Shown: in pieces, positions 1 through 62,095 of the stretch
How the letters are laid out: each line of letters opens with the position of its first letter
Position numbering within the stretch: the first letter of the stretch is position 1
Assembly (NCBI GenBank): GCA_947625435.1
Contig: CANQOI010000004.1
Coordinates: forward strand, 1 to 62,095
DNA: 62,095 bases
Direction of reading: 5' to 3'
DNA from: an uncultured Clostridia bacterium
Lineage (GTDB): Bacteria; Bacillota; Clostridia; UBA1212; UBA1255
The notes under the pieces: generated by a model
The model's database searches: none
The model's input: only the letters and a program-made list of their open reading frames with translations
What the model was told of the DNA's origin: nothing
Position numbers and translations under genes: made by a program

Positions 1-52
1 CAGAAAAACGTATAATTATGATAAAAGCAGAAATTAGCTAACTACGGAAAAA

Positions 53-157
53 TCATAGTACTTCGTCGGAAGACGGGTCTCGCTGACCGCTGCTTGAGTA
101 CCGAGCGTATATGACTGCGGGAATCAAGTCGCTCTGAATTTGTTTGTTTGTTTGCAC
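53..157 (-). pseudogene. Possible N-terminal stub of a serine recombinase, truncated after ~34 codons
   Basis: The minus-strand frame reads ..DLIPAVIYARYSSSGQRD.. and then hits a stop. The AVIYARYSSxxQR string matches the catalytic-Ser N-terminal motif of resolvase/large serine recombinases. All three frames close within ~50 nt downstream. A (TTTG)4 tract at 139-154 separates an SD+ATG (168-170) from this frame. Confidence 0.3.
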
Positions 158-400
158 TATATTTCGCCATAATATTTCAGCTCCTATTGTATTTTAAGCT
201 TATTTCCGCTACAATAAGAGCGGCACAGATAAGCTTTGGGTTGTTTGTTTGTTGTCATTGTTCCGCTCAGTGTTGACGCGCTGAGCGGATTTTATTGGAA
301 AAAACTTCCAAGTATATTGACAATCGTCTTACATATAATTATAATGCAAATAAGTTAACTCGTGAAGGGTTATAGCTGGGTTCCCGAATGGGAGTAGGCG

Positions 401-1381
401 CTACCGCTTAGAATTCCTTTGCTCCTGGGGTTGACTTATTTTTTTTAATTTATTTAGAATGTTGTCAGGATCGTGCATGACTTCTCCTACTATTAAGTCG
501 ATAGTGTGTATCGAATATGTATAAGACGGCTGTGAGTATTGTTTGTGAATATAACAATACTTATCATTTTGTTTAATTCCATATTTCTTACAGAACAAAT
601 CAAAATGGTATCTATTTAGTTGAATGTTAATATTTTTGTTTTGCAGTCGCCTGTTTATTTCTTTCAGAGCCGTTTTCATCGTAAATTTATGTGTTTCGTT
701 TGGGTCTTTAATGTCTTTTATTATTTTAACATTTACATCAGAGTTTTTGGTAACATTAACAAATGAAGTCGCAGCATTTTTATCCTTTGTTAAAAAATGT
801 AAATGTTCTATTTTTATAGCAAAAGATTGATTATTTTCTGAAATCAGCGGAGATAATTCATTATTCGTTTGAATGATTTTTTCTGCTATTTCTTCAGGAT
901 ATTTGGCTCTTATTATATTTTCGTCCAGTGCTTTCATGCTAACCGCTAAAGTGAGAAAATTCTGAGGTATTACTTCTGTCATGTCTATTTTATGAAAATC
1001 CTGCATTTTTTCTGCAAAATTAAGGACACAAGCTTGAAACAAAGGAATGTACACCATTTCATATTCCTCTGTAATAAAATGAGTGCTTGTGTTGCGCAAT
1101 TCTATTATTTTCATGAGATTTTTACGTATCGGAGTATTTTCGTTTGTAAAAACAATCTTAATACAATTTTCAAGCGTGATTGTGCGATTAGGATTATCTT
1201 TATAATATATTTTATGTTCATCATATTGATTTATAATATGGGCCTTTAACATTAATTCCCATGCATTACAAATAAAAAAGCTGAAGCCCTCAACACGATA
1301 ACGAATAGTAGGCTTATTATAAATCTCGATCGCCATTACAAAAGCTTCTTTTGATTTTTCTAATAATTTTTCAGTAATCAT
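401..1381 (-). CDS. DUF3644-family protein (function unknown; mobile-element/defence context)
   Basis: 326-aa ORF in an AT-rich block. The N-terminus, KSKEAFVMAIEIYNKPTIRYRVEGFSFFICNAWELMLKAHII, is the signature I associate with DUF3644 proteins. Confidence 0.6.
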   Translation of the reverse strand: MITEKLLEKSKEAFVMAIEIYNKPTIRYRVEGFSFFICNAWELMLKAHIINQYDEHKIYYKDNPNRTITLENCIKIVFTNENTPIRKNLMKIIELRNTSTHFITEEYEMVYIPLFQACVLNFAEKMQDFHKIDMTEVIPQNFLTLAVSMKALDENIIRAKYPEEIAEKIIQTNNELSPLISENNQSFAIKIEHLHFLTKDKNAATSFVNVTKNSDVNVKIIKDIKDPNETHKFTMKTALKEINRRLQNKNINIQLNRYHFDLFCKKYGIKQNDKYCYIHKQYSQPSYTYSIHTIDLIVGEVMHDPDNILNKLKKISQPQEQRNSKR

Positions 1382-1461
1382 ATTGACCTCTCAATTTTTA
1401 GAATGTTCGGTATAGGCGCGCCGGGCAGTATCTTTTGATTTGAATACGAGCCTATTCTTTC

Positions 1462-1503
1462 TCATTCCTCTCGGCGTTGTTTAATTCTTGTTCCAATGCT
1501 CAT
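1462..1503 (-). pseudogene. 13-codon remnant (MSIGTRIKQRREE*) of a second XRE-repressor gene
   Basis: The first 29 nt are identical to the 5' end of the repressor gene at 2251-2279, and similarity extends to ~42 nt. Its ATG overlaps the TGA stop of the repressor (ATGA). Confidence 0.6.
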
Positions 1504-2279
1504 AATATTACTTCTGCTTTCCCCAATACTTTTCCGTAGCACGATACGCTTTCTTTATCATGTATTATAATCGGTGTATAGTTCTTGTTTTCTGATATTA
1601 AACAGTTTTTGCCGAGCCTTTTGATAAATGTCTCGCCATCCTTTACAAAGATTCCGATCTCATCTATTTGTATTTTTGGCAAAGATTTTACAAGCACAAT
1701 GTCTCCGTCCTGATAGAGCGGTTCCATGCTGTTTCCGGATACCTTGATTACAAAATCTGCTTTACGTGCAGCTTCTGTATCTTTTACTGACAATGTTTCT
1801 TCGACTGTATCGAATAAAAAAGAGCCGGTTCCGGCCGAAGCTGTATTTAAGTAATGCTTCAGAGTAATAAAATCGCACGAATCTTCACATACTTCAGTAT
1901 TGTTATCTTCTGTGATAGAAGGCAAATTCTTTTTGATACGATATTCCGGAACATAGATAAGTTCTTTAATACGTTTTTGGGCCTCGGACTTACCAAGATC
2001 ATTGAGTTTGTTATAATGTTCTGAGATAGTCCTAAGTTCTGCAGATATTTCAGCATCTGCTTTTTCTTCAGAATTTTGAGGCAAAACATCCTGATATAGA
2101 TAATTTGCAGAACATTTCAACACATCAAAAAGCCTTACTAAGTATGTTTCATTAGGAGAACTAACATCGGTCTCATAGTTTCCGATAGTTCCTTTCGATA
2201 CACCTATTAATGCAGCCAATTCTATTTGAGTATATCCTAATTCTTCCCGACGTTGTTTAATTCTTGTTCCAATGCTCAT
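1500..2279 (-). CDS. CI/LexA-like phage repressor: XRE-family HTH fused to an S24 peptidase domain
   Basis: The N-terminus RIKQRREELGYTQIELAALIGVSKGTIGNYE is an HTH_3 motif. The C-terminus VSGNSMEPLYQDGDIVLV...FIKRL is S24 (Ser-Lys) autopeptidase-like. It lies divergent from a small cro-like HTH. Confidence 0.85.
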   Translation of the reverse strand: MSIGTRIKQRREELGYTQIELAALIGVSKGTIGNYETDVSSPNETYLVRLFDVLKCSANYLYQDVLPQNSEEKADAEISAELRTISEHYNKLNDLGKSEAQKRIKELIYVPEYRIKKNLPSITEDNNTEVCEDSCDFITLKHYLNTASAGTGSFLFDTVEETLSVKDTEAARKADFVIKVSGNSMEPLYQDGDIVLVKSLPKIQIDEIGIFVKDGETFIKRLGKNCLISENKNYTPIIIHDKESVSCYGKVLGKAEVIL

Positions 2280-2430
2280 GGCACACCCTCCTGTCTTGAT
2301 ATCATAACATGTTTTTTAAAAATATCAAGAATAAATTCTCAAGAAAATTGAAAAAAGTTATTAATATCTCAAAATTATCGAGATATTATATTTTTGTCTC
2401 AAGAAATTTGAGACGTTGGGAGGTGTAATA

Positions 2431-2607
2431 ATGATAGATGTGGCAAGGAATGCAAGAACTATCCTTAAAGATCGCGGATTAAAACAAAGTTACATAGCAA
2501 AAAAAGCGGGTTATACAGTCGCGCAATTTAGCGGTTTGTTATGCGGCAGAAAAACCATTAAAGCTAATGACATAACCCGTTTATGCATTGCACTCGATGT
2601 AATATGA
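2431..2607 (+). CDS. Small XRE-family HTH protein (cro-like), possibly C-terminally truncated
   Basis: GGGAGGTG SD, then ATG at 2431. The product is MIDVARNARTILKDRGLKQSYIAKKAGYTVAQFSGLL.. It is divergent from the CI-like repressor and ends ..LCIALDVI* inside the ATGA junction with the lysin gene. Confidence 0.65.
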   Translation: MIDVARNARTILKDRGLKQSYIAKKAGYTVAQFSGLLCGRKTIKANDITRLCIALDVI

Positions 2608-3431
2608 TGAGAAACGATGTCCTTGTAGACAAGGCGTTGGACGTAGCAAAGAGCTTTAAAACTGTATACGCAAACGGCTTTATCGGTTCACCGCTCACAA
2701 ATGACAACATAGCGTCAAAAGCAAAGCAGCTTCCGAACTGGTATACAGCCGAAAGGATAGCAAAGCTTAAAAGCTTGGTGGGCAAAGGTTATTTCGGATT
2801 TGACTGCGTGTGCTTTGTAAAATCCCTATTATGGGGATGGAGCGGGAACGCCTCCGCGACATACGGCGGCGCCAAATACGAGTCAAACGGCGTGCCCGAT
2901 ATAGGCGAAAATGAGATGATGAACAGGTGCAAAAACGTCAGCACGGATTTTAAGAACATACTCCCTGGCGAATTTTTGTGGATAAACGGGCACTGCGGAA
3001 TATACGTCGGAAATGGTCAGGCGGTTGAATGCACGACAAAGTGGGACAGCTGTGTTCAGATCACGGCGGTGGAGAACATCGGAAAGAAAAGCGGTTACAA
3101 CTCCCGCACGTGGACAAAGCACGGGCAGCTGCCCTATGTTGAATATCAGCAGCAGACAGCGGCTGCAGCACAGCCTACAAGCGCCCAACCGACCGCAAGC
3201 GGGAAAGAAGTAAGCATTTCCCTTTTAACGCTAAGGAAGGGAGAGAATCGCCTAAACCCGCAGATATACACTGCACAGAGACTGTTGAAAGCACTCGGAT
3301 ATTATACGATAGCAATTGACGGCGCTTTTGGTCCGGGAATGGAGACAGCTGTAATGAATTTCCAACGCGCTAAAAAGCTTCCGGCAGACGGCGTGATCGG
3401 CAAAGACACGTGGACAGCCCTGCTTAAGTAA
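2604..3431 (+). CDS. Cell-wall hydrolase/endolysin: NlpC/P60-like catalytic domain plus C-terminal peptidoglycan-binding domain (PG_binding_1)
   Basis: Contains FDCVCFVKSLLWG (catalytic Cys context) and GHCGIYVG (His). The C-terminal LLKALGYYTIAIDGAFGPGMETAVMNFQRAKKLPADGVIGKDTWTALLK is a typical PG-binding repeat. The start is taken at the in-frame ATG 2604 overlapping the cro stop. Confidence 0.75.
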   Translation: MMRNDVLVDKALDVAKSFKTVYANGFIGSPLTNDNIASKAKQLPNWYTAERIAKLKSLVGKGYFGFDCVCFVKSLLWGWSGNASATYGGAKYESNGVPDIGENEMMNRCKNVSTDFKNILPGEFLWINGHCGIYVGNGQAVECTTKWDSCVQITAVENIGKKSGYNSRTWTKHGQLPYVEYQQQTAAAAQPTSAQPTASGKEVSISLLTLRKGENRLNPQIYTAQRLLKALGYYTIAIDGAFGPGMETAVMNFQRAKKLPADGVIGKDTWTALLK

Positions 3432-3560
3432 TTAAATTTTTGTAAGCTATTGTTTTTTTGCTCTTATTCGCATATAATATCAGCACAGGCATGTAACATG
3501 TGCTGTATACTCGTGCCAACGAATTAGCGTTTAAGCGTCATGTAATGGCGCCGTCCACGA

Positions 3561-3594
3561 GGGGCCGCTTAAAATGCGGCCTTTAATTTTTTTT
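3561..3594 (+). terminator. Rho-independent terminator after the endolysin
   Basis: GGCCGC (3563-3568) pairs with GCGGCC (3576-3581), followed by TTTAATTTTTTTT. Confidence 0.6.
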
Positions 3595-3606
3595 AAGAGG
3601 GTACAC

Positions 3607-4293
3607 ATGAATTTATACATATATTCAGACGAATCAGGTGTTTTTGATAAAATCCATAATGACATATTTGTATTTGGAGGATTGATTTTCTTTAGTGACG
3701 AAGAAAGAAACGAATGCGCGCGAAAATATAAAGTGGCAGAAAATTATGTCAGAAGAAATGAATCAATAAGTGCAGAAACTGAAGTTAAAGCGGCAACTAT
3801 AAGTAATAAATCCAAAGATAGTTTATTTAGAGCCTTAAATAAATATTACAAGTTTGGTGTTAAAATTAAACAACAATTAGTAATTGATAATATTTTTAAA
3901 AGTAAAAAGGACAAGCAAAGATATCTCGATTATGCATACAAAATTGCTGTTAAAAAAGCATTGGTTGCAAAAATAAATTCAAAAGAAATAGATTGTAGCA
4001 GGGTCAAAAATATTAGTTTTTTTATTGATTCGCATTCTACAGCGACTAATGGGGTATACGAATTAAAAGAATCCTTGGAGCAAGAGTTCAAAAGAGGCAT
4101 GTATTCTAGTAATTACAAAACATATTATCCTCCTATTTTCCCTTACTTACAAAACGTGCATTTATCATTTTGTGACTCAAAAGAAAAAATGTTGATAAGA
4201 TGTGCGGACATCGTATCAAATAAAGTGTACTACAGTGCGGTAAAAAACAAAATAATAACTAATGATAACATCCATGTTATAAAGTTGCCATGA
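3607..4293 (+). CDS. DUF3800-family protein (moron-like cassette)
   Basis: The N-terminus MNLYIYSDESGVF..FVFGGLIF is the characteristic DUF3800 start. The region is very AT-rich. The start is placed at ATG 3607, after the terminator and an AAGAGGG SD, rather than at the track start 3574. Confidence 0.6.
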   Translation: MNLYIYSDESGVFDKIHNDIFVFGGLIFFSDEERNECARKYKVAENYVRRNESISAETEVKAATISNKSKDSLFRALNKYYKFGVKIKQQLVIDNIFKSKKDKQRYLDYAYKIAVKKALVAKINSKEIDCSRVKNISFFIDSHSTATNGVYELKESLEQEFKRGMYSSNYKTYYPPIFPYLQNVHLSFCDSKEKMLIRCADIVSNKVYYSAVKNKIITNDNIHVIKLP

Positions 4294-4305
4294 TAGATAA
4301 ATACT

Positions 4306-4341
4306 ATTGATAAAGACACATGGACGGCATTACTTAAGTAA
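4306..4341 (+). pseudogene. C-terminal remnant (IDKDTWTALLK*) of a second endolysin gene
   Basis: A 31-nt match with 5 mismatches to the 3' end of the lysin gene (3401-3431). It encodes the same DTWTALLK* ending. Confidence 0.6.
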
Positions 4342-4352
4342 TGACATTTATT

Positions 4353-4460
4353 GTGCAAATTACCCGCAAGTTAAAAATCGACGAAATTACGAAATTTTGC
4401 CGATTTTAACTAAAAAAATAGGTATAGACCATTCGCTGTGCAAGTTACCCGCAAATTAAA
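4353..4460 (+). repeat. Pair of 23-nt direct repeats (GTGCAAATTACCCGCAAGTTAAA and GTGCAAGTTACCCGCAAATTAAA)
   Basis: Copies lie at 4353-4375 and 4438-4460 and match at 21/23 positions. They sit at the element end next to the tRNA terminator and may be recombinase arm sites or an att-region remnant. Confidence 0.5.
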
Positions 4461-4499
4461 TAAAAATAAAAGAGACTATTTGACGTGAAATAGTCTCTT
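4457..4499 (-). terminator. Rho-independent terminator downstream of tRNA-Glu
   Basis: A perfect 11-bp stem (4470-4480 with 4489-4499). On the minus strand it is followed by TTTATTTTTATTT. Confidence 0.7.
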
Positions 4500-4584
4500 C
4501 CCGCAATCAGAATCTCACTACAACTGCAATAGCTTTTTCAAAAATATAAAGCGTATACTCTTGTGAGTTCGTATTTGCGCCGTG

Positions 4585-4659
4585 TGGTGACTCCTACGGG
4601 AATCGAACCCGTGTTTCCGCCGTGAGAGGGCGGTGTCTTAGCCGCTTGACCAAGGAGCC
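4585..4659 (-). tRNA. tRNA-Glu (anticodon CUC)
   Basis: The reverse complement is GGCTCCTTGGTCAAGCGGCTAAGACACCGCCCTCTCACGGCGGAAACACGGGTTCGATTCCCGTAGGAGTCACCA. The cloverleaf folds, the anticodon loop is CT-CTC-AC, a GGTTCGATTCC T-arm is present, and CCA is encoded. Confidence 0.9.
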
Positions 4660-4738
4660 GCAAGCACTTCCGTATGATACAACAAGTTATGAATGCTTGT
4701 CAATAAAAATTTATTTATGCCCGTACATTAATTTCACA

Positions 4739-4767
4739 TCATAAACCCGAACATGCCGTCATACACA
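4739..4767 (+). promoter_or_regulatory. Putative sigma-E-type (mother-cell) promoter of the spoIIIA operon
   Basis: TCATAAA-N14-CATACACA lies ~35 nt upstream of spoIIIAA. It resembles the Bacillus sigma-E consensus (ATA-containing -35, CATACA-T -10). Confidence 0.4.
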
Positions 4768-4801
4768 TACAACAAAAGAACACGCAAAGGGAGCGGATGG
4801 C

Positions 4802-5770
4802 ATGGACATAAAACAATTTCAGACCGAAATAGCGGACAGGTTGGGCGGCACACAGGCCGCATTATCACTGAACACGGCGTTTTCATACGCGGGCGCGCTT
4901 CTTTCGTCTGCCGGGGAGATACGTATAAGGACAGGCCTGCCGCTGTGCGTGATAGGGAGCAGGCGCAAAGAAAGGTACTTTATATCGGGAAGCGGCAGGA
5001 TAGTCACATCCGGCAGCGCGTACAGGCCGTCTAAGGAGGAAATAGCGAGGATATTTGCCTGTATATGCAGAAGCTCGCTGTACGCATACAGGGAAGACAT
5101 AAAAAACGGCTTCATAACGCTGAAGGGCGGCCACAGAGTCGGCATAGCGGGTAAAATGCTCTCCGACGGCTCCGTATACGAGGTTTCGAGCCTTAACATA
5201 AGGATAGCAAGGCAGGTGCGCGGATGCGCGGGCGAGATTGTAGAGCATATAATCAAAAACAGCAGTGAAATATACAGCACACTCATAATATCGCCTCCGG
5301 CGTGCGGCAAAACAACAGTTATAAGAGATATCGCGAGGATACTGGGAAGCGGGAACAGAGCGCCCCATTTTACCGGTGCGAACGTGGGCATAATAGACGA
5401 AAGGTCGGAGATCGCCGCATGCTATAACGGCGAAGCATCAAACGACGTGGGACTCATGACGGACGTATACGACGCGTGCCCTAAGGAAAAGGGGATACTC
5501 ATGATGATACGCAGCATGGCGCCCGACATAATAATAACAGATGAGATAGGCGGCCCGGGGGATGCGGCGGCGGTAAAATCCGCGGTGAACGCGGGAGTCA
5601 AGCTTATAGCGACGGCACACGGCAGCAGCGTTTCCGATCTGAAGGTGAGGAGCGAGATAGCCGATATGATACGCTCGGGTGTGTTTGAAAAATACATAAC
5701 GCTGAGCGCCGCAAACGGACCCTGCACGATAGAAGAAGTGGTGAGCGGCACACCGGAGGATATTTTATGA
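4802..5770 (+). CDS. spoIIIAA: Stage III sporulation protein AA (ATPase)
   Basis: Walker A ISPPACGKTT and Walker B IIITDEIG. It is the first gene of an eight-gene spoIIIA-ordered operon. Confidence 0.9.
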   Translation: MDIKQFQTEIADRLGGTQAALSLNTAFSYAGALLSSAGEIRIRTGLPLCVIGSRRKERYFISGSGRIVTSGSAYRPSKEEIARIFACICRSSLYAYREDIKNGFITLKGGHRVGIAGKMLSDGSVYEVSSLNIRIARQVRGCAGEIVEHIIKNSSEIYSTLIISPPACGKTTVIRDIARILGSGNRAPHFTGANVGIIDERSEIAACYNGEASNDVGLMTDVYDACPKEKGILMMIRSMAPDIIITDEIGGPGDAAAVKSAVNAGVKLIATAHGSSVSDLKVRSEIADMIRSGVFEKYITLSAANGPCTIEEVVSGTPEDIL

Positions 5771-6303
5771 TAGGACTTACGATCAAGATGATAGGAGCGC
5801 TGCTCATAATATCCGGCGGAGCCATGACGGGCATGAAAATAAAAAGATATTATATAAAAAGGCGTGAAATGCTTAAGAAGATGCAGGATGCTCTGAGATA
5901 TGCGGATGACGCGATAAGCATAGAAAACGCACTCCTTGACGAGGTGCTCATATCCTGCGGAGAGAAATTCTTCGGGGGCAGCAGGGAGGAGGATGTATTC
6001 GGCAGAGCCGCCGCATATCTGAAGGAAGAATTCGGAAGCTTCGAACGCGCGTGGGACAGAGCGTGCGCGGAGCTCGAAGAAAAATGCGTGTATCTTAAGA
6101 AAGCCGACATAGAATGCATTTCGGGTATAGGAAAAGCACTGGGGCATTCCGACACCGACAGACAGTCGGCATATGTGGCATCCGCAGTCAAAAAGCTCGC
6201 GGCACTGGAGGAGCAGGCGTCCGAAGCCGAGTCGCGGGAGGGCAGGAACGCCGTTAAAATAGCGCTCGCCGTGTCTGCCGCGGTCATAATAATACTTTTC
6301 TGA
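5767..6303 (+). CDS. spoIIIAB: Stage III sporulation protein AB
   Basis: 178 aa with an N-terminal TM segment. Its position and size fit the spoIIIA operon, and it overlaps AA by 4 nt. Confidence 0.8.
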   Translation: MIGLTIKMIGALLIISGGAMTGMKIKRYYIKRREMLKKMQDALRYADDAISIENALLDEVLISCGEKFFGGSREEDVFGRAAAYLKEEFGSFERAWDRACAELEEKCVYLKKADIECISGIGKALGHSDTDRQSAYVASAVKKLAALEEQASEAESREGRNAVKIALAVSAAVIIILF

Positions 6304-6355
6304 GACCGCAAGAATCCATGAGACCGCATGTCTTGACAGTATCCGGAGGACTGAG

Positions 6356-6547
6356 ATGAATATAGATCTTATATTTAAAATAGCCGGGATAGGTATCATT
6401 GTCGCGGTACTGAATCCCATACTTACAAAGGCGGGGCGCGACGAACAGGCAACCCTCGTCACCGTGGCCGGGCTGATAATAGCGATGCTCGTGATAGCAG
6501 GCGAGATACGCGATCTGTTCGGCACTCTCAGATCTCTTTTCGGTTGA
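6356..6547 (+). CDS. spoIIIAC: Stage III sporulation protein AC
   Basis: 63-aa two-TM protein, IFKIAGIGIIVAVLNPILTKAGRDEQATLVTVAGLI, typical of SpoIIIAC. Confidence 0.9.
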   Translation: MNIDLIFKIAGIGIIVAVLNPILTKAGRDEQATLVTVAGLIIAMLVIAGEIRDLFGTLRSLFG

Positions 6548-6554
6548 TCGTAAA

Positions 6555-6947
6555 ATGGAACAGCTGATCAGGATCTCCGCTGCGGGCGTGGCCGCGGCGA
6601 TACTCATAATGCTGCTAAGAGGCTTAAAGAGCGAGCTGGCGGCGGCGCTCACGGTGTGCGCCTCGGTACTGATGCTGGGCGCCGTCGCCGCAACGGTCGC
6701 GGACGCATCTGGCGCCGTTGCGGACCTGTTTTCAAAAGCAGGCCTCGGTTCTGAGCAGACAGCCGGGCTTTTAAAAATAATAGGCGCCGCTTACACGGCG
6801 GAATTCGCATCGTCGATATGCAGGGACATGGGTGAAACGTCGGTCGCCTCCAAAATAGAACTGGCGGGGAGAATATACATAGTGCTCACTGCGGTGCCCT
6901 GGGCCGTCACGCTCGTGAGCGCGGTAAAAGAACTGGGGATGCAGTAA
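6555..6947 (+). CDS. spoIIIAD: Stage III sporulation protein AD
   Basis: 130-aa membrane protein carrying the KIIGAAYTAEFASSICRDMGE..KIELAGRI motif. Confidence 0.9.
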   Translation: MEQLIRISAAGVAAAILIMLLRGLKSELAAALTVCASVLMLGAVAATVADASGAVADLFSKAGLGSEQTAGLLKIIGAAYTAEFASSICRDMGETSVASKIELAGRIYIVLTAVPWAVTLVSAVKELGMQ

Positions 6948-7865
6948 ATGGATATGAGCGGAAGTGAGATAATTTCGGGGATACTCCGCGAGATAGGCGC
7001 GGGGCTGGGCGAAAACGCGGAAATACTCATCTTTATAGTGAGCTGCGCGTACCTGAGCGCCGTATTTACGGGCGTCGTGCCCGAGCAGAGCAGTCTCAGG
7101 GACTGCCTTGCATTTGCCGTGATATGCCTCATATCCGTGCCGGTGATAGGCAAGATATCCGAAACGGCGGCCGGCGCGGGTGAAACGATAGGTGAGATCA
7201 GGACGATCATGATAGGCTCGGTACCGGGACTCTGCGCATACAACATGAGCGGCGCGGCATCGGGCTCTGTTCTGTTCATAACACTCACGCAGCTTGCGGG
7301 AGCACTGCTCTCGGGCGTATTCCTGCCTCTTGCGCTCATTTATTCGGCCGCCGGCATATGCGGCTCCGTAACTGAAAGATTCAGCCTTGAAGGCGTGAAA
7401 GGAACAGTGCGCTTTGTTTTTACATGGGGTCTGGGTATCATGATGACAGCCTTTTCATGCATAGCGGCGCTCTCGGGAGCGCTCTCCGGCGCAAAGGCGG
7501 GCATGGCGGGGCGCACTTTAAAATACACAGGCGCCATGGTGCCCGTCGTGGGCAGATATCTTGCGGAGAGCGCCGACATGGTATTTGCGGGCGCGGCGGT
7601 GCTGAGGAGCACCGCCGGTCTGGCGGCGGCTGCTGCCATAATAACGGCCGCCGCCGTGCCCTGCATCAGAATGGCGGCGAACATCATCATATTCAGACTC
7701 GCCGCCATACTGATACGCCCTGTTTCCGATGACCGTATCACAAGAATGGTAAACAGCGCGGGGGACGCTTTCTCCATGATAACGGGAGTCACGGTGCTCA
7801 TGAGCGTAATGTGCGTCCTCAATATATCGGTCATCATGACACTTATGAAGGGAGGCGTTCAGTAA
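6948..7865 (+). CDS. spoIIIAE: Stage III sporulation protein AE (short form)
   Basis: Polytopic membrane protein in the fifth operon position. At 305 aa it is shorter than the Bacillus protein as I recall it. Confidence 0.75.
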   Translation: MDMSGSEIISGILREIGAGLGENAEILIFIVSCAYLSAVFTGVVPEQSSLRDCLAFAVICLISVPVIGKISETAAGAGETIGEIRTIMIGSVPGLCAYNMSGAASGSVLFITLTQLAGALLSGVFLPLALIYSAAGICGSVTERFSLEGVKGTVRFVFTWGLGIMMTAFSCIAALSGALSGAKAGMAGRTLKYTGAMVPVVGRYLAESADMVFAGAAVLRSTAGLAAAAAIITAAAVPCIRMAANIIIFRLAAILIRPVSDDRITRMVNSAGDAFSMITGVTVLMSVMCVLNISVIMTLMKGGVQ

Positions 7866-7866
7866 A

Positions 7867-8481
7867 ATGGCAGAATGGGTCATCAAAGTGTCCGCCGCTG
7901 CGGCGGCACTTACCGCCGCGGGATATATTTTACCGAAGGGAGGATTAAAAAATGCCGCAATGTTGGCGCTCGGCTTTTTGTTCCTGACGGTGCTCATGCC
8001 TCCCGTCAGGAGCCTTGCGGAGGATCTCATGAGCGAAAAGCTGATTCTCGAGGCCGAAAGGGACGCCCTTGCGCACGTCGCCGATGAGGAAGATATCACT
8101 TCCGAGATAATGAAAAGCTATAAGGAACGCATAGCGGGCGAGATAACGGCTTCTCTTGCCAAAATATCAGTTTCGTGCGAAAACGTGAGCGTTACGGTGG
8201 ATGAACTCGCGGATTCCGAAACATTCGGGTACGTTCTTGCCGTATCGTGCGACATATACGCGGAAGAGGAGCAGAGCGGCGGGAGCACGGACAGAGTCAC
8301 CGTGCCCGAAATAGTGATAGATCTTGACGGCATACGGGTCGAAAATGACGCAGATGCCGGAAGCGACGGCAAAGAGAGCGCATTCATACGTGAAATGACA
8401 GCGAAAGCCGTAAATGCGATAGCAGCCGTGACGGGAACAGATACAGAAAATATACATGTGAAATGGAGTGACGAACAATGA
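7867..8481 (+). CDS. spoIIIAF: Stage III sporulation protein AF
   Basis: Sixth operon position, with two N-terminal TM helices and an acidic C-terminal domain. Confidence 0.75.
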   Translation: MAEWVIKVSAAAAALTAAGYILPKGGLKNAAMLALGFLFLTVLMPPVRSLAEDLMSEKLILEAERDALAHVADEEDITSEIMKSYKERIAGEITASLAKISVSCENVSVTVDELADSETFGYVLAVSCDIYAEEEQSGGSTDRVTVPEIVIDLDGIRVENDADAGSDGKESAFIREMTAKAVNAIAAVTGTDTENIHVKWSDEQ

Positions 8482-9092
8482 GACCGAAGATCGGATCGAA
8501 GATCAGATTTGATTTCAGGAAACTTAAGCCCTACAAGCCCGAGATCGCCGTGGCGCTCACGGGAGCGGTGCTCATGCTCATAGGAGGCATAGCGGACGCG
8601 CCCGCCGGAAACCGAGGATCGGCCTCCGAAAATGCGGGTAACAGCACGTCCATGTCTGAATCCTACGCCGGTACCGACGCGCTTTCGGCGGCGGATGCGC
8701 GCGGATATGCAAGATACTACGAATATCAGATCGAATCGCTGCTTGAGAGCATGGAGGGCATAAGCGGCGTGACCGCGGCCGTGCATGTCAAAAGCGGCGA
8801 GAGCGGGATCCCCGCAGAAAACGTATCCTGCGACGACAGCGTCACGGAAGAGACGGACTCTCAGGGAGGCAAAAGACAGGAGCGCAAGGCCGTTTCCGAT
8901 AAGAACGCCGTTATCGTAAAAGACGCCTCGGGAAACGAATCGGTAGTATATATTTCACGGAACGCTCCCGAGATAGCTGGTATCGCCGTGTCCGTAAGGG
9001 GAGGCGCTTCCGCTTCCGCACAGGAAAAGATAAAGCTCGCGCTCATGTCCCTTTATGATATTCCCGCAAGTAAGATCAGCATAACGGGATGA
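8478..9092 (+). CDS. spoIIIAG: Stage III sporulation protein AG
   Basis: Seventh operon position. The C-terminus PEIAGIAVSVRGGASASAQEKIKLALMSLYDIPASKISI matches the SpoIIIAG ring-forming domain pattern. Confidence 0.8.
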   Translation: MRPKIGSKIRFDFRKLKPYKPEIAVALTGAVLMLIGGIADAPAGNRGSASENAGNSTSMSESYAGTDALSAADARGYARYYEYQIESLLESMEGISGVTAAVHVKSGESGIPAENVSCDDSVTEETDSQGGKRQERKAVSDKNAVIVKDASGNESVVYISRNAPEIAGIAVSVRGGASASAQEKIKLALMSLYDIPASKISITG

Positions 9093-9139
9093 TCCCGCGC
9101 ATATATAAATACAAGTAAAATAAAAAGGAGTGCGTATGT

Positions 9140-9721
9140 ATGAAATTTAATGTTTTTGGGAAGCTGAAGGATCTGTCCATGAGAACGAAGCGCATCGCGG
9201 CGCTGGTGATCTGCCTGTCGCTGCTCACTGTCGCGATAGTGCAGAATATGAAGCCCGAAAGCGCCGAGGCGGGCGGAGACGCACCTGACGGGGACGTGAA
9301 CATAAGCGTAGGCGGGAGCACGGAAAATACCGACCTTGACACAGATACGGGCGTAATGAAGGTGAGCGACGCGGAGGAGTATTTCGCGGCCATAAGACTC
9401 AACCGGCTCAATTCGAGAAGCCGGACGGAGGAAAGCTGCAATGAGATAATAGAGAGCGAAACGGCGAGCGAATCGAACGTGGCGGATGCGGTGGCGGCGA
9501 TAGAGGATCTCAGGAAGATATCTCAGATGGAAAATGACGTTGAGACTGCCGTCAGAGCAAGAGGCTACGGCGATGTTTTCACGAGCATTGAAAAAGACTG
9601 CATTTACATAACGGTACTGTCCGAATCTCTTGACGAAGCGGAGGTGTCCGCCATAGCGTCGTCCGCTTCCGGCATAACCGGTTATCCGATCGAAGGAATA
9701 ATATTAAAAGGTGTATATTAA
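9140..9721 (+). CDS. spoIIIAH: Stage III sporulation protein AH
   Basis: Eighth operon position, with an N-terminal TM segment, the FAAIRLNRLNSRSRTEE motif and a YscJ/FliF-like C-terminal part. Confidence 0.75.
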   Translation: MKFNVFGKLKDLSMRTKRIAALVICLSLLTVAIVQNMKPESAEAGGDAPDGDVNISVGGSTENTDLDTDTGVMKVSDAEEYFAAIRLNRLNSRSRTEESCNEIIESETASESNVADAVAAIEDLRKISQMENDVETAVRARGYGDVFTSIEKDCIYITVLSESLDEAEVSAIASSASGITGYPIEGIILKGVY

Positions 9722-9810
9722 TGTTGAAATTTCTGTAAAAATCCTCTATAATAAATCAGTTACCGTGCGGCTTGAAATATCAGCCGTGCGTACGCTTTGG
9801 AGGGATGTTT

Positions 9811-10704
9811 GTGATAAGGAGTATGACGGGCTTCGGCCGCGGAGAGTTTAAGACGGATCGCGCTCAGTGCGTTGCAGAGATAAAGACCGTAAATCACAGA
9901 TACTCTGATTTTACAATCAAGATGCCGCGCGAGCTTTACCCGCTAGAGGACAGAGTGCGGACCTATCTTAAAGACAGCGTGCAGCGCGGCAAGGCCGATG
10001 TGTATATAACGTATACCGTCTTGTCCGGCCCTCAGAAACGCGTGACCGTGGATGAGATCACTGTGGGCGAATATTTCAGGGCTATGGAGAGCGCCGCAGG
10101 AGATCTGGGATACCGTTTCTCTCCCGATGCGTCCATGCTCTTCAGGATTCCCGATGCCTTCGTGCTCTCGAACGCGGAAACGGATACGGATGAGGCATGG
10201 GAGGTATTGTCGCAGGCTCTTTCGGCGGCGTGCGGCAGTCTTACGGCGATGAGGACAAAGGAGGGCGCCAAGCTCGCGGGAGAGCTGCGGAATATTTTGA
10301 GCAATACGGAGCTCCTTTTCACACGTGTAAGAGACAGGAGCCCTTTGGTGCCGCTTGAATACAGAGAAAAGCTGACGGCCCGCATACGGGAGCTCCTCGG
10401 AGATGTGCCGACAGACGAGCAGAGGATAGCCGCCGAGACGGCGATGTTTGCGGACAAATGCAGCATAGATGAGGAGATAGCGAGATTTGACAGCCATATT
10501 AAGCAGTTCTCCGACATACTTTCGGATACCGATTCGGACAGGGCCGAGCCCTGCGGACGGAAGCTCGATTTTATAGTTCAGGAAATGAACAGGGAAGTCA
10601 ATACGATGGGCTCCAAGGCAAATGACATTGAGATAACGAACAACGTGATAGCCTTAAAGAGCGAGATAGAGAAGCTGAGGGAACAGATACAGAATCTGGA
10701 ATGA
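9811..10704 (+). CDS. yicC: YicC/YloC-family stress-induced protein (endoribonuclease family)
   Basis: The IRSMTGFGRGE start and a C-terminal DFIVQEMNREVNTMGSKAND motif. GTG 9811 follows the GGAGGGA SD; ATG 9805 or 9826 are alternatives. Confidence 0.85.
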   Translation: MIRSMTGFGRGEFKTDRAQCVAEIKTVNHRYSDFTIKMPRELYPLEDRVRTYLKDSVQRGKADVYITYTVLSGPQKRVTVDEITVGEYFRAMESAAGDLGYRFSPDASMLFRIPDAFVLSNAETDTDEAWEVLSQALSAACGSLTAMRTKEGAKLAGELRNILSNTELLFTRVRDRSPLVPLEYREKLTARIRELLGDVPTDEQRIAAETAMFADKCSIDEEIARFDSHIKQFSDILSDTDSDRAEPCGRKLDFIVQEMNREVNTMGSKANDIEITNNVIALKSEIEKLREQIQNLE

Positions 10705-10737
10705 CACATTAACGCACGGGGAGCATTAAAGAGAGAT

Positions 10738-11001
10738 ATGAAACTACTCAATATCGGTTACGGAAATTTTGTACAGGCCGATAAGATAATAGCGATAGTC
10801 AGCCCGGATGCGGCGCCGGTAAAGCGTATCGTACAGGAGAGCAAGGACCGTTCGATGTGCATCGACGCCACGTCCGGAAGGAAGACGCGCTCCGTCATAA
10901 TAACGGACAGCGAGCATGTCGTGCTGTCGGCGCTCCAGACGGAGACGGTCGCCGCCAGAATGGAAGACGACGAGTACAGCGATGTCGGAGGTGTGATGTG
11001 A
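10738..11001 (+). CDS. remA: RemA/DUF370-family regulator
   Basis: [63 protein letters not shown] is the conserved RemA sequence, in yicC-remA-gmk synteny. Confidence 0.9.
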
Positions 11002-11002
11002 A

Positions 11003-11653
11003 ATGTCGCCCGAGGGCATGATCACAGTGATATCCGGTCCTTCCGGTTCAGGTAAGAACAGTGTGATAAAGCTTGCGGCAGCGGAGAACTCCGCACTTTC
11101 ATACGCAACGTCGGCCACGACCCGTGAAATGCGCGCCGGAGAGGCGGAGGGAGTGGATTATTACTACAAGACGCATCGGGAATTTGACAGACTGATAAGC
11201 GCGGGAGATATAATAGAATGGGACGAGTTCCTCGGAAACAGATACGGTACTCTTAAGAGTGAGATAGCTTCAAAGCTGGGGGCAGGTAAGAACCTGATAC
11301 TTGACCTTACGATAGCCGGAGCACTCAGTCTTAAGAATACATTTCCCGAACAGACGGTAACGGTATTCCTGCTGCCCCCTTCGATAGAGGAGCTCGAAAG
11401 ACGCCTTAAGAGCAGGAACCGCGAGAATGACGCCCAGATAAGGGAACGCATATTGTGGGCGGTCACAAAGGAAATCCCGCAGGCGGAAAAATTTGACTAT
11501 GTTGTGATCAACGGAAAGCTTGACAGAGCGAAGGATGAGCTTCTGAACATAATAAATGCGGAAAGGCTCAGATACTCCAGAAACCGTGATATATTGGAAA
11601 GACTTGGACTTGTGGAAGCAAATGTCGCAAAAATGAAAGGAGAAATACAATGA
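11003..11653 (+). CDS. gmk: Guanylate kinase
   Basis: P-loop ISGPSGSGKNS, the YYYKTHREF motif and conserved synteny. Confidence 0.9.
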   Translation: MSPEGMITVISGPSGSGKNSVIKLAAAENSALSYATSATTREMRAGEAEGVDYYYKTHREFDRLISAGDIIEWDEFLGNRYGTLKSEIASKLGAGKNLILDLTIAGALSLKNTFPEQTVTVFLLPPSIEELERRLKSRNRENDAQIRERILWAVTKEIPQAEKFDYVVINGKLDRAKDELLNIINAERLRYSRNRDILERLGLVEANVAKMKGEIQ

Positions 11654-11856
11654 TATATCCTGCTATTTCCGACCTTCTCGATAAGGTGGACAACAGATAC
11701 ACACTCGTTATGGAGATCGCAAAGAGGGCGCGCCAGATAACGGCCGGATCAGAGAGCAGAGTTGCCTGCGGGAGCAGAAAGCCCGTGACGATCGCAGTAA
11801 ATGAGATCAATGAGAATAAGGTGACATACGAGCGTACAAAGGAAGGTATTAAATGA
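11650..11856 (+). CDS. rpoZ: DNA-directed RNA polymerase subunit omega
   Basis: 68 aa, [22 protein letters not shown], located downstream of gmk. Confidence 0.9.
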
Positions 11857-11857
11857 T

Positions 11858-13264
11858 ATGAAGACGATGGACAAGATCGTTGCTCTTGCGACCAACAGAG
11901 GTTTTGTTTATCCGGGTTCTCAGATATACGGCGGGCTCGCCAACAGCTGGGATTACGGACCTCTCGGCGTGGAGCTCAAGAACAATGTCAAGAAGGCATG
12001 GTGGAAGAAATTCGTGCAGGAGAGCACTTACAATGTGGGAGTTGACTGCGCCATACTCATGAATCCGCGTGTCTGGGAGGCATCGGGTCACGTGGCGGGC
12101 TTCAACGATCCGCTCATAGACTGCAAGAAGTGCAAGAGCAGACACCGTGCGGACAAGGTCGTGGAGGACTGGAATCACGAACACGGTATAGACGAGCCTG
12201 TCGACGGCTGGTCTAATGATAAGCTCATAGCATATATGAAGGACAATTCAGTACCCTGTCCCGTATGCGGAGGCTGTGACTGGACCGACATACGCAAGTT
12301 CAATATGATGTTCAAGACATTTCAGGGCGTCACGGAGGATTCTCAGTCCGAGATATATCTGAGGCCCGAAACGGCTCAGGGCATATTCGTTAATTTCAGG
12401 AACGTCCAGAGGACAAGCCGCAAGAAGGTGCCCTTCGGCATCGCTCAGATAGGCAAATCCTTCAGAAACGAGATAACGCCCGGTAATTTTACATTCAGGA
12501 CACGCGAATTTGAGCAGATGGAGCTTGAATTCTTCTGCAAGCCCGGCACCGATCTCGAGTGGTTCGAATATTGGAGAGGCTTCTGCAGGGATTGGCTGCT
12601 CGCGCTCGGCATCAAAGAGGAGAATCTGAGGCTTCGCGATCATGCGAAGGAAGAGCTGGCATTTTACAGTAAAGCGACCACCGACTTTGAATATCTGTTC
12701 CCCTTCGGATGGGGAGAGCTCTGGGGAATTGCCGACAGAACGGATTATGACCTTAAGCAGCATATCGAATATTCAAAGGACGATCTTTCTTATTTTGATC
12801 CTGCTACTAACGAGAAGTACGTGCCGTACTGTATAGAGCCGTCTCTGGGCGCCGACCGCGTCACGCTGGCATTTTTGTGCGAGGCGTATGATGAGGAGGA
12901 CATAGGCACTCCGGACAAGCCGGATGTGAGGACCGTGCTCCATTTTCATCCCGCCGTTGCTCCCGTTAAGGTTGCGGTGCTGCCTCTTGTAAAGAAGCTC
13001 TCGGGCGAGGCATATGCGCTCTACGAAAAGCTGAGCAGGCATTTTACGTGCGAATTCGACGAGGCGGGCGCGATAGGCAGAAGGTACAGAAGACAGGACG
13101 AGATAGGAACGCCTTTCTGTATAACATACGATTTTCAGACGAGGGGAGAGGAAGGCGTGCCGGGCGACAACTCGGTGACCGTGCGCTTCCGTGACTCTAT
13201 GGAGCAGATAAGGATCCCCATAGACGAGCTTGAAGAATGGCTTACAAAGCAGATCGAATTCTGA
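11858..13264 (+). CDS. glyQS: Glycine--tRNA ligase (homodimeric class II, GlyQS type)
   Basis: [31 protein letters not shown]... and [13 protein letters not shown] motifs. Confidence 0.95.
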
Positions 13265-13316
13265 TGATTCGGAATATGATATGTTTTTATATATTTTAAG
13301 GAGGTTTTAATACAAA

Positions 13317-15953
13317 ATGGGTAAGAAGTACGTTTACGATTTCAAGGAAGGCAACGGCGGCATGAGAGAGCTGCTCGGCGGTAAAGGCGCCAACCTTGCC
13401 GAAATGACAAATCTCGGAATGCCGGTTCCGCAGGGATTTACTATCACAACTGAAGCATGTACGCAGTATTATGCCGACGGTCAGACGATCAATGATGAAA
13501 TACTTGCGGAAGTTATGGAGCACATTAAGGTGCTTGAGGGGATTTCGGGAAAGAAATTCGGAGATCTTGACAATCCGCTGCTCGTCTCGGTACGCTCCGG
13601 CGCGAGAGCCTCTATGCCCGGCATGATGGACACGATACTTAATCTCGGACTCAATGATGAGGTCGTTGAGAGCTTCGCCAAGAAGACCGGAAATCCGCGC
13701 TTCGCATACGATTCATACCGCCGCTTCATACAGATGTATTCTGACGTTGTCATGGAGGTCGGCAAGAAATATTTTGAACAGCTCATCGATAAGATGAAGG
13801 AAGAAAAGGGCGTTAAGCTGGACACGGAGCTGAATGCCGCGGATCTTAAGGAGCTGGCACGCCTCTTTAAGGCTGAATATAAGGATAAGATAGGCGAAGA
13901 TTTCCCGAGCGATCCTTTAGATCAGCTCAAGGGCGCCATAAAGGCCGTTTTCCGTTCATGGGACAACCCGAGAGCTATCTACTACAGAAGGATGAACGAT
14001 ATACCTTCCAGCTGGGGAACGGCGGTAAACGTACAGATGATGGTATTCGGAAATATGGGCAATACATCAGGAACGGGCGTTGCTTTCTCGAGGAACCCCG
14101 CAACGGGCGAGAAGAAGCTCTACGGCGAATATCTCATGAACGCTCAGGGCGAGGATGTTGTGGCCGGTGTCAGGACGCCTCAGACGATAGATCAGCTCAA
14201 GGCTGAGAATCCCGATGTGTACAAGCAGTTCTACGATATAGTTTACAAGCTCGAGAATCACTATAAGGACATGCAGGACATGGAGTTCACGATAGAAGAG
14301 GGCAAGCTCTACATGCTCCAGACGAGGAACGGCAAGAGAACGGCTGCCGCTGCTCTCAAGATAGCATGCGATCTGGTAGACGAGGGCATGATCACTCCCG
14401 AACAGGCTGTCCTCATGATAGACCCCAAGCAGCTCGACGCTCTCCTTCATCCTCAGTTCGAGGCATCTGCTCTTAAGAAGGCGGAGCCCATAGGAGAGGC
14501 TCTTCCCGCTTCACCGGGAGCTGCCTGCGGCAAGGTCGTATTTACCGCCGAGGACGCTACGGATTGGGCTGTGAACAAGAAGGAGAAGGTCGTTCTCGTT
14601 CGTCTTGAAACATCCCCCGAGGATATCGAGGGCATGCATTACGCTCAGGGAATACTCACCGTAAGAGGCGGTATGACGAGCCATGCGGCCGTTGTCGCAA
14701 GAGGCATGGGAACATGCTGCGTTTCCGGCTGCGGCGCCATAAAGATAGACGAGGAGAAGAAGGTATTCTCACTGGGCGGCAAGACATTCCATGAGGGCGA
14801 TTACATTTCACTCGACGGATCCACCGGTAAAATATACGGCGAAGCCATACCCACAGTGGACGCTTCCATTTCAGGCGACTTTGAACGTATAATGAACTGG
14901 GCGGACAGCTTCAGAAAGCTGAACGTAAGGACTAATGCGGACACACCGAAGGATGCAAAGCAGGCATTCGCTTTCGGCGCGGAGGGAATAGGACTCTGCC
15001 GCACGGAGCACATGTTCTTTGATCCCGACAGGATAGCCGCCATGCGTGAAATGATAGTTTCAAAGACTGTTGAGCAGAGAAAGGTAGCTCTCAATAAGCT
15101 CCTTCCCATGCAGAGAGGCGACTTCGAACAGCTTTACGAGGCTATGGAGGGAAGACCGGTAACTATACGTTTCCTGGATCCTCCGCTTCACGAATTCCTG
15201 CCTACGGCAGAGGAGGACATCGCGGCTCTTGCGGCGGAGATGAAGCTTGACGTGGCCGAGCTCAAGGGCGTCATAAGCGCTCTCCACGAGTTCAATCCCA
15301 TGATGGGACACAGAGGCTGCCGTCTTGCTGTTTCATATCCTGAGATCGCTGAAATGCAGACGACTGCCGTTATAGAGGCTGCCATAAATACTCAGAAGAA
15401 GCATCCCGATTGGACGGTAGTACCCGAGATAATGATACCTCTTGTAGGCGAGGTTAAGGAGCTTGCTTTCGTTAAGGGTGTTGTAACAGGCACGGCCGAC
15501 AAGATAATAGCGGAGAGCGGACTTGAGCTTCATTACAAGGTGGGAACCATGATAGAGATACCCAGAGCCGCTATCACAGCCGATGAGATAGCTCAGGAAG
15601 CGGAATTCTTCAGCTTCGGTACGAATGACCTCACTCAGATGACGTTCGGCTTCAGCCGCGACGATGCAGGCGCGTTCCTCGGTTCTTATTATGATAAGAA
15701 GATTTACGAGAACGATCCCTTCGCTAAGCTCGATCAGCACGGCGTAGGCAAGCTCGTTAAGATAGCAGCTGAGCTCGGAAGAAAGACCCGTCCCGACATT
15801 AAGCTCGGCATATGCGGTGAGCACGGCGGCGATCCTTCAACCGTTGAGTTCTGCCACAAGGTAGGCCTCAACTATGTTTCATGCTCGCCTTTCCGCGTTC
15901 CGATAGCTCGCCTTGCGGCGGCGCAGGCAGCGCTTAAGGATGGCAAGAACTGA
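13317..15953 (+). CDS. ppdK: Pyruvate, phosphate dikinase
   Basis: 878 aa with LLGGKGANLAEM, the phospho-His region GGMTSHAAVVARGMG and the C-terminal PEP-utilising GTNDLTQ motif. Confidence 0.95.
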   Translation: MGKKYVYDFKEGNGGMRELLGGKGANLAEMTNLGMPVPQGFTITTEACTQYYADGQTINDEILAEVMEHIKVLEGISGKKFGDLDNPLLVSVRSGARASMPGMMDTILNLGLNDEVVESFAKKTGNPRFAYDSYRRFIQMYSDVVMEVGKKYFEQLIDKMKEEKGVKLDTELNAADLKELARLFKAEYKDKIGEDFPSDPLDQLKGAIKAVFRSWDNPRAIYYRRMNDIPSSWGTAVNVQMMVFGNMGNTSGTGVAFSRNPATGEKKLYGEYLMNAQGEDVVAGVRTPQTIDQLKAENPDVYKQFYDIVYKLENHYKDMQDMEFTIEEGKLYMLQTRNGKRTAAAALKIACDLVDEGMITPEQAVLMIDPKQLDALLHPQFEASALKKAEPIGEALPASPGAACGKVVFTAEDATDWAVNKKEKVVLVRLETSPEDIEGMHYAQGILTVRGGMTSHAAVVARGMGTCCVSGCGAIKIDEEKKVFSLGGKTFHEGDYISLDGSTGKIYGEAIPTVDASISGDFERIMNWADSFRKLNVRTNADTPKDAKQAFAFGAEGIGLCRTEHMFFDPDRIAAMREMIVSKTVEQRKVALNKLLPMQRGDFEQLYEAMEGRPVTIRFLDPPLHEFLPTAEEDIAALAAEMKLDVAELKGVISALHEFNPMMGHRGCRLAVSYPEIAEMQTTAVIEAAINTQKKHPDWTVVPEIMIPLVGEVKELAFVKGVVTGTADKIIAESGLELHYKVGTMIEIPRAAITADEIAQEAEFFSFGTNDLTQMTFGFSRDDAGAFLGSYYDKKIYENDPFAKLDQHGVGKLVKIAAELGRKTRPDIKLGICGEHGGDPSTVEFCHKVGLNYVSCSPFRVPIARLAAAQAALKDGKN

Positions 15954-16003
15954 TATATCGGCACTTCTCAAGCTTCACTTTGACACTTGAGTATGCACGG
16001 AAA

Positions 16004-16046
16004 GATCCCCGATCGCAGTCATGCAGTCGGGGATCTTGTTTGTTTT
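16004..16046 (+). terminator. Rho-independent terminator of ppdK
   Basis: GATCCCCGA (16004-16012) pairs with TCGGGGATC (16027-16035), followed by TTGTTTGTTTT. Confidence 0.75.
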
Positions 16047-16138
16047 ACGCTTTCAGCATATCTTCATAGGCAACGAGTGTTACGTTCTCGTTTTCTCTTC
16101 CTATGAACATATTTTGTTTTTAGCTTATTGTCCCAATA

Positions 16139-16167
16139 TTGACAAATATGTCCCAAAGTGTTATATT
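16139..16167 (+). promoter_or_regulatory. Sigma-A-type promoter of the ATPase/protease operon
   Basis: TTGACA (16139-16144) - 17 nt - TATATT (16162-16167). The -35 is bracketed by two TGTCCCAA direct repeats (16129-16136 and 16149-16156). Confidence 0.55.
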
Positions 16168-16202
16168 AAAAAACAAAGAAAATAAAAGGGAGATTGCATA
16201 TC

Positions 16203-17252
16203 ATGAAGAAAAAAAATGTGATAAACTTAATAAAATATTATACAGAAAAGAATGATGCGGGCTTTCGAAATGAAGCATATGAAATTGCTAAAGGATTTGA
16301 TGCTTCTGGAGATTATCAACTTTCGGAGTATATCATGTCCTTATTGTCCAATGTGAATACGTTTGTACCGCAGATGTCGGAGAATGCTTCTCCATTTTTT
16401 GAAAAAATTGGAAGGAATGTAGATATGCTGTTACTTCCGGATGTAATTACCGGTGATTTGTTGGGTGCAGTAAATGCAATTGAACATCATATTGGAATTA
16501 ATAAGTTTTTGTTTCAGGGGGCACCGGGCACCGGAAAGACGGAGGCGGTTAAGCAACTTGCACGGATCTTGAATAGAGATATTTTTATGGTGGATTTTTC
16601 AGCAGTGATTGATAGTAAAATGGGACAGACACAAAAGAATTTATCCATGGTATTTAAGGAAATAAATAGTTTCGTTCAGCCGAATAAGGTAATTGTTATG
16701 TTTGATGAGATCGATGCTTTGGCTATAGATCGAACGAATCAGAATGATCTGCGAGAAATGGGGCGAGTAACCTCTGCTATGTTGAAAGAATTTGACAGGA
16801 TGAATGAAAATGTAGTTTTAGTTGCAACAACTAATCTTTATAAATACTTCGATAAAGCATTAATCAGAAGATTTGATTCAGTCATTGATTTTGATAGATA
16901 TACTCAAGAAGATCTTCTTTCGATTGCAGAGAAGATGTTAGATCAATATCTTGATAAATTAAAACTTGCAAATAGAGATATCCGCTTGTTTCGAAAAATA
17001 ATGAAACTAATGCCACAGATACCGTATCCGGGGGAACTGAAGAATTTGATTAAAACGTCCGTTGCATTTAGTAATCCAAATGACGGTATGGACTATTTTA
17101 GAAGGCTTTACTATGCAGTCTGCAATGAGAAACCGGGAAATTTAAAAAATCTTCAGAGCCAGAAATTTACGGTCAGAGAAATAGAAATACTGGTTGGAAG
17201 ATCAAAAAGTAGTATTGCAAGAGATTTGAAAGAAGGTGTAGTGAATGAATAA
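16203..17252 (+). CDS. ietA: AAA+ ATPase, IetA-like component of an ATPase + S8 protease pair
   Basis: Walker A GAPGTGKTE, Walker B VIVMFDEIDAL and a sensor region VLVATTN. The C-terminal tail FTVREIEILVGRSKSSIARDLKEG looks HTH-like. The gene is AT-rich and overlaps the protease gene by 8 nt. The start is taken at ATG 16203, after the AAGGGAGA SD. Confidence 0.65.
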   Translation: MKKKNVINLIKYYTEKNDAGFRNEAYEIAKGFDASGDYQLSEYIMSLLSNVNTFVPQMSENASPFFEKIGRNVDMLLLPDVITGDLLGAVNAIEHHIGINKFLFQGAPGTGKTEAVKQLARILNRDIFMVDFSAVIDSKMGQTQKNLSMVFKEINSFVQPNKVIVMFDEIDALAIDRTNQNDLREMGRVTSAMLKEFDRMNENVVLVATTNLYKYFDKALIRRFDSVIDFDRYTQEDLLSIAEKMLDQYLDKLKLANRDIRLFRKIMKLMPQIPYPGELKNLIKTSVAFSNPNDGMDYFRRLYYAVCNEKPGNLKNLQSQKFTVREIEILVGRSKSSIARDLKEGVVNE

Positions 17253-19512
17253 CATTTTACAGTTAAAAGGAAGATTTGAACAAAGACCTAACAGTTCCAA
17301 ACCGGGACCGCCGAAACTTCCGAAGGGAAAAAGTGTGTCTTCATCACATCTTATTGAATTATCAGAACAATTGAAAAGAATTTTGCAATATTGGAAAACA
17401 AATACAGATATTAGTGGAGCTCTGGTTAGCGTACACTATACACATATTGTTGCAAAGAGTAATAGATTGAAGATTTTGTTGTCTGAGAATGGTAAATCTC
17501 CTGTGGAATCTATCAGAGGAGCTAAGTTTATCTGGGAACCGGATGAAGATGGTCAAGAGATACAAAAACATATATTCACTCATTATGTTTCAATCAAAGC
17601 GATTGAAAAAGCAATCGAAGTTTTGGATGAAACAATATCTGTTATTGAAAAATATTTTAATGGTACTATTACTGGTGATGAAACAGAAAAGATAGCAAAT
17701 ACACCGGCGGATAGATTTAGTGTTTTTTCCAAATCTAATTTTTTGAACGCTGTGGCGGATGGATTTTACGTTGAAAGTTTTGATATTGATCGAGCTGCAG
17801 AAGAGATAACAGAGGAATCTATTATAACAATTTATCAGACCGGGATTGAAACGAAGAAATTGTTGTCAAAGTTTGGAATTCATATCGTTGATGACCGTAT
17901 TATTGATAGCACTACATTAAGGCTTAATCCGGATGAAGCGAAACTGTTATATAATCGTGCTTCGTATCTGATTGCGATGAGTGTCACAGATTTTTCGCGG
18001 CTTACGAGAGACGAGGTATTTGAGGATAAGGCAGAGATCAGTGATGAAGAAAGTTTGATACCCCATCCGACTAACGAACCTGTAATAGGAGTTATTGATA
18101 CACAATTTAATGAAAAAGTGTATTTTCATGAGTGGGTAGAATATAGAAATATGCTTGATGAGAATATTCCATTGACTGCAAAAGATTATGAGCATGGAAC
18201 AGAGGTAAGTTACATCATTGTAGATGGTCCGAAAGGCAATCCGGAACTTGATGATGGGTGCGGTAGATTCCGAGTACGTCATTTTGGTGTTGCAACACAT
18301 AGAGGTTTCAGTTCATTTACCGTGTTAAAAATGATACGAAACATTGTTGCCTCAAACAGGGATATTAAGGTATGGAATTTATCATTAGGTTCGATACTCG
18401 AAATCAAGCCCAATTTTATTTCTCCGGAGGCAGCGGAACTTGATCGTATACAAAGTGATTATGATGTTATTTTTGTTGTTGCCGGGACAAATATTCCGGA
18501 TGGTGAAACAAAAAAGAATATGAAAATTGGATCGCCGGCAGATTCACTTAATTCTTTAGTAGTCAATGCTGTAGACTTTAAAGGAAAATCAGCATCTTAT
18601 ACTAGAGTTGGCCCTGTATTATCTTTTTTCCATAAGCCTGATATTAGTTATTATGGCGGAGACGGTTCTGATTATAGGGATAAAATAGTTGTATGTCGTG
18701 ATGATTTGGGAGCCGCATATGTAAGTGGAACTTCATTTGCAGCGCCGTGGATTTCAAGAAAACTGGCATATTTAATTTGTGTTATGGGATTGAGCAGAGA
18801 AGTCGCAAAAGCATTATTGATTGATGCTGCTGCGGGATGGAACAGAAAAGATGACGTTTCCCATAGTATCGGTTATGGCGTTGTTCCAAAACATATTCGT
18901 GACATTGTGAGAACATCGAATGATGAGATACGTTTTATTTTGACCGGTGCGTCAGAGGAATATGAGACATATACATATAACCTGCCAGTACCAATTGTAG
19001 ATAATGCGCATCCATTTTATGCAAGAGCAACATTAGTATATTTTCCACAATGTGATCGTAATCAAGGGGTCGATTATACAAGCACTGAAATGGACATACA
19101 CTTTGGCAGAGTTGTCATTGAAAACAGAAAAGCGACAATAAAACCAATAGATAACAATCAGCAATCTGAAAATAAGTTTATTACTCTTTATGAAGAAGAT
19201 GCAAGAAAAATGTATCGAAAATGGGATAATATCAAACATATTAGTGAGGAAATTAAAAAAAGAAGAATTCCAAGAAGAGCATATGACGCCGGCCTTTGGG
19301 GGCTTAGGATAAATACGAAAGAACGTTTGCAGAGACGAAAAGAACCACTTCAGTTTGGAGTAGTTATAACATTGAAGGAAATGAATGGCGTAAATCGTAT
19401 TGATGATTTTATCAAGATGTGTATGGCGCGTGGATGGCTGGTTAATCAATTGGACATTGAGAATCAGTTGGATGTATATGCAAAGGCAGAAGAAGATATT
19501 GTATTCGAGTAA
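17245..19512 (+). CDS. ietS: S8 (subtilisin-family) serine peptidase with ~280-aa unknown N-terminal region and ~200-aa C-terminal extension, IetS-like
   Basis: The triad contexts are intact: VIGVIDTQ (Asp285, nt 18097), EHGTEVS (His317, nt 18193) and GTSFAAPWIS (Ser497, nt 18733), with oxyanion WNLSLG. There is no signal peptide, so the protein is cytoplasmic. Confidence 0.65.
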   Translation: MNNILQLKGRFEQRPNSSKPGPPKLPKGKSVSSSHLIELSEQLKRILQYWKTNTDISGALVSVHYTHIVAKSNRLKILLSENGKSPVESIRGAKFIWEPDEDGQEIQKHIFTHYVSIKAIEKAIEVLDETISVIEKYFNGTITGDETEKIANTPADRFSVFSKSNFLNAVADGFYVESFDIDRAAEEITEESIITIYQTGIETKKLLSKFGIHIVDDRIIDSTTLRLNPDEAKLLYNRASYLIAMSVTDFSRLTRDEVFEDKAEISDEESLIPHPTNEPVIGVIDTQFNEKVYFHEWVEYRNMLDENIPLTAKDYEHGTEVSYIIVDGPKGNPELDDGCGRFRVRHFGVATHRGFSSFTVLKMIRNIVASNRDIKVWNLSLGSILEIKPNFISPEAAELDRIQSDYDVIFVVAGTNIPDGETKKNMKIGSPADSLNSLVVNAVDFKGKSASYTRVGPVLSFFHKPDISYYGGDGSDYRDKIVVCRDDLGAAYVSGTSFAAPWISRKLAYLICVMGLSREVAKALLIDAAAGWNRKDDVSHSIGYGVVPKHIRDIVRTSNDEIRFILTGASEEYETYTYNLPVPIVDNAHPFYARATLVYFPQCDRNQGVDYTSTEMDIHFGRVVIENRKATIKPIDNNQQSENKFITLYEEDARKMYRKWDNIKHISEEIKKRRIPRRAYDAGLWGLRINTKERLQRRKEPLQFGVVITLKEMNGVNRIDDFIKMCMARGWLVNQLDIENQLDVYAKAEEDIVFE

Positions 19513-19582
19513 TAATGTCGAAAAGAGGTATATGGGAATAAAAGGAAGTTATATGACGAATGATTTTAGGGCTGATAAAAAG

Positions 19583-21061
19583 TCACTTGTTTTTGCCAAC
19601 CTCGTCGTCGGTGGTGATGATCTGCGTATGCGTCTTTGAACTTGCAAATGCTTCAAGGTTTTTTATCCGTCGCTCGGCCAGCTCTGCGATGACACGGATG
19701 CGGTTTTCTTCCATATAATCTTTCGCGTTTTCGTCTGAGAGGATTTCCTTAATCATTTCACCGATGCCGGAAAGCGCGGTGAAGTCGATCCAGTCAAAAG
19801 ACGATACGAGCTTTAACTGCTCTTCGTGGCGTTTATTGAACGGTTTGCAGACGACCTCAGATCCGTCCCGCATCATCGGTACGCTTTTGTCATAGCCGAG
19901 AGACGACCCGCTGTCATAAATCGGCGCCATGCCGAGCCATTCAAGCGTTTCGGCGTTACGGATCGCGCCGAAGTTGTTCAGGTGCCTGTCTTCGTTTGCA
20001 ATAATATAGTCGAGCACGATCATACGATCCAAAAACGCTCTGACATCGGGAATTCCGAGCGCGTCCGTACAATCAATAAAGTGCTGATACATTGACTTGC
20101 TGTTTGGCTGTTTCCCGGTCTGAATGATCCGCCGCGCCGGGACAAGTTCGGTATCTTCGTTGATAAAATCCTCACATATGCTGTACGGTGCACCTTTATT
20201 CCACGTCACTGTATAAGGCACATGAGGGATATTCAGCCGCCGCATGATCTCAGATGCGATCACTTCGTTCAGCGGCTGCTGACGGTAAGGGTTAGAACCG
20301 CCTTTGACAAGGCATCGTTTGCCGTCAATGATTTTCCAACGCTTTTTCAGATTGCCGTCGGAGGTGCTGTCGGGCGAGGAGAAGTTCAGCGGATCAGGTT
20401 TTTTATCCGCGCCGAAAAGCACGTCGCCAATATCGTCGGAAAAATCATTCCGGAAGAAATTGATCTTTTCCCAAGTAAGTTCGGAGTTTTCCGGGAGGAT
20501 CCAATACTGATCTGAAAGGGAAAGACCAAAGCATCGGATCAAAAGCATTTTTGTATCGGTGATCTGAAGCGTTTCCATTGCTTCACGGACACCGGAGCGG
20601 CTTGCGGGGATTGAGCGATCCGTCCACCACGCGTTTAGCGCTGCGCGATCGACAATGCCTCTTTTTATGCCTACACCGACAGGCAGATGTTCGGGCGCAA
20701 AAATATCACCGATTTTCTGAATAAAACCGGTTCCGTTATCGAGGTTGAGTTCGACCGCGGGTGTGCATTTATGCATTAGGGTACACTTTAAAAAGCCGGT
20801 CTGCGGTTCAGACGAAGCTTTGCCTCCTGACTTGATTTCAGCCAGTTCTTTTTGCATTTTCTTTCGAAGCTCGATTTGTTCGGTGAGCCCGGCAATCTCT
20901 TCATCGCGGAGATAGCTGCTTTTCTTTACTCCGCCCTCAGACCACTGATGATAGAAATAAACGTTGCCGTTTACAGTCTTTTTTGAGATATAGCCTTTGG
21001 GGAGTTTACCGATATTTTCGGTTAATTCCGCTATTTTTTGTATTGTAGTATGATCCGACAT
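19583..21061 (-). CDS. HipA-like Ser/Thr kinase with an N-terminal ~90-aa extension (monocistronic)
   Basis: The C-terminal half carries IANEDRHLNNFG (the HipA catalytic D-x-H-x-x-N loop) and PIYDSGSSLG. The N-terminus reads KGYISKKTVNGNVYFYHQWSEGGVKKSSY. No hipB-like ORF lies upstream. Confidence 0.7.
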   Translation of the reverse strand: MSDHTTIQKIAELTENIGKLPKGYISKKTVNGNVYFYHQWSEGGVKKSSYLRDEEIAGLTEQIELRKKMQKELAEIKSGGKASSEPQTGFLKCTLMHKCTPAVELNLDNGTGFIQKIGDIFAPEHLPVGVGIKRGIVDRAALNAWWTDRSIPASRSGVREAMETLQITDTKMLLIRCFGLSLSDQYWILPENSELTWEKINFFRNDFSDDIGDVLFGADKKPDPLNFSSPDSTSDGNLKKRWKIIDGKRCLVKGGSNPYRQQPLNEVIASEIMRRLNIPHVPYTVTWNKGAPYSICEDFINEDTELVPARRIIQTGKQPNSKSMYQHFIDCTDALGIPDVRAFLDRMIVLDYIIANEDRHLNNFGAIRNAETLEWLGMAPIYDSGSSLGYDKSVPMMRDGSEVVCKPFNKRHEEQLKLVSSFDWIDFTALSGIGEMIKEILSDENAKDYMEENRIRVIAELAERRIKNLEAFASSKTHTQIITTDDEVGKNK

Positions 21062-21087
21062 GTATTAACCCCTTTCTTATCACCGAT

Positions 21088-21116
21088 ATTATACCCTTTT
21101 CTATACGTATTATCAA
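21088..21116 (-). promoter_or_regulatory. Sigma-A-type promoter of the HipA-like kinase gene
   Basis: The minus strand reads TTGATA - 17 nt - TATAAT, followed by an AAAGGGG SD and the ATG at 21061. Confidence 0.6.
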
Positions 21117-21192
21117 CAGAAATATTTTTGCGGCGCTTCACACCGGATGACGCTGTCACTTAAAGAGCTTTGAGATGCGATCACAAAAGGTC

Positions 21193-21221
21193 TTGATTAT
21201 CTGCCTGCCCCACGCTATACT
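21193..21221 (+). promoter_or_regulatory. Sigma-A-type promoter of abiEi
   Basis: TTGATT - 17 nt - TATACT, ~50 nt upstream of ATG 21271. Confidence 0.5.
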
Positions 21222-21270
21222 ACTATCGCCAATCAGTTTTCACGATCTGTAAGAGGAAAGTAACAGTGCG

Positions 21271-21876
21271 ATGACCAAAACCGAAATTGCAGGGAAAGTG
21301 TTAAATGACACCGGCGGTATAGCAAAAACCTCAGAGCTTCTTGCTGCCGGTCTCTATAAATCCGACATCGGAAAACTCGTAACCGACGGGCTGCTTGAGC
21401 GCATTCGTCACGGGTTTTATCAGCTTGCCGGAAACCTTGATATTACTGAAGCAGAGTATTTGTCCCGCCTCATCCCCGAAGGGATCGTCTGTGTGGAATC
21501 TGCTCTTTTTCATTACGGATATACCGATTTCACGCCCCGTGAGTGGTCCATCGCCGTTCCCCGCGCTGCCTCACAAACAAAACTGAAAACTGCGGGCGTC
21601 CCATTTAAAGCGTATTATATCCGGTCTGACGTTTATGAGCTTGGCAAAACAGAGACGGATTTTGACGGTACGATACTACCGATCTATGACAAAGAACGCA
21701 CGATTTGCGACTGTTTCAAATATCGCACAAAGCTTGACAGTGAACTGTTCGCCAAGGCGGTAAATGCCTATGCGAACGACAAGGAAAAAAATCTTGCGAA
21801 TCTCGGCAGGTATGCGAAAAAGCTTCGCGTTTATAAAAGGGTTGCCGATATGATGGAGGTGCTGCTGACCGGCTGA
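21271..21876 (+). CDS. abiEi: AbiEi-family antitoxin (type IV TA / abortive infection AbiE)
   Basis: 201 aa. It has an N-terminal wHTH (IAKTSELLAAGLYKSDIGKLVTDGLLERIRHGFY) and a C-terminal VESALFHYGYTD..YDKERTICDCFKY, typical of AbiEi. Confidence 0.75.
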   Translation: MTKTEIAGKVLNDTGGIAKTSELLAAGLYKSDIGKLVTDGLLERIRHGFYQLAGNLDITEAEYLSRLIPEGIVCVESALFHYGYTDFTPREWSIAVPRAASQTKLKTAGVPFKAYYIRSDVYELGKTETDFDGTILPIYDKERTICDCFKYRTKLDSELFAKAVNAYANDKEKNLANLGRYAKKLRVYKRVADMMEVLLTG

Positions 21877-21879
21877 TAT

Positions 21880-21975
21880 AGGCGCTTCGGTTCTTGCGAA
21901 ATGCAAAACGATTTTTACGGCAAAACGCTTACAGAGGCGATGGAAAAAACCTTTGCAAACGCGATCGCAGCATAA
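21880..21975 (+). pseudogene. Gutted AbiEii (nucleotidyltransferase toxin) remnant
   Basis: Only ~100 nt lie where a ~0.9 kb abiEii is expected. One frame reads GASVLAKCKT (like the AbiEii N-terminal ASVxARLxN). Another reads ..TLTEAMEKTFANA..* (like the AbiEii C-terminal TFxxR region). Confidence 0.4.
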
Positions 21976-22007
21976 CAGACCAAAATTAAACTGAAAGGGA
22001 TAAGAAT

Positions 22008-22486
22008 ATGAGTAAAGGAATAATCTGCATCATGACTACAGCGGTTCCCGGACTTATTAAGATCGGAAAGACCGGAACTGCAAATTACGAGCAGAGAATG
22101 TATGATCCGGAGCATGACGGCTACCGGAATGTTACTGCGTTGAAGTGCTCTTTTGCCATCGTGACACAGCTTTTATCTTCATTTGACGGCGTTGTGATAT
22201 TCCCGAAAACCGAAACGAAAGCCGAAGTGTTTGACGCGGCTGTGGATAACGCTAAAGGCAAATTGCTTCCGGACGGTACATATACATTTAAACGTAAAAA
22301 GAAATCTGATAATAAGGTTGTAACAGCTGCTGCTGTTATCGACTATGGAAGATGGACTTTGCTAAAGGGCAGCGTACCGGGTGTTGCTGAAGATGCCGGC
22401 GTATCGCAAAAAGCAAAAACACTCAGAATGAGTATGCCGACGGGATTACCCCACACAAAAATATTTAAAAACGGGAGAGTGACTTC

Positions 22487-22490
<4 letters not shown>
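22008..22490 (+). pseudogene. Decayed GIY-YIG (T5orf172-like) / DUF4357 gene
   Basis: The N-terminus GIICIMTTAVPGLIKIGKTG resembles the T5orf172/GIY-YIG start, but the domain is cut short. The middle, GRWTLLKGSV, is DUF4357-like. The 3' end runs into the start of the kinase gene (ATGA overlap). Confidence 0.4.
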
Positions 22491-24054
<1,564 letters not shown>

Positions 24055-24057
24055 AAA

Positions 24058-24894
24058 ATGCTTGCAAATCTGAATGACGTTTTAAAGCCGGCTCAGGCAG
24101 GACACTATGCGGTGGGCCTTTTCAATGCTATAGACGGTACGATGCTCGAAGCGGTGCTCACAGCCGCCGAACACCTGCGCGCGCCGGTCATAATCGGCAC
24201 GGCGGAGGCGCTTCTGAAATACGGCGAGCTCAGCCTGATAGCGCCGTCCATGATAGCGGCCGCATCGAGAGCGAGCGTACCGGTAGTGGTGCATTTTGAC
24301 CACGGACTTACATACGGGCGCTGCGTCGAGGCGCTTAAATTGGGTTTCACAAGTATAATGTTCGACGGCTCGGCGGGCACTTATGCGTATAATATCGAAA
24401 GAACGCGTGAAATAGTAAAAATGGCGCACGCATTCGGCGCCACCGTTGAGGGCGAGATCGGCCACGTGGGAGAGGCGGAAAATACCGACCAGAGCCGCGG
24501 AGATCTTTATACAACTCCTGAGGACGCGGTGCGTTATGCGGAGGATACGGGAGTGGACGCACTCGCGGTGGCGATAGGCACAGCCCACGGCGTATACAAG
24601 ACAACGCCGCATCTTGACATAGAACGCCTCGCCGCCATACGCAAGGCGCTTGACACGCCCCTTGTCCTCCACGGCGGCTCGGGCCTTTCAGACAGCGACT
24701 TCCGTGCCACGGTGCGCGAAGGCATCACTAAGATCAATATATTTACTGATCTTGATATAGCCGGCACAAAAGGCCAGCGCGCGGCGCTGGCTGAAAACAT
24801 GTCATACTGCGATGTGCGGAACACCGTACGCGAATATATCACAGAGGCGGCCATGCACAAAATAAAGCTGTTCGGTTCGGACGGCAAGGCGTAG
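24058..24894 (+). CDS. Class II ketose-bisphosphate aldolase (FbaA/GatY/KbaY family)
   Basis: GHYAVGLFNA, VVVHFDHG, EGEIGHVGE, AIGTAHG and LVLHGGSG motifs. Confidence 0.85.
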   Translation: MLANLNDVLKPAQAGHYAVGLFNAIDGTMLEAVLTAAEHLRAPVIIGTAEALLKYGELSLIAPSMIAAASRASVPVVVHFDHGLTYGRCVEALKLGFTSIMFDGSAGTYAYNIERTREIVKMAHAFGATVEGEIGHVGEAENTDQSRGDLYTTPEDAVRYAEDTGVDALAVAIGTAHGVYKTTPHLDIERLAAIRKALDTPLVLHGGSGLSDSDFRATVREGITKINIFTDLDIAGTKGQRAALAENMSYCDVRNTVREYITEAAMHKIKLFGSDGKA

Positions 24895-24919
24895 AGCTTG
24901 ACAGCTGACAGGTGCGCCG

Positions 24920-27900
24920 TCACTCAATATCGGTTATCTCGCCGTGAAGCTCCTGGAGCGACTTTACATCGCCGCTTCCGTGAACTCTTACGTAATTTAT
25001 GCCGCTCGCGCTGACCTTCGCAGCGGCTATCGTTGTCATATACGGTATTTTTGCCTTTATGGCCGCTTTGCGCAGGTAGCTGTCATCGTGAATGCTGCCC
25101 TTGCCCACAGGCGTATTGACGATCATATCGATCTTGCCGTTTGCTATGTGATCGAGTATGTTCGGACGGCCCTCGTAAAGCTTCTTCACCTTCTCGGCGG
25201 GTATGCCCGCGGCCGTTATGAGGTCACATGTGCCGCCTGTTGCCATGATACGGAAGCCGCATTCATTGAACATACGCGCAACATCTGCGACTTCTGCCTT
25301 ATCTCTGTCGTTTACCGAAATGAGCACGGTGCCCTTGAGCGGAAGCCCCGACTGAGAAGCCTCCTGAGTCTTGAAGAAGGCTTCGCCGTAGAATGCGGAG
25401 AGTCCCAGTACCTCGCCGGTCGAACGCATTTCCGGGCCCAATACGGGGTCAACCTCCGGGAACATGTTGAACGGGAAAACGGCCTCTTTGACACCGTAAT
25501 ACGGAATGTTCTGCTCCTTGAGAGCGGGAACGGGGGAGGGCCTTCCCGTGATCTCCGACGTTATAATGTCGGTCGCTAAAGGCACCATGCGTATGTTGCA
25601 GACCTTTGAAACGAGCGGCACCGTGCGCGAAGCGCGCGGGTTGGCTTCGAGTACGAATACCTTGCCGTTCTCTATGGCATACTGCATGTTCATAAGGCCT
25701 TTTACATGCATTTCCTCCGCTATTTTACGCGTATATTCTTTGATCGTTTTCACATGCTCCCGTGAAATATGGACCGAGGGTATGATGCACGCCGAGTCGC
25801 CCGAATGGATTCCCGCAAGCTCGATGTGCTCCATGACTGCGGGCACGAACGCATGTTCGCCGTCGCTTATGGCGTCCGCCTCGCATTCCGTGGCATGATT
25901 AAGAAAACGGTCTATGAGGATAGGCCTGTCGGGGGTTACATCTGAAGCCGCGTTCATATATTCGGTCATGCTTTCGTCATCGTAAACGACCTCCATGCCG
26001 CGTCCGCCGAGCACATAAGACGGACGCACCATAACGGGATAGCCGATATCCGCAGCTATCGAAAGAGCCTCCGGAACAGTGGACGCCATGCCCGATTCCG
26101 GCATCGGTATGTTCAGCTTGTCCATCATGGCGCGGAAGCGGTCGCGATCCTCCGCAAGATCTATGACTGAAGGCGAAGTTCCGAGTATCCTGACGCCGTT
26201 CTTTTCAAGATCGGCCGCAAGATTGAGAGGCGTCTGGCCGCCGAACTGAGCTATCACGCCGAGAGGCTTTTCCTTTCTGTATATACTCAGCACGTCTTCC
26301 AGCGTCAAAGGCTCGAAATACAGCTTGTCTGATGTGTCGTAATCCGTTGAAACGGTCTCGGGGTTGCAGTTTACTATTATGGTCTCAAATCCGAGCTTCT
26401 TGAGGGCGATCGCGGCGTGTACGCAGCAGTAATCGAATTCTATGCCCTGACCTATCCTGTTCGGGCCGCCGCCTAATATCATGATCTTGGGCTTGTCGCA
26501 GCTGACGGGGTTCTTATCCGGGGCATTGTATGTGGAGTAGTAGTAGGCGCTGTCTTCGGTGCCGCTCACATGTACGCCCTCCCAGGATTCGCTGATCCCG
26601 AGCGTTTCGCGGTGCGAGCGTATATCATCCTCCGGCACATTTAATATCATACTCAGATACTTGTCTGAAAATCCGTCCTTCTTTGCCGCAATGAGAAGTT
26701 CGTCGGGAGGCAGCGTTCCCTTATATCCGAGAAGCTTTTCTTCCTCGTTTACGAGCTCTCTCATCTGCTCTATGAACCATATTTTCACGTGTGTTAATCT
26801 GTTTATCTCTTCGGGAGTCGCGCCTTTTCTGAGAGCCTCATACATTATGAAATGACGCTCGCTCGACGGCACCGTGAGCATGCTCAGAAGCTGCTCCTTG
26901 GAGAGAGTGTCGAAATTTTTTGCGTGACCGAGGCCGTAGCGGCCTGTTTCAAGAGAACGTATGGCCTTCTGGAAGGCTTCTTTATACGTTTTACCGATGC
27001 TCATGACCTCGCCCACGGCGCGCATCTGAGTCCCCAGCCTGTCCTGAACGCCCTTGAATTTTTCAAACGCCCAACGCGCGAATTTTATAACAACATAATC
27101 GCCGTCCGGGACATATCTGTCCAGAGTCCCGTATTTGCCGCAGGGTATGTCTTTAAGTGTCAGACCGCACGCGAGCATGGCCGAAACGAGAGCGATGGGA
27201 AAGCCCGTCGCCTTGGAAGCAAGAGCCGATGAACGCGATGTGCGCGGATTTATCTCTATCACGACGATCCTGTCTGTCTTGGGGTCATGGGCGAACTGTA
27301 CGTTTGTGCCGCCTATTACCTGCACGGATTCAACTATTTTGTATGCCTGCTCCTGAAGCCTCTTCTGCACATCCTTCGAGATCGTGAGCATAGGTGCGGA
27401 GCAGAATGAATCTCCGGTGTGGACTCCCATGGGGTCTATGTTCTCGATAAAGCACACCGTTATCATATTGTTTTCGGCGTCGCGCACCACCTCCAGCTCG
27501 AGCTCCTCCCAGCCGAGCACCGATTCCTCAACGAGCACCTGCCCTACGAGGCTCGCCTGAAGTCCTCTCGCGCAGACCGTGCGGAGCTCCTCACGGTTGT
27601 ACACGAGTCCGCCGCCGGCGCCTCCCATAGTGTAAGCGGGGCGGAGCACTACGGGATATCCCAGTCTGTCCGCTATGTCGAGCGCTTCTTCGACGCTGTA
27701 TGAGACCTCGCTCCCGGCCATTTCTATGCCCAGCGCGTTCATGGCCTTCTTGAATTCTATCCTGTCCTCGCCGCGTTCAATGGCGTCGGCCTGCACGCCT
27801 ATTATTTTCACGTTATATTTCTGTAAAATGCCCTTCTTGTTGAGCTCCGCGCACAGATTGAGTCCCGACTGTCCTCCGAGATTGGGGAGCAGCGCATCCG

Positions 27901-28147
27901 GGCGCTCCTTCGCTATGATCTGTTCGAGTCTCGTCACATTAAGGGGCTCTATATATGTCACATCCGCTGTTTCGGGATCGGTCATGATCGTTGCGGGATT
28001 GGAATTGACGAGCACGATCTCATATCCGAGCTTTCTGAGCGCCTTGCAGGCCTGTGTGCCGGAATAGTCAAATTCACACGCCTGACCTATTATTATGGGT
28101 CCGGAGCCTATTATGAGTACCTTGTGAATATCTGTTCTTTTGGGCAT
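24920..28147 (-). CDS. carB: Carbamoyl-phosphate synthase large subunit
   Basis: 1075 aa with duplicated ATP-grasp halves (KVLIIGSGPIIIGQACEFDYSG and KIMILGGGPNRIGQGIEFDYC) and a C-terminal MGS-like domain. Confidence 0.95.
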   Translation of the reverse strand: MPKRTDIHKVLIIGSGPIIIGQACEFDYSGTQACKALRKLGYEIVLVNSNPATIMTDPETADVTYIEPLNVTRLEQIIAKERPDALLPNLGGQSGLNLCAELNKKGILQKYNVKIIGVQADAIERGEDRIEFKKAMNALGIEMAGSEVSYSVEEALDIADRLGYPVVLRPAYTMGGAGGGLVYNREELRTVCARGLQASLVGQVLVEESVLGWEELELEVVRDAENNMITVCFIENIDPMGVHTGDSFCSAPMLTISKDVQKRLQEQAYKIVESVQVIGGTNVQFAHDPKTDRIVVIEINPRTSRSSALASKATGFPIALVSAMLACGLTLKDIPCGKYGTLDRYVPDGDYVVIKFARWAFEKFKGVQDRLGTQMRAVGEVMSIGKTYKEAFQKAIRSLETGRYGLGHAKNFDTLSKEQLLSMLTVPSSERHFIMYEALRKGATPEEINRLTHVKIWFIEQMRELVNEEEKLLGYKGTLPPDELLIAAKKDGFSDKYLSMILNVPEDDIRSHRETLGISESWEGVHVSGTEDSAYYYSTYNAPDKNPVSCDKPKIMILGGGPNRIGQGIEFDYCCVHAAIALKKLGFETIIVNCNPETVSTDYDTSDKLYFEPLTLEDVLSIYRKEKPLGVIAQFGGQTPLNLAADLEKNGVRILGTSPSVIDLAEDRDRFRAMMDKLNIPMPESGMASTVPEALSIAADIGYPVMVRPSYVLGGRGMEVVYDDESMTEYMNAASDVTPDRPILIDRFLNHATECEADAISDGEHAFVPAVMEHIELAGIHSGDSACIIPSVHISREHVKTIKEYTRKIAEEMHVKGLMNMQYAIENGKVFVLEANPRASRTVPLVSKVCNIRMVPLATDIITSEITGRPSPVPALKEQNIPYYGVKEAVFPFNMFPEVDPVLGPEMRSTGEVLGLSAFYGEAFFKTQEASQSGLPLKGTVLISVNDRDKAEVADVARMFNECGFRIMATGGTCDLITAAGIPAEKVKKLYEGRPNILDHIANGKIDMIVNTPVGKGSIHDDSYLRKAAIKAKIPYMTTIAAAKVSASGINYVRVHGSGDVKSLQELHGEITDIE

Positions 28148-28256
28148 ATGCGTATCCTCCTGATCTGTAGATGTCCTTCGCGGAGATCTTACTTCTAAAT
28201 TATATAAATAATTCTTAAAAGTACAAGATTTTTTTAGGTGAGGGCGCTATACGGTG

Positions 28257-28285
28257 TTGACTTGAAAAGTGATGTATGGTATCAT
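28257..28285 (+). promoter_or_regulatory. Sigma-A promoter of the infC-rpmI-rplT operon
   Basis: TTGACT - 17 nt - TATCAT with TG at the extended -10 position. Confidence 0.6.
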
Positions 28286-28289
28286 GCAA

Positions 28290-28448
28290 GGCGCGTTAAG
28301 AGGAGACGGTATCTCACACCTTGGCCGATGACAGTATCAGCGGGTCACACGCAAATGATATTATCCGTTATTGAGCATTTTGAACGGGTAGTATGATGCG
28401 TATATTGGTGCGGCGGACCGTAGTACTCGGTTCGCCGCTTTAATTTTA
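28290..28448 (+). promoter_or_regulatory. L20-leader-type transcription attenuator upstream of infC
   Basis: A long structured leader ends in an 11-bp terminator hairpin (28410-28420 with 28428-28438) plus TTTAATTTT, immediately before the infC SD. Its position matches the Firmicute L20 leader. Confidence 0.55.
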
Positions 28449-28463
28449 CGGAGGTGTTCGGCT

Positions 28464-28973
28464 ATTAACAAAAATGAATTGATGGTAAACGAGGAGATAA
28501 GAGAGAATGAGGTCAGACTCATCGATGAGGACGGCAGTTTAGTCGGTATAATGTCATCCGATAAAGCGCTCGAGATAGCTTATCAGAAGAACCTGGACAT
28601 GGTCCTTATAGCGCCTGCGGCCAAGCCGCCCGTGTGCAGGATAATGGATTATAACAAGTACGTTTTTGATATGTCTAAGAAAGAGCGCGAGAACCGTAAG
28701 AACCAGAAGGTAATAAACATAAAGGAAGTACGTCTCGGTCTCGGTATAGGAGAGCACGATTTTCAGGTAAAGGTGAAGGGTGCGGTCAAGTTTTTACAGG
28801 ACGGAGACAAGGTCAAGCTCACTGTACGGTTCGGCGGGCGCGAGATGAACCATACATCCGACGGCGAAGTGCTCATCGACAGATTCGCTGATGCCGTCAG
28901 GGAATACGGCGTGATGGACAAGAGACCGAAGCTTGAAGGAAGAAGAATGACAGTGATCATCAATGCAAAATAA
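28464..28973 (+). CDS. infC: Translation initiation factor IF-3, ATT start codon
   Basis: GGAGGTG SD, 7 nt, then ATT (28464), giving (M)NKNELMVNEEIRENEVRLIDEDG.., the canonical IF-3 N-terminus. The first ATG (28479) would remove conserved residues. Confidence 0.9.
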   Translation: MNKNELMVNEEIRENEVRLIDEDGSLVGIMSSDKALEIAYQKNLDMVLIAPAAKPPVCRIMDYNKYVFDMSKKERENRKNQKVINIKEVRLGLGIGEHDFQVKVKGAVKFLQDGDKVKLTVRFGGREMNHTSDGEVLIDRFADAVREYGVMDKRPKLEGRRMTVIINAK

Positions 28974-29032
28974 GGTTGCAGCCGAAGCTGTAAGACCGGA
29001 CAATTTATAAATCAGAAAGGACAGAGATCTAT

Positions 29033-29233
29033 ATGCCTAAAGTAAAAACACACAGCGCTTCAAAGAAAAGATTCAGAATCAGTGCGAACGGTAAAGTCAA
29101 GATGAGCCATGCATGCAGACGCCACAGACTCGTGAGCAAGCCGCGCAAAGCAAAGAAGGGCCACAAGATGCCTGCTTTCGCATCCGATTCAAATGCAGCA
29201 ACAGTTAAGAAAATGCTGCCGTATATAAAATGA
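29033..29233 (+). CDS. rpmI: 50S ribosomal protein L35
   Basis: MPKVKTHSASKKRFRISANGKVK.. Confidence 0.95.
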   Translation: MPKVKTHSASKKRFRISANGKVKMSHACRRHRLVSKPRKAKKGHKMPAFASDSNAATVKKMLPYIK

Positions 29234-29251
29234 CAGGGAGGTTGTTGTGTA

Positions 29252-29599
29252 ATGTCAAGAGTTAAGAATTCAGTTGCCACAAGAGCAAGACGCAAGAGAG
29301 TATTGAAGCTTGCGAAGGGATATTTCGGAAGAAAGAGCACAGTGTACAGAACAGCCAATCAGGCAGTCATCAAGTCCGCGATGTACGCTTACAGAGACAG
29401 AAGAGCAAACAAGAGGAACTTCAGAAAGCTCTGGATAGCGAGGATCAATGCCGCCGCGAGAATGAACGGTATGTCGTACAGCACGTTCATGCACGCACTC
29501 AAAGTAAACGGCATATCGCTCGACAGGAAGATACTCGCAGATATGGCAGTAAACAACAGCGAAGCTTTCGCACAGCTCGTCGCTAAGGTTAAGGCCTGA
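29252..29599 (+). CDS. rplT: 50S ribosomal protein L20
   Basis: [26 protein letters not shown].. Confidence 0.95.
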
Positions 29600-29620
29600 C
29601 GGCAGAAAAAAGTATATTTT

Positions 29621-29663
29621 ATCCCGCATCGTGATCTTATTGGGAACATGCGGGATTCTTTAT
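29621..29663 (+). terminator. Terminator-like hairpin after rplT
   Basis: ATCCCGCAT (29621-29629) pairs with ATGCGGGAT (29648-29656), followed by TCTTTAT. The 3' arm covers the first ATG of the next ORF. Confidence 0.45.
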
Positions 29664-30478
29664 GGTATAAAATGGACGGCACGGTACTGACATCCAAAAA
29701 CAATGAGACAGTTAAATACATATCCTCTCTCTCCGACAAACACGCAAGAGAGGAGCACTCTTGTTTTGTGCTCGAAGGCCTCAGGGCGGTGTCCGAGGCA
29801 GTATATGCGGGACAGGCCGAGATGCTCGTATTTTCACAGACATTTTACACATCGCATCGGAACAGCAGTATATTGAGAGATTCCCGCGCAAAAAAATATG
29901 TGCTGTCCGACAGTCTGTTCGGAAGCATATCGGGAACGAAGACGCCTCAGGGAGCGGCGGCGGTGTGCCGCATAAAAAAGCACGATCTCCACTGCGTCCT
30001 GAGCGAAGAGAGCAGGATACTGCTGCTTGAAGATCTGCAGGACCCGGGTAATATGGGCACCGTGATAAGGACGGCGGCAGCGGCGGGCTTTAAAGGGATA
30101 ATATGCTCAGACGGTTGTGTCGACGTATATAATCCCAAGGTCTCGCGCTCGACTGCGGGGTGCATATTCAGAGAAAAGATCATACAGTGCCGCCGGGATG
30201 TGATAAATGCAGCCGATGAGATAAAGCATTCGGGATACAAAATATACGCCGCTCATCCGAGGGGCGGTACGGATCTGTTTAAAACGCATTTCGACGGTAA
30301 GATATGCATAGCTCTCGGAAATGAGGCGAGGGGCCTTTCGGAAAGGATGCTGAGAGCTTGCGACGGACTCGTAACGATACATATGGAGCAGGGAGTCGAA
30401 TCGCTGAACGCATCGGTCGCGGCGGCTCTCATGATGTATGAAACAGTAAGACAAAAGAATGATTTGACAGGAGGATAA
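29648..30478 (+). CDS. TrmH/SpoU-family RNA 2'-O-methyltransferase (RlmB/YsgA-like)
   Basis: A SpoU substrate-binding N-domain followed by LEDLQDPGNMGTVIRTAAA, ALGNEARGL and SLNASVAAA motifs. An alternative start is ATG 29672. Confidence 0.85.
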   Translation: MRDSLWYKMDGTVLTSKNNETVKYISSLSDKHAREEHSCFVLEGLRAVSEAVYAGQAEMLVFSQTFYTSHRNSSILRDSRAKKYVLSDSLFGSISGTKTPQGAAAVCRIKKHDLHCVLSEESRILLLEDLQDPGNMGTVIRTAAAAGFKGIICSDGCVDVYNPKVSRSTAGCIFREKIIQCRRDVINAADEIKHSGYKIYAAHPRGGTDLFKTHFDGKICIALGNEARGLSERMLRACDGLVTIHMEQGVESLNASVAAALMMYETVRQKNDLTGG

Positions 30479-30481
30479 GCT

Positions 30482-30973
30482 ATGGGAATTTATAAGGACT
30501 GGGAGGATCATCTTAAAAGCCTGAAACCGCAGGCAGCTAAGAAATTCATGGAAGACTACTACGACAGGGAAAAGGATGCGTACGCGTATATTCTCGCAAA
30601 CAAAAAGAACAGGATATCCGGAAAGGCGTCGGATATCGCCGCCGAGCTCAAACTGACGGATACGGAGCTTGCGGGATTCTTAGACGGTATAAATACATCG
30701 CTCGAGACTGAATTGGATATCGATTCCGTAGAGGCGGATACGGAGCTGGATCTCAGTATACTCTGGAATGAACTTTACAAAAACATGCATAAGGCCAAAG
30801 CGGACTGGCTTTACGGGCTTTCCGAATGGGACGGCATCTTCACGAAGGAAGAACAGGACACATTGCTCCGCGAATACAGAAAGTCCGTACAGGCCGTGAG
30901 CCACAAGGTAGGCAGGAACGATCCCTGCCCGTGCGGAAGCGGTCTCAAGTACAAAAACTGCTGCGGCGCATGA
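30482..30973 (+). CDS. SEC-C motif domain protein
   Basis: The C-terminal [20 protein letters not shown] is the SEC-C metal-binding motif. Confidence 0.7.
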
Positions 30974-30979
30974 ACCGCA

Positions 30980-32020
30980 TCAGAGAACGGACGCGAAGCA
31001 TGAGATGATATCCTCGGCCGCCTCGCGGGGATCGGCGATCATTTTACCTCCCGCGGCGAGCAGGGCCACGGCGCTGCGCACACAGCGGTCTATATCTTCA
31101 TATGACAGACGGCAGCCCTGAAGGCTGCTTTTTAATATGTCCGCAAGAGATGCGTCCATGGCGTCCGTATAAATTTCTATATTCCCGATAATGCCCTTTT
31201 CGGCAGTCATGAACACCTCGATGCCGCCCCACGAAAAGCGCGATTCAAAGCTTGAATTGAATTCGGGAGTCTCACCGAGCCTCCATTCCCATGACGAATA
31301 TTTATCGTAAAGAGGCCTGACTGCTGCGGGGGCGCTGTCTTCGGAAAACGTATATTCGCATTGCCACGCACCGTAAATATCCCTGAAGGATTCCTTTAAC
31401 GCCTGAGCCATGAGAGAGGGGCTGATATCCGGATTGAGCTCGCAGAGGTTCACGACCCTCGAACGCACGGAATCGACGCCCTTTGCCTGCATCTTGGCCT
31501 TCGATACATTGAGATACCTCGCCATTTTGGAGGAATCCGTATCGAGCAGGAGCGTGCCGTGCATAAGGCCGGTGTCTTTAACGAAGCGGAATGCGTTCCC
31601 CGAAAATTTTCTCCCGTCCGCGGTCACTATATCATTCCTGCCGGTAAAATGCGCATCGATCCCGCACCGCTTCACGGCGCCTATTATAACGCTGAGATGC
31701 TTTTCAAGGTCATAAAGGCCTGAAGATGTGATGAACGTATAACACATATTGCCGAGATCCTGATATACAGCTCCTCCGCCGGATGACCGCCTCGCAAGTC
31801 TGCCGCCGTCCGATTCGAGTTCGGTCACGCGGCACTCCTTCCATGCATTCTGGGATTTGCCTATTACGACCGTATTCTGATTCTGCCACAAGTAAAGTAT
31901 GACGGTATCATCCTCCGCCGAATCGAATAGGTACTCTTCGACCGCAAGATTGAACCACGGATCGTGAGAAAGAGAAGAAACAAGTTTGATATTTATCTTT
32001 TTATCGGTGCCCGGCGCCAT
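30980..32020 (-). CDS. lplA: Lipoate--protein ligase
   Basis: 346 aa with WFNLAVEEYLF, LWQNQNTVVIGKSQN, RRSSGGGAVYQDLGN and GRKFSGNA motifs. Confidence 0.85.
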   Translation of the reverse strand: MAPGTDKKINIKLVSSLSHDPWFNLAVEEYLFDSAEDDTVILYLWQNQNTVVIGKSQNAWKECRVTELESDGGRLARRSSGGGAVYQDLGNMCYTFITSSGLYDLEKHLSVIIGAVKRCGIDAHFTGRNDIVTADGRKFSGNAFRFVKDTGLMHGTLLLDTDSSKMARYLNVSKAKMQAKGVDSVRSRVVNLCELNPDISPSLMAQALKESFRDIYGAWQCEYTFSEDSAPAAVRPLYDKYSSWEWRLGETPEFNSSFESRFSWGGIEVFMTAEKGIIGNIEIYTDAMDASLADILKSSLQGCRLSYEDIDRCVRSAVALLAAGGKMIADPREAAEDIISCFASVL

Positions 32021-32207
32021 AGTATCATACCTTCCGTATCATGTATTTCAAGCGTCAATGATATAACAGATCACGGACTTATGCAAGGGAAGTGCTTCCG
32101 GGAGCGCCCGTGAAAATTTTACGGGCATAATGGCATTGTGAGTGTCAAACGGTGAAATGCGTACATAGTATGTTAATGTAACGAGAACGATGAAAGGAAC
32201 ACGAAAT

Positions 32208-32345
32208 ATGGCTTGCGGTTGCTTGGATTTTATAAATCAGGACTGCCTTTGGTGGATAATTCTTATCGTTGCCATTCTTGCTATTCTCGGTGATGATAAC
32301 GGCACCTCCTGTGCCGGTAACGGATGCGGATGCGGCTGTTCATAA
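32208..32345 (+). CDS. Unannotated 45-aa Cys/Gly-rich small membrane protein
   Basis: MACGCLDFINQDCLWWIILIVAILAILGDDNGTSCAGNGCGCGCS. It is below the ORF-track size cutoff. A central TM helix is flanked by CGC motifs, and a terminator follows directly. The SD is weak (GAAAGGAA). Confidence 0.45.
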   Translation: MACGCLDFINQDCLWWIILIVAILAILGDDNGTSCAGNGCGCGCS

Positions 32346-32373
32346 AGCCTTCCTGAGGTCCCGATAACACTGT

Positions 32374-32408
32374 GCCGCCGGTCATTTTAAACCGGCGGTC
32401 ATTTTTAT
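32374..32408 (+). terminator. Rho-independent terminator after the small Cys-rich ORF
   Basis: GCCGCCGGT (32374-32382) pairs with ACCGGCGGT (32391-32399), followed by CATTTTTAT. Confidence 0.6.
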
Positions 32409-32442
32409 GAGCACAAAAAATACAAATAAATTTAAAATCCTG

Positions 32443-32471
32443 TTGAAAGAAACGGACATGCGTGATATAAT
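32443..32471 (+). promoter_or_regulatory. Sigma-A promoter (extended -10) of the first GNT-repeat protein gene
   Basis: TTGAAA - 17 nt - TATAAT, preceded by TGA (TGn). Confidence 0.6.
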
Positions 32472-32531
32472 CCGTACATATGCAGAGGGGAGAGTGTGTC
32501 TTTCCCGCAAACAGTTAGGAGGTTTTTTACT

Positions 32532-33776
32532 ATGAAAAGAATCGTTTCTGTGATCTTGACATGTGCGCTTGTTATGACATCCGCCGTATTCATTTTCACG
32601 ACAAAGGCTCAGGCTGCGGGCGATCCCGAAAGTTATGTGGAGATCACCGTTGCTGCCGATGACCCGTACATCACAATAGATCTTGACGGAGGAATAGATA
32701 CGTCGAAGGCAAAATATGCCGTTATATGCTATAAAGGCGAAAGCGGTACCGCTGCGGACGGTCAGATATTCCCGAATCCTCCGGTAGGACCGAACGCTGC
32801 CGTTACATATGAAATGAACGGCAAGTGGAATAAGACGGTCGTTGATCTTACCGAGCTCGCCGGTGAGGATTGGTCGAAGGGTCTTCGCTATGACCCGCTG
32901 GCTCACAACGAAGACGGTGAGATAATAGACGTTGCATGGATCGCTCTTACCGCAACGGCTCCCGGAGCTGATTTTGACGAGAATTCATCTTCTGTTTACA
33001 AGCTCATCGACTATAATAAGCTGTTTGAAGCCGCTAACGCTTCTTCGGGCGTAAATGCCATAAAGAATGCGGAGATAAAGGGCGCCAATGCAGCTGTCAA
33101 TACCGACAAGACAGTCAACCTCGCTATTTCAAGGGGCGCAGGAGATCCCAAGAACATGACAGGCGTTGCAGGCGGTCTCGGTATCAAGCTTACTGTTCCG
33201 GAAGGATACAGGCTTAAGGATTTCGTGATCATACAGTCTCCCACATGGGCTACACAGGATCCGGATACATGCAGTGCGATCGTAGAAGTATACAAGTGGG
33301 ACAGCGACTTTGAAACGACAGTCAGCGCTGAAACCGTAGATGATTTTGAGATAGAATCACATGAAGACAATAAGGACCTGGTCCTCACATTCACCGCCGA
33401 GCTCACAGCCGGCACGTATCTCATAAACGTTATATCTTCCGGCGAGAACCCGCTCGGTCTGTGGGACGGCAATCCGGAAGAGAGTCTGGTAGCGGAATAT
33501 GAGGTTGAGACATTCTGGGACGGCCTTGAGGTTGATTGGGTGCCTCAGTCCAAGTTCACACTGGCATCTCTTTCCTCTGAAGGCGGAGATAACCCCGGTT
33601 CCGGCGATACAGGCAACACCGGCAACACAGGAAATACAGGAAATACCGGCAACACGGGAAATACCGGCAACACAGGCAACACCAATACGGCTGACGGCAT
33701 GTCGATAGCTCTTATAATAGCTGCGGCAGCACTCACGGCAACGGTTGTTGTTAAGAAGAGAAGGATCGGTATCTGA
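32532..33776 (+). CDS. Secreted protein with C-terminal (G-N/D-T)9 repeat and NTAD + TM + basic tail
   Basis: Signal peptide MKRIVSVILTCALVMTSAVFIFTTKAQA/AG. The C-terminus is GDT(GNT)8-NTADG-MSIALIIAAAALTATVVV-KKRRIGI. The start ATG 32532 follows an AGGAGG SD. Confidence 0.7.
   Translation: MKRIVSVILTCALVMTSAVFIFTTKAQAAGDPESYVEITVAADDPYITIDLDGGIDTSKAKYAVICYKGESGTAADGQIFPNPPVGPNAAVTYEMNGKWNKTVVDLTELAGEDWSKGLRYDPLAHNEDGEIIDVAWIALTATAPGADFDENSSSVYKLIDYNKLFEAANASSGVNAIKNAEIKGANAAVNTDKTVNLAISRGAGDPKNMTGVAGGLGIKLTVPEGYRLKDFVIIQSPTWATQDPDTCSAIVEVYKWDSDFETTVSAETVDDFEIESHEDNKDLVLTFTAELTAGTYLINVISSGENPLGLWDGNPEESLVAEYEVETFWDGLEVDWVPQSKFTLASLSSEGGDNPGSGDTGNTGNTGNTGNTGNTGNTGNTGNTNTADGMSIALIIAAAALTATVVVKKRRIGI
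33603..33683 (+). repeat. 9 x 9-bp in-frame tandem repeat encoding GDT(GNT)8
   Basis: ggcgataca, ggcaacacc, ggcaacaca, ggaaataca, ggaaatacc and so on. The units differ mainly at synonymous third positions. Confidence 0.9.
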
Positions 33777-33816
33777 CAGGATTTAAGTATTTTACCGGAC
33801 GGAGATCCGGTTCGGG

Positions 33817-33850
33817 ATCGGGCGGTCTTATAAGGCTGCCCGATTTTGTT
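33817..33850 (+). terminator. Rho-independent terminator
   Basis: ATCGGGC (33817-33823) pairs with GCCCGAT (33838-33844), followed by TTTTGTT. Confidence 0.5.
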
Positions 33851-33924
33851 ATGCTCATTTTGGACTTGCATTTTACGGATGCCGCGCTATAATATACTAC
33901 AAAATGTTTAAGGAGATGTTATTT

Positions 33925-34860
33925 ATGCCATTAGTTACATCAAGGGAAATGTTCAAAAAGGCTTACGAAGGCGGTTACGCCATCGGTGCGTTCAACGTAA
34001 ACAACATGGAGATAATCCAGGGCATCACTGAGGCCGCTAAAGAAGAAAATGCTCCGCTCATACTTCAGGTTTCGGCCGGAGCGAGAAAATATGCAAATCA
34101 CACATATCTCATGAAGCTTGTTGAAGCTGCCGTTATAGAAACGGGACTTCCCATATGCCTCCATCTCGATCACGGCGATACGTTTGAGCTTTGCAAGTCA
34201 TGTATAGACGGCGGATTTACATCTGTTATGATAGACGGTTCACATCACTCATTTGAGGATAATATAGCTCTTACAAAGCAGGTAGTCGAATATGCTCATT
34301 CAAAGGGTGTTACAGTCGAAGGCGAGCTCGGCAGACTCGAGGGAGTAGAGGACGACGTTAAGGTCAAGGCTGAAGACGCTTCCTACACGAATCCCGCGCA
34401 GGTTGAAGAATTCGTTACAAAGACAGGCGTTGATTCACTTGCCATAGCGATAGGCACGAGCCACGGCGCATACAAGTTTAAGCCCGGACAGAAGCCCCAG
34501 CTCAGATTCGACATACTCGAAGAGGTAGAGAAGAGACTGCCCGGATTCCCGATAGTGCTCCACGGCGCTTCATCGGTTATACCCGAGTTCGTAGAGACTA
34601 TCAATAAATACGGCGGAAAGATGCCCGATGCCATAGGCATACCCGAGGATATGCTCAGAAAAGCCGCTTCCATGGCTGTATGTAAGATCAATATAGATTC
34701 TGACCTCCGTCTTGCCATGACGGCTGCCATAAGAGAGCATTTCGTTGAAGCTCCTTCCGACTTCGATCCCAGACAGTATCTCAAGCCGGCAAGAGAGAAC
34801 ATCAAGAGACTTGTTAAGCATAAGATAGTTGACGTTCTCGGATGCAGCGGCAAGGCGTGA
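33925..34860 (+). CDS. fba: Class II fructose-1,6-bisphosphate aldolase
   Basis: MPLVTSREMFKKAYEGGYAIGAFNVNNME.., HLDHG, EGELG, AIGTSHGAYKF and VLHGASS motifs. The start at 33925 follows an AAGGAGA SD. Confidence 0.9.
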   Translation: MPLVTSREMFKKAYEGGYAIGAFNVNNMEIIQGITEAAKEENAPLILQVSAGARKYANHTYLMKLVEAAVIETGLPICLHLDHGDTFELCKSCIDGGFTSVMIDGSHHSFEDNIALTKQVVEYAHSKGVTVEGELGRLEGVEDDVKVKAEDASYTNPAQVEEFVTKTGVDSLAIAIGTSHGAYKFKPGQKPQLRFDILEEVEKRLPGFPIVLHGASSVIPEFVETINKYGGKMPDAIGIPEDMLRKAASMAVCKINIDSDLRLAMTAAIREHFVEAPSDFDPRQYLKPARENIKRLVKHKIVDVLGCSGKA

Positions 34861-34921
34861 CGGATCGCAGACGATCGCATAAGTGATTTAAGGGTATATT
34901 TTACGGGAGGATTTTTATATA

Positions 34922-36148
34922 ATGGAACGACTTAAAGGCGCCGCCATATTCGGACAGTCCGGCGGCCCTACATCGGTTATAAATGCGAGTGCGGCGGGAG
35001 TCATAATAACGGCTCTCGGACAGGACTGTATAACTAAGGTTTACGGAGCTGCGCACGGGATCAAGGGAATGCTCGAAGAGGAATTTTACGACATGTCTAA
35101 GGAAGATCCGCATGAGCTTGAGCTTCTTAAGACGACACCCTCGTCGGCCCTCGGCTCCGTGAGATACAAGCTTAAGGATGCGGACGATGACCCTACGGAT
35201 TATCTGCGGCTGTTGGATGTATTCAAGAAGTACGATATACGTTATTTCTTTTACAACGGCGGAAATGATTCGATGGATACATGCAACAAGATAAGCAAGT
35301 TCATGCAGAAGTCCGGCTACGAAATGAGAGTAATGGGCGTGCCCAAGACGATAGACAACGATCTGTTCGGTACAGATCACTGCCCGGGCTACGGAAGCGC
35401 GGCAAAATATGTGGCTACATCTACTATGGAAATATACCACGATGCGCGCGTTTACGACACGGGTATGGTATGCGTGCTTGAAGTAATGGGGCGTCATGCG
35501 GGATGGCTTACGGCATCGTCGGCTCTTGCTTCACTTAAAGGTCAGGGCCCTGATCTCATATACGTTCCCGAGCTTCCGTTCAGCAACGAGCAGTTTATAG
35601 ACGATGTTTCACGCATATATAAAAAGAACGGCAAGGTGATAGTCGCTGTTTCCGAAGGCGCGCAATATGAAGACGGCAGATTCGTTGCCGACAGCGGCGT
35701 AAGAGACGCGTTCGGACATGCACAACTCGGAGGAGTCGCCACAACTCTCGCCAACCTCGCTAAAGAAAAGATAGGCTGCAAGGTACGCGGCATAGAGTTC
35801 AGTCTGCTTCAGAGATGCGCCGCACACTGTGCTTCCCTCAATGACGTGAATGAAGCATATATGGCGGGCGAAGCTGCTGTCCTTAATGCTGTTTCGGGCA
35901 AAACGGATTACTGCGTAGGCTTTGAAAGGTCTGAAGAAGGCGGTTATCATTGCGGTATCAAGCTCATACATCTTGACGATGTGGCAAATACCGAGAAGAA
36001 GCTTCCTCGTGAGTGGATAAACAAAGAGGGCAACTTCGTGACACAGGAATATATTGACTATGCACTGCCTCTCATACAGGGAGAATCGAGGCCTCCCGTA
36101 GAAGACGGCCTGCCCAGATTCGCAAGGCTTGCAAAGATAAAGCCGTAA
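34922..36148 (+). CDS. pfp: 6-phosphofructokinase, probably pyrophosphate-dependent (Pfp type)
   Basis: FGQSGGPTSVINAS, YNGGNDSMDT (Asp rather than Gly at the fourth position of the GGDGS-type motif, the position used to distinguish PPi- from ATP-PFK), PKTIDNDL and MGRHAGWL motifs. Confidence 0.75.
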   Translation: MERLKGAAIFGQSGGPTSVINASAAGVIITALGQDCITKVYGAAHGIKGMLEEEFYDMSKEDPHELELLKTTPSSALGSVRYKLKDADDDPTDYLRLLDVFKKYDIRYFFYNGGNDSMDTCNKISKFMQKSGYEMRVMGVPKTIDNDLFGTDHCPGYGSAAKYVATSTMEIYHDARVYDTGMVCVLEVMGRHAGWLTASSALASLKGQGPDLIYVPELPFSNEQFIDDVSRIYKKNGKVIVAVSEGAQYEDGRFVADSGVRDAFGHAQLGGVATTLANLAKEKIGCKVRGIEFSLLQRCAAHCASLNDVNEAYMAGEAAVLNAVSGKTDYCVGFERSEEGGYHCGIKLIHLDDVANTEKKLPREWINKEGNFVTQEYIDYALPLIQGESRPPVEDGLPRFARLAKIKP

Positions 36149-36166
36149 TGATAAAGCCGTAAGGCG

Positions 36167-37519
36167 TCATCTGCGGCTCGCTCTGCGGCGGCGGATCTTG
36201 CCTACGGAAATAAAAACGATAAGAATTATCTCAAACAGTACAAGCACCGATATGATCAAAAATATATCGGTGTTTTCTTGTATTGTCTTGTAAAACACAT
36301 TTACTATCTCATTTTCGGAACGGATAGAATTGCCTGCGACTATCGTGACTGCGTGCACGCTCCCGTCCTTCAGGAGGTAATTGGCCGTACCTATGACACT
36401 GCCCTTTTCAATGGGCGGAGTCAGTTCCGTGAGGACAGAAACAGTGCCTCCGCCGTACGGAGACTGACCGTTATTGCTGACAGTGATATTGTAGCTTATA
36501 TTGTCAATGTAGTTTGTGACATCTGCGGGCATCATGCAGTATATGGATTCATTCGCAACGAGCGTGAGCTCTCCGCTTTCGGTATTGACCGTGGTGATAA
36601 CGCTGTTTTTGGAAACGATAGGAGCTTTGGTAAAATTGGTGAGTGCGTTTTCGATGTATGAAACTCCCAGATCGTATGATATATCATCGGAGACGCCGGA
36701 CATTGCGAGAATGAGCCGAGTCTGAGGAAGCTCCGTATTGGATGCTCCCGTTGTAATGTAATATATCGTGGTAGACAGCCTGCTCTCGCCTCCGTACACG
36801 GTGTAAATGCCTGCCGTGATCGACGAATTGTCAAAGACTGCGTTCCTGAGCATTCTAGACTCATTGACGACTGCCGTTCCTCCCCATATGTGCGCCACCG
36901 GACTTGATGCCGCATTTCTGAACTGCTGGTTGTTTACGGCGTACGAAAAGAATCTGCACATGTCGTTTACGGTGGTTCTCTGAGTGTTGTCCGCCGCTCC
37001 GTCGGGGCTCGTAAAATATGTTGATGACATGCCGAGCTCCCGTGCCTTCTCATTCATGAGCGATACAAAATACTCGCTGTTCGGGCTGACTACGGATGCG
37101 AGCAGCCTTGCGGCATTGTCGGCATTGCACAGTATCACGGATTTTATGAGGTGGTCTACCATGTACTGATTTGAAGTAAGGAGCTCATATCTGCCGGAAG
37201 AAGAGGTGCTGTTTTCCTTCGGGGTTATATAATCCGTGACCGATATCCCTTCATGTTCGAGCACGAGCATGCAAGTCATCAGTCTCGAGAGCTGGGAACA
37301 GTCTGCCGTGGCGTCGGGATTCATACGCTGCAGCACCTGCTGCGTGTCGGCTTCGTATATCATATATGAAAGAGACGTATCCTCCGGTAAAATGCCGGAT
37401 TCCGCGCGGCATTTAGTATATGCCGTGCAGAATATCATGACAGCGCACATAACGCATATAATGCACACAATAAGTAAAACAGCATATATTTTTCTTTTCG
37501 GCAAGAAAACGTCATGCAT
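36167..37519 (-). CDS. Peptidase-S11 (D-Ala-D-Ala carboxypeptidase)-like membrane protein with apparently degenerate active-site motifs
   Basis: The fold-level pattern matches DacB/DacF (..SRLMTCMLVLE.., ..NADNAARLLA.., FVSLMNEKARELGMSSTYFTSPDG). SxxK reads QLSR, SxN reads NAD and KTG reads TAG by eye alignment. There are N-terminal and C-terminal TM segments. Confidence 0.5.
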   Translation of the reverse strand: MHDVFLPKRKIYAVLLIVCIICVMCAVMIFCTAYTKCRAESGILPEDTSLSYMIYEADTQQVLQRMNPDATADCSQLSRLMTCMLVLEHEGISVTDYITPKENSTSSSGRYELLTSNQYMVDHLIKSVILCNADNAARLLASVVSPNSEYFVSLMNEKARELGMSSTYFTSPDGAADNTQRTTVNDMCRFFSYAVNNQQFRNAASSPVAHIWGGTAVVNESRMLRNAVFDNSSITAGIYTVYGGESRLSTTIYYITTGASNTELPQTRLILAMSGVSDDISYDLGVSYIENALTNFTKAPIVSKNSVITTVNTESGELTLVANESIYCMMPADVTNYIDNISYNITVSNNGQSPYGGGTVSVLTELTPPIEKGSVIGTANYLLKDGSVHAVTIVAGNSIRSENEIVNVFYKTIQENTDIFLIISVLVLFEIILIVFISVGKIRRRRASRR

Positions 37520-37630
37520 CGGAGCGCATCCTTTACAAATGATAGTATAAAACCTGCATGTGCTGAGTATAGCACATATACAGAGCTTTGTAAAAAATTT
37601 TACTGCAAAATTTTTTTATTGATTTAAATA

Positions 37631-37659
37631 TTGACATGAAGCGGGAGAACAAGTATACT
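37631..37659 (+). promoter_or_regulatory. Sigma-A promoter of the second GNT-repeat protein gene
   Basis: TTGACA - 17 nt - TATACT. Confidence 0.6.
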
Positions 37660-37710
37660 TCGGGCAAGTGGTATTATTACTCACATTATATAACTTTTGG
37701 AGGGTTAATC

Positions 37711-38385
37711 ATGAAGAAGAAAGTAATGGCGCTCATACTTACAGTTGCTCTTGCAGTTTCCGTTATGAGTGTATTTACGGTTCAGGCAGCGGGACTTACC
37801 GTTGAAGTTAAAGACGGCGGCCACATTACCGTAAAGGTTGACGGCGAGACTTCCGCCAATGACTGGGTAGGAATTTATAAAGAAGGCGAGCAGTACGGCG
37901 AAGGTGAAGGAACCGTCACATCGCTCGTATGGTGGTATATAGACGACACCACGAAGACCGTAAACTGGCCCGAAGACAGAGCTGCTGCCAACACTGCCGC
38001 AGGAAAGAACATAGAGGCTGCCGGAAACAGACCTACAGAGCTGAATGAAGATCTGTCTCTTGCTCCCGGCAAGTATTATGCGGTAGTTCTCGGAGGAGAA
38101 GACGCTTATACACCCGTCAGCGGTTTTGATGTTGCCGAATTTGAGATAAAGGCACCCGGTGAGGACAACCCCGATTCCGGCAATACAGGCGACACAGGAA
38201 ATACAGGCAGCACAGGTAATACAGGTAATACCGGAAACACCGGAGATACAGGCAATACCGGAAATACCGGCAGCACAGGCAATCAGGGCGGCAACGCCAA
38301 CACAGCCGACACTGCATCCGTGATATTCATGATAGCTGCGGCTGCCATGATAGTTACAGTTGCTCTGAGAAAGAAAGCTTATTGA
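37711..38385 (+). CDS. Secreted protein with C-terminal (G-N/D/S-T)11 repeat and NTAD + TM + basic tail
   Basis: Signal peptide MKKKVMALILTVALAVSVMSVFTVQA/AG. The C-terminus is GNTGDTGNTGST...GNQGGNA-NTADT-ASVIFMIAAAAMIVTVAL-RKKAY. The start follows a GGAGGG SD. Confidence 0.7.
   Translation: MKKKVMALILTVALAVSVMSVFTVQAAGLTVEVKDGGHITVKVDGETSANDWVGIYKEGEQYGEGEGTVTSLVWWYIDDTTKTVNWPEDRAAANTAAGKNIEAAGNRPTELNEDLSLAPGKYYAVVLGGEDAYTPVSGFDVAEFEIKAPGEDNPDSGNTGDTGNTGSTGNTGNTGNTGDTGNTGNTGSTGNQGGNANTADTASVIFMIAAAAMIVTVALRKKAY
38179..38277 (+). repeat. 11 x 9-bp in-frame tandem repeat encoding G(N/D/S)T units
   Basis: ggcaataca, ggcgacaca, ggaaataca, ggcagcaca, ggtaataca and so on, with synonymous variation between units. 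Confidence 0.9.
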
Positions 38386-38426
38386 TCTTTTATTGATATA
38401 ACTCAATACACATCACAATAGTAAGG

Positions 38427-38466
38427 ACCCCGTTTTTTGCAGCAGTCGAAAAGCGGGGTTCTTATG
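38427..38466 (+). terminator. Terminator-like hairpin
   Basis: An 11-bp stem (38427-38437 with 38449-38459) followed by a weak TTCTTAT tract. It overlaps the 5' end of the track ORF 38437, which argues for a later helicase start. Confidence 0.4.
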
Positions 38467-38493
38467 CATTTTATTCATTTTGCGCATGGGAGG

Positions 38494-40173
38494 ATGGTAT
38501 ACATATTTGTATTGAATGAAGCGCAGCGTGAGGCTGCGGAGCATTTTACGGGGCCTGCGCTTACTCTCGCGGGGCCGGGCAGCGGCAAAACGCGCGTCAT
38601 GACAGAAAGGACGCTCATGCTGGCGGAGCGTACGGGAGATCCGGGAGGGATATTGTCGGTGACATTCACAAATGCGGCCGCAAACGAAATGAGGACGCGT
38701 TTTATTCAGATGCGTGACAAAAGCGGCGCCGGAAACACGGCGGACGAGCCTGTCTTCAAAACGGTACACAGCTATTGCAATTCCGTTCTCAAGAAATATG
38801 AGCAGCTCACAAACACGAGATATACGAGGATAGAAGGAAGCTGCAATACGGCAGAGCAGATACTTAAGGACATCTACCTTGAGATAAACGGTGACGATGC
38901 GGACGAATATACCGTGGGTCAGATAAGATCCGCTCTCGGAAGGACGGAGAAGCCGGACGTTAAGAATATAGGCGCCATATTAAAAAAGTACATTGAATAC
39001 AAACGCAAAAACAACCTGATCGATTTCGACGATATGGTCGCCGTCGCGCTCGATATACTGAATTCGGACAGCAGGGAGGGACGCATCATAAGGAGCGGCG
39101 AGCGGGAGCGTTTTAAGTTCATACAGGTTGATGAAGCACAGGATCTGACGAGAGAACAGTTTGACGTTTTACAGATGATTTCGGGATCGGGCAATATATT
39201 CGTAGTGGCGGACGATGACCAGAGCATTTACGGCTTCAGGGGAGCCGAGCCTTCGTGCCTTAAGGAATTCACTCAAAAAAATCCCGACTGTAAGATATAC
39301 AGGCTTTCGAGAAATTACAGATCCGTAAAGAGCATAGTGACACTGTCGGAGAGGTTCATATCTAAAAACACGGACAGATTTGAAAAATCGCTCTACAGTG
39401 AGAATGAAAAGGGAAGTATCCCCCGTATAAAAGCATGCCGCGACATTGCGGAGCAGACGGATTTCGTATACGGTGAAATAAAAAAGCTGAGAAAAATGGA
39501 CCCCGGCATGACATTCGGCATACTCTACAGAAATAATATATCGGGACTTGCCGCAAGAGCGCTGTTTTCCGTGAATTCGGAAGAATATTCTGTTTCAGAT
39601 GCGTCCCTTAAGATAGGGAGCCTGCCTTTTATGGACAATATACTTTCCGGTATAAGGAACGCGGAAAGGAGCGGCATATTGCTTCCTACGCCCTCACATA
39701 CGTTCAGGCGGATGCTCGAAAAGGGATTCGAAAGGGAATTCGAGCTGTATTGCAGGAGAACGAGACAGCATCTGAGGTATAAAGACGCCGTCATATCGCT
39801 CGCGCATTATTTATGCGGACTGAGCGCTTCGTGGAAGGAAATGCTCAGTATCATCGAAAGAGCCGATGATATGCACGAGAGTGAAAAAGAATGCGCCGTG
39901 TCGCTTTCAACGGTACATTCGTCAAAAGGCCTCGAATATGATACGGTATTTATAATCGACGCCGTCAGAGGCGAATTTCCGGGTGAAGGCGCCGACAGGG
40001 GGGCTCCCCTCGAAGAGGAAAGAAGACTTTTCTATGTGGCACTCACAAGAGCCAAAAAATACGCATATGTAACATATCCGTTAAAGCGCGGGAACCCTTA
40101 CGGCAAAAAGGAGCTGTGCGGCGAGAGCATTTTCGTGAGCGAGCTCAAAGGAGCAATAAGAGCCGTAAAATAG
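38494..40173 (+). CDS. UvrD/Rep-family ATP-dependent DNA helicase (short form)
   Basis: LNEAQREAAEHFTGPALTLAGPGSGKT (motifs Q/I), FIQVDEAQD (II), NYRS, and VHSSKGLEYDTVFI..RRLFYVALTRAK (V/VI). The start is uncertain: ATG 38494 or TTG 38512. Confidence 0.8.
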   Translation: MVYIFVLNEAQREAAEHFTGPALTLAGPGSGKTRVMTERTLMLAERTGDPGGILSVTFTNAAANEMRTRFIQMRDKSGAGNTADEPVFKTVHSYCNSVLKKYEQLTNTRYTRIEGSCNTAEQILKDIYLEINGDDADEYTVGQIRSALGRTEKPDVKNIGAILKKYIEYKRKNNLIDFDDMVAVALDILNSDSREGRIIRSGERERFKFIQVDEAQDLTREQFDVLQMISGSGNIFVVADDDQSIYGFRGAEPSCLKEFTQKNPDCKIYRLSRNYRSVKSIVTLSERFISKNTDRFEKSLYSENEKGSIPRIKACRDIAEQTDFVYGEIKKLRKMDPGMTFGILYRNNISGLAARALFSVNSEEYSVSDASLKIGSLPFMDNILSGIRNAERSGILLPTPSHTFRRMLEKGFEREFELYCRRTRQHLRYKDAVISLAHYLCGLSASWKEMLSIIERADDMHESEKECAVSLSTVHSSKGLEYDTVFIIDAVRGEFPGEGADRGAPLEEERRLFYVALTRAKKYAYVTYPLKRGNPYGKKELCGESIFVSELKGAIRAVK

Positions 40174-40290
40174 TTGTTGACAAACGCGGAATGTTAGTGT
40201 ATCCTCTGTAAAGATTATTTCCTTTACAGTACCGCATATACTGCCGGGCATATAATCGAAGGCTAATATAACAGATTCGGAGAACTTACA

Positions 40291-40662
40291 ATGGCTCAAG
40301 ACATTACTGACAGCATATATGAGATCAGCATGCTGCTGGATTTTTACGGGCAGCTCCTGACAGACAGTCAATACAGATGCATGGACATGTATTACAATCA
40401 GGATCTGAGCCTTACGGAGATCGCGGAGGAGCTGGGAATAAGCAGACAGGGGGCCCACGACTTTATAAGAAGGGGACGCGCGGCTCTCAATGAATATGAA
40501 GATAAGCTGGGGCTCCTCGGCAAATTCAGCGATATAGAGAAGAAGCTCAGGCTGATACAGGCGGATCTGCAGCTTATAGACAGGACAGGCATGAACGACG
40601 GCAACATTTATATGCTGGATCAGATAGAACAGAATATCACGGGGATAATCACTAAGCTCTGA
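40291..40662 (+). CDS. ylxM: YlxM/UPF0122 putative DNA-binding protein (SRP operon)
   Basis: LLDFYGQLLTDSQYRCMDMYYNQDLSLTEIAEELGISRQGAHDFIRRG, located upstream of ffh. Confidence 0.9.
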   Translation: MAQDITDSIYEISMLLDFYGQLLTDSQYRCMDMYYNQDLSLTEIAEELGISRQGAHDFIRRGRAALNEYEDKLGLLGKFSDIEKKLRLIQADLQLIDRTGMNDGNIYMLDQIEQNITGIITKL

Positions 40663-40722
40663 TACGCAAAAGAAAAATCAGCGGGAAAATGAGCGGGAAA
40701 ATGAGAGGTTGAATGTTTAATA

Positions 40723-42069
40723 ATGGCATTTGAAAGCTTATCTGCGAAGCTGCAGGCGACTATAAAGAGATTAAGAGGTCAGACGAGAGTCACGGAGAAG
40801 GATGTAAAGGAATTCATGCGCGAGATACGTCTTGCGCTGCTCGAGGCCGACGTAAACTATAAAGTGGTAAAGGATTTTACAGCTTCCGTCTCCGCAAAAG
40901 CAGTGGGACAGGACGTACTTGAGAGCCTCTCTCCCGGTCAGCAGATCGTTAAGATAGTAGATGATGAACTGACGGCGCTGTTAGGCGCCGATGACTATAA
41001 GCTCGACCTTTCCAGGACTCCGCCCAATGTCATAATGATGGTGGGCCTTCAGGGTACCGGTAAGACTACCGCCTGCGCAAAGCTTGCGGCACACCTCAGA
41101 AAACAGGGCAGGAAGCCGCTCATGGCCGCATGCGACATATACAGGCCCGCTGCCGTCACACAGCTTCAGGTGCTGGGCAGACAGATAGATATACCGGTAT
41201 ATTCGGAAGAACCGGGAGCAAAGGCGGCGGCAATAGCCGCAAATGCCGTAAAGAGCGCAGTGCGGGGCCTGAACGACGTTGTCATAGTAGATACGGCGGG
41301 ACGTCTTCAGATAGACGAAGCCCTCATGGAGGAGCTGGAAGAAATAAAAGCAGTCGTAAAGCCGTCGGAGATATTACTCGTGATAGACGCCATGACCGGA
41401 CAGGAAGCCGCAAACGTGGCCGCTGTCTTCAATGAAAGACTCTCCGTGACCGGCATAATACTTTCAAAGCTCGACAGCGACACAAGGGGCGGCGCGGCGC
41501 TTTCCGTAAGAGCGATAACCGGGCGTCCCGTTAAGTTCGCATCCAACGGAGAGAAGATAAACGATTTCGAGATATTTTACCCGAAAAGGATGGCGGACAG
41601 GATACTCGGAATGGGAGACGTGCTTACGCTGATAGACAAAGCCGTTGAAATGTATGATGAAAAACAGGCGGAAGAGCTCGAGAAAAAGCTCGCCACGCAG
41701 ACATTCACGCTCGATGACTTCCTGTCGCAGCTGCAGCAGATAAAGAAAATGGGAGGCCTTGCCGGCATACTGAAGCTCCTTCCGGGCGCCGGGCAGATAC
41801 GCGACGAGGACATAGACGAAAGACAGCTTGTAAAGGTAGAAGCCATAATACAGTCAATGACAAAGAAGGAGAAACGCAATCCGGATATACTGAACGCGAG
41901 CCGCAGAAAGAGAATAGCGGCGGGGAGCGGTACGACGGTGCAGGATGTGAACAAGCTCATGAAACAGTTCGAAGACATGCGCGCCATGATGAAAAAGTTC
42001 GGAGGCAAGGGTAAAAAAGGTATTGGCAGGAAAATGTTCGGCGGTAAGATGCCAGACATTTTCATGTAA
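40723..42069 (+). CDS. ffh: Signal recognition particle protein Ffh
   Basis: NG domain with GLQGTGKTT and DTAGRL, plus a Met-rich M domain. Confidence 0.95.
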   Translation: MAFESLSAKLQATIKRLRGQTRVTEKDVKEFMREIRLALLEADVNYKVVKDFTASVSAKAVGQDVLESLSPGQQIVKIVDDELTALLGADDYKLDLSRTPPNVIMMVGLQGTGKTTACAKLAAHLRKQGRKPLMAACDIYRPAAVTQLQVLGRQIDIPVYSEEPGAKAAAIAANAVKSAVRGLNDVVIVDTAGRLQIDEALMEELEEIKAVVKPSEILLVIDAMTGQEAANVAAVFNERLSVTGIILSKLDSDTRGGAALSVRAITGRPVKFASNGEKINDFEIFYPKRMADRILGMGDVLTLIDKAVEMYDEKQAEELEKKLATQTFTLDDFLSQLQQIKKMGGLAGILKLLPGAGQIRDEDIDERQLVKVEAIIQSMTKKEKRNPDILNASRRKRIAAGSGTTVQDVNKLMKQFEDMRAMMKKFGGKGKKGIGRKMFGGKMPDIFM

Positions 42070-42119
42070 ATATAAATAACACGGCTCACAGAGCGTAAAA
42101 ACATCGGAGGTGAAACGAA

Positions 42120-42371
42120 ATGGTAAAGATAAGACTCAAGAGGATAGGAGCTAAGAAGGCGCCCTTCTACAGAGTGGTTGTAGCAGAATCGAAGTATTCG
42201 AGAGACGGCAGATTCATAGAGGAAATAGGAACATATAATCCCCTCGTTGATCCCGCTGAGATCAAGATAGATTCAGAGCGCGCAGACTACTGGATAAAGA
42301 ACGGTGCTCAGCCCACCGACACGGTAAAGGCGCTCCTCAAGAAGGCTGCCGAAGCAAAAACGGAAGAATAA
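42120..42371 (+). CDS. rpsP: 30S ribosomal protein S16
   Basis: [24 protein letters not shown].. Confidence 0.95.
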
Positions 42372-42407
42372 GGTCGGATTCAGACCGCACAAATGGGGTA
42401 TTTTACA

Positions 42408-42635
42408 ATGAAAGAATTCCTGGAGACCGTAGTAAAACAGCTTGTTAACCATCCTGATCAGGTGGCAATAGAAGAAGAGGAAACGGATACAAGCCTGACA
42501 CTGAAGATATCTGTTGCCGACGACGACAAAGGCAAGGTCATAGGCAAGGAGGGTAAGATCGCGAAGGCGCTGCGCACGGTCACAAAAGCAGCGGCCCGCA
42601 ATATACCCAAATCGGTGTATGTGGACATTGTATAA
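42408..42635 (+). CDS. KH-domain RNA-binding protein (KhpA/YlqC-like)
   Basis: MKEFLETVVKQLVNHPDQV..GKVIGKEGKIAKALRTV, located between rpsP and rimM. Confidence 0.85.
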   Translation: MKEFLETVVKQLVNHPDQVAIEEEETDTSLTLKISVADDDKGKVIGKEGKIAKALRTVTKAAARNIPKSVYVDIV

Positions 42636-42664
42636 TAGATCCGCAATCGGGAGGGCATGTAATT

Positions 42665-43192
42665 TTGCTGAACAGAATAAGAATCGGTGAAATTGTAAAT
42701 GTTCACGGCGTCAAAGGCGCGCTTAAAGTGCTGCCTTTGACCGATGATCCCGTGCGCTTCTGCTCGCTTGCGGAGGTCGATCTCGTACCGAGACGCGGAG
42801 GGACGCCTGTTACATATAAGGTCCTTTCCGCTTCCGTGTCCGGAGGCACGGTACTTTTAAGACTGTCGGGCATAGATAACAGGAACGAAGCCGAGAAGAT
42901 GAGAGGCATGTTCCTGGAGCTTCCGAGAGAAAAGGCAGTAAAGCTTCCGGAGGACAGCTATTTCATAGGGGATCTTATAGGGTGTGACGTTGCGGACGAG
43001 GCCGGAGAGGATCTCGGCAGGCTTACGGACGTGCAGTCAACGGGCGCAAATGATATATACGAAATAACCGGAGCAGACGGCAGGACAATGTGGCTGCCCG
43101 CCATAGCGGACGTTATAAAAAGTGTTGATATAGAAAGCGGGCGCATAACAGTAAGGCTGCTGCCCGGACTCCGTGAAGTATACGATGACTAA
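42665..43192 (+). CDS. rimM: 16S rRNA processing protein RimM
   Basis: IGEIVNVHGVKGALKV.., a PRC-barrel C-terminus, and a TTG start after a GGGAGGG SD. Confidence 0.9.
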   Translation: MLNRIRIGEIVNVHGVKGALKVLPLTDDPVRFCSLAEVDLVPRRGGTPVTYKVLSASVSGGTVLLRLSGIDNRNEAEKMRGMFLELPREKAVKLPEDSYFIGDLIGCDVADEAGEDLGRLTDVQSTGANDIYEITGADGRTMWLPAIADVIKSVDIESGRITVRLLPGLREVYDD

Positions 43193-45080
43193 GAAGATTG
43201 AAATACTGACGCTCTTCCCGGACATGGTGGGAGCGGCGTTCGGCGAGAGCATAATAGCGCGGGCCGTATCAAAGGGCATATTGAACATAAAGTGCCGGCA
43301 GATAAGGGATTATACACAAAACAGGCAGGGCAAGGTAGACGACTATCCGTACAGCGGAGGCCCGGGCCTTGTGATGGCATATCAGCCCATAGCCGATTGC
43401 ATACGCGCGGCAAGCGCCGAAATAATGCAGGATAAAAGTGACGGCCTTGAAAGGCCGTATATAATATATATGTCTCCGCAGGGGACGCCTTTTACACAGA
43501 AGACCGCCGAAAGGCTCGTACAAAAGGATAACCTGATCATAATATGCGGTCACTATGAGGGTATAGACGAGCGCGTAATAGAAGAATTTGTCGATGAGGA
43601 AATATCCGTAGGCGATTTCGTGCTCACGGGCGGAGAGATACCGGCAATGTGCGTAACGGACTGCATAGCACGGCTCATACCTGGCGTGCTGGCGGAAGGC
43701 TCCGCCGAAACGGAATCTCATCAGGGACTGCTGCTCGAATATCCCCAATATACACGTCCGGCGGAGATAGAGGGCAAAAAAGTGCCCGACATACTCATAT
43801 CCGGCAATCACGATGAGATAGTGAAATGGCAGATAGAAGCGGCCGAGGAGCGCACAGCGCGCAAAAGGCCGGATCTTTTCGATATATATTCGGAACAGAA
43901 GCAGGAAAGAGAAACATTTTATTTTGACAACAGCGCCACTACGAAGCAGGACGCGCGCGTTACGGAGGTAATGAGCAGGGCCGCGCGCTTTACGTACGGC
44001 AATCCCTCATCCCTTCACAGAATGGGGCTTGAGGCAGAGAGAGCGCTTTCTGCGGCAAGGCGTGAGATAGCAGGATATATAGGCGCGCAGGAAAAAGAGA
44101 TATATTTCACATCGTGCGCAACAGAGAGCAACAACTGGGCTCTGAGAGGTTTTCTGGATGCGAACAGGCACGCGGGAAAGAGAGTGATAATATCCGCGGG
44201 AGAGCATGCTTCGGTCACAGAAACGGCGGCTGTGCTGTCTTCAATGTCGTATGACGTGCAGACAGTGCCTCTTACAAAAAACGGACTTATAAATACGGAC
44301 ATTTTAAGAGAGCTCGTTACGAAGGATACTGCCATAGTGTCTGTGGGACACGTGAACAGCGAAACAGGCGCCGTGCAGGATATAGCGGAGGCGGCGCGCA
44401 TAGTAAGGAGCATAAATCCACGCGCCGTGATACACACGGACTGCGTACAGAGCTTCGGCAAGCTGAACGTATCAGTACAGAAGCTGGGGTGCGACATGCT
44501 GAGCGTGAGCGCACACAAGATACACGGGCCGCGGGGCGTGGGCTTTTTGTACATAAGACAGGGACTGAGGCTGACGCCGCTCCTTACCGGAGGCGGTCAG
44601 GAAAGAGGCATGAGATCCGGAACGGAGAACCTGCCCGGTATAGTCGGACTCGCGGAGGCCGCACGCCTGATGTGCGGCAGGGAGAACATGGAGGAGCATT
44701 TTACCCATGTAAAGAATATGAACCGCATATTCAGGGATATTTTAACGGATGAGATACGTTCGTGCGTTATGATATCCGATGAAGATATATCGTCTCCGTA
44801 CGTACTGTGCGTCTCTTTTCCCGGGCTGCGCGCCGAGGTGATACAGCACAGCGTAGAATCCAAGGGCGTGTACATATCGGTAGGCTCCGCCTGCTCGTCG
44901 CACAAGAAGGACAGGAGCGCGACGCTCGCCGCCATGGGATACGACAACAGAACGACGGACGGCGCGGTGAGGATAAGCTTTTCATATAAGAATACAGAAA
45001 AACAGGCAGAATACGCCGCGCGCACCATATGCTCCGAGGTGAAGAAGCTCTACGGAAGGGCGAGCAGAAGGAGCAGATAA
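43185..45080 (+). CDS. trmD: Fusion protein: tRNA (guanine37-N1)-methyltransferase TrmD + class V cysteine desulfurase (NifS/NifZ-like)
   Basis: Residues 1-~240 are TrmD (IEILTLFPDMV, YPYSGGPGLVM, IIICGHYEGIDERV, GDFVLTGGEIPA, ISGNHDEIVKW). From ~nt 43915, FYFDNSATT..SAHKIHGPRGVG (PLP-Lys at nt 44517)..GSACSS (catalytic Cys) is a complete desulfurase. There is no stop at the junction. Confidence 0.8.
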   Translation: MTKKIEILTLFPDMVGAAFGESIIARAVSKGILNIKCRQIRDYTQNRQGKVDDYPYSGGPGLVMAYQPIADCIRAASAEIMQDKSDGLERPYIIYMSPQGTPFTQKTAERLVQKDNLIIICGHYEGIDERVIEEFVDEEISVGDFVLTGGEIPAMCVTDCIARLIPGVLAEGSAETESHQGLLLEYPQYTRPAEIEGKKVPDILISGNHDEIVKWQIEAAEERTARKRPDLFDIYSEQKQERETFYFDNSATTKQDARVTEVMSRAARFTYGNPSSLHRMGLEAERALSAARREIAGYIGAQEKEIYFTSCATESNNWALRGFLDANRHAGKRVIISAGEHASVTETAAVLSSMSYDVQTVPLTKNGLINTDILRELVTKDTAIVSVGHVNSETGAVQDIAEAARIVRSINPRAVIHTDCVQSFGKLNVSVQKLGCDMLSVSAHKIHGPRGVGFLYIRQGLRLTPLLTGGGQERGMRSGTENLPGIVGLAEAARLMCGRENMEEHFTHVKNMNRIFRDILTDEIRSCVMISDEDISSPYVLCVSFPGLRAEVIQHSVESKGVYISVGSACSSHKKDRSATLAAMGYDNRTTDGAVRISFSYKNTEKQAEYAARTICSEVKKLYGRASRRSR

Positions 45081-45105
45081 TATTTTACAGAAAGGAAACG
45101 GTCCG

Positions 45106-46290
45106 GTGGATAAGGTCATACTCGCAAGAATAGGAGAAATAGCGCTTAAAGGACTTAACAGGTCCACATTTGAGCAGAGGCTCGCGCGCAACATGAAGGC
45201 GGCCATGGGAGGCTGCGGAGATTGCTATGTCAGATGGTCGCAGTCGAGATATTACGTGGAGCCGAGGTGCGACGATTTCGATTTTGATAGGGCGCTTGAA
45301 ATGCTCAAGGGCGTTTTCGGACTTGTGTCGGTGAGCCCGGCATTCGTCACGGAATCGGAGATGTCTCATATATCGGGCCTTGCCATAGAGTGCGCCGGGC
45401 GTAAAATATCAGAGCTCAAAGGGCGGGGCATGACGGACATATCATTTAAAGTAGAAACAAAACGCGGGCTTAAGACATTCCCGCTCACATCTCTTCAGGT
45501 CTCGTCCGAAATAGGAGGACAGATATCGGATGCGTTCCCCGAGCTCAAAGTTGATGTGAACGATCCGGATTTCATACTTTATATAGAAGTCAGAGAGAAT
45601 ACATACGTATATACGGATATATATGAGGCTCCGGGCGGTATGCCCACGGGCTCTAACGGCAAAGCGTGCCTTCTCATATCGGGAGGTATAGACAGCCCGG
45701 TCGCGGGATATATGATAGCAAAAAGGGGTGTCAGCATATGTGCCGTGCATTTTTACAGCTATCCTTACACGAGCGAAAGAGCCAAAGATAAGGTGATAGA
45801 GCTCACAAAAACAGTAGGCAGATACTGCGGGGGCATAAAGCTCCTCGTAGTCCCGTATACGGAAGTGCAGCTGGCGATACAGGAGCATTGCAGGGAAGAG
45901 CTCTCCACCGTGATAATGAGAAGATCCATGATGAGGATCGCGGAGAGATGCGCGCGCAAGTACGGATGCTCCGCGCTCGTAACGGGCGAGAGCGTGGGAC
46001 AGGTAGCGAGTCAGACTATGCAGGCGCTGTACTGCACGGACGAGGCCGCAACAATGCCCGTTTTCCGTCCCCTTATAGGCATGGATAAAATGGAGGTCGT
46101 TGAAATAGCCAGAAAGATAGGCACTTTTGAAATGAGCATATTGCCGTACGAGGATTGCTGCACCGTTTTCACGCCGAAGCACCCCAAAACAAGGCCGTCG
46201 CTCAAGGAAGTGCAGGCAGAGGAGCTGAAGGCGGATTTCCCGACCCTTGAAAATGCGGCTTTCGAAGGCATAGAGATAATAAGAGCATAG
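45106..46290 (+). CDS. thiI: tRNA uracil 4-sulfurtransferase ThiI (no rhodanese domain)
   Basis: IGEIALKGLNR (N-terminal ferredoxin-like/THUMP region) and the PP-loop SGGIDSPVAGYM. The start is GTG. Confidence 0.9.
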   Translation: MDKVILARIGEIALKGLNRSTFEQRLARNMKAAMGGCGDCYVRWSQSRYYVEPRCDDFDFDRALEMLKGVFGLVSVSPAFVTESEMSHISGLAIECAGRKISELKGRGMTDISFKVETKRGLKTFPLTSLQVSSEIGGQISDAFPELKVDVNDPDFILYIEVRENTYVYTDIYEAPGGMPTGSNGKACLLISGGIDSPVAGYMIAKRGVSICAVHFYSYPYTSERAKDKVIELTKTVGRYCGGIKLLVVPYTEVQLAIQEHCREELSTVIMRRSMMRIAERCARKYGCSALVTGESVGQVASQTMQALYCTDEAATMPVFRPLIGMDKMEVVEIARKIGTFEMSILPYEDCCTVFTPKHPKTRPSLKEVQAEELKADFPTLENAAFEGIEIIRA

Positions 46291-46330
46291 CAAAAAATGT
46301 AAAAATAAAACTAAACAGGAGGCGTTTGAA

Positions 46331-47554
46331 ATGTATGTAACTTATTGGTACGGACCGCCGGAAAAATTCCTGAACAGCAAAGTGTACGAAGATGTCAAGA
46401 ATGCGGGTTTTACACTTGCAGGGCCCATGGCCAGCGGCGGCGTTACGGTGGAAACGAATCTGAGATTCCTTGACATATGTGCGGAGCAGGGCATGAAGGC
46501 TTGCATATATGACTCAAGGGTGGATGAAGCCATGAAGCTTCACAGGGAAAATGACAAGGCCTGGCGCGAGCGCATAAGATCCGTGACTGAGGATTACAGG
46601 CACCATCCGGCACTTTACAGCTATTACGTACTGGACGAGCCTACGGCTCACCTATTCGGCATGCTGGCCGATATAGTGGCGGCATTCAAAGAATATGATC
46701 CGGAGCATCCGGCATATATAAACCTGCTGCCCAATTATGCCACGATAGAACAGATAGGCACGCCCACGTATTATGACTACGTAAAGGACTTCATAGAAAA
46801 AGTAAAGCCGGCATTCGTGAGCTATGACCACTATCATTTTCTGGAGGTCAGCGCGGACAGCGTGCAGGGACAGGAGGCAGACATAGAGGAGACGGACGAC
46901 GAACGCGAGAACGCCATAAGGCGCTCCGCAATGATAAACATAGACAGGCCGGGCTTCTTTGAAAATCTGGAGATAGTAAGAGAGCTTGCCGAGGCGCACA
47001 ACATACCCTTCATGGTGATAGTACTGCTCATACAGCACGGGCCTTACAGGAACCTAACGGAGGCGGAGCTCCGCTTCGAGGCATTTCAGTCACTGGCATA
47101 CGGCGCTGACATGCTTTCATACTTTACATACTGGACCGTGATAGAGCCTGGTTCCTGGTGGAATTGGCGCAACGGATGCATAAGCTGCGACGGCACCGAG
47201 AAGCTTCAGCATTATTATGACGTTTCAAAAGTGAACCGCGACGTACACGCATACGCGGAATATCTTGACGGTCGCAAGCTTGTAAAGGTGACGCACGTAG
47301 GCAAAATAAATGACAAGGTAGAATACTTTACGGGTAATATATGCTCGGAGTCGCCCGTACAGCTCACTATAGGAGAATTTGAGGGCGGCTACACGGTCAT
47401 AGCGAATAAGGACATATCGGGAAAAGCCGTTTTCAGAGCAGACATAGCGCGCGGCGCCGCAAGACTTGATACGGAAAGCGGAGAATTCAGAGAGCTTCCG
47501 GACGGAGAGATCGTATTGGAGGCCGGAGACATGGCGCTCATAAGGCGCCTGTGA
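46331..47554 (+). CDS. Hypothetical protein, possibly a clan GH-A-like TIM-barrel glycoside hydrolase
   Basis: There is no signal peptide. HPALYSYYVLDEPT resembles the NEP-type acid/base strand of clan GH-A. The context is sugar genes. The assignment is weak. Confidence 0.3.
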   Translation: MYVTYWYGPPEKFLNSKVYEDVKNAGFTLAGPMASGGVTVETNLRFLDICAEQGMKACIYDSRVDEAMKLHRENDKAWRERIRSVTEDYRHHPALYSYYVLDEPTAHLFGMLADIVAAFKEYDPEHPAYINLLPNYATIEQIGTPTYYDYVKDFIEKVKPAFVSYDHYHFLEVSADSVQGQEADIEETDDERENAIRRSAMINIDRPGFFENLEIVRELAEAHNIPFMVIVLLIQHGPYRNLTEAELRFEAFQSLAYGADMLSYFTYWTVIEPGSWWNWRNGCISCDGTEKLQHYYDVSKVNRDVHAYAEYLDGRKLVKVTHVGKINDKVEYFTGNICSESPVQLTIGEFEGGYTVIANKDISGKAVFRADIARGAARLDTESGEFRELPDGEIVLEAGDMALIRRL

Positions 47555-47570
47555 GCAGGGAGGAAAAACA

Positions 47571-48554
47571 ATGTTTAACTATTCAGTAATTTTGGGCAAT
47601 GTAGGTCAGTGCTCGGACAGATACATGACTTGCGGCTATGACAGGCCCTTTGAGCTTCCGGAGCTTTTTGAGAGAGTGGCATCGATACCGGGAGTCACGG
47701 GCGTGGAATATATAGGAAATTGGCACTTGTCCGACAAGACTGTTCATCAGATAAGCGATCTGCAGAAGCAGTACGGCCTGCGCGCGGTCGCTGTAATACC
47801 GGATCATTTCGGAACACCCATATGGGGCAAGGGCGCATTCACGGCTCCGGATAAGGATGTGCGTAAGGCGGCGGTAGCCGAGACACTTAAAACTGCGGAG
47901 CTTGCAAGGGAGATAGGCTGTCCTATCATAAGCATATGGAACGGACAGGACGGCTACGACTACCCGCTGCAGGCCGATTACATAAATGCGGGACAGTGGC
48001 TTGCCGAGGGACTCGGAGAATGCTGCACGCTGGCGCCCGACATGAAGATATCGCTTGAATACAAGCCCAAGGAGCCGAGGAACCACTGCTTCATACCCAA
48101 TGTGTGGTCGGCTCTTACACTGATCGCCGAGTCCGGCGTTCCCAACATGGGCATCACCATAGACGTAGGCCACTCGCTTGAGGCATATGAGAACGTATCG
48201 GAGGCCGTATGCGCCGCCATGTCGCGCGGTAAGATGTTCCATTTCCACATGAACGACAACTGGAGACTCTGGGACGACGATATGATAGCCGGCTCCGTAC
48301 ACACCATAGAATTCATAGAAATGTTCTATTGGCTCAAAAAGCTGGACTACACGGGCTTCATATCCACGGATCAGTATCCGTACCGCGAAAACAGCAGGGA
48401 CGCCGTTGCCCAGACCGTGAAATGGATGCAGACATTTGAGAGGATAGCGGATGAGATAGATATGGATGAAGTACAGGCGATACTTGACAGAAACGATGCC
48501 GTGGCTTCCAACGAATATCTGAGACGCCTCATGTTCGGCCGCTTCGGCATATGA
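47571..48554 (+). CDS. Sugar phosphate isomerase/epimerase (xylose-isomerase-like TIM barrel)
   Basis: SLEYKPKEPR, IDVGHS and HFHMNDN metal-ligand motifs typical of the AP_endonuc_2/xylose-isomerase-like family. Confidence 0.7.
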   Translation: MFNYSVILGNVGQCSDRYMTCGYDRPFELPELFERVASIPGVTGVEYIGNWHLSDKTVHQISDLQKQYGLRAVAVIPDHFGTPIWGKGAFTAPDKDVRKAAVAETLKTAELAREIGCPIISIWNGQDGYDYPLQADYINAGQWLAEGLGECCTLAPDMKISLEYKPKEPRNHCFIPNVWSALTLIAESGVPNMGITIDVGHSLEAYENVSEAVCAAMSRGKMFHFHMNDNWRLWDDDMIAGSVHTIEFIEMFYWLKKLDYTGFISTDQYPYRENSRDAVAQTVKWMQTFERIADEIDMDEVQAILDRNDAVASNEYLRRLMFGRFGI

Positions 48555-48610
48555 TATTTCCGCCGCGATACGGAGCACACTGTTATACTTTGTAAAATAA
48601 CGTAAATAAT

Positions 48611-48659
48611 AACCTCGTCACACGTAAAAGTATTTATGATGTGAGGAGGTTATTTTTAT
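48611..48659 (+). terminator. Rho-independent terminator after the isomerase gene
   Basis: AACCTCGTCACA (48611-48622) pairs with TGTGAGGAGGTT (48640-48651) with one mismatch, followed by ATTTTTAT. The 3' arm contains GAGGAGG. Confidence 0.55.
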
Positions 48660-48789
48660 ACGTACTCATACGATACCCGAATATATAAAGCACGCGGCCG
48701 CAACAGCCGAAAAGCACCGCACCGGAAAATATGCGCCCTGCCGCCTGCCTGACGTACGGAAATGCGCCGACATCATAAGCAGAACGTAT

Positions 48790-51700
48790 ATGCGCATTGA
48801 CGGCGGCGACAGCCGCATCATACCGTCTGATGAGTGGATAGCCGACAATCATCATATAATAGAGGAGGCCGCGGAAGCGGCGGTAAATGAGAAATATCCG
48901 AGATCCTTATACGGAAGGGCGGATATATCGAGAGCATATGAGATAGCCTCTGAAATAGTCGGGCATACGGACGGTAAAGTGACGGAAACGGAGATAACGG
49001 ATTTCGTATCCGCCTATGAAAAGGTAAGGCCGCTCAACGAAGCGGAGCTTTCTGTACTGAAGAGCATGCTGAGGCTGGCTCTCATAGAAAGACTTTCCGA
49101 TATATGCGTATCCTCCGATTCTATATACAGGGACAGGAAAGAATGCACACGCATATTCAAGGAATATATGTCGTATATGCCGTATTCGGAGAGCAGTGAG
49201 AGAGAACAGAAAAGGTCGGCGGATATTTTATTCGAAAACGAAGAAATGCTGAGGCCCGTGTTTGCCGAAACGGTCCTGAGACTGTATGCGGAGCGTGAGG
49301 ACAACGGCGGAGACGCCGTGCGCGAAGCGCTGTCAAGAAGACTGGCGGCAAAGGGCACGACAGTAGACGCTGTGATAGCAAGAGCGCATGAAATGCGCAT
49401 TTCACTCGGCGTTTCGGCCGGCAATGCCGTAAAAAGCCTTCAGGGTCTTTCATCGCTTGACTGGGACGGCATGATGTCGGAGCTGTGCGTCACGGAGCAG
49501 ATACTTAACGGCGACCCGGCGGGCATATTCGGCCGCATGACGCCGGAAACAAGGGCCGAATATGTAAGGCTTGCAAGAGTATGCGCGCGCAGGAGAGGCG
49601 AAACGCCCGAGGAGTTTGCGCTCTATGCGGCCTCGGCGGCAGCAGAGGCCGCGCAAAGGGGCGCCTCGGAGTGCGAGTGCCATGTAGGCAGATATATATA
49701 CGACGAGTATACAAAGAAAAACGAATTCAGACCGTTCAGATACATGTTTGCCTTTATAACGCTGATACTCGCGTTCTGCCCCGCGGTGTATGCGTGGAGA
49801 GAGTGCATTGACGGGCACTCGCTCATAGGCGTACTGCCTGCCGCGGTAATAACGGCGCTCATACTTACAGTGAGCATGGGCCTTGCACTGACAGCGGCCC
49901 AGAACATATTCATGGAAAGAAGAATGCCCTTCCGGCTCCCGGCTCTCGACTTTCAAGGAAAGCTCCCCGAGGGCCTCCGCATAATGACAGTCATACCGTG
50001 CATTTTAAGCACCGAGGAGCACACAGACGAGATAATGCGTGAAATAGAAGCCGCCGCATGGGCGAATCCCCAGGAGGGCATATATTACACCGTGCTTGCG
50101 GACCTGCCCGAGTCGGATACGAGAACGCGTCCGGAGGACGCCCGCGCGCAGGAATACGCAAGAAAGCTCACAGACAGTCTCAACCGGAGGTTCATGCGCA
50201 TACGCGGCACGGACGAAGAATTGTTCCACATACTCATAAGAGGGCGCGTATTTTACGAGAAAGACAAAAAGTGGAGGGGATACGAAAGAAAGCGCGGAGC
50301 ACTGACTGAGCTGAACAGAGCCGTTATAAACGGAACGCTGCCCCGCGTCGATTATGTGCTCACGGTGGATGAGGGCACCGTAATACCCGTAAATACAGCC
50401 GTGTCTCTGGCACAGATAATGCATCATCCTCTCAATCGCCCCGAGGTCACATATATAGGCGCGGAGCCTGTCGTGACGAAGGGCTATGCCATACTCCAGC
50501 CCGCCATGAGCCATTCCGGGCTTGACAGAGAAAATGCGACATTATTTGAGAAAATATATTCGGACGACTCCGGATATGACTCGTATCAGAGCAGAACGTC
50601 CGATTTTTATTTTGATATATGCCATGAGGGGATCTACACGGGAAAAGGAATGTACGATCCGTACATTTTTAACGGCATACTGGAAGGCAGGTTCAAAGAA
50701 GACAGCATACTGAGCCACGATCTTCTGGAGGGCTCGTATCTTAGGACGGGCTTCGCATCAGGCATACACCTTTACGAGAATTTCCCGAAGAGTCTTGCGG
50801 GCCATTCCGCGAGACTCCACAGGTGGCTGAGGGGAGACTGGCAGCTGCTTCCTTTTATGGGCAGGCGCTTTGAGGACGCAAAGTCGGCAATGCGTAAAAA
50901 TCCACTCAACGCATATTCTCTCTTTAAAATGCGTATGAACATTTTACGGGGAGTGATGCCCTGCGCTGCGCTGCTCCTTCTTTTTGCGGGCATTTATCTC
51001 GTAAGGAGACTCACGCCCATGTGGGTAATGATAACAGTCATATATGCCGCCGCCACGGCGGGAGGCGGCAGCGTGCCCGTAAGGCTGCTGCGCGGCTTCT
51101 TTAATATACTGTTCCTGCCGCACGCGGCATACTGTCATGCAGACGCGGCCGTAAGAGCCCTGTGGCGCACATACAGGAGCAGAAAAAACATGCTCGAATG
51201 GGTCGTGTCCACCGATACCGGCGGCAGAACCTGCGATTCTCCTTCGTATTATTGCAGGCTCATGTGGCCCTGCTTTGCGGCGGCGGCAGCGGCGGCGCCC
51301 TTCATGTACGGCATTCCGAGCGTTCTGTGGATAACGGCTCCCTTTGCCGCGTATATCATATCGCACAGACCCGTTTCACGCGGTAAAAGACACGCATATG
51401 TGCCGGATGAGATATCCGTTCGTAAAATGCGTTTCACGGCGCGTAAAATATGGGCGTTTTACGAGGATCTGGCGGGAAAGGAGGAAAATCATCTGCCTCC
51501 CGACAACGTGCAGTTCTCGCCCGTGTACTCGGTGGCGCACAGGACTTCGCCCACGAATATAGGATTTCTCATAATATCCGTCATCATATCGCACCGGTTC
51601 GGATATATATCGAAGGCTGAAATGATATCACGTCTTTCGGACATAACGGATACGCTGTGCAGGACGGAAAAATGGAACGGGCATCTGCTCAATTGGTACG

Positions 51701-54270
51701 ACACGACAACGCTGGAGCCGTTGGAACCGAGATACGTATCAAGCGTGGACAGCGGCAATCTGTGCGCGTGCCTCCTTACGGCCGCCTCGTATCTGAGCGG
51801 CGGCGCATGCGGCGCAGAGGGTAAGGACCGGCTTTTTGAGGAGGCGGAGGGCATGCTCGATACTGTCTACTGCCTCAATGCGCTGGCGGACGAGGACGGC
51901 AAGGTGGACGAAAGACCGCTCGAAAAGCTCTTGAGCCGCGACGCCTCCGAAAACGAATTCAGGGCGGTGATAGATCATTACAGGGAAAGCCTCCGTGAAA
52001 GAGCCGGCGAGAACGCGGGCGCGCATTCACTGAGGCTCGCGCTCATGCGCACGGCGGAAAGACTGGGCAAAAAGCTCGGCGGCGCAACGGAATGCGGGAA
52101 TGAAAGCGCTCTTAAAGAGACGGCCTTCAGGATGGCGGACTTGGCGCTTAAAATGGATTTCGGAGCGCTCTACGATAAAAAAAGAAGACAGCTCCGTATA
52201 GGTTACAATTGCTCGGAGAGCAGATTCTCGGATTCGTATTACGACATGCTCATGTCGGAAGCGAGGCTCACATCGTATGCGGCAATGGCAAAGGGCGACA
52301 TAGGAGAGGAGCATTTCGTATCCCTTGCGCGCAGGTGGAACGGGAAAGGCACAATGCTGCTATCGTGGTCGGGCACCGTTTTCGAATATATGATGCCCGA
52401 GCTCTTCATGCCTTCGCCCTGCGGCTCCGCACTTTCTGTGTCGGTGAGTGAAATGCTGGATACGGAAATAAAAGGCGCGCCTCCGGACACTCCCTGGGGC
52501 ATATCGGAATCGGGCTACAATGTGCCCGATATAAACATGAATTACAAATACAAGGCCTTCGGCATGAAGGAGCTGGCGGTAAAGAGGATACAGGGCTCCG
52601 AGCATGTGACGGCGCCCTACGCTTCATTGATGTCCTGCGCTCACAGACCGTTGGAGGTCATAAAAAACATGGATCTTATGGCCCAAAAGGGCGCGCTCGG
52701 GCGGTACGGATTCTATGAAGCGCTGGATGATACGCCGGGTCGCAGGGGCATCGTGGAAAGCTTTATGGCCCACCATCTCGGAATGTCGCTCTGCGGCATA
52801 GCGAACACGCTGTTTGACGGCATGATATCGAAGGCGTTTTCGGAAATGCCCATGATGAGGAGCATAAGAGTCATATTGACCGAGAAGCATGCGCCGCATG
52901 TAAAACGGGCAATGCGTGCAAAGCAGAGATTGCACAGGCGCGGGCGCGGGCAGGGTGAGATAGGAAAGAACGCGCCCGCCCCGAAGGCAGAGAGCGAAGC
53001 CGCTCTCATATACGGCCGCGACGCCGAAGTGCTCTCAAACGGCAGATACAGCGCCGTTTTAAACGGCTCGGGAGGCGGCTATTCAATGCTTGACGGCATT
53101 TTACTGAACGTAAAACGCATGGGCGGCGAATGCCGCGGCACGGTATTTTACCTTAACGGCAAGGCGCTCTCTCCCGTAAAATGCGTGCACGACTCCGGTA
53201 AAACGGAGTATACGTACTACACCGGGACAGCCGATGTGACACAGACAGTGTGCGTATTTCAGAACGCGGACGCGGAGCTGAGGAAGATACGCATCACGAA
53301 CAACACGGAAAATGCGAGGCTTTACAATATAACGGCATATACGGAAATAATGCTGGCATCTCAGGCGGCATACGAGGCGCACCCTTCGTATTCGAACATG
53401 TTCGTGACCACAAGGGCGCGCACAGACATCGCGGGAATGCCCTTAGTCCTCACGGCGGAAAGAAGGAGGCATTCTCCGGAGGAAAAGCGCCTTACGGCAT
53501 ACTGCGCCCTGAGAAACCCCGATAAGGACGGCAAAAACACGGAAAACGTTATGTACGACACTGACATACTGAGCTTCACGGGAAGGAACAGAAGCCCGGA
53601 GAAACCCGAGGTGTTCGAGAAAGACGGTGCGGGAGAGGACGTGCTCCTTTCTATGAACACGGGCACGGTACTGAACCCCTGCTTTGCGGTGAACGCGGAA
53701 GTGCGGGTCGGTGCGGGAGAGAGCGCGGAGATAGAACTCATATTCGGTATGAGCGCGGGCGGCCCGGAGGAGGCCTGTGATGTATCGGAGAAGCTTGACG
53801 AGAGCGGCAGGGCTTTTGAGCTGGCAAGGACAAGGAGCATAATAGAAAACGAGCATATATCGCTGCGTAAGGGCGACACGGCATATTTCAGGAGCTTTTC
53901 GTCAAAGCTGCTGTACGGCAGAAAAAGCTGCCCGGAGGCGCTCCGTAAAAAGCTGTGGAGCTTCGGCATATCCGGAGACAATCCCATAATAACGGTCATG
54001 CTGCGCCGTACCGAAAATGCGGCGAGGCTCGAAAAGATAGTGAGAATGTGGTGCTTCTACAGCTTCAGAGGCATGAAAACAGACATGGTGATAGCAGTCT
54101 TTGACAATTCGGACTATATGAGTCCAGTAAGGGAGCTGGCGGGAAGCGTGGCGTCGAAGGCTATGTGGGGATATTTCACGGTGCGGGGAGACATTTTCGT
54201 AATAGCGCCGAAGGACTCCGAAAGCGCGGTGCCGCTCATAGAGAGCGCGAATGTCGTTTTCTGGCTGTGA
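48790..54270 (+). CDS. Cyclic beta-1,2-glucan synthase-like protein, N-terminal part (N-domain + GT84 + TM block + glucoamylase-like/cyclisation region + first GH94-N-like module)
   Basis: DEWIADNHHIIEE, the GT84-type SHDLLEGSYLR..RLHRWLRGDWQLLPF, multiple TM helices, and an alpha/alpha-barrel-like region (YVSSVDSGNL.., GISESGYN.., GFYEALD). The conserved-looking coding sequence seems to extend upstream of the first ATG. Confidence 0.7.
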   Translation: MRIDGGDSRIIPSDEWIADNHHIIEEAAEAAVNEKYPRSLYGRADISRAYEIASEIVGHTDGKVTETEITDFVSAYEKVRPLNEAELSVLKSMLRLALIERLSDICVSSDSIYRDRKECTRIFKEYMSYMPYSESSEREQKRSADILFENEEMLRPVFAETVLRLYAEREDNGGDAVREALSRRLAAKGTTVDAVIARAHEMRISLGVSAGNAVKSLQGLSSLDWDGMMSELCVTEQILNGDPAGIFGRMTPETRAEYVRLARVCARRRGETPEEFALYAASAAAEAAQRGASECECHVGRYIYDEYTKKNEFRPFRYMFAFITLILAFCPAVYAWRECIDGHSLIGVLPAAVITALILTVSMGLALTAAQNIFMERRMPFRLPALDFQGKLPEGLRIMTVIPCILSTEEHTDEIMREIEAAAWANPQEGIYYTVLADLPESDTRTRPEDARAQEYARKLTDSLNRRFMRIRGTDEELFHILIRGRVFYEKDKKWRGYERKRGALTELNRAVINGTLPRVDYVLTVDEGTVIPVNTAVSLAQIMHHPLNRPEVTYIGAEPVVTKGYAILQPAMSHSGLDRENATLFEKIYSDDSGYDSYQSRTSDFYFDICHEGIYTGKGMYDPYIFNGILEGRFKEDSILSHDLLEGSYLRTGFASGIHLYENFPKSLAGHSARLHRWLRGDWQLLPFMGRRFEDAKSAMRKNPLNAYSLFKMRMNILRGVMPCAALLLLFAGIYLVRRLTPMWVMITVIYAAATAGGGSVPVRLLRGFFNILFLPHAAYCHADAAVRALWRTYRSRKNMLEWVVSTDTGGRTCDSPSYYCRLMWPCFAAAAAAAPFMYGIPSVLWITAPFAAYIISHRPVSRGKRHAYVPDEISVRKMRFTARKIWAFYEDLAGKEENHLPPDNVQFSPVYSVAHRTSPTNIGFLIISVIISHRFGYISKAEMISRLSDITDTLCRTEKWNGHLLNWYDTTTLEPLEPRYVSSVDSGNLCACLLTAASYLSGGACGAEGKDRLFEEAEGMLDTVYCLNALADEDGKVDERPLEKLLSRDASENEFRAVIDHYRESLRERAGENAGAHSLRLALMRTAERLGKKLGGATECGNESALKETAFRMADLALKMDFGALYDKKRRQLRIGYNCSESRFSDSYYDMLMSEARLTSYAAMAKGDIGEEHFVSLARRWNGKGTMLLSWSGTVFEYMMPELFMPSPCGSALSVSVSEMLDTEIKGAPPDTPWGISESGYNVPDINMNYKYKAFGMKELAVKRIQGSEHVTAPYASLMSCAHRPLEVIKNMDLMAQKGALGRYGFYEALDDTPGRRGIVESFMAHHLGMSLCGIANTLFDGMISKAFSEMPMMRSIRVILTEKHAPHVKRAMRAKQRLHRRGRGQGEIGKNAPAPKAESEAALIYGRDAEVLSNGRYSAVLNGSGGGYSMLDGILLNVKRMGGECRGTVFYLNGKALSPVKCVHDSGKTEYTYYTGTADVTQTVCVFQNADAELRKIRITNNTENARLYNITAYTEIMLASQAAYEAHPSYSNMFVTTRARTDIAGMPLVLTAERRRHSPEEKRLTAYCALRNPDKDGKNTENVMYDTDILSFTGRNRSPEKPEVFEKDGAGEDVLLSMNTGTVLNPCFAVNAEVRVGAGESAEIELIFGMSAGGPEEACDVSEKLDESGRAFELARTRSIIENEHISLRKGDTAYFRSFSSKLLYGRKSCPEALRKKLWSFGISGDNPIITVMLRRTENAARLEKIVRMWCFYSFRGMKTDMVIAVFDNSDYMSPVRELAGSVASKAMWGYFTVRGDIFVIAPKDSESAVPLIESANVVFWL

Positions 54271-54300
54271 ACAGCGCTGAGATCGCGGGAGAATGACTGA

Positions 54301-56469
54301 ATGGATACAGACAAGCTTAAATTCAATAACGGCTTCGGCGGCTTCGACCCCGATAACAATGAATATGTTATTTTTGCGGACACGCCGCTTCCGTGGATAA
54401 ACTGCATTTCGCAGAGCGATATTTCACAGAAAGCGTGCGAGCCCTTCGGCTTCATTATATCCGAAAAGGGCGGAGGCTACGTGTGGTCGGGCAACAGCAG
54501 AGAGGGGCAGCTCACGAAGTGGTACTGCGATCCCGCGGGCGACCCTTCCGACGAAAAGATCGTCATATACTGCGGAGGCGTTTCGTTTTCTCCCTTTGAA
54601 AGGTGCACTGCGCGCCACGGCTTCGGTTATTCACATTTTACCGGTGAAATGAGCGGTGTGTCGTGGGAGCTTTCCGTATTCGTACCCTTGGGAAAGCCTG
54701 TCAAGGTCACACTCTTGTCAGTCAGTGTGAACGCAGATTCGGAGGTGGCGGTCAGGTACAGCGCCGATTCAGTGTACGAGAATCGCATTTATTCATCGAC
54801 TGACGGTGAAATGCAGAGGGTGAAGGCGGGTGATAAGATAGATTTTGTATTCCTGCTGTCAAAAAGCGATGCGTATTTTGAAGAATTGCGGGATCACCAT
54901 ACATGCGCCTGCGAGCTCGGGCGCGTAAAAGAGCATTGGAGGGAGCGCCTCGGCAGGATAAAGATAAAGACTCCCGACGAGAGCCTTAACGTGATCATGA
55001 ACGGGTGGCTCATGTACCAGACGATAAGCTGCCGCATGGACGGGCGCACGGCATTTTACCAGTGCGGGGGAGCCTACGGCTTCCGGGATCAGCTTCAGGA
55101 TTCGCTGGCGCTCCTTTACACGGAGCCGGAAAAGACCCGCTCGTGCATACTTCTGCACGCCTCGCGCCAGTACGAGGAGGGGGACGTGCAGCACTGGTGG
55201 CATCCTCCCGAGAATGCGGGGCTCCGCAGCCGTTACAGCGACGACCTTCTGTGGCTCGTATATGTCACGGGAAAATATATCGATGTAACGGGCGATACGG
55301 ACATACTTTCGGAAAAAGTGCCGTATTTAAAGAGCCGCGTGCTTGACGCTTCCGAGACGGACAGATACGAGAATGCGGAAGTGAGCGAGCGCAGCGACAC
55401 GCTCTTTGCCCACTGTCTGCTTGCCTGCAGACATGCCATGAGATACGGTGCTCACGGTCTTCCCCTCATAAAAGGCGGCGACTGGAACGACGGCATGAAC
55501 CGGGTGGGCATAAAGGGCGCAGGCGAGAGCGTGTGGCTTGCGTGGTTTTTGTGCGCATGCATACGTTATATATGTAAAATGTCGCGCCTTTCCGATGCGG
55601 GGCGCGTGCTTGAGGACAGGCGCGCCATGCTGGCGGAGGCGGACAGGATAGCGGGATGCATAGAAAAATACGCCTGGGACGGAGCCTGGTATGTGCGCGC
55701 GTTCTGCGACAGCGGCAGGATACTGGGGACATCCTCCGCAAATGAATGCAGGATAGATTCGATAGCGCAGTCCTGGGCGGTGCTGAGCGATTACGGAAAC
55801 GCGGAGCGCGCGGGCAAGGCCCTGCTCTCGGCGGAGAGGTACCTCGTTGACCGTGAAAACGGCACAGTCAGGCTGCTCACGCCGCCTTTTACGGAAAATT
55901 CCACGGAGGATGTGGGCTATATCGCCTCTTACCCTCCGGGCGTACGCGAAAACGGGGCGCAGTATACCCATGCGGCGGTGTGGCTGGCAAAGGCTTTTCT
56001 GAATTACGGCGGGCTCTCGGGCACGGATGCGGAGGATTTTGCCGAAAAGGGCAGGAGGATATTGGATATGCTGAATCCCGTGAACCATGCCCGGACGCAG
56101 CTTGAAGCGGCAAGATACAAGACTGAGCCGTATGCGGTGGCGGCCGATATCTACAGCGGCGATAAGAGCGGCCGCGGAGGCTGGAGCTGGTACACGGGCT
56201 CCGCCGCCTGGCTGTATACGACGGTGCTCGAGGATATGCTCGGCTTCTGCGTGAGATATTCATATGAAAATAAGCGCGCGGAGCTCATTTCGGAGCCGCG
56301 GGTACCCCGGTCGTGGCACGGATACAGCATAGAATACAGGTACGGGTCATCGGTATACGTTCTTACATTCAGAAAAGGAAGCGGCGGCACGCGCGAAGGC
56401 ACGCGCGCAGGCCGCGTCATACCGCTCGAAGATGACGGAAAAAGGCACGATATATCGGTAGTCATATGA
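54301..56469 (+). CDS. GH94 glycoside phosphorylase module (C-terminal part of a cyclic beta-1,2-glucan synthase)
   Basis: LKFNNGFGGFDPDNNEYVI, PWINCIS, GYVWSGNSREGQLTKW, FRDQLQD, VQHWWHP, GGDWNDGMN and GAQYTHAAVW are GH94-type motifs. It is in the same reading frame as the upstream ORF. Confidence 0.8.
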   Translation: MDTDKLKFNNGFGGFDPDNNEYVIFADTPLPWINCISQSDISQKACEPFGFIISEKGGGYVWSGNSREGQLTKWYCDPAGDPSDEKIVIYCGGVSFSPFERCTARHGFGYSHFTGEMSGVSWELSVFVPLGKPVKVTLLSVSVNADSEVAVRYSADSVYENRIYSSTDGEMQRVKAGDKIDFVFLLSKSDAYFEELRDHHTCACELGRVKEHWRERLGRIKIKTPDESLNVIMNGWLMYQTISCRMDGRTAFYQCGGAYGFRDQLQDSLALLYTEPEKTRSCILLHASRQYEEGDVQHWWHPPENAGLRSRYSDDLLWLVYVTGKYIDVTGDTDILSEKVPYLKSRVLDASETDRYENAEVSERSDTLFAHCLLACRHAMRYGAHGLPLIKGGDWNDGMNRVGIKGAGESVWLAWFLCACIRYICKMSRLSDAGRVLEDRRAMLAEADRIAGCIEKYAWDGAWYVRAFCDSGRILGTSSANECRIDSIAQSWAVLSDYGNAERAGKALLSAERYLVDRENGTVRLLTPPFTENSTEDVGYIASYPPGVRENGAQYTHAAVWLAKAFLNYGGLSGTDAEDFAEKGRRILDMLNPVNHARTQLEAARYKTEPYAVAADIYSGDKSGRGGWSWYTGSAAWLYTTVLEDMLGFCVRYSYENKRAELISEPRVPRSWHGYSIEYRYGSSVYVLTFRKGSGGTREGTRAGRVIPLEDDGKRHDISVVI

Positions 56470-56481
56470 CAAATTATTAAA

Positions 56482-56510
56482 TTGACAACGATGTTATCAT
56501 AATGTAATAT
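56482..56510 (+). promoter_or_regulatory. Sigma-A promoter of the downstream envelope cluster
   Basis: TTGACA - 17 nt - TAATAT. Confidence 0.55.
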
Positions 56511-56544
56511 GACAACAACAAATTTTACAGGTGGTGTAATATAG

Positions 56545-59508
56545 ATGCACTTTAAAAAATCATCATTTTCGGTGCGCACGGCATTGCTCGTATTGGCCTG
56601 CGCATGCTGCCTCTCATCTGCATCGTGCAGCGGCGGCAAGGAAAACGGAGAAGGAGATGACGTTATAGTGAATTTCAACATAAACGGCTCACAGCCCGGG
56701 AATTACCCCGTAAACAGTGACAGTCCTCTTTCGGCGTCCTTTGCGTATGCGAACGGTATAGCAAACGCAGTGCAGGGATTTTACACGGACGGGACGAGAT
56801 CATATTATGCCCTTAAGAACATAAACACTAGCCTCGTGCACAGGATAAGCGGCTACGGCGGCTTCAATGTAACGGAGATAGCAAATGCCGACGGCACGCC
56901 GTATGCGAACAATTCTCTGGACGTATATGTGAAGATGAAGGACGGCGCGGTGAATTACGCGGGAAATTCGAGCACATCCGGCAGGGTCAACGGAACGAGA
57001 CTGGGATATTATTATTATGAAACGCATATAAGGGATCTCATGTTCGCATACGCGACCAAAGAAGGAGATTACATAGAAGAAACGACCGTAGATACGACAA
57101 AGGAATGGCACGTGCACGATATGACGGGGCCCGTATACAAAGACGGCGTTATGACAGTATCGTCGTCATTTTCGGAGGATCCGTACGTATACACGAACTT
57201 CGTCAATGTGCCGGGGGACAGATATAACGCGATTGAAATTGAAATGAGCATAGAAGGTACCGCAAATTCGGGCCAGCTGTTTTTCTGCTCATCTGAATCG
57301 GGAGGATTTTCCGGTAACCGGTTTGGCTCTTTCCCCATGAATCCCGACGGCAAGATGCACAAATATCTGATAGATCTCACTACATGCGGCTACGACGGCT
57401 ATGATCTTACGGGAGTGCGCCTCGATCTGGGCGATTCCGGCGAGAACACGTTCCATATAAAGTCCGTAAAGGCGGTCAAGATAAAAACGAGCAGCGTAGG
57501 CTACAAGCTTGACAAGACATTTCACATGTACTCGGACAAGCTCCATCAGGAGTACAGGCTCGTAAAGATGGAGAACCTGCCGGAGGGATCGTATGAATAT
57601 TCCGAGTTCGGAGTGGAGCTCAAGGTGCCGAAGGATAACGTCTTACAGTATAAAACGGAATATGAGGACGACGGAAAGACTGTGAAATATGCGGCCGTAG
57701 ACGTTAAGGATGCGGGCATCATAGGCTTCATAGCCCCGTATGACAGGGAAAATAATATATCGGTCTCGGAAGAGGGCGGATATATCGTACTGAGACAGAG
57801 CACAGGTCAGGACACATTCGGAAGCCGCCTGTACAATGACAAGACACACGACTATGCGGGCATAGACAAGGCCGCGTTCGAGGAGAGAAATCCCATAACG
57901 GACATATCAGTCGAGAAAACGGTCAGATCCGGCGGAAAATACGTTGAATATGACAGCATGAGGGGCGCGTACGAGTTCACTATGAACGGCACGAACTTCT
58001 CGCAGGCATTTTACAATGAACCCAACGGATATTTTTATTCCGATATTTCAATGAAAAACGACAGCGGCGGCGACAGGAACGTATACATATGGATGAACGG
58101 CAAGGCGGGATGCCTCGAGTGCGCGGCTGTTAAGGACGGAAACGGTAAGATAGTGCCCATACCCACACAGGTGTGCAAGAATTTCCAGGGTGAGATAGAG
58201 GAGCCCTTCTATGACCCCGAGGATAAAGAATACGGAGATACATTTATTCCTCTCAGCATACACAACGGCGAGAAGCTCGATTTTACCATATATAACCTGT
58301 ATCAGAATTGGGGAGTGTTCCCTCTGAAGCAGCTGTCGTCCATACAGTTCCACATTTCGTATTACCATCTGTCTACGGGCGTTACGGAGTCCAACTGCAT
58401 CGCGCCGTACTTTGTTTACGGAAAGGATCTGTGGACGCTGCCGGATTTCAGAGGGTGCAGCGGCATAATGTGGTCGGGACAGCCCCAGTTCAACTCTGTG
58501 GGCAGGCTGCGCTTCGTATCCTACATAAAGGACGGCACTCAGCATATGCCCGAGTATACGGGAAGCGATATCAGATCGTCGGGCACGTCCTACGCCGATC
58601 TTGATTACAGCTACATTTCGGACTGCGGCTCGTATAAATATACGCTGAGACATCTGGAATTCCCTCAGAATGACGAGAACAGGACATATTATTCGCTGCG
58701 GCTCGATTTCCTTAAGGATCTGACGGTGGCGGATGTAAAGAATAATCTCACTCTGTTCAGCTTCGACGGAAGATCGGAGGTGTTCGGTAAAATGAGCTAC
58801 TCCGACGAAAACGGAAAGCACGTCGAGAAAAATGTGATCAAATTCCCCGGAATGAAGGAGATAATAGACATAGGCGGCGAAAACGCATATTTCAGCTACT
58901 ACGGGCTTAATAACGAGCAGACCAACATAACGAACTTCGCATATATAATCAGAAACAGCGACATAACGGTAAATTCAAACCGGTGGAACGGCCATTTCGC
59001 TCTCAGGAATTCATATACTGCCGGACTCAATCTGGCGGAGCTCTCTCTCATGGAGGACGAAATGCAGTTCAAGGCGGGAGACCACATATATATCGATTTC
59101 ATACTTCTTCCCTGGGGCACCGGCACCAGCGACACGGATGAGAATGTTCAGTATGTCATACAGGATTCCGTGATAAATCCGGTAAGGATAGAGGCCGTAA
59201 AGGGAAGCGTCACGGAGGACACGTACCTGCCTGTCATAAAGGCGGAAGGGAACGAGGCCGAATTCACACTGAGCGGAGGGCGCAACAAGATAGCGGTGCG
59301 CATAGACGGCATGACTTCAATAAGCGGCATAACAGTGCGCGATACCACCGGCGGCGGGGATAAAGAGTATGTGATAAGCACGACGGATTATGACGGCTAC
59401 CAGATAATATACAATGAAGACGGCACTTACAGCTATGTGTTCATAGCGGACATGGGTAACGGAGATCCGGCCGCAAACACGCGCACATTCTTTGTAAAGG
59501 CAGCCTGA
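56545..59508 (+). CDS. Large (987 aa) secreted/lipoprotein-like protein of unknown function
   Basis: The signal-like N-terminus RTALLVLACACCLSSASCSGG has several Cys near the cleavage region. I recognise no motif in the remaining ~950 aa. Confidence 0.5.
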   Translation: MHFKKSSFSVRTALLVLACACCLSSASCSGGKENGEGDDVIVNFNINGSQPGNYPVNSDSPLSASFAYANGIANAVQGFYTDGTRSYYALKNINTSLVHRISGYGGFNVTEIANADGTPYANNSLDVYVKMKDGAVNYAGNSSTSGRVNGTRLGYYYYETHIRDLMFAYATKEGDYIEETTVDTTKEWHVHDMTGPVYKDGVMTVSSSFSEDPYVYTNFVNVPGDRYNAIEIEMSIEGTANSGQLFFCSSESGGFSGNRFGSFPMNPDGKMHKYLIDLTTCGYDGYDLTGVRLDLGDSGENTFHIKSVKAVKIKTSSVGYKLDKTFHMYSDKLHQEYRLVKMENLPEGSYEYSEFGVELKVPKDNVLQYKTEYEDDGKTVKYAAVDVKDAGIIGFIAPYDRENNISVSEEGGYIVLRQSTGQDTFGSRLYNDKTHDYAGIDKAAFEERNPITDISVEKTVRSGGKYVEYDSMRGAYEFTMNGTNFSQAFYNEPNGYFYSDISMKNDSGGDRNVYIWMNGKAGCLECAAVKDGNGKIVPIPTQVCKNFQGEIEEPFYDPEDKEYGDTFIPLSIHNGEKLDFTIYNLYQNWGVFPLKQLSSIQFHISYYHLSTGVTESNCIAPYFVYGKDLWTLPDFRGCSGIMWSGQPQFNSVGRLRFVSYIKDGTQHMPEYTGSDIRSSGTSYADLDYSYISDCGSYKYTLRHLEFPQNDENRTYYSLRLDFLKDLTVADVKNNLTLFSFDGRSEVFGKMSYSDENGKHVEKNVIKFPGMKEIIDIGGENAYFSYYGLNNEQTNITNFAYIIRNSDITVNSNRWNGHFALRNSYTAGLNLAELSLMEDEMQFKAGDHIYIDFILLPWGTGTSDTDENVQYVIQDSVINPVRIEAVKGSVTEDTYLPVIKAEGNEAEFTLSGGRNKIAVRIDGMTSISGITVRDTTGGGDKEYVISTTDYDGYQIIYNEDGTYSYVFIADMGNGDPAANTRTFFVKAA

Positions 59509-59521
59509 CAGGGAGCATATC

Positions 59522-60565
59522 ATGAAGGAAATATATAACATTCATCCCGATATGTGTAAAATGTCGGGCAGGAACAGCTTTACGGATAAAGGGCTCGCGC
59601 TTGACTGGTCGTGCGCTTCGCTGGAATTCAGGGCATACTGCAAAGGGCGCGTGACAGGAGCGGTATATGCCGCCGCCTGCGACGCATTTTACGACTGTTT
59701 GTATATGTCCGTATATGCGGACGGCCGACTTTTTGGGCCGAGAGAAAAAAATGCCGTCACCGGCACGGGAGAGCGCGAGTTCGTGCTGGCGGACGGTCTG
59801 CCTGAGGGCGTGCACGATTTCAAGATAATAAGACAGAGCGAATCCGAGACGGGAGAATTCTGCATAAAGAGCATAAGCCTGGACGGATATTTGCTCCCGC
59901 CGCCGGAAAGGAGCGATCTTTACATAGAATTCATAGGAGACTCCATAACGACGGGCACGGGGAATCTTTACACTCCCGAATGCGGCGCGGACATAAACCC
60001 CACTGCGAAATGCTATCAGGACGGAACACGCACATACGCATACCTTGCGGCAAAGAGGCTGGGCGCGGATGTGAGCATCACGGCGCAGCAGGGAATAGGC
60101 ATAATATGCGGCTGGCAGCCCCACACCACGCTGGAAACGTATGAAATGACATGTTATCAGAGGGGAAGATGCGATAAGTGGAATTTCGCGCGCAAGCCGG
60201 ACATAACCGTCATAAATCTCAGCTCGAACGACTTCGACAAGCTGGAAGAGTACGGCAAAACGGAAAATGACCTGAAGGCGGGAGCGGTGAAGCTTTCACG
60301 GATCGTGCGCTCTCATTATCCCGATACTGCCGTTGTGTGGGCATACGGCATGATAGGTCAGCAGATGTGCGGCGTGCTCTCGGATGCGGTAAAGGAGCTG
60401 GGAGGCGAGTCGGAGGGATTTTACTTCCTGAAAATGGAGAGCGATTCTTCGGGAGGCGGCGGTCACCCGGCCCTCGGAGGTCACAGCAGGAACGCGGAAA
60501 GACTGTATGAATTTCTGAAATATGTCATAAAAGAACGGGGTATACGCCCGAAGGAGGACAAATAA
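59522..60565 (+). CDS. SGNH/GDSL hydrolase with N-terminal beta-sandwich (CE2-like carbohydrate esterase)
   Basis: Block I IEFIGDSITTG, an N-terminal ~130-aa jelly-roll-like region, and a late GGHP..GH segment. No signal peptide is seen. Confidence 0.6.
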   Translation: MKEIYNIHPDMCKMSGRNSFTDKGLALDWSCASLEFRAYCKGRVTGAVYAAACDAFYDCLYMSVYADGRLFGPREKNAVTGTGEREFVLADGLPEGVHDFKIIRQSESETGEFCIKSISLDGYLLPPPERSDLYIEFIGDSITTGTGNLYTPECGADINPTAKCYQDGTRTYAYLAAKRLGADVSITAQQGIGIICGWQPHTTLETYEMTCYQRGRCDKWNFARKPDITVINLSSNDFDKLEEYGKTENDLKAGAVKLSRIVRSHYPDTAVVWAYGMIGQQMCGVLSDAVKELGGESEGFYFLKMESDSSGGGGHPALGGHSRNAERLYEFLKYVIKERGIRPKEDK

Positions 60566-60949
60566 ATGCTTGAAACGGGAATAAAAGGAAAGAAAACGAT
60601 AAAGGTAGACGGTACGAATACGGCGGACGCCTTCGGGAGCGGGAACCTGCCGGTATTCGCGACGCCCGCCATGATAGCCATGATGGAATATACGGCGGCA
60701 TCGAGCGTGGCTCCCGGGCTTGCGGAGGGGCAGTCCACGGTGGGAACGCTTGTCAATGTGAAACACTTGGCAGCCACGCCCAAGGGCATGAACGTCACTT
60801 TTGAAACGGAGCTTACGGAGACAGACAGAAGGAGGCTCGTTTTCAGCGTGAAGGCGTACGACGAAAGGGGCCTTATAGGAGAGGGCACCCACGAGCGCTT
60901 TATAGTGGACATAGAAAAATTTATGAGCAAGACATACAGGGATGAGTGA
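60566..60949 (+). CDS. Hotdog-fold thioesterase (FlK-like family)
   Basis: 127 aa, LPVFATPAMIAMMEYTAASSV..GQSTVGTLVNVKHLAATPKGMNV..GTHERFIV. Confidence 0.65.
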   Translation: MLETGIKGKKTIKVDGTNTADAFGSGNLPVFATPAMIAMMEYTAASSVAPGLAEGQSTVGTLVNVKHLAATPKGMNVTFETELTETDRRRLVFSVKAYDERGLIGEGTHERFIVDIEKFMSKTYRDE

Positions 60950-61508
60950 TATAATGATAGATATCGAATACAATATACTTAACGGAATAAGGGACAACCT
61001 GTCATGCGGCGCGCTCGACGTCATCATGAAAGGGATATCGTTCCTCGCTGAGGCGGGCTGGTTCTGGATAGTGCTGGGGCTCGTGCTCACATTTGTGCCC
61101 AAAACGCGTAAAATAGGCGTGACCGTCATGTGCGCGCTGGTCTTAAGCGTGCTGATATGCAATATAACGGTGAAACCCATCGTGCAAAGGATACGGCCCT
61201 TTGATCTGAGAGAGGGAATAGAGCTCATAGTTTCAAGGCCGACGGACTATTCGTTCCCGTCGGGACATTCGTCGGCTTCATTTGCAGCAGCCGCCGCAAT
61301 ATTCGCTCACAAGAAGAAATGGGGTGCGGCGGCGCTCATATTGGCCTGTCTCATAGGCTTTTCGCGCCTGTATCTGTATGTGCATTTTCCCACAGACGTG
61401 CTGGGAGGAGCGGCGCTCGGGTGCATATGCGGCGTATGCGGATACTATATTGTCAAATATGCGTATCCCAAAGCGGAAGCCTTACTGGCGGCGAGAAAAA
61501 GCAAATGA
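60942..61508 (+). CDS. PAP2-family phosphatase (undecaprenyl-diphosphatase BcrC-like)
   Basis: KPIVQRIRP, PSGHS and SRLYLYVHFPTDV, the three PAP2 motifs. An alternative start is ATG 60954. Confidence 0.85.
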   Translation: MSDIMIDIEYNILNGIRDNLSCGALDVIMKGISFLAEAGWFWIVLGLVLTFVPKTRKIGVTVMCALVLSVLICNITVKPIVQRIRPFDLREGIELIVSRPTDYSFPSGHSSASFAAAAAIFAHKKKWGAAALILACLIGFSRLYLYVHFPTDVLGGAALGCICGVCGYYIVKYAYPKAEALLAARKSK

Positions 61509-61999
61509 GAAGCGGGATACGTATGTGCCTGTCATGCGCCGCGGCCGTTTTGTGCCTGTTGTGCCCCTCCTGCTCGGATGACGGTAAGACGTTTTCCAAG
61601 GCGGGCATGAGCATAACTCTTACCGATGATTTTATTGAGAATGATTATTATAACCTCACGGCGCATTATGAAATGGAGGAAGAGGATGTGACCGTATCCG
61701 CCGCGAAGGAGGAGTTCTCCGCTATAAAGGAAGCGGGTGACGACATTTCGTCCAAGGAAGAATACGCCTCGGTCATAATGAAGGACAATGACATAGATAC
61801 CGGGCTGCTTGAGTCTGAGGACGGCCTTACGTATTTTGTTTTTAGGAAAACGCCTTATGATACGGAATATGTTTATTATGCCTTTGTTTTTGAAACGGAG
61901 GACGCTTTCTGGCTGTTCCAGTTCGGCTGCGAGTCGGAGTCCGAGGACGATTACAGGGACAGCTTCATGAAATGGGCCGGCAGCATCAGGTTTGATTAA
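61505..61999 (+). CDS. Small secreted/lipoprotein-like protein, acidic, unknown function
   Basis: MRSGIRMCLSCAAAVLCLLCPSCSDDG.. has a signal-like N-terminus. The ATG overlaps the PAP2 stop (ATGA). The longer track ORF from 61319 overlaps PAP2 out of frame and is rejected. Confidence 0.55.
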   Translation: MRSGIRMCLSCAAAVLCLLCPSCSDDGKTFSKAGMSITLTDDFIENDYYNLTAHYEMEEEDVTVSAAKEEFSAIKEAGDDISSKEEYASVIMKDNDIDTGLLESEDGLTYFVFRKTPYDTEYVYYAFVFETEDAFWLFQFGCESESEDDYRDSFMKWAGSIRFD

Positions 62000-62040
62000 A
62001 GGCGTTTTTGTGCGCGTAAAATGTTAATAAAACCGAAAAA

Positions 62041-62087
62041 GGCGGCGGTGAACACGGGATCATTCCGGGGTTCACCGCCGCCTTTTT
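62041..62087 (+). terminator. Strong bidirectional rho-independent terminator
   Basis: GGCGGCGGTGAAC (62041-62053) pairs with GTTCACCGCCGCC (62070-62082), flanked by AAAAA and TTTTT. Confidence 0.8.
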
Positions 62088-62095
62088 AAACAGTC

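What the first reader, a model, noticed from the sequence alone, without database searches (positions are those of the whole stretch)
16203..19512. AAA+ ATPase + cytoplasmic S8 subtilase operon (IetAS-like); mechanism unknown
Two genes overlap by 8 nt, which suggests translational coupling.

- The first is a 349-aa AAA+ ATPase with intact Walker A and B motifs.
- The second is a 755-aa subtilase with no signal peptide and an intact Asp285/His317/Ser497 triad.
- The triad is embedded between a ~280-aa N-terminal region and a ~200-aa C-terminal region in which I recognise no motif.

An ATPase + S8 protease gene pair is the architecture of the ietAS anti-phage/plasmid-exclusion system. As far as I know, its trigger, protease substrate and effector logic are undescribed. 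This divergent Clostridial version is the best candidate in the window for new biology, for example ATPase-gated proteolysis as an abortive-infection switch.
Basis: partly seen in the sequence, partly recalled or inferred. Interest (0 to 1): 0.75.

Follow-up and report, generated by a model that had tools for sequence, protein, structure and literature searches.

The report
IetAS protease–ATPase toxin–antitoxin defence cassette
This is a very common, already catalogued two-gene cassette in which a cytoplasmic subtilisin-like protease (toxin) is held in check by an AAA+ ATPase (antitoxin); close relatives are proven toxin–antitoxin pairs in Mycoplasma, and the only new points are a conserved operator-like repeat in its promoter and a protease N-terminal domain with no known structural relative.

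Summary
ietA (16203-17252, 349 aa) and ietS (17245-19512, 755 aa) overlap by 8 nt. Walker A/B and the Asp285/His317/Ser497 triad are intact, and there is no signal peptide.

The interpretation (IetAS-like) is supported, but the pair is neither rare nor especially divergent:
- PADLOC IetA/IetS models match; the IetS match is full length.
- The pair aligns end to end with the experimentally validated Mycoplasma mycoides antitoxin/toxin A132/T133 (52% and 40% identity).
- The same ATGAATAA overlap is present there.
- Relatives occur in at least 554 species genomes. The ATPase lies directly upstream in 77 of 78 loci where that can be judged.
- The 3.4-kb cassette sits at a different site in every genome.

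New here:
- Two TGTCCCA boxes 20-21 nt apart straddle the -35 element. They are kept in 62/73 genomic and 12/13 viral-contig loci while the surrounding DNA diverges.
- IetA has an invariant C-terminal helix-turn-helix-like motif, which suggests autorepression.
- The IetS N-domain (1-258) models confidently but has no significant PDB or BFVD match.

Substrates and trigger remain unknown. Verdict: a new member of a known kind, of moderate interest.

The parts
16112..19545 (+). Self-contained mobile ietAS cassette (promoter/operator, ietA, ietS)
   Evidence: DNA homology with Lachnospiraceae bacterium 48-42 (L001) is 91.7% and is confined to exactly this span, with unrelated flanks. None of about 80 other loci shares the window's insertion site. 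GC is 35-36% against 52% in the flanks.
16129..16167 (+). Promoter with two operator-like direct repeats: box 1 TGTCCCA 16129-16135, -35 TTGACA 16139-16144, box 2 TGTCCCA 16149-16155, extended -10 TGnTATATT ending at 16167
   Evidence: The promoter scan scores 11/12 with a TG extension. The box pair at 20-21 nt spacing is present in 62/73 genomic loci and 12/13 viral-contig loci. The consensus over 52 distinct sequences is TGTCCCAAtATTGACAnnnnTGTCCCaannTGnTAtAAT. Background TGTCC frequency is 0.84 per kb per strand.
16188..16192 (+). Ribosome-binding site GGGAG of ietA
   Evidence: Read directly from the sequence; it lies 10 nt upstream of ATG 16203.
16203..17252 (+). ietA: classical-clade AAA+ ATPase, 349 aa (antitoxin by orthology)
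   Evidence: Pfam AAA 8e-26 and PADLOC IetA 2e-38. It is 52% identical over its full length to M. mycoides A132. The nearest solved relatives are AFG2, Cdc48 and Rix7 at about 1e-21. Walker A is at 16518-16541 and Walker B at 16689-16709. Sensor-1 N211 and Arg fingers R222/R223 are invariant (16833-16871). The non-aromatic pore-loop-like DSK(M/L)GQTQKN lies at 16611-16640.
17160..17237 (+). IetA C-terminal helix-turn-helix-like motif (residues ~320-345, FTVREIEILVGRSKSSIARDLKE)
   Evidence: R325, E326, I327, E328, S334, K335 and S336 are invariant. A profile of this region has the AlpA HTH as its best PDB hit, E 0.013. Orthologous C-termini hit almost only HTH families in Pfam: MarR_2 in 8/16, HTH_23 in 7/16, HTH_7 in 5/16, plus HTH_38 and LacI. 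The evidence is weak but consistent. The window's own copy is below threshold.
17245..19512 (+). ietS: cytoplasmic S8 subtilase, 755 aa (toxin by orthology)
   Evidence: Pfam S8 2e-29 and PADLOC IetS 1e-62 over the full length. It is 40% identical over 1-755 to M. mycoides T133. The AF2 model has pLDDT 85 and pTM 0.87.
17245..17304 (+). IetS N-terminal tail (residues 1-20, MNNILQLKGRFEQ...), nearly invariant
   Evidence: N2 and G9 are invariant; M1, L5, L7, K8 and F11 are conserved in at least 90% of sequences. In the full-length model it forms beta strands (pLDDT 82-88). It is disordered when the N-domain is modelled alone.
17305..18018 (+). IetS N-terminal alpha/beta domain (residues ~21-258), clade-specific, no known relative
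   Evidence: The isolated-domain model has pLDDT 88. The best Foldseek E-value is 0.085 in PDB and 0.013 in BFVD, with TM below 0.25. Pfam finds no family. The domain does not align to canonical IteS. K71, S72, R74 and G92 are conserved.
18067..18909 (+). IetS S8 catalytic domain (residues ~275-555): D285 (18097-18099), H317 (18193-18195), N416 (18490-18492), S497 (18733-18735)
   Evidence: The triad and N416 are invariant in 77 and in 131 sequences. Foldseek top hits are Tk-SP 3afg at 1.7e-19, KP-43, EpiP and kexin/furin.
18910..19509 (+). IetS C-terminal beta-sandwich plus helical domain (residues ~556-755). It contains a conserved loop, 639-657 (19159-19215), that is predicted to be disordered
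   Evidence: hhalign shows this domain is shared with canonical IteS: query 263-732 aligns, E 2.5e-36. G608, Y611, E650, K659, W660 and K664 are invariant or nearly so. The loop has pLDDT 35-47.

Best explanation
The pair is a functional IetAS-family toxin-antitoxin / abortive-infection cassette. It belongs to the clade that includes Mycoplasma mycoides A132/T133.

**Shown here or by orthology**
- IetS is a catalytically intact, cytoplasmic S8 protease whose orthologues kill the cell.
- IetA is a classical AAA+ ATPase, made from the same transcript and translationally coupled through the ATGAATAA overlap. Its orthologues neutralise the protease.
- The two genes travel as a 3.4-kb unit with their own sigma-70-type promoter and need no conserved third gene.

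**Inferred**
1. Autorepression (about 0.6 that the boxes are an operator; about 0.5 that IetA is the binder). The promoter is repressed through two TGTCCCA boxes, one abutting the -35 element and one inside the spacer. The most likely binder is the C-terminal helix-turn-helix-like motif of IetA, as in type II antitoxins.
2. Release of the toxin. Phage infection, loss of the element or host shut-off removes or occupies IetA. IetS is then freed and cleaves cellular proteins, so growth stops before phage progeny are released.
3. ATP-dependent remodelling (about 0.25). Neutralisation is active remodelling rather than simple binding. IetA would engage the near-invariant N-terminal tail of IetS, much as TRIP13 restrains HORMA in type III CBASS.
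4. The clade-specific IetS N-domain is the candidate sensor or regulatory module.
For: **Family membership**
- PADLOC IetA matches at 2e-38 and IetS at 1e-62 over the full length.
- hhalign to NCBI-annotated IteS covers S8 plus the C-domain, E 2.5e-36.

**Orthology to a validated TA pair**
- IetS is 40% identical to T133 over 1-755 against 1-757, 560 bits.
- IetA is 52% identical to A132 end to end, with the same 8-nt overlap.
- Toxicity of T133 and rescue by A132 are shown in PMC6755753 and PMC8562856.

**Intact chemistry**
- Walker A/B, sensor-1 N211, Arg fingers R222/R223, D285/H317/N416/S497 are all invariant.

**Co-inheritance**
- IetA lies directly upstream in 77/78 loci, and most loci keep the 8-nt overlap.
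- Identities of the two proteins correlate at r = 0.95 over 74 loci.

**Self-contained cassette**
- The homologous DNA has sharp boundaries.
- Neighbours are heterogeneous: no family occurs in more than 5 of 98 flanking ORFs.

**Defence context**
- In the window the cassette sits next to a HipA-like PDC-M03A protein, AbiEi and a PDC-S57-like protein.
- Flanking ORFs elsewhere include AriA, DolB, methyltransferases and Cas3.

**Operator**
- The TGTCC pair at 20/21 nt occurs in 62/73 genomic and 12/13 viral-contig loci, down to 50% IetA identity and in M. mycoides, inside otherwise diverged DNA.

**HTH**

**ATPase activity needed for neutralisation**
- An ietA mutant of ietHAS could not be cloned (PMC13069673).

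**Abortive infection and a phage trigger for a family member**
- bioRxiv 10.1101/2022.08.27.505566.
Against: - Nothing was tested experimentally in this organism or this clade for phage defence. The Mycoplasma work showed only TA behaviour.
- NCBIfam equivalog cut-offs for IteA/IteS are not met.
- The HTH assignment is weak: E 0.013 against PDB, and the window's own C-terminus gives no Pfam hit.
- The binder of the TGTCCCA boxes is not identified.
- The pore loop of IetA lacks the aromatic residue typical of processive unfoldases.
- The experimentally triggered B. cereus system belongs to a different subfamily. Its upstream DNA has no TGTCCCA boxes, so the YosG trigger cannot be transferred to this cassette.
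Confidence: 0.7

Rival explanations
1. The cassette is purely an addiction (post-segregational killing) module. It stabilises the mobile element or plasmid that carries it and has no role in phage defence.
For: - The founding member stabilises pTiC58 (cited in PMC13069673 and PMC8562856).
- Full-length homologues sit on plasmids: 18 records, including a C. perfringens plasmid where the pair lies near ParA/ParB and a recombinase.
- The clade's only experiments, in Mycoplasma, show TA behaviour alone.
- The cassette is clearly mobile.
Against: - Other IetAS members protect against phage, and the protease activity is required (PMC13069673; bioRxiv 10.1101/2022.08.27.505566).
- In the window and in many loci the neighbours are defence genes.
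- Most copies are chromosomal, in at least 554 species genomes.
- The two roles are not mutually exclusive.
Confidence: 0.2
2. The pair is a two-component ATP-dependent protease. IetA is an unfoldase that feeds substrates to IetS, so it is an activator rather than an inhibitor, and the pair carries out regulated or housekeeping proteolysis.
For: - IetA belongs to the classical AAA clade of unfoldases such as Cdc48, AFG2 and PAN.
- The tight 1:1 gene coupling resembles protease-ATPase pairs.
Against: - Genetics in orthologues run the opposite way. Deleting the ATPase is lethal only if the protease is present, and deleting the protease has no phenotype (PMC6755753).
- The cassette is an accessory, horizontally moving island with foreign GC.
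- Pore loop 1 is non-aromatic.
- S8 proteases are not compartmentalised chambers.
Confidence: 0.06
3. IetS is a secreted or maturation subtilase (a lantibiotic leader peptidase, mycosin or kexin type), and the ATPase is an accessory chaperone.
For: - The best structural matches of the S8 core are Tk-SP, KP-43, EpiP, kexin and furin.
- There is a weak NCBIfam mycosin hit at 1.6e-5.
Against: - There is no signal peptide or TM segment.
- No I9 propeptide family was detected.
- No conserved substrate, transporter or secretion genes lie nearby.
- Orthologues are intracellular toxins.
Confidence: 0.02
4. The TGTCCCA boxes are not an IetA operator. They are bound by the IetS N-domain or by another factor, or they are promoter UP/spacer elements conserved for RNA polymerase.
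For: - Binding was not tested, and the HTH evidence is weak.
- The IetS N-domain is of unknown function, and its weak fold matches include nucleic-acid-binding ferredoxin-like folds such as Cas6, RRM and LAGLIDADG.
Against: - The boxes are kept across hosts as different as Mycoplasma, Lachnospiraceae, Negativicutes and plasmids. The binder should therefore be encoded in the cassette.
- Two identical 7-mers on the same DNA face, spaced two helical turns apart, are typical of a protein operator and not of polymerase contacts.
- IetA carries the only HTH-like motif found.
Confidence: 0.15

Closest known systems
Mycoplasma mycoides subsp. capri / JCVI-syn A132-T133 (JCVISYN2_0132/0133) AAA-ATPase / subtilase toxin-antitoxin pair
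   Same: - The proteins are collinear over their full length: 349 against 353 aa at 52% identity, and 755 against 757 aa at 40% identity.
- The gene order and the ATGAATAA overlap are the same.
- TTGTCC direct repeats lie in the promoter.
- The IetA C-terminal REIEIL..SKSS motif is shared.
   Different: - The host differs (Clostridia-type genome against Mollicutes), as do GC content and genetic code.
- The Mycoplasma pair has been tested only as a TA pair and kill switch, not for phage defence.
IetAS / IteAS as defined by pTiC58 (Yamamoto 2009), Gao et al. 2020 and NCBIfam NF042959/NF042956 (for example the Dongshaea marina plasmid iteS)
   Same: - An AAA ATPase of about 350-375 aa lies upstream of an S8 protease of about 740-760 aa, with overlapping genes.
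- The AAA core is homologous, including the DSxLGxTxKN motif.
- The S8 domain and the C-terminal domain are homologous, including the YE..R....KW..K motif.
   Different: - The IetS N-domain (~260 aa) and the IetA N- and C-terminal extensions do not align.
- There are no TGTCCCA boxes upstream.
- Identity is only about 25%.
- NCBIfam equivalog cut-offs are not met.
Bacillus cereus m1293 ietAS (abortive infection; toxicity triggered by SPbeta YosG)
   Same: It is in the same family and in a Bacillota host. Its abortive-infection logic gives the most plausible phenotype for this cassette.
   Different: - The IetA N-terminus differs, and the ~220 nt of upstream sequence available has no TGTCCCA boxes.
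- Only the first 500 nt of the published sequence were readable, so the full comparison was not possible.
- The trigger cannot be assumed to be shared.
ietHAS (E. coli, PMC13069673)
   Same: It has an IetA/IetS core in which the protease is required for defence and an ietA mutant cannot be cloned.
   Different: It has an essential third SNF2-type helicase gene. The window cassette and its relatives have no conserved third gene.
TRIP13/Pch2-HORMA module of type III CBASS (a functional analogy, not membership)
   Same: - An AAA+ remodeller acts as the negative regulator of a defence effector.
- IetA hits the PADLOC TRIP13 models at 2e-18.
- IetS has a near-invariant N-terminal tail that could serve as the handle.
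   Different: There is no HORMA protein, no cyclase and no nucleotide signal. Engagement of the tail is only inferred.
Multidomain subtilases with a C-terminal beta-sandwich (Tk-SP 3afg, KP-43 1wmd, kexin/furin P-domain)
   Same: They give the best structural matches. The aligned lengths of 490-565 columns exceed the S8 core, which suggests a comparable S8 plus beta-sandwich arrangement.
   Different: - Those enzymes are secreted and carry I9-type propeptides.
- Sequence identity is 12-17%.
- The IetS N-domain has no counterpart.

Membership tests
IetAS (Gao_Iet / PADLOC ietAS) system | An AAA ATPase gene lies immediately upstream of, and co-directional with, an S8 peptidase gene | tested here: met
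   Genes at 16203-17252 and 17245-19512 overlap by 8 nt. The arrangement is kept in 77/78 related loci.
IetAS (Gao_Iet / PADLOC ietAS) system | Both proteins match the family HMMs | tested here: met
   PADLOC IetA PDLC02196 matches at 2.2e-38. IetS PDLC02197 matches at 1.1e-62 over model positions 41-748 of 749.
IetAS (Gao_Iet / PADLOC ietAS) system | S8 core plus the family-specific C-terminal domain is homologous to annotated IteS | tested here: met
   hhalign of A1 against D. marina IteS aligns residues 263-732 with 249-756, E 2.5e-36.
IetAS (Gao_Iet / PADLOC ietAS) system | Catalytic residues of the ATPase and the protease are intact | tested here: met
   Walker A/B, N211, R222/R223, D285, H317, N416 and S497 are all present and conserved.
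IetAS (Gao_Iet / PADLOC ietAS) system | The protease is toxic and the ATPase neutralises it | not testable with these tools
   This is shown for orthologues at 40% and 52% identity (PMC6755753, PMC8562856) but not for this pair.
IetAS (Gao_Iet / PADLOC ietAS) system | The system confers phage resistance or plasmid exclusion | not testable with these tools
   This is shown for E. coli and B. cereus members of other subfamilies (PMC13069673; bioRxiv 10.1101/2022.08.27.505566).
NCBIfam IteA/IteS equivalogs (NF042959, NF042956) | The score reaches the curated equivalog cut-off | tested here: not met
   IteA scores 109 bits against a cut-off of 510. IteS scores 154.5 bits against 900. The pair is a relative but not an equivalog of that subfamily.
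A132/T133 clade (Mollicutes/Bacillota) | Both proteins are collinear over their full length with the validated pair | tested here: met
   IetS 1-755 aligns with T133 1-757 at 40% identity and 560 bits. IetA 1-349 aligns with A132 1-353 at 52% identity.
A132/T133 clade (Mollicutes/Bacillota) | Shared clade-specific features: the IetS N-domain and N-tail, the IetA C-terminal REIE..SKS motif, and the TGTCC box pair in the promoter | tested here: met
Type II toxin-antitoxin systems with an autoregulating antitoxin | The antitoxin carries a DNA-binding domain | tested here: inconclusive
   An HTH-like motif is invariant. However, the best PDB E-value is only 0.013, and the Pfam HTH hits are weak and occur in orthologues only.
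Type II toxin-antitoxin systems with an autoregulating antitoxin | An operator overlaps the operon promoter | tested here: met
   Two conserved TGTCCCA boxes flank and lie within the -35/-10 region. Binding itself was not tested.
Secreted / propeptide-dependent subtilases (I9 propeptide plus signal peptide) | An N-terminal signal peptide and an I9 inhibitor propeptide are present | tested here: not met
   There is no hydrophobic N-terminus. Pfam finds no I9 hit. The N-domain has no significant structural match.

The most novel reading that the evidence does not exclude
IetA would be an energy-dependent, promoter-tethered AAA+ antitoxin. As a hexamer its C-terminal HTH motifs sit on the tandem TGTCCCA boxes. 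Its ATPase ring continually engages the invariant N-terminal tail of IetS and keeps the protease in an inactive conformation. The structurally unprecedented IetS N-domain would be the sensor that a phage protein or a metabolic signal uses to break this hold. That would be a toxin-antitoxin type in which neutralisation consumes ATP, so that energy collapse or ATPase inhibition is itself a trigger. It would also give the first mechanistic model for the IetAS family.
Probability: 0.2. Interest if true: 0.75.

Novelty: new member of a known kind. Interest (0 to 1): 0.4.

Why it matters
IetAS has been known since 2009 as a plasmid addiction module and since 2020 as an anti-phage system. A 2026 paper still states that its anti-phage mechanism is unknown.

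This window adds no new kind of system, but the comparison shows three things:
1. The gut-Clostridia cassette is the same entity as the Mycoplasma/JCVI-syn kill-switch toxin pair. Genetic tools and phenotypes already exist for it.
2. The clade carries a sharply conserved tandem operator in its promoter and an HTH-like tail on the ATPase. This gives a cheap, direct experimental handle (EMSA, reporter) on how the system is regulated.
3. The parts that differ between IetAS subfamilies are the protease N-domain and the ATPase termini. These are the likely places where sensing specificity resides.

The cassette is also very abundant in gut Bacillota. This is relevant to phage-host dynamics in microbiomes and to phage therapy.

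Tried and rejected
- **Apparent IetA-IetS fusions in L070-L072.** These were an artefact of my ORF extension. The genes are in the same frame but separated by a stop codon.
- **Single-sequence search of IetS against PDB.** There were no hits. A profile search hit only the S8 core, residues 263-535.
- **Pfam on the IetS N- and C-regions and on the IetA N- and C-termini.** Nothing significant was found.
- **Fold search of the IetS N-domain in PDB and BFVD.** Nothing was significant, so the idea that it is an I9-type propeptide could not be supported.
- **Looking for a conserved third gene.** None was found.
- **Looking for terminal repeats or a target-site duplication at the cassette ends.** None was convincing.
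- **Rfam on 15800-22100.** There were no matches.
- **Exact-sequence look-up of the window IetS to identify the source genome.** It is not on record.
- **Searching for the same insertion site (PPDK upstream) in about 80 related loci.** None was found.
- **Retrieving the B. cereus ietAS sequence from the supplement.** The stored text is truncated at 500 nt, so only its upstream region and the first ~95 IetA residues could be compared.
- **Yamamoto 2009 (PMC2704731).** The paper is not held.

Full report
**Observation**

ietA runs from 16203 to 17252 (349 aa) and ietS from 17245 to 19512 (755 aa), both on the + strand.
- An alternative TTG start at 16194 lies inside the spacer between a GGGAG ribosome-binding site (16188-16192) and ATG 16203. 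All orthologues begin MKK, so 16203 is the start.
- The genes overlap by the 8 nt ATGAATAA.
- Walker A (GAPGTGKT, 106-113), Walker B (VIVMFDE, 163-169) and the S8 triad D285/H317/S497 are present in canonical contexts.
- The triad and the oxyanion-hole N416 are invariant in alignments of 77 and 131 relatives.
- Pfam sees only AAA (8e-26) and Peptidase_S8 (2e-29, residues 277-545). It sees nothing in the flanking ~270 and ~200 residues of IetS.
- Neither protein has a hydrophobic N-terminus or a TM segment.
- The region has 35-36% GC against about 52% in the adjacent glyQS, PPDK and PfkB-kinase genes, so it is an acquired island.

**What it is**

PADLOC's IetA and IetS models match both proteins. 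The IetS match (1e-62) covers positions 41-748 of a 749-position model. NCBIfam's IteA/IteS equivalogs also give the best hits but fall far below their cut-offs. The pair is therefore in the IetAS family but not in the subfamily NCBI names.

The family is large:
- More than 7,600 protein clusters at 90% identity match at E <= 1e-5.
- In the library clustered at 50% identity, 1,598 representatives match, and 291 of these score below 1e-30.
- The 150 best hits listed are mostly aligned over the full length.
- At least 554 species-representative genomes carry a relative, mostly Lachnospiraceae, Oscillospiraceae, Negativicutes, Erysipelotrichales and Mollicutes.

One of the 50% clusters is the S8 peptidase of Mycoplasma mycoides subsp. 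capri / JCVI-syn.
- The window IetS aligns with it over 1-755 against 1-757 at 40% identity and 560 bits.
- The gene upstream of it (A132, 353 aa) is 52% identical to the window IetA from end to end.
- It overlaps the protease gene by the same ATGAATAA.
- That pair is an experimentally proven toxin-antitoxin pair. Deletion of the ATPase is lethal unless the protease is also removed (PMC6755753). The protease is toxic and the ATPase rescues in E. coli and M. capricolum, and this also holds for homologues from M. bovis, M. gallisepticum and M. feriruminatoris (PMC8562856).

**Co-conservation and mobility**

- Of 82 related loci, 78 have DNA upstream of the protease gene, and 77 of these have the IetA homologue immediately upstream. 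Most keep the 8-nt overlap and the rest have -4 to +6 nt junctions. The exception, L058, is an N-terminally truncated copy.
- Identities of IetA and IetS to the window proteins correlate at r = 0.95. IetA is on average 7.6 points more conserved.
- Nucleotide homology between the window and a Lachnospiraceae genome (L001) is confined to window 16112-19545 at 91.7% identity, with unrelated flanks. No other locus shares the window's insertion site.
- The largest flanking ORFs of the loci sampled (98 ORFs) share no family in more than 5 cases. Many are defence genes (mad3, DolB, AriA, type II/IIG/III methyltransferases, Cas3, several PDC candidates) or recombinases.
- Full-length homologues also occur on plasmids: 18 records, including a C. 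perfringens plasmid where the pair lies near ParA/ParB.
- They are rare on viral contigs: 16 loci among 2.9 million contigs.
- The unit is therefore a self-contained two-gene cassette that moves between defence islands, plasmids and occasionally prophages.

**Regulatory region (new)**

A near-consensus promoter lies 36 nt upstream of ietA: TTGACA, 17 nt, TG-n-TATATT, at 16139-16167.
- Aligning upstream regions shows two identical boxes, TGTCCCA (16129-16135 and 16149-16155). One abuts the -35 element and one lies inside the spacer.
- An exact TGTCC pair spaced 20 or 21 nt apart, about 75 and 55 nt before the start codon, is present in 62 of 73 genomic loci. The remainder mostly keep one exact box, in some cases beside a one-mismatch copy.
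- The same pair is present in 12 of 13 viral-contig loci, down to 50% IetA identity.
- It is also present on the C. perfringens plasmid and, as TTGTCCT/TTGTCCA, in M. mycoides.
- The consensus over 52 distinct sequences is TGTCCCAAtATTGACAnnnnTGTCCCaannTGnTAtAAT, while neighbouring bases vary freely.
- TGTCC occurs at 0.84 per kb per strand in the same loci, so such a pair is expected in fewer than 1 in 1,000 upstream regions by chance.
- The boxes are absent upstream of canonical IteAS (D. marina), a Rhizobium pair and the B. cereus m1293 system.
- The boxes persist across very different hosts, so the binder should be encoded in the cassette.

IetA has an invariant C-terminal motif, FT-x-REIE-x-L-x3-SKS-x-V-x-R-x-LK.
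- A profile of this region finds the HTH of AlpA as its best PDB hit, E 0.013.
- Orthologous C-termini hit almost exclusively HTH families in Pfam, weakly: MarR_2 in 8/16, HTH_23 in 7/16, HTH_7 in 5/16, plus HTH_38 and LacI.
- I infer autorepression by IetA. I put the probability at about 0.6 that the boxes are an operator and about 0.5 that IetA is the binder.
- The papers I could read do not mention this.

**Protein anatomy**

IetA is a classical-clade AAA+ protein.
- Its nearest solved relatives are AFG2, Cdc48, VAT and Rix7.
- Sensor-1 N211 and Arg fingers R222/R223 are invariant, which implies an oligomeric, hydrolysing ring.
- Its pore-loop-1 position is K-(M/L)-G without an aromatic residue. 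I judged this by eye against the known K-[YFW]-x-G motif. It resembles the D1 ring of Cdc48/p97, so processive unfolding is possible but not implied.

IetS was modelled with AF2 from a 131-sequence alignment (pLDDT 85, pTM 0.87). The model shows:
- an N-terminal tail (1-20);
- an alpha/beta N-domain (~21-258);
- a disordered linker (259-268);
- the S8 domain (~275-555);
- a beta-sandwich with terminal helices (~556-755) that contains a conserved loop predicted to be disordered (639-657).

Foldseek matches the S8 core, and probably the beta-sandwich, to Tk-SP, KP-43, EpiP and kexin/furin.

Modelled alone, the N-domain is confident (pLDDT 88). It has no significant match in PDB (best E 0.085) or BFVD (best E 0.013), with TM below 0.25.

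The near-invariant tail MNxLLQLKGxFEQ forms beta strands in the full-length model but is disordered in the isolated domain. It therefore packs on the catalytic or C-terminal part. I could not inspect coordinates.

Comparison with an NCBI-annotated IteS shows homology only for the S8 and C-terminal domains (263-732, E 2.5e-36). For the ATPase, only the AAA core aligns (77-270). The IetS N-domain and the IetA termini are therefore the subfamily-specific parts.

**Mechanism**

Shown by orthology: the protease is the toxin and the ATPase the antitoxin.

From the literature on other members:
- Protease activity is required for defence, and an ietA mutant cannot be cloned (PMC13069673).
- Defence is abortive and can be triggered by a single phage protein (bioRxiv 10.1101/2022.08.27.505566).

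My best model has three parts:
1. IetA represses its own promoter through the two boxes and restrains IetS.
2. Infection, element loss or shut-off removes this restraint.
3. IetS then cleaves cellular targets and growth stops.

One further step has only about 0.25 probability. It proposes that the restraint is ATP-driven remodelling through the IetS N-tail, analogous to TRIP13-HORMA in type III CBASS. IetA does hit the PADLOC TRIP13 models at 2e-18.

Rivals:
- A pure addiction module (0.2), which is not exclusive of the best model.
- The ATPase as an activator of a two-component protease (0.06). Orthologue genetics contradict this.
- A secreted or maturation subtilase (0.02). The absence of a signal peptide and of partner genes contradicts this.

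**Novelty and verdict**

This is a new member of a known kind. However, the cassette is common, catalogued in PADLOC, and a full-length homologue of a validated TA pair. The modestly new results are the conserved tandem operator with an HTH-like ATPase tail, and the structurally orphan N-domain. Interest is 0.4.

Noticed in passing
window 19583-21061 (-) and 21271-21876 (+): A HipA-like kinase (492 aa; Pfam HipA_C 5.6e-10, PADLOC PDC-M03A 2e-19) is transcribed divergently from an AbiEi antitoxin-like gene (PADLOC AbiEi 3e-61). The AbiEi gene has no AbiEii partner downstream. A 40%-identical HipA-like gene also lies downstream of ietAS in the Phascolarctobacterium locus L071 (10623-11765). This may be an uncharacterised HipA-like/AbiEi pairing.
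   Followed up: partly
window 22008-22490 (+): A 160-aa ORF matches PADLOC candidate PDC-S57 (3.7e-42, in two matched stretches, the best covering residues 1-51) and has no Pfam hit. Its sequence looks like a T5orf172/GIY-YIG-type N-terminus by eye. It overlaps the following PfkB carbohydrate-kinase gene (22487-23518) by 4 nt. Together with ietAS, the HipA-like gene and AbiEi, it forms a small defence islet between PPDK and the kinase.
   Followed up: partly
window 1-4660: A second low-GC stretch (34-40%) lies next to tRNA-Glu(CTC) at 4585-4659 (-). It encodes a DUF3644 plus EC042_2821 restriction-endonuclease-like protein (401-1381, -), a LexA/CI-type HTH_3 plus Peptidase_S24 repressor (1500-2279, -), a PG_binding_1 protein (2583-3431) and a DUF3800 protein (3574-4293). 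It is probably another integrated element or defence islet.
   Followed up: partly
window 19159-19215 (IetS residues 639-657): This loop is conserved in sequence across the family, including canonical IteS (motif YE..AR....KW.N.K; E650, K659, W660 and K664 invariant). AF2 nevertheless predicts it with pLDDT 35-47. A conserved but disordered segment suggests folding on a partner, possibly IetA, or a regulatory or cleavage site.
   Followed up: no
L086 1255-2379 and 2379-4601; L085 1326-2417: By eye, the C-termini of the Rhizobium and D. marina IetA proteins also look HTH-like (LSQRSVQKMTGVARDTVRS; FTIDLLASIFGYSSGKISSL). The Rhizobium IetS N-terminus (MAKQNFLLGKGERL) resembles the window's MNNILQLKGRFEQ. 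An HTH tail on IetA and an N-terminal handle on IetS may be family-wide, with subfamily-specific operators.
   Followed up: no
L058 about 5700-6120; L102: These are degraded copies. In L058, IetS starts at residue 36 and no IetA lies upstream. In L102, only IetS residues 255-639 are present. A toxin remnant without its antitoxin is consistent with inactivation after antitoxin loss.
   Followed up: partly
L018, L019, L021, L057, L061, L074, L078, L080: Near-identical or 55-72%-identical cassettes sit on contigs (several of them short) binned to Methanobrevibacter, 'proteobacterium', Phocaeicola, Enterobacterales, Succinivibrionaceae, Bacteroidales and Desulfovibrionaceae MAGs. This reflects either wide horizontal transfer or mis-binning of a mobile cassette.
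   Followed up: no
window, whole: TGTCCCA occurs 11 times in the window against 4.7 expected, and none of 100 shuffles reached 11. The nine sites outside the ietAS promoter are all single sites on the minus strand. This is unexplained and may be a codon-usage effect.
   Followed up: no
P0095, P0118 (81% identical to window IetS): JGI names these S8 proteins 'predicted DNA-binding WGR domain protein'. Pfam finds no WGR domain in the window protein. This is probably an annotation artefact, though it is curious given the unidentified binder of the operator boxes.
   Followed up: no

Follow-up and report, generated by a model that had tools for sequence, protein, structure and literature searches.

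A C-terminal NTAD tail on secreted proteins of an uncultured Clostridia bacterium: probable divergence from the NPxTG-type sortase B signal

The window analysed here is a stretch of 62,095 nucleotides of DNA, contig C4 of the genome of an uncultured Clostridia bacterium (G000; 2.03 Mb in 86 contigs, 48.5% G+C, 98% complete). It carries two genes whose predicted products end in the same kind of C-terminal module. Their features, taken from the list of open reading frames (ORFs), from the translation and from a consensus scan, are as follows.

32443..32471, forward strand: promoter-like site from the consensus scan, TTGAAA, a 17-nt spacer and TATAAT, with TG before the second hexamer
32532..33776, forward strand: gene for a 414-residue secreted protein with the tail (ORF list; ATG start, stop codon included)
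32532..32615, forward strand: predicted Sec signal peptide of 28 residues ending in AQA, read directly off the translation
33603..33683, forward strand: GDT(GNT)8 low-complexity spacer (translation)
33678..33695, forward strand: N-T-N-T-A-D, the proposed sortase B recognition motif, sharing the last GNT of the spacer (translation)
33696..33752, forward strand: 19-residue hydrophobic segment, GMSIALIIAAAALTATVVV (translation)
33753..33773, forward strand: cationic tail, KKRRIGI (translation)
37636..38385, forward strand: second tail-bearing gene, 249 residues from the first ATG (ORF list); its signal peptide suggests a start at 37711
38293..38382, forward strand: second copy of the tail, NANTAD, TASVIFMIAAAAMIVTVAL and RKKAY (translation)

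The promoter-like site at 32443–32471 agrees with the consensus at 11 of 12 positions and is a pattern match only; the longest ORF over the first gene begins with a GTG at 32496. The 414-residue product opens with MKR, a hydrophobic run and AQA-A, which reads as a Sec-type signal peptide. At its other end, translation of 33603–33776 on the forward strand gives GDTGNTGNTGNTGNTGNTGNTGNTGNTNTADGMSIALIIAAAALTATVVVKKRRIGI and a stop, that is, GDT, eight GNT triplets, NTADG, MSIALIIAAAALTATVVV, KKRRIGI and the stop codon, exactly the layout described in the initial annotation. The hydrophobic stretch comprises 19 uncharged residues (a Gly and 18 others), and the GDT(GNT)8 spacer is a probable wall-spanning stalk. 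Within NTNTAD the proposed roles are P4 Asn, P1 Thr, P1′ Ala and P2′ Asp. The motif starts 32 residues from the protein end and is followed by the 19-residue hydrophobic run and KKRR. The protein therefore shows the sequence elements of a generic tripartite sorting signal, namely a signal peptide-like N-terminus, a motif 17–45 residues from the C-terminus, a hydrophobic segment and at least two consecutive K/R, and the genome encodes sortases. The spacing of 17–45 residues is the criterion described for substrates of sortase B (SrtB) in C. difficile (PMC4155245).

By the searches made here, the passenger domain of the 414-residue protein appears to be an orphan. A word-based protein search returned two matches, one of them the neighbouring tail protein, and a related-locus search found no relative among the genome contigs searched. 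NCBIfam and Pfam scans of the whole protein and of its last 60 residues gave no sorting-domain match. Matches to a collagen-like Scl adhesin and to Pfam Collagen (13.9 and 25.1 versus 27.2 bits) were rejected as low-complexity hits arising from the G-X-Y-like spacer. AlphaFold2 modelling of the single sequence had a mean pLDDT of 33.6, which is unusable, and the leads from the ESM Atlas (CBM or galactose-binding-like) scored at most 0.83, under the meaningful level.

The recurrence of the module on an unrelated protein 4 kb away, reported initially, is real: the ORF at 37636/37711–38385 ends in the NANTAD form, and the two passengers share no significant similarity past the signal-peptide region (BLASTP E 6e-4, 53 residues). 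A six-frame scan of the genome for ORFs with a hydrophobic run and K/R residues at the C-terminal end then places [N/G]-T-A-D directly before the helix in six ORFs, on contigs C4 (two), C5, C18, C48 and C72; the proteome scan proposed with the initial annotation has thus taken the tail from two proteins to six. With a hidden Markov model (HMM) built from the six tails, its members reach 61.9–75.9 bits, whereas no other ORF exceeds 14.6. In each of these N-x-x-T-A-D proteins the N-terminus resembles a signal peptide, and a low-complexity spacer leads to the motif, which lies some 30 residues before the C-terminal end and precedes 19 hydrophobic residues and a K/R tail. The spacer itself varies (GNT, GGST, GDQGNT, GDEGNT and GGNTT), so the earlier inclusion of (GNT)n in a fixed module does not hold, and spacers in relatives are P/T/S-, N- or Q/E-rich.

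What is constant lies in the motif. Asn at P4, Thr at P1, Ala at P1′ and Asp at P2′ are invariant in the alignment of the six tails, and P4 was not part of the pattern by which these were picked. Across the genome, 80 ORFs of at least 90 residues close with a hydrophobic run and K/R residues; in 15 of them T[GA]D occurs among the 10 residues that precede the helix, compared with 0.56% of background 10-residue windows (binomial P ~9e-19), and TAD alone in seven (P ~4e-9), values that overstate the case because the paralogues are not independent. DNA identity among the six tails is only 73%, with synonymous third-position differences in the codons for T-A-D and AAAA, so recent gene conversion does not explain the conservation of the protein. 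Judged from these codons, the protein sequence of the tails is under purifying selection rather than recently copied.

The six tails form part of a continuum. A looser pattern finds about 21 ORFs of the genome with a related N-P-x-T-G-[D/E]-type tail, and the motifs are distributed over the contigs as follows.

C8, C16 and C55: NPPTGE (three tails)
C26: NPPTGD
C27: NPATGD and NPSTGD
C35: NTNTGD
C2: PSTGD
C48: PATGD
C6: ATTGD
C29: SDTGD
C16: NPGSGD
C6 and C47: NPQTD (two tails)
C48: NPVTAD, a bridging form
C4 (two), C5, C18, C48 and C72: N[AT][NG]TAD (six tails)
C11, C24 and C54: LPFTG (three tails)
C32: LPQTG (one tail)

The LPQTG protein adjoins a class C sortase.

Curated models recognise part of this continuum. 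The NCBIfam model NF033846 Rumino_NPXTG (‘NPXTG-anchored protein’, 30 positions) scores the C2 tail at 26.0 bits, above its cut-off of 23.5, and five other canonical tails of the genome at 16.6–21.1 bits (21.1, 20.0, 19.6 and 18.9 among them); TIGR03063 srtB_target scores the C26 NPPTGD tail at 18.8 bits against a cut-off of 18.15. NF033846 also matches 9 of 21 subfamily tails at E ≤ 10, the best at 7.3e-6. The 36-residue tail of the 414-residue protein falls below these levels, at 10.2 bits (E 0.72; cut-off 23.5) with NF033846 and 15.5 bits (E 0.021; cut-off 15.9) with TIGR01167 LPXTG_anchor; with the last 60 residues as query NF033846 gives no match, and TIGR03063 gives none to the tail at E ≤ 10. 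Set against an N-P-x-T-G core, the tail reads N-T-N-T-A, with N and T kept and P and G replaced; against L-P-x-T-G it has neither L-P nor G. Profile–profile alignment of the six TAD tails with ten canonical tails (hhalign) nevertheless gives a probability of 88.5% and an E-value of 2.7e-6 over 34 columns, in a register that sets NanTAD opposite nPxTGd. On this comparison the tail is homologous to the NPxTG-D-family signal of class B sortases; the N-P-x-T-G-[D/E] family is that used by uncultured gut and rumen Clostridia.

The same tails are found in relatives. The six-tail model matches 19 of 41 related genomes, including 9/9 of the same genus and 6/6 of a second genus in another family, where the motifs read ETGD, NTNTGD, NADTGD, PTGD, PTAD, NTAD, ATGD, ETSD and ETVD. 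A broader model built from 21 tails (A2) matches 27 of the 41, and more distant genera show NPPTGD, NPQTGD, NQPTGD, NTPTGD, TPPTGD, QPQTGD, NASTGD and KPITGD. As the rows of A2 were chosen by a pattern requiring T[GASV]D, the invariance of T and D in it is partly by construction; P4 is Asn in 13 of its 21 tails. The C72 protein has a homologue in a sister genome (37% identity, E 3e-53) with NTETGD where C72 has NANTAD, and G and A therefore interchange at the position after Thr. The AAAA core of the helix is conserved across the 21 tails in the pattern I/V-A-A-A-A...T-V. A helix so conserved would not be expected if sorting removed and discarded it.

Public data extend the picture. Searched against 1.84 billion cluster representatives, the A2 profile retrieves 91 proteins at E ≤ 1e-3, 89 of which match at the extreme C-terminus; the other two lie inside the protein and are probably spurious. 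TGD is the motif in 44, TAD in 34 and TSD in seven, which puts T-x-D at a constant position ahead of the helix in 85 of the 91; the four C-terminal matches without T-x-D read PSAD (twice), NTGN and GNGD. Among cluster members of ten tail proteins no informative names were found, just ‘hypothetical protein’. A class-wide survey shows the subfamily to be narrow: at E ≤ 1e-5 it occurs in 4 of the 300 genomes surveyed, from 2 of 176 genera. With six proteins in this genome, all nine sister genomes, a second genus and five sortases in the genome, the initial proposal of a dedicated non-LPXTG sortase-type signal, as opposed to a chance tail, stands.

The genome encodes five sortase-domain (PF04203) genes. 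NCBIfam models assign those on C14 and C32 to class C and leave that on C15 unclassified. The only class B sortase is on C28 (C28:29753-30664, 303 residues; TIGR03064 sortase_srtB, 173.9 versus 153.75 bits), and the fifth, on the minus strand of C59 (C59:4070-4804), has class D models as its best NCBIfam matches at 79.9 bits, where the cut-off is 165. The wider inventory suggested by the initial annotation, of sortase, rhombosortase and exosortase genes, came to these five sortases, no exosortase and one generic rhomboid: PF09721 has no match in this 98%-complete genome, and the rhomboid scores 49.2 bits with TIGR03902 against the 84-bit rhombosortase cut-off. All 14 control genomes (14/14) also have a rhomboid, so its presence here says nothing specific.

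The C28 SrtB aligns best with the solved sortase B chains 2oqw and 1rz2 (~138 bits), followed by chains from Listeria, S. aureus and C. difficile. Its catalytic His, Cys and Arg lie in GH, TLSTC and GR segments that match those of the solved sortase B chains and do not vary among 21 orthologues. Reading the alignment by eye in B. anthracis numbering, the enzyme keeps H140, C233 (in TLSTC), R243, Y191, S231, L106, F121 and Y138. Its gene is flanked by one for a leucine-rich repeat (LRR) protein and by a DnaD-like gene, and capsule-type genes lie upstream; no tail gene adjoins it. Such a placement is typical of a housekeeping sortase.

Of 41 related genomes, 39 have a SrtB orthologue, and because SrtB is nearly universal in the order, co-occurrence cannot single it out. 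The other candidates are patchier. The C15 sortase is sporadic and occurs in 0/6 genomes of the second genus. The C59 sortase exceeds 100 bits in only two of 40 relatives (G025 and G034) and has no convincing orthologue in the 15 tail-bearing genomes of the sister and second-genus groups (at most 41 bits in sister genomes, 0/6 in the second genus). Searches with PF04203 and TIGR03064 found no sortase in two tail-bearing genomes, G032 (96% complete, six tails) and G013 (91%, five tails). These absences may be assembly gaps; by a rough estimate, two or three such gaps would be expected among 27 genomes assembled from metagenomes at about 90% completeness, but the absences still weigh against a signal read by SrtB.

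Work on B. anthracis SrtB indicates which residues such an enzyme reads. There, Y191 and S231 are the predicted contacts of the P4 Asn, and mutating them abolished activity, activity needs the P2′ Asp, and L106A, at a Pro-contacting residue, abolished activity; class B motifs are described as typically beginning with Asn (PMC11987632). The C28 SrtB keeps the equivalents of Y191 and S231, and the residues that never vary in the six tails are precisely P4 Asn, P1 Thr and P2′ Asp, which makes the sortase a matching enzyme. P3 Pro is absent from the tail, though the enzyme keeps the Pro pocket, a point against recognition of the tail by SrtB. A complex prediction for SrtB with the tail alignment returned a score of 0.00, which is no answer and counts neither for nor against binding.

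Taken together, the evidence makes it most likely that the tail acts as a sorting signal for a class B sortase, having lost P3 Pro and replaced P1′ Gly by Ala. We put the probability that it is a divergent SrtB-type cell-wall sorting signal, with SrtB-dependent wall anchoring, at about 0.65, on sequence evidence. Under this model, the protein would be exported via Sec by its N-terminal signal peptide and held in the membrane by the C-terminal hydrophobic segment and the KKRR tail. The single class B sortase (C28, 303 residues) would then cut N-T-N-T|A-D between Thr and Ala and transfer the protein to a peptidoglycan amine, leaving the (GNT)8 stalk to span the wall and display the passenger domain.

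An unlikely, if still credible, alternative is that the tail is an uncleaved C-terminal membrane anchor, the degenerate descendant of a sortase signal, with neither Pro nor Gly, that tethers the protein by its conserved helix. Strong conservation of the helix is what a segment keeping a membrane function would show, and the tail of the 414-residue protein stays under every curated sorting-domain cut-off. The two tail-bearing genomes without a sortase found, and the many plain, motif-less C-terminal anchors in the same genome, are in keeping with this, as is a report from C. difficile in which proteins with variant motifs were not processed, two motif-bearing putative SrtB substrates being neither cleaved nor wall-anchored (PMC5569036). 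Anchors without the motif in this genome differ from the tail, however, many having runs of 24–28 uncharged residues and KKKK tails. Moreover, simple tethering would not call for P4 Asn, P1 Thr and P2′ Asp to be invariant in six paralogues despite synonymous divergence, for T-x-D to hold its place before the helix in nearly all public representatives, or for the residue after Thr to be always small (G, A, S or V).

The remaining readings keep a processing signal and change what reads it. It is doubtful, though conceivable from the alignments, that the T-[G/A/S/V]-D tail and its helix of near-invariant small residues make up a distinct sorting domain confined to two genera of uncultured Clostridia, with recognition moved away from the classical pentapeptide to P4 Asn, P2′ Asp and the helix, the last being read by the sortase’s own conserved membrane helix or by an unknown partner. 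If so, about twenty substrates would be served by a naturally occurring class B sortase that is relaxed in its specificity at P3 and P1′. We give little credence to recognition by an enzyme other than a sortase, for example a rhomboid or other intramembrane protease acting on the conserved small-residue helix, which would parallel the rhombosortase/GlyGly-CTERM or exosortase/PEP-CTERM systems. The conserved A-A-A-A helix, the tails in two genomes without a sortase found and the one rhomboid gene would fit such an enzyme, but the search with PF09721 found no exosortase, the rhomboid is generic (49.2 versus 84 bits) and common to all 14 control genomes, and the motif is in register with sortase B signals. 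Hardly any weight falls on the link made initially to the LPNTA signal of class D, sporulation-associated sortases. The tail does contain N-T-A, and the C59 sortase has class D models as its best NCBIfam matches; yet none of the six tails has L-P, the C59 enzyme reaches 79.9 of the 165 bits needed, the gene just upstream of it encodes a different tail, and its distribution is not that of the tail, with orthologues in only two of 40 relatives and no convincing one in 15 tail-bearing genomes.

The divergent SrtB signal is thus the preferred reading, and the TAD tail is not a new sorting mechanism. Its use lies mainly in annotation and in the specificity of class B sortases. In uncultured gut and rumen Clostridia, surface proteins are for the most part identified with LPXTG/NPXTG models and regular expressions; as the tail escapes these, a set of probably wall-anchored proteins goes unannotated, amounting to six here and 34 of TAD type among the 91 public cluster representatives. 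Little is understood of class B sortases, which have some use in protein ligation. If SrtB does accept Ala, Ser or Val after the scissile Thr without P3 Pro, it would be a naturally relaxed class B sortase.

Several known systems provide a comparison. Queries for NPXTA, NPQTA, NPKTA, NPPTA, NPPTG and NANTAD found no sortase-related literature among the matches listed, by title and abstract opening, and the matches listed for NPXTG held no literature on Ruminococcus-type tails. Class D LPNTA signals of Bacillus have Ala after the scissile Thr, as here. They differ in that the present tail has no L-P, no class D sortase lies above the cut-off and there is no phylogenetic match. A class A enzyme is described as cleaving LPNTA less well than LPXTG (PMC4155245).

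A second comparison is C. difficile SrtB, a class B enzyme that serves as the general anchoring enzyme of a Clostridium-type organism. It cuts (S/P)PxT|G, and its native peptides continue with D (PVPPKTGDS, SDSPKTGDN), as given in PMC4155245. Unlike the NTAD tail, the C. difficile motif keeps Pro and Gly, and about eight substrates are predicted there as against some 21 candidate tails here; the SrtB of this genome is also closer to the Bacillus and Listeria chains (138 bits) than to those of C. difficile (~95 bits).

The best-matching solved sortase is B. anthracis SrtB, which acts on the IsdC signal DNPKTGDE. The P4 Asn and P2′ Asp that are needed there are invariant here. This genome differs in its many candidate substrates, and the six tails have Ala at P1′ and no Pro at P3. 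R116 of B. anthracis SrtB, linked to the P3′ Glu, is a Tyr in the C28 enzyme in the alignment read by eye.

The nearest described family is NF033846 Rumino_NPXTG, which has the same layout and, by profile comparison, belongs to the same homology family. The tail of the 414-residue protein departs from it in having Thr at P3 (Thr or Ala in the six-tail family), Ala at P1′ and a far more conserved helix (IAAAA..TV). Seen beside these systems, the tail is most likely a lineage-specific variant of the known sortase B signal rather than a new sorting system.

The passenger domains of the tail proteins are not all unrelated, since in the 414-aa protein (window 32532-33773) the final subdomain of the passenger (residues ~251-340, VYKWDSDFETT...AGTYLINV) is similar to a stretch of the tail protein on contig C18 of the same genome (G000). 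BLASTP between the two returned an E value of 3e-7, over an aligned span that takes in the tail as well.

G000 C18:19314-20375, C18 tail protein, with the similar stretch VYNWDNDFDTS...AGNYVVVL
Window 33603-33683, spacer of the first window tail protein
Window 38170-38290, spacer of the second window tail protein
Window 36167-37519, minus strand, 450-aa ORF between the two tail genes

In four of the six tail proteins, the spacer consists of 9-13 unbroken G-X-Y triplets (GNT, GDT, GST, GDE, GDQ), which accounts for the near-threshold matches to Pfam Collagen (25.1 vs 27.2 bits) and Scl. The remaining two carry spacer repeats of period 4 or period 5, and a collagen-like helix is therefore not general to tail proteins. 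The ORF between the two window tail genes has a membrane segment at its start, and a hydrophobic run with a KIRRRRASRR tail at its end; by eye, our guess from the sequence is a D-alanyl-D-alanine carboxypeptidase-like product.

Two anchor types lie close together in several relatives (loci L016, L018, L020, L051 and L052), where the tail-bearing gene shares a ~3-kb locus with a gene for a P/T/A-rich protein whose helix is longer (19-24 residues), whose tail is of the KKKK(K) kind and which lacks the T-x-D motif. KKKK-tailed proteins of this kind are also numerous in G000. Elsewhere in that genome, two 419-aa ORFs sharing one C-terminal anchor sequence are spaced 6 kb apart on one contig, an arrangement that looks like recent duplication or a repeat in the assembly.

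G000 C46:6946-8205, 419-aa ORF
G000 C46:13034-14293, 419-aa ORF
G000 C59:4070-4804, minus strand, class D-like sortase gene, within locus L034 (C59:4070-5490)

The class D-like sortase gene overlaps the 3' end of its upstream gene by a few bases. This neighbour encodes a 229-aa secreted protein ending in ...AAAEVDTR-VIFVAAAAVLVVGVVALVVA-KKRASVR, a C-terminus in which the T-G/A-D motif is absent. The two may form a dedicated sortase-substrate pair using yet another motif.

In the alignment of sortase B orthologues, the column following G-R-L-V-V, four residues past the catalytic Arg, holds Asn or Ser (VVNAV/VVSAV) in each of the ten sequences from the genus of the window, and His (VVHAV) in the other eleven and in the B. 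anthracis chain. It is in this genus, too, that most tails have lost the P3 Pro, the proline of the canonical NPxTGD signal, and the two features may be linked.

Two large G000 proteins end in N-P-Q-T-D followed by a helix and a K/R tail, in the contexts DNPQTDN and NNPQTDD.

G000 C6:50600-55969, minus strand, large protein gene
G000 C47:1-1101, plus strand, large protein gene

Staphylococcus aureus has a signal of the NPQTN type, which these tails resemble, but with Asp after the Thr.

What the first reader, a model, noticed from the sequence alone, without database searches (positions are those of the whole stretch)
43185..45080. TrmD fused in frame to a cysteine desulfurase, followed by thiI; rplS missing from the rpsP-rimM-trmD operon
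A single 631-codon ORF contains a complete TrmD (m1G37 methyltransferase) and a complete class V cysteine desulfurase. The join is at ~nt 43900-43925, through a short Lys/Glu-rich linker. The desulfurase has its PLP lysine in SAHK and its catalytic Cys in GSACSS.

The next gene is thiI (s4U8 synthesis, lacking a rhodanese domain), which in Bacillus depends on a dedicated desulfurase, NifZ. The locus therefore physically couples two unrelated tRNA-modification activities. It also replaces rplS, which normally follows trmD. I am not aware of a described TrmD-NifS fusion.
Basis: partly seen in the sequence, partly recalled or inferred. Interest (0 to 1): 0.65.

Follow-up and report, generated by a model that had tools for sequence, protein, structure and literature searches.

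The report
Natural TrmD–cysteine desulfurase fusion enzyme
An uncultured group of gut Clostridia makes one protein that joins the essential tRNA methylase TrmD to the cysteine desulfurase that feeds sulfur to the tRNA-thiolating enzyme ThiI; the join is real and conserved, but close relatives carry the same two genes unjoined, so it looks like a by-product of tight gene packing and not a new mechanism.

Summary
Window 43185-45080 (+) is one 631-codon ORF with a complete TrmD (aa 4-242) and a complete group-I cysteine desulfurase (aa 245-631). A rhodanese-less thiI follows 25 nt downstream, and no rplS lies in the 62 kb. The fusion is not an artefact. At least 103 other protein clusters (49-76% identity) from independent assemblies share the architecture, and the catalytic residues of both halves are invariant. 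Carriers are uncultured Clostridia/Oscillospiraceae-type MAGs, in which NCBI names the protein only "TrmD". Among 1.84 billion cluster representatives (50% identity) only one is a full-length fusion, so this is one narrow family. Sister lineages have rimM-trmD-nifZ-thiI unfused at the same operon position, with a 4-nt stop/start overlap. Deleting 2 or 11 nt there reproduces the fused junctions. The closest unfused desulfurases almost always precede thiI (NifZ type). The "rplS replaced" reading fails, because ten unfused relatives also lack rplS after trmD. Most likely this is a bifunctional protein created by operon compaction, with each half doing its usual job. No paper describing it was found. 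Interest is moderate.

The parts
40291..40662 (+). ylxM (UPF0122), first gene of the same-strand cluster
   Evidence: Pfam PF04297 E 1.9e-23. The same gene order is seen in relatives L001-L005.
40723..42069 (+). ffh (SRP54)
   Evidence: Pfam SRP54_N/SRP54/SRP_SPB.
42120..42371 (+). rpsP (ribosomal protein S16)
   Evidence: Pfam PF00886 E 3.5e-27.
42393..42635 (+). khpA-type KH-domain protein
   Evidence: Pfam PF13083 E 6.9e-23.
42665..43192 (+). rimM; its stop overlaps the fusion's ATG by 8 nt
   Evidence: Pfam RimM + PRC_RimM; gap of -8 nt.
43185..45080 (+). trmD::nifZ fusion ORF, 631 aa
   Evidence: At least 103 homologous full-length fusion clusters.
43185..43877 (+). TrmD half (aa 1-231, ending at RPDL). 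Catalytic-base position E177 = nt 43713-43715; R163; D52/D53
   Evidence: TIGR00088 279.9 bits > 195. 45% identity to E. coli TrmD with D169->E177, R154->R163, D50/D51->D52/D53. These positions are conserved in 51-53 of 53 fused forms and in all split and unfused relatives.
43878..43919 (+). 14-aa linker FDIYSEQKQERETF, in effect the former TrmD C-terminal tail
   Evidence: Linker length classes are 14 aa (63 proteins), 15 (26), 4 (14) and 30 (1). It is modelled as part of a helix spanning aa 229-243, pLDDT about 85. No in-frame ATG/GTG/TTG occurs before M262 (read).
43917..45077 (+). Group-I (NifS/IscS-like, NifZ-type) cysteine desulfurase half (aa 245-631). PLP Lys K445 = nt 44517-44519; persulfide Cys C570 = nt 44892-44894
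   Evidence: PF00266 E 8.4e-71. 36% identity to E. coli IscS with H104/D180/Q183/S203/H205/K206/T243/C328/R354 all matched; seven of these are invariant and two (S442, H444) at least 90% conserved across 58 fusions. Foldseek to 1ecx: TM 0.95, rmsd 1.5-1.6 A.
45106..46290 (+). thiI, short rhodanese-less type, 25 nt downstream of the fusion
   Evidence: TIGR00342 354.8 bits > 264.5. SGGIDS PP-loop; EDCCTVF aligns with E. coli C344; no rhodanese. thiI follows the fusion in all 7 fused loci examined.

Best explanation
This is a genuine, conserved bifunctional gene. It arose when a nifZ-thiI pair came to lie directly after trmD in an uncultured gut/rumen Clostridia (Oscillospirales-type) lineage whose trmD was no longer followed by rplS. 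The trmD stop and the nifZ start overlapped (ATGA/TTGA). A small frame-restoring deletion (2 nt or 11 nt) removed both signals and welded the TrmD C-terminal tail to the first strand of the desulfurase. Inferred mechanism: the N-terminal half works as an ordinary dimeric TrmD, using SAM to make m1G37. The C-terminal half works as an ordinary PLP-dependent group-I desulfurase that forms a persulfide on C570. It passes that sulfur to the CC motif of the downstream short ThiI, which adenylates and thiolates U8 (s4U8), as in Bacillus NifZ-ThiI. The covalent link itself is probably not mechanistically required. It fixes 1:1 co-expression of two dimeric tRNA-modification enzymes inside the ffh-rpsP-rimM operon. 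Shown here: the architecture, its recurrence, residue conservation, synteny, the split sister state and the junction arithmetic. Inferred only: both enzymatic activities, sulfur transfer to ThiI, and independence of the two halves.
For: The ORF and domains are complete. There are 104 full-length fusions including the window, at 49-76% identity, from ENA, JGI, NCBI and Logan assemblies. Synteny rimM-[trmD::nifZ]-thiI holds in L001-L005 and L086, and fusion+thiI sit together away from rimM in L085. Catalytic residues of both halves are conserved: most are invariant and the rest at least 90% conserved in 58 fusions. The trmD here is the only one in the window and sits at the canonical position. 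Of 68 closest unfused desulfurases, 65 are followed directly by thiI. Split forms with a 4-nt overlap occupy the same operon position in 5 contigs from 5 samples. L089-like minus 2 nt gives a 15-aa linker ...DKREIYFDNSATT like the 15-aa class, and L093-like minus 11 nt gives ...GETFYFDNAATT, 30/36 nt identical to the window junction. The fused+split clade has 98% bootstrap support in the desulfurase tree. Only one fusion representative exists among 1.84e9 cluster representatives. The AF2 model has pLDDT 88.7, with low confidence only in the two loops known to be mobile. ThiI is the Bacillus type, and B. subtilis NifZ+ThiI suffice for s4U (PMC5372745).
Against: No activity, transcript or peptide evidence exists, and no RNA runs were available. 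The direction of change (split to fused, or fused to split) is not proven: fused-form monophyly has only 62% (desulfurase) and 8% (TrmD) bootstrap support. The conserved linker length classes, the helical linker and pTM 0.77 could mean a fixed inter-domain geometry that is selected for, which would fit functional coupling better than a neutral weld. Whether these genomes carry a second trmD or other desulfurases is unknown.
Confidence: 0.72

Rival explanations
1. Functional coupling. The fusion builds a (TrmD-NifZ)2-ThiI assembly in which TrmD's tRNA binding brings substrate tRNA to the sulfur-relay machinery, or the reverse, so that m1G37 and s4U8 are installed on the same tRNA in one encounter or regulate each other.
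For: The fusion has been retained down to 49% identity with thiI always adjacent, even after relocation away from rimM in L085. Linker length is restricted to 14-15 aa in 89 of 104 proteins, and one clade has a 4-aa linker. The linker is predicted helical, and pTM 0.77 suggests a defined domain arrangement.
Against: Sister lineages work with separate trmD and nifZ genes. Linker sequence is not conserved, only its length. From general knowledge, m1G37 is made on G36G37 tRNAs only, whereas s4U8 is made on most tRNAs and at a distant site, so substrate sets and sites differ.
Confidence: 0.12
2. The fused desulfurase is the cell's general sulfur donor (Fe-S clusters, other thionucleosides) and not a ThiI-dedicated NifZ. 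Its place next to thiI is only historical.
For: All NifS/IscS equivalog models score strongly but below their cutoffs, so no specific subfamily is assigned. No other desulfurase occurs in the 62-kb window.
Against: The nearest unfused relatives are nearly always the gene immediately upstream of thiI, the NifZ signature. The protein ends near the position of IscS residue 389 and lacks the ~15-residue extreme C-terminus of E. coli IscS; from general knowledge this region contacts IscU (alignment). The rest of the genome is unseen, so SufS or IscS may exist elsewhere.
Confidence: 0.12
3. One half is a degenerate pseudo-enzyme, for example TrmD kept only as a tRNA-binding or dimerisation module, or the desulfurase kept only as a scaffold.
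For: The TrmD catalytic base D169 is Glu (E177) and not Asp. The NifS-type equivalog cutoffs are not reached.
Against: Glu at that position is universal in fused (53/53), split (3/3) and unfused (11/11) relatives, and also occurs in the solved C. nitroreducens TrmD. All other catalytic, SAM and PLP residues are invariant or at least 90% conserved. This is the only trmD at the canonical position, and trmD is generally essential.
Confidence: 0.04
4. Assembly or sequencing artefact: a missed stop codon or frameshift between two separate genes.
For: Closely related genomes do carry the two genes separately, with only a 2-11 nt difference at the junction.
Against: The fused frame recurs in more than 100 clusters from SPAdes, MEGAHIT, JGI and Logan assemblies, with three distinct linker lengths that are each clade-specific. 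A public-run contig reproduces the window junction exactly.
Confidence: 0.01

Closest known systems
Bacillus subtilis NifZ-ThiI pair (dedicated cysteine desulfurase encoded immediately upstream of a rhodanese-less ThiI; PMC5372745)
   Same: It has a group-I desulfurase directly upstream of a short ThiI (NFLD+THUMP+PP-loop, no rhodanese) with the same EDCCT(V/I)F cysteine motif. The inferred persulfide relay from the desulfurase Cys to ThiI is the same.
   Different: Here the desulfurase has no start codon of its own and is the C-terminal 387 residues of the TrmD polypeptide. Identity to Bacillaceae NifZ-position genes is only 38-39%. The pair sits inside the ffh-rpsP-rimM operon.
Canonical TrmD in the rpsP-rimM-trmD-rplS operon (E. 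coli; locus L087)
   Same: It has the same upstream order rpsP-(khpA)-rimM-trmD with rimM/trmD overlap, 45% identity, and the same SAM-binding and catalytic positions.
   Different: rplS is absent downstream, the catalytic-base position is Glu and not Asp (a lineage-wide trait), and there is a 390-residue C-terminal extension.
TrmD-Tm1570 fusion of Calditerrivibrio nitroreducens (PDB 8b1n; PMC11187310; bioRxiv 10.1101/2023.03.13.532328)
   Same: It is a natural C-terminal fusion to TrmD. Its TrmD part is the best PDB sequence match to this one and also has Glu at the D169 position. It is reported to form a compact homodimer whose domains can function on their own.
   Different: The partner there is a second SPOUT knotted methyltransferase domain. 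Here it is a PLP-dependent fold-type-I desulfurase from a different pathway.
Other sulfur-relay fusions: E. coli ThiI with its C-terminal rhodanese domain; NifS-TusA fusion proteins (P0190)
   Same: Sulfur-relay components are joined in one polypeptide.
   Different: In those cases the fused partners pass sulfur to each other. TrmD has no known role in sulfur transfer.

Membership tests
TrmD (tRNA m1G37 methyltransferase, SPOUT) | Matches curated TrmD models above the trusted cutoff | tested here: met
   TIGR00088 279.9 bits (cutoff 195); NF000648 287.8 (cutoff 220); PF01746 E 4.7e-54.
TrmD (tRNA m1G37 methyltransferase, SPOUT) | SAM-binding knot motifs (E. coli G113-x-Y115-E116-G117; S132-I-G-D-Y..L-S/T-G-G-E) plus R154 and D50/D51 | tested here: met
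   CGHYEGIDER, SVGDFVLTGGE, R163 and D52/D53 align with the E. coli residues. They are invariant in 58 fusions, except D53, which is at least 90% conserved.
TrmD (tRNA m1G37 methyltransferase, SPOUT) | Acidic general base at E. coli D169 | tested here: met
   The residue is Glu (E177) and not Asp. Glu is found in 53/53 fused, 3/3 split and 11/11 unfused relatives, and in solved TrmD 8byh/8b1n.
TrmD (tRNA m1G37 methyltransferase, SPOUT) | Homodimer with an inter-subunit active site; m1G37 activity | not testable with these tools
   Only a monomer model was possible, and no assay was possible.
Group-I cysteine desulfurase (NifS/IscS class) | Fold-type-I PLP enzyme with the Schiff-base Lys in S-x-H-K | tested here: met
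   SAHK with K445 aligned to IscS K206. K445 is invariant; S442 and H444 are at least 90% conserved. Foldseek TM 0.95 to 1ecx.
Group-I cysteine desulfurase (NifS/IscS class) | Catalytic Cys in the mobile SSGSAC(T/S)S-type loop | tested here: met
   VGSACSS with C570 aligned to IscS C328 and invariant. The loop 569-574 has pLDDT <50, as expected for a mobile loop.
Group-I cysteine desulfurase (NifS/IscS class) | PLP and substrate ligands H104, D180, Q183, T243, R354 (IscS numbering) | tested here: met
   H341, D419, Q422, T480 and R596 are all invariant.
NifS or IscS proper (NCBIfam equivalogs) | Score above the equivalog cutoff | tested here: not met
   TIGR03402 NifS 346.5 < 530.75; NF010611 IscS 294.4 < 548; PRK02948 281.6 < 304. 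It should therefore not be filed as NifS or IscS proper.
NifZ-type (ThiI-dedicated) desulfurase | Encoded immediately upstream of a rhodanese-less thiI | tested here: met
   This holds in the window and in all 7 fused loci. Of the 68 nearest unfused homologs, 65 have thiI directly downstream. The definition is taken from PMC5372745.
NifZ-type (ThiI-dedicated) desulfurase | Persulfide transfer to ThiI sufficient for s4U8 | not testable with these tools
   This is a biochemical assay.
Short (Bacillus-type) ThiI | NFLD+THUMP+PP-loop with SGGxDS, Cys equivalent to E. coli C344, no rhodanese | tested here: met
   TIGR00342 354.8 > 264.5. SGGIDS is present, C351/C352 align with C344, and the rhodanese region is absent.
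[4Fe-4S]-dependent ThiI (archaeal type) | Conserved CxxC plus a third Cys in the PP-loop domain | tested here: not met
   There is no CxxC in the PP-loop domain. An N-terminal C37-x-x-C40 is not conserved among fusion-clade ThiIs.
Canonical trmD operon (rpsP-rimM-trmD-rplS) | rplS immediately downstream of trmD | tested here: not met
   There is no L19 hit in the window or in 22 related trmD loci, using a probe validated on E. coli L087.

The most novel reading that the evidence does not exclude
The fusion is the core of a dedicated tRNA-modification assembly. A symmetric (TrmD-NifZ)2 dimer, held in fixed geometry by the short helical linker, docks ThiI and tRNA so that anticodon-loop methylation and U8 thiolation are coordinated on one tRNA, or so that sulfur/cysteine status gates the essential m1G37 step. 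It would also be a natural case in which a deep trefoil knot must fold with a 390-residue domain attached to its C-terminus.
Probability: 0.12. Interest if true: 0.7.

Novelty: new variant of a known kind. Interest (0 to 1): 0.4.

Why it matters
Both enzymes and the NifZ-ThiI relay are well known. What is new is the domain architecture and its clear evolutionary trail: adjacent genes with an overlapping stop/start, then a 2-11 nt deletion, then one polypeptide. There are four practical points. (1) Annotation: NCBI names these 610-650-aa proteins only 'TrmD', so the desulfurase is not visible in metabolic reconstructions of these gut MAGs. (2) The natural split and fused sister forms are a ready-made experiment on whether gene fusion of two obligate homodimers changes function. 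(3) TrmD is a knotted protein and an antibiotic target. A natural TrmD with a large C-terminal PLP domain bears on how deep knots fold, alongside the studied TrmD-Tm1570. (4) In Oscillospirales-type Clostridia the textbook trmD-rplS linkage is broken, and trmD has become prone to C-terminal fusions (NifZ, GNAT, others).

Tried and rejected
1. Artefact hypothesis: rejected because the fusion recurs in many assemblies and an identical public contig spans the junction.

It is a source of comparators and not a census.

3. Transcript evidence: no RNA runs are listed.

4. Promoter/terminator scan: counts were no higher than in shuffles, so it says nothing about operon limits. Operon membership rests on the short gaps (-8 to 60 nt) and on conserved order.

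5. Locating rplS: it is absent from 1.23 Mb of window plus loci.

6. My first idea, that the window linker's 'RE' is a relic of the NifZ N-terminus MRE.., was replaced by the better-fitting 11-nt-deletion alignment with L093.

7. Single origin of the fused state: NJ trees looked supportive, but bootstraps are weak (62% and 8%). I therefore leave one versus several fusions, or a fission, open.

8. Internal translation start that could give a free desulfurase: there is no in-frame ATG/GTG/TTG between aa 232 and M262, and starting at M262 would delete the DNSATT strand (read).

9. Fe-S-type ThiI: rejected.

10. Literature: two full-text searches found no description of the fusion. Subscription journals are not covered.
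Full report
OBSERVATION. The window carries one uninterrupted + strand ORF from 43185 (ATG; an alternative GTG lies at 43173) to 45080, giving 631 aa. Pfam finds a complete tRNA_m1G_MT domain (aa 26-229, E 4.7e-54) and a complete Aminotran_5 domain (aa 246-609, E 8.4e-71). NCBIfam places TrmD (TIGR00088) at aa 4-242 with 279.9 bits, above its cutoff of 195. NifS/IscS/DndA-type desulfurase models hit aa 245-622 strongly (up to 346.5 bits), but all fall below their equivalog cutoffs. RPDL, the end of the TrmD core, stops at aa 231. The first desulfurase strand, FYFDNSATT, starts at aa 245. That leaves a 14-residue linker, FDIYSEQKQERETF (nt 43878-43919). SAHK (K445) and GSACSS (C570) are present.

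The next gene, 25 nt downstream (45106-46290), is a 394-aa ThiI with ThiI_fer, THUMP and PP-loop domains and no rhodanese. Upstream lie ylxM, ffh, rpsP, a KH-domain gene and rimM, separated by gaps of 21-60 nt, and rimM overlaps the fusion ATG by 8 nt. An L19 probe finds no rplS anywhere in the 62 kb. I verified that probe against the true E. coli rplS; the B. subtilis version recovers E. coli rplS at 130 bits.

NOT AN ARTEFACT. A search of 5.8 billion proteins returned more than 100 clusters (90% identity) carrying both PF01746 and PF00266, 598-652 aa long, at 76% down to 49% identity, from ENA, JGI, NCBI and Logan assemblies. By motif, 104 are full-length fusions including the window. One cluster alone (P0019) was seen on 162 contigs. 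A contig of a rabbit-gut metagenome run matches 43633-43932 with no differences. That run may be the source sample, so it confirms the reads but not independence.

Named carriers are all uncultured MAGs labelled Clostridia, Clostridiales, Oscillospiraceae or Ruminococcaceae bacterium. NCBI names the protein only 'tRNA (guanosine(37)-N1)-methyltransferase TrmD'.

HOW WIDESPREAD. In a library of 1.84 billion 50%-identity representatives read exhaustively by HMMER, only one representative (P0098, 681 bits) matches over the full length. Every other hit covers one half only, at 386 bits or less. Any independent TrmD-desulfurase fusion would have outscored those single-domain hits. So this is one narrow family and not a recurrent architecture across bacteria.

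BOTH HALVES LOOK ACTIVE. I aligned the TrmD half to E. coli TrmD taken from the annotated genome (45% identity). R154, D50/D51 and the SAM-knot motifs GxYEG and SxGDxxLTGGE are all matched. The general base D169 is Glu (E177). This is not fusion-specific: Glu is found in 53/53 fused, 3/3 split and 11/11 unfused relatives. It is also found in the best PDB match, the C. nitroreducens TrmD (8byh/8b1n).

I aligned the desulfurase half to E. coli IscS (36% identity). H104, D180, Q183, S203, H205, K206, T243, C328 and R354 map to H341, D419, Q422, S442, H444, K445, T480, C570 and R596. Across 58 diverse fusions seven of these are invariant, and S442 and H444 are at least 90% conserved.

An AlphaFold2 model built on that alignment has mean pLDDT 88.7 and pTM 0.77. 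The only weak segments are the Cys loop 569-574 and the TrmD inter-domain loop around E177, both known to be mobile in the free enzymes. The linker is part of a helix (aa 229-243, pLDDT about 85) that runs straight into the first desulfurase strand. Foldseek superimposes the C-terminal half on the T. maritima NifS-like protein 1ecx (TM 0.95, rmsd 1.5-1.6 A). No solved structure spans both halves. There is no second trmD or desulfurase in the window. No in-frame start codon exists that could yield a free desulfurase before M262.

WHAT KIND OF DESULFURASE. Among the 68 closest unfused homologs it returned (37-45% identity; Lachnospiraceae, Ruminococcus, Bacillaceae, Streptococcus and others), 65 have thiI directly downstream. 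That is the defining arrangement of B. subtilis NifZ-ThiI, where the two proteins suffice for s4U8 synthesis (PMC5372745). The window ThiI shares the Bacillus-type features: SGGIDS, an EDCCTVF motif aligned with E. coli C344, no rhodanese, and no conserved CxxC of the Fe-S type. I therefore read the C-terminal half as a NifZ-type, ThiI-serving desulfurase. It should not be filed as NifS or IscS proper, because those equivalog cutoffs are not met.

CONTEXT IN RELATIVES AND THE rplS QUESTION. The order ylxM-ffh-rpsP-KH-rimM-[trmD::nifZ]-thiI is kept in fused loci at 72%, 56% and 54% identity (L001-L005), and rimM-fusion-thiI in L086. In the most distant member (L085, 49%) fusion+thiI sit together after pgi, away from rimM. 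What follows thiI differs in each lineage.

None of the 22 related trmD loci has rplS: 7 fused, 5 split and 10 unfused loci, the unfused ones from Acutalibacteraceae, Oscillospiraceae, Ruminococcaceae and other Clostridia MAGs. In total 1.23 Mb was scanned. So rplS had left the trmD operon in this order regardless of the fusion, and the reading 'nifZ-thiI replaces rplS' is not supported.

In the same unfused relatives trmD carries other C-terminal additions. These include a GNAT acetyltransferase (L073, L076, L084, P0257), an unassigned 240-aa extension (L075), a solute-binding domain (P0115) and a second TrmD (P0118).

THE SPLIT SISTER STATE. Four unfused desulfurases fell inside or next to the fusion clade in a first tree. 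Three of them (P0111, P0113, P0116) were looked up, and their contigs (five, from five samples) show rimM-trmD (233-235 aa)-nifZ (382-384 aa) in the same operon position, with thiI directly after nifZ in the four contigs that extend that far. trmD and nifZ overlap by 4 nt. At the junction, L089 reads ..GENMDK* with ATGA overlapping MREIYFDNSATT. L093 reads ..GETF* with TTGA overlapping (M)NEIYFDNAATT.

Removing the TG of the ATGA in L089 gives a 15-aa linker ..DKREIYFDNSATT, the pattern of the 15-aa class (for example P0071 ..PNREIYLDNSATT). Removing 11 nt from L093 gives ..GETFYFDNAATT, whose DNA is 30/36 identical to the window's junction ..RETFYFDNSATT.

Linker lengths fall into classes of 14 aa (63 proteins), 15 (26), 4 (14) and 30 (1). 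The 4-aa class is one clade (94-99% bootstrap) and is therefore a later deletion. The fused+split clade is strongly supported in the desulfurase tree (98%), and the split forms are monophyletic (98% and 72%). Monophyly of the fused forms relative to the split forms is weak (62% desulfurase, 8% TrmD).

I consider split-to-fused the more parsimonious direction. A small deletion suffices for that change, whereas a fission would have to create a stop, a start and a ribosome-binding site at once. Still, one fusion, several fusions, or a fission cannot be distinguished with these data.

MECHANISM. Shown: a conserved single polypeptide with two intact catalytic centres, always next to a short ThiI. 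Inferred: the TrmD half methylates G37, the desulfurase half loads a persulfide on C570 and hands it to ThiI's CC motif for s4U8, and the two activities are independent. Because sister lineages manage with separate genes, the covalent link is most likely a product of operon compaction. It fixes 1:1 expression and is tolerated because TrmD's C-terminal tail and the desulfurase N-terminus are both free ends.

The restricted linker lengths, the helical linker and pTM 0.77 leave room for a selected, fixed geometry. Both parents are obligate homodimers with inter-subunit active sites (general knowledge), so the fused chain must satisfy two dimer interfaces at once. I could not test this. The more exciting reading, a coordinated TrmD-NifZ-ThiI-tRNA assembly, is not excluded, and I give it about 0.12.

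COMPARISON AND NOVELTY. The closest systems are the B. subtilis NifZ-ThiI pair (same relay, unfused), canonical TrmD (same enzyme and upstream operon), and the C. nitroreducens TrmD-Tm1570 fusion, a characterised natural TrmD C-terminal fusion that forms a compact homodimer. Two full-text searches found no description of a TrmD-desulfurase fusion.

The sequences are public but labelled only as TrmD. I rate this a new variant of a known kind: a previously undescribed domain architecture of two well-known enzymes, confined to one uncultured gut Clostridia lineage, with an unusually clear origin.

VERDICT. Interest is 0.4.

Noticed in passing
L073:7995-9284, L076:7989-9302, L084:1915-3201; protein P0257: TrmD fused to a C-terminal GNAT acetyltransferase domain (about 430 aa) in Oscillospiraceae/Ruminococcaceae/Candidatus Limivicinus MAGs. 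This is a second recurrent TrmD fusion in the same order, also at the rimM-trmD position and also without rplS.
   Followed up: partly
L075:602-2011: A 469-aa TrmD with a C-terminal extension of about 240 aa that has no Pfam match (goat-rectum Clostridia MAG).
   Followed up: partly
L079:4578-10322: In a Ruminococcus sp. MAG the order is ffh-rpsP-(RNase T-like exonuclease)-nifS-thiI, with no khpA/rimM/trmD between. So nifS-thiI lies next to the ffh-rpsP cluster in another lineage without trmD being involved.
   Followed up: partly
L085:1962-5230: In the most divergent fusion member (P0108, 49% identity) the fusion and thiI sit after pgi and not after rimM. The trmD::nifZ-thiI pair has therefore moved as a unit.
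   Followed up: partly
proteins P0190, P0202, P0204, P0115, P0118: Other fusion architectures were met among the hits: NifS-TusA, NifS-NTPase_1, MGDG-synthase-NifS, TrmD-solute-binding protein, and a tandem TrmD-TrmD. None was checked for recurrence, so some may be gene-calling artefacts.
   Followed up: no
window 3478-3592 (+): A full-length match to the Rfam DUF3800-I RNA motif (RF02969, 86.8 bits against a gathering score of 44.2).
   Followed up: no
window 4588-4659 (-): A tRNA gene (Rfam RF00005, 63.9 bits).
   Followed up: no
window 48790-54270 (+): A very large ORF (1826 aa) with a GH94 supersandwich, a glucoamylase-like region and a weak GT2 region. It resembles cyclic beta-1,2-glucan synthase/phosphorylase-type proteins.
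   Followed up: no
window 46331-47554 (+): A 407-aa ORF immediately after thiI with no Pfam match. It is followed by a xylose-isomerase-like TIM-barrel gene (47571-48554). Neither is conserved downstream of thiI in relatives.
   Followed up: partly
window thiI 45106-46290 and relatives L001, L003, L085, L086, L089: ThiI proteins of the fusion/split clade carry 11-13 cysteines, against 2-4 in the Bacillaceae and Streptococcus ThiI compared. Several align between members (window C188, C212, C262, C288, C310). Their significance is unknown.
   Followed up: no
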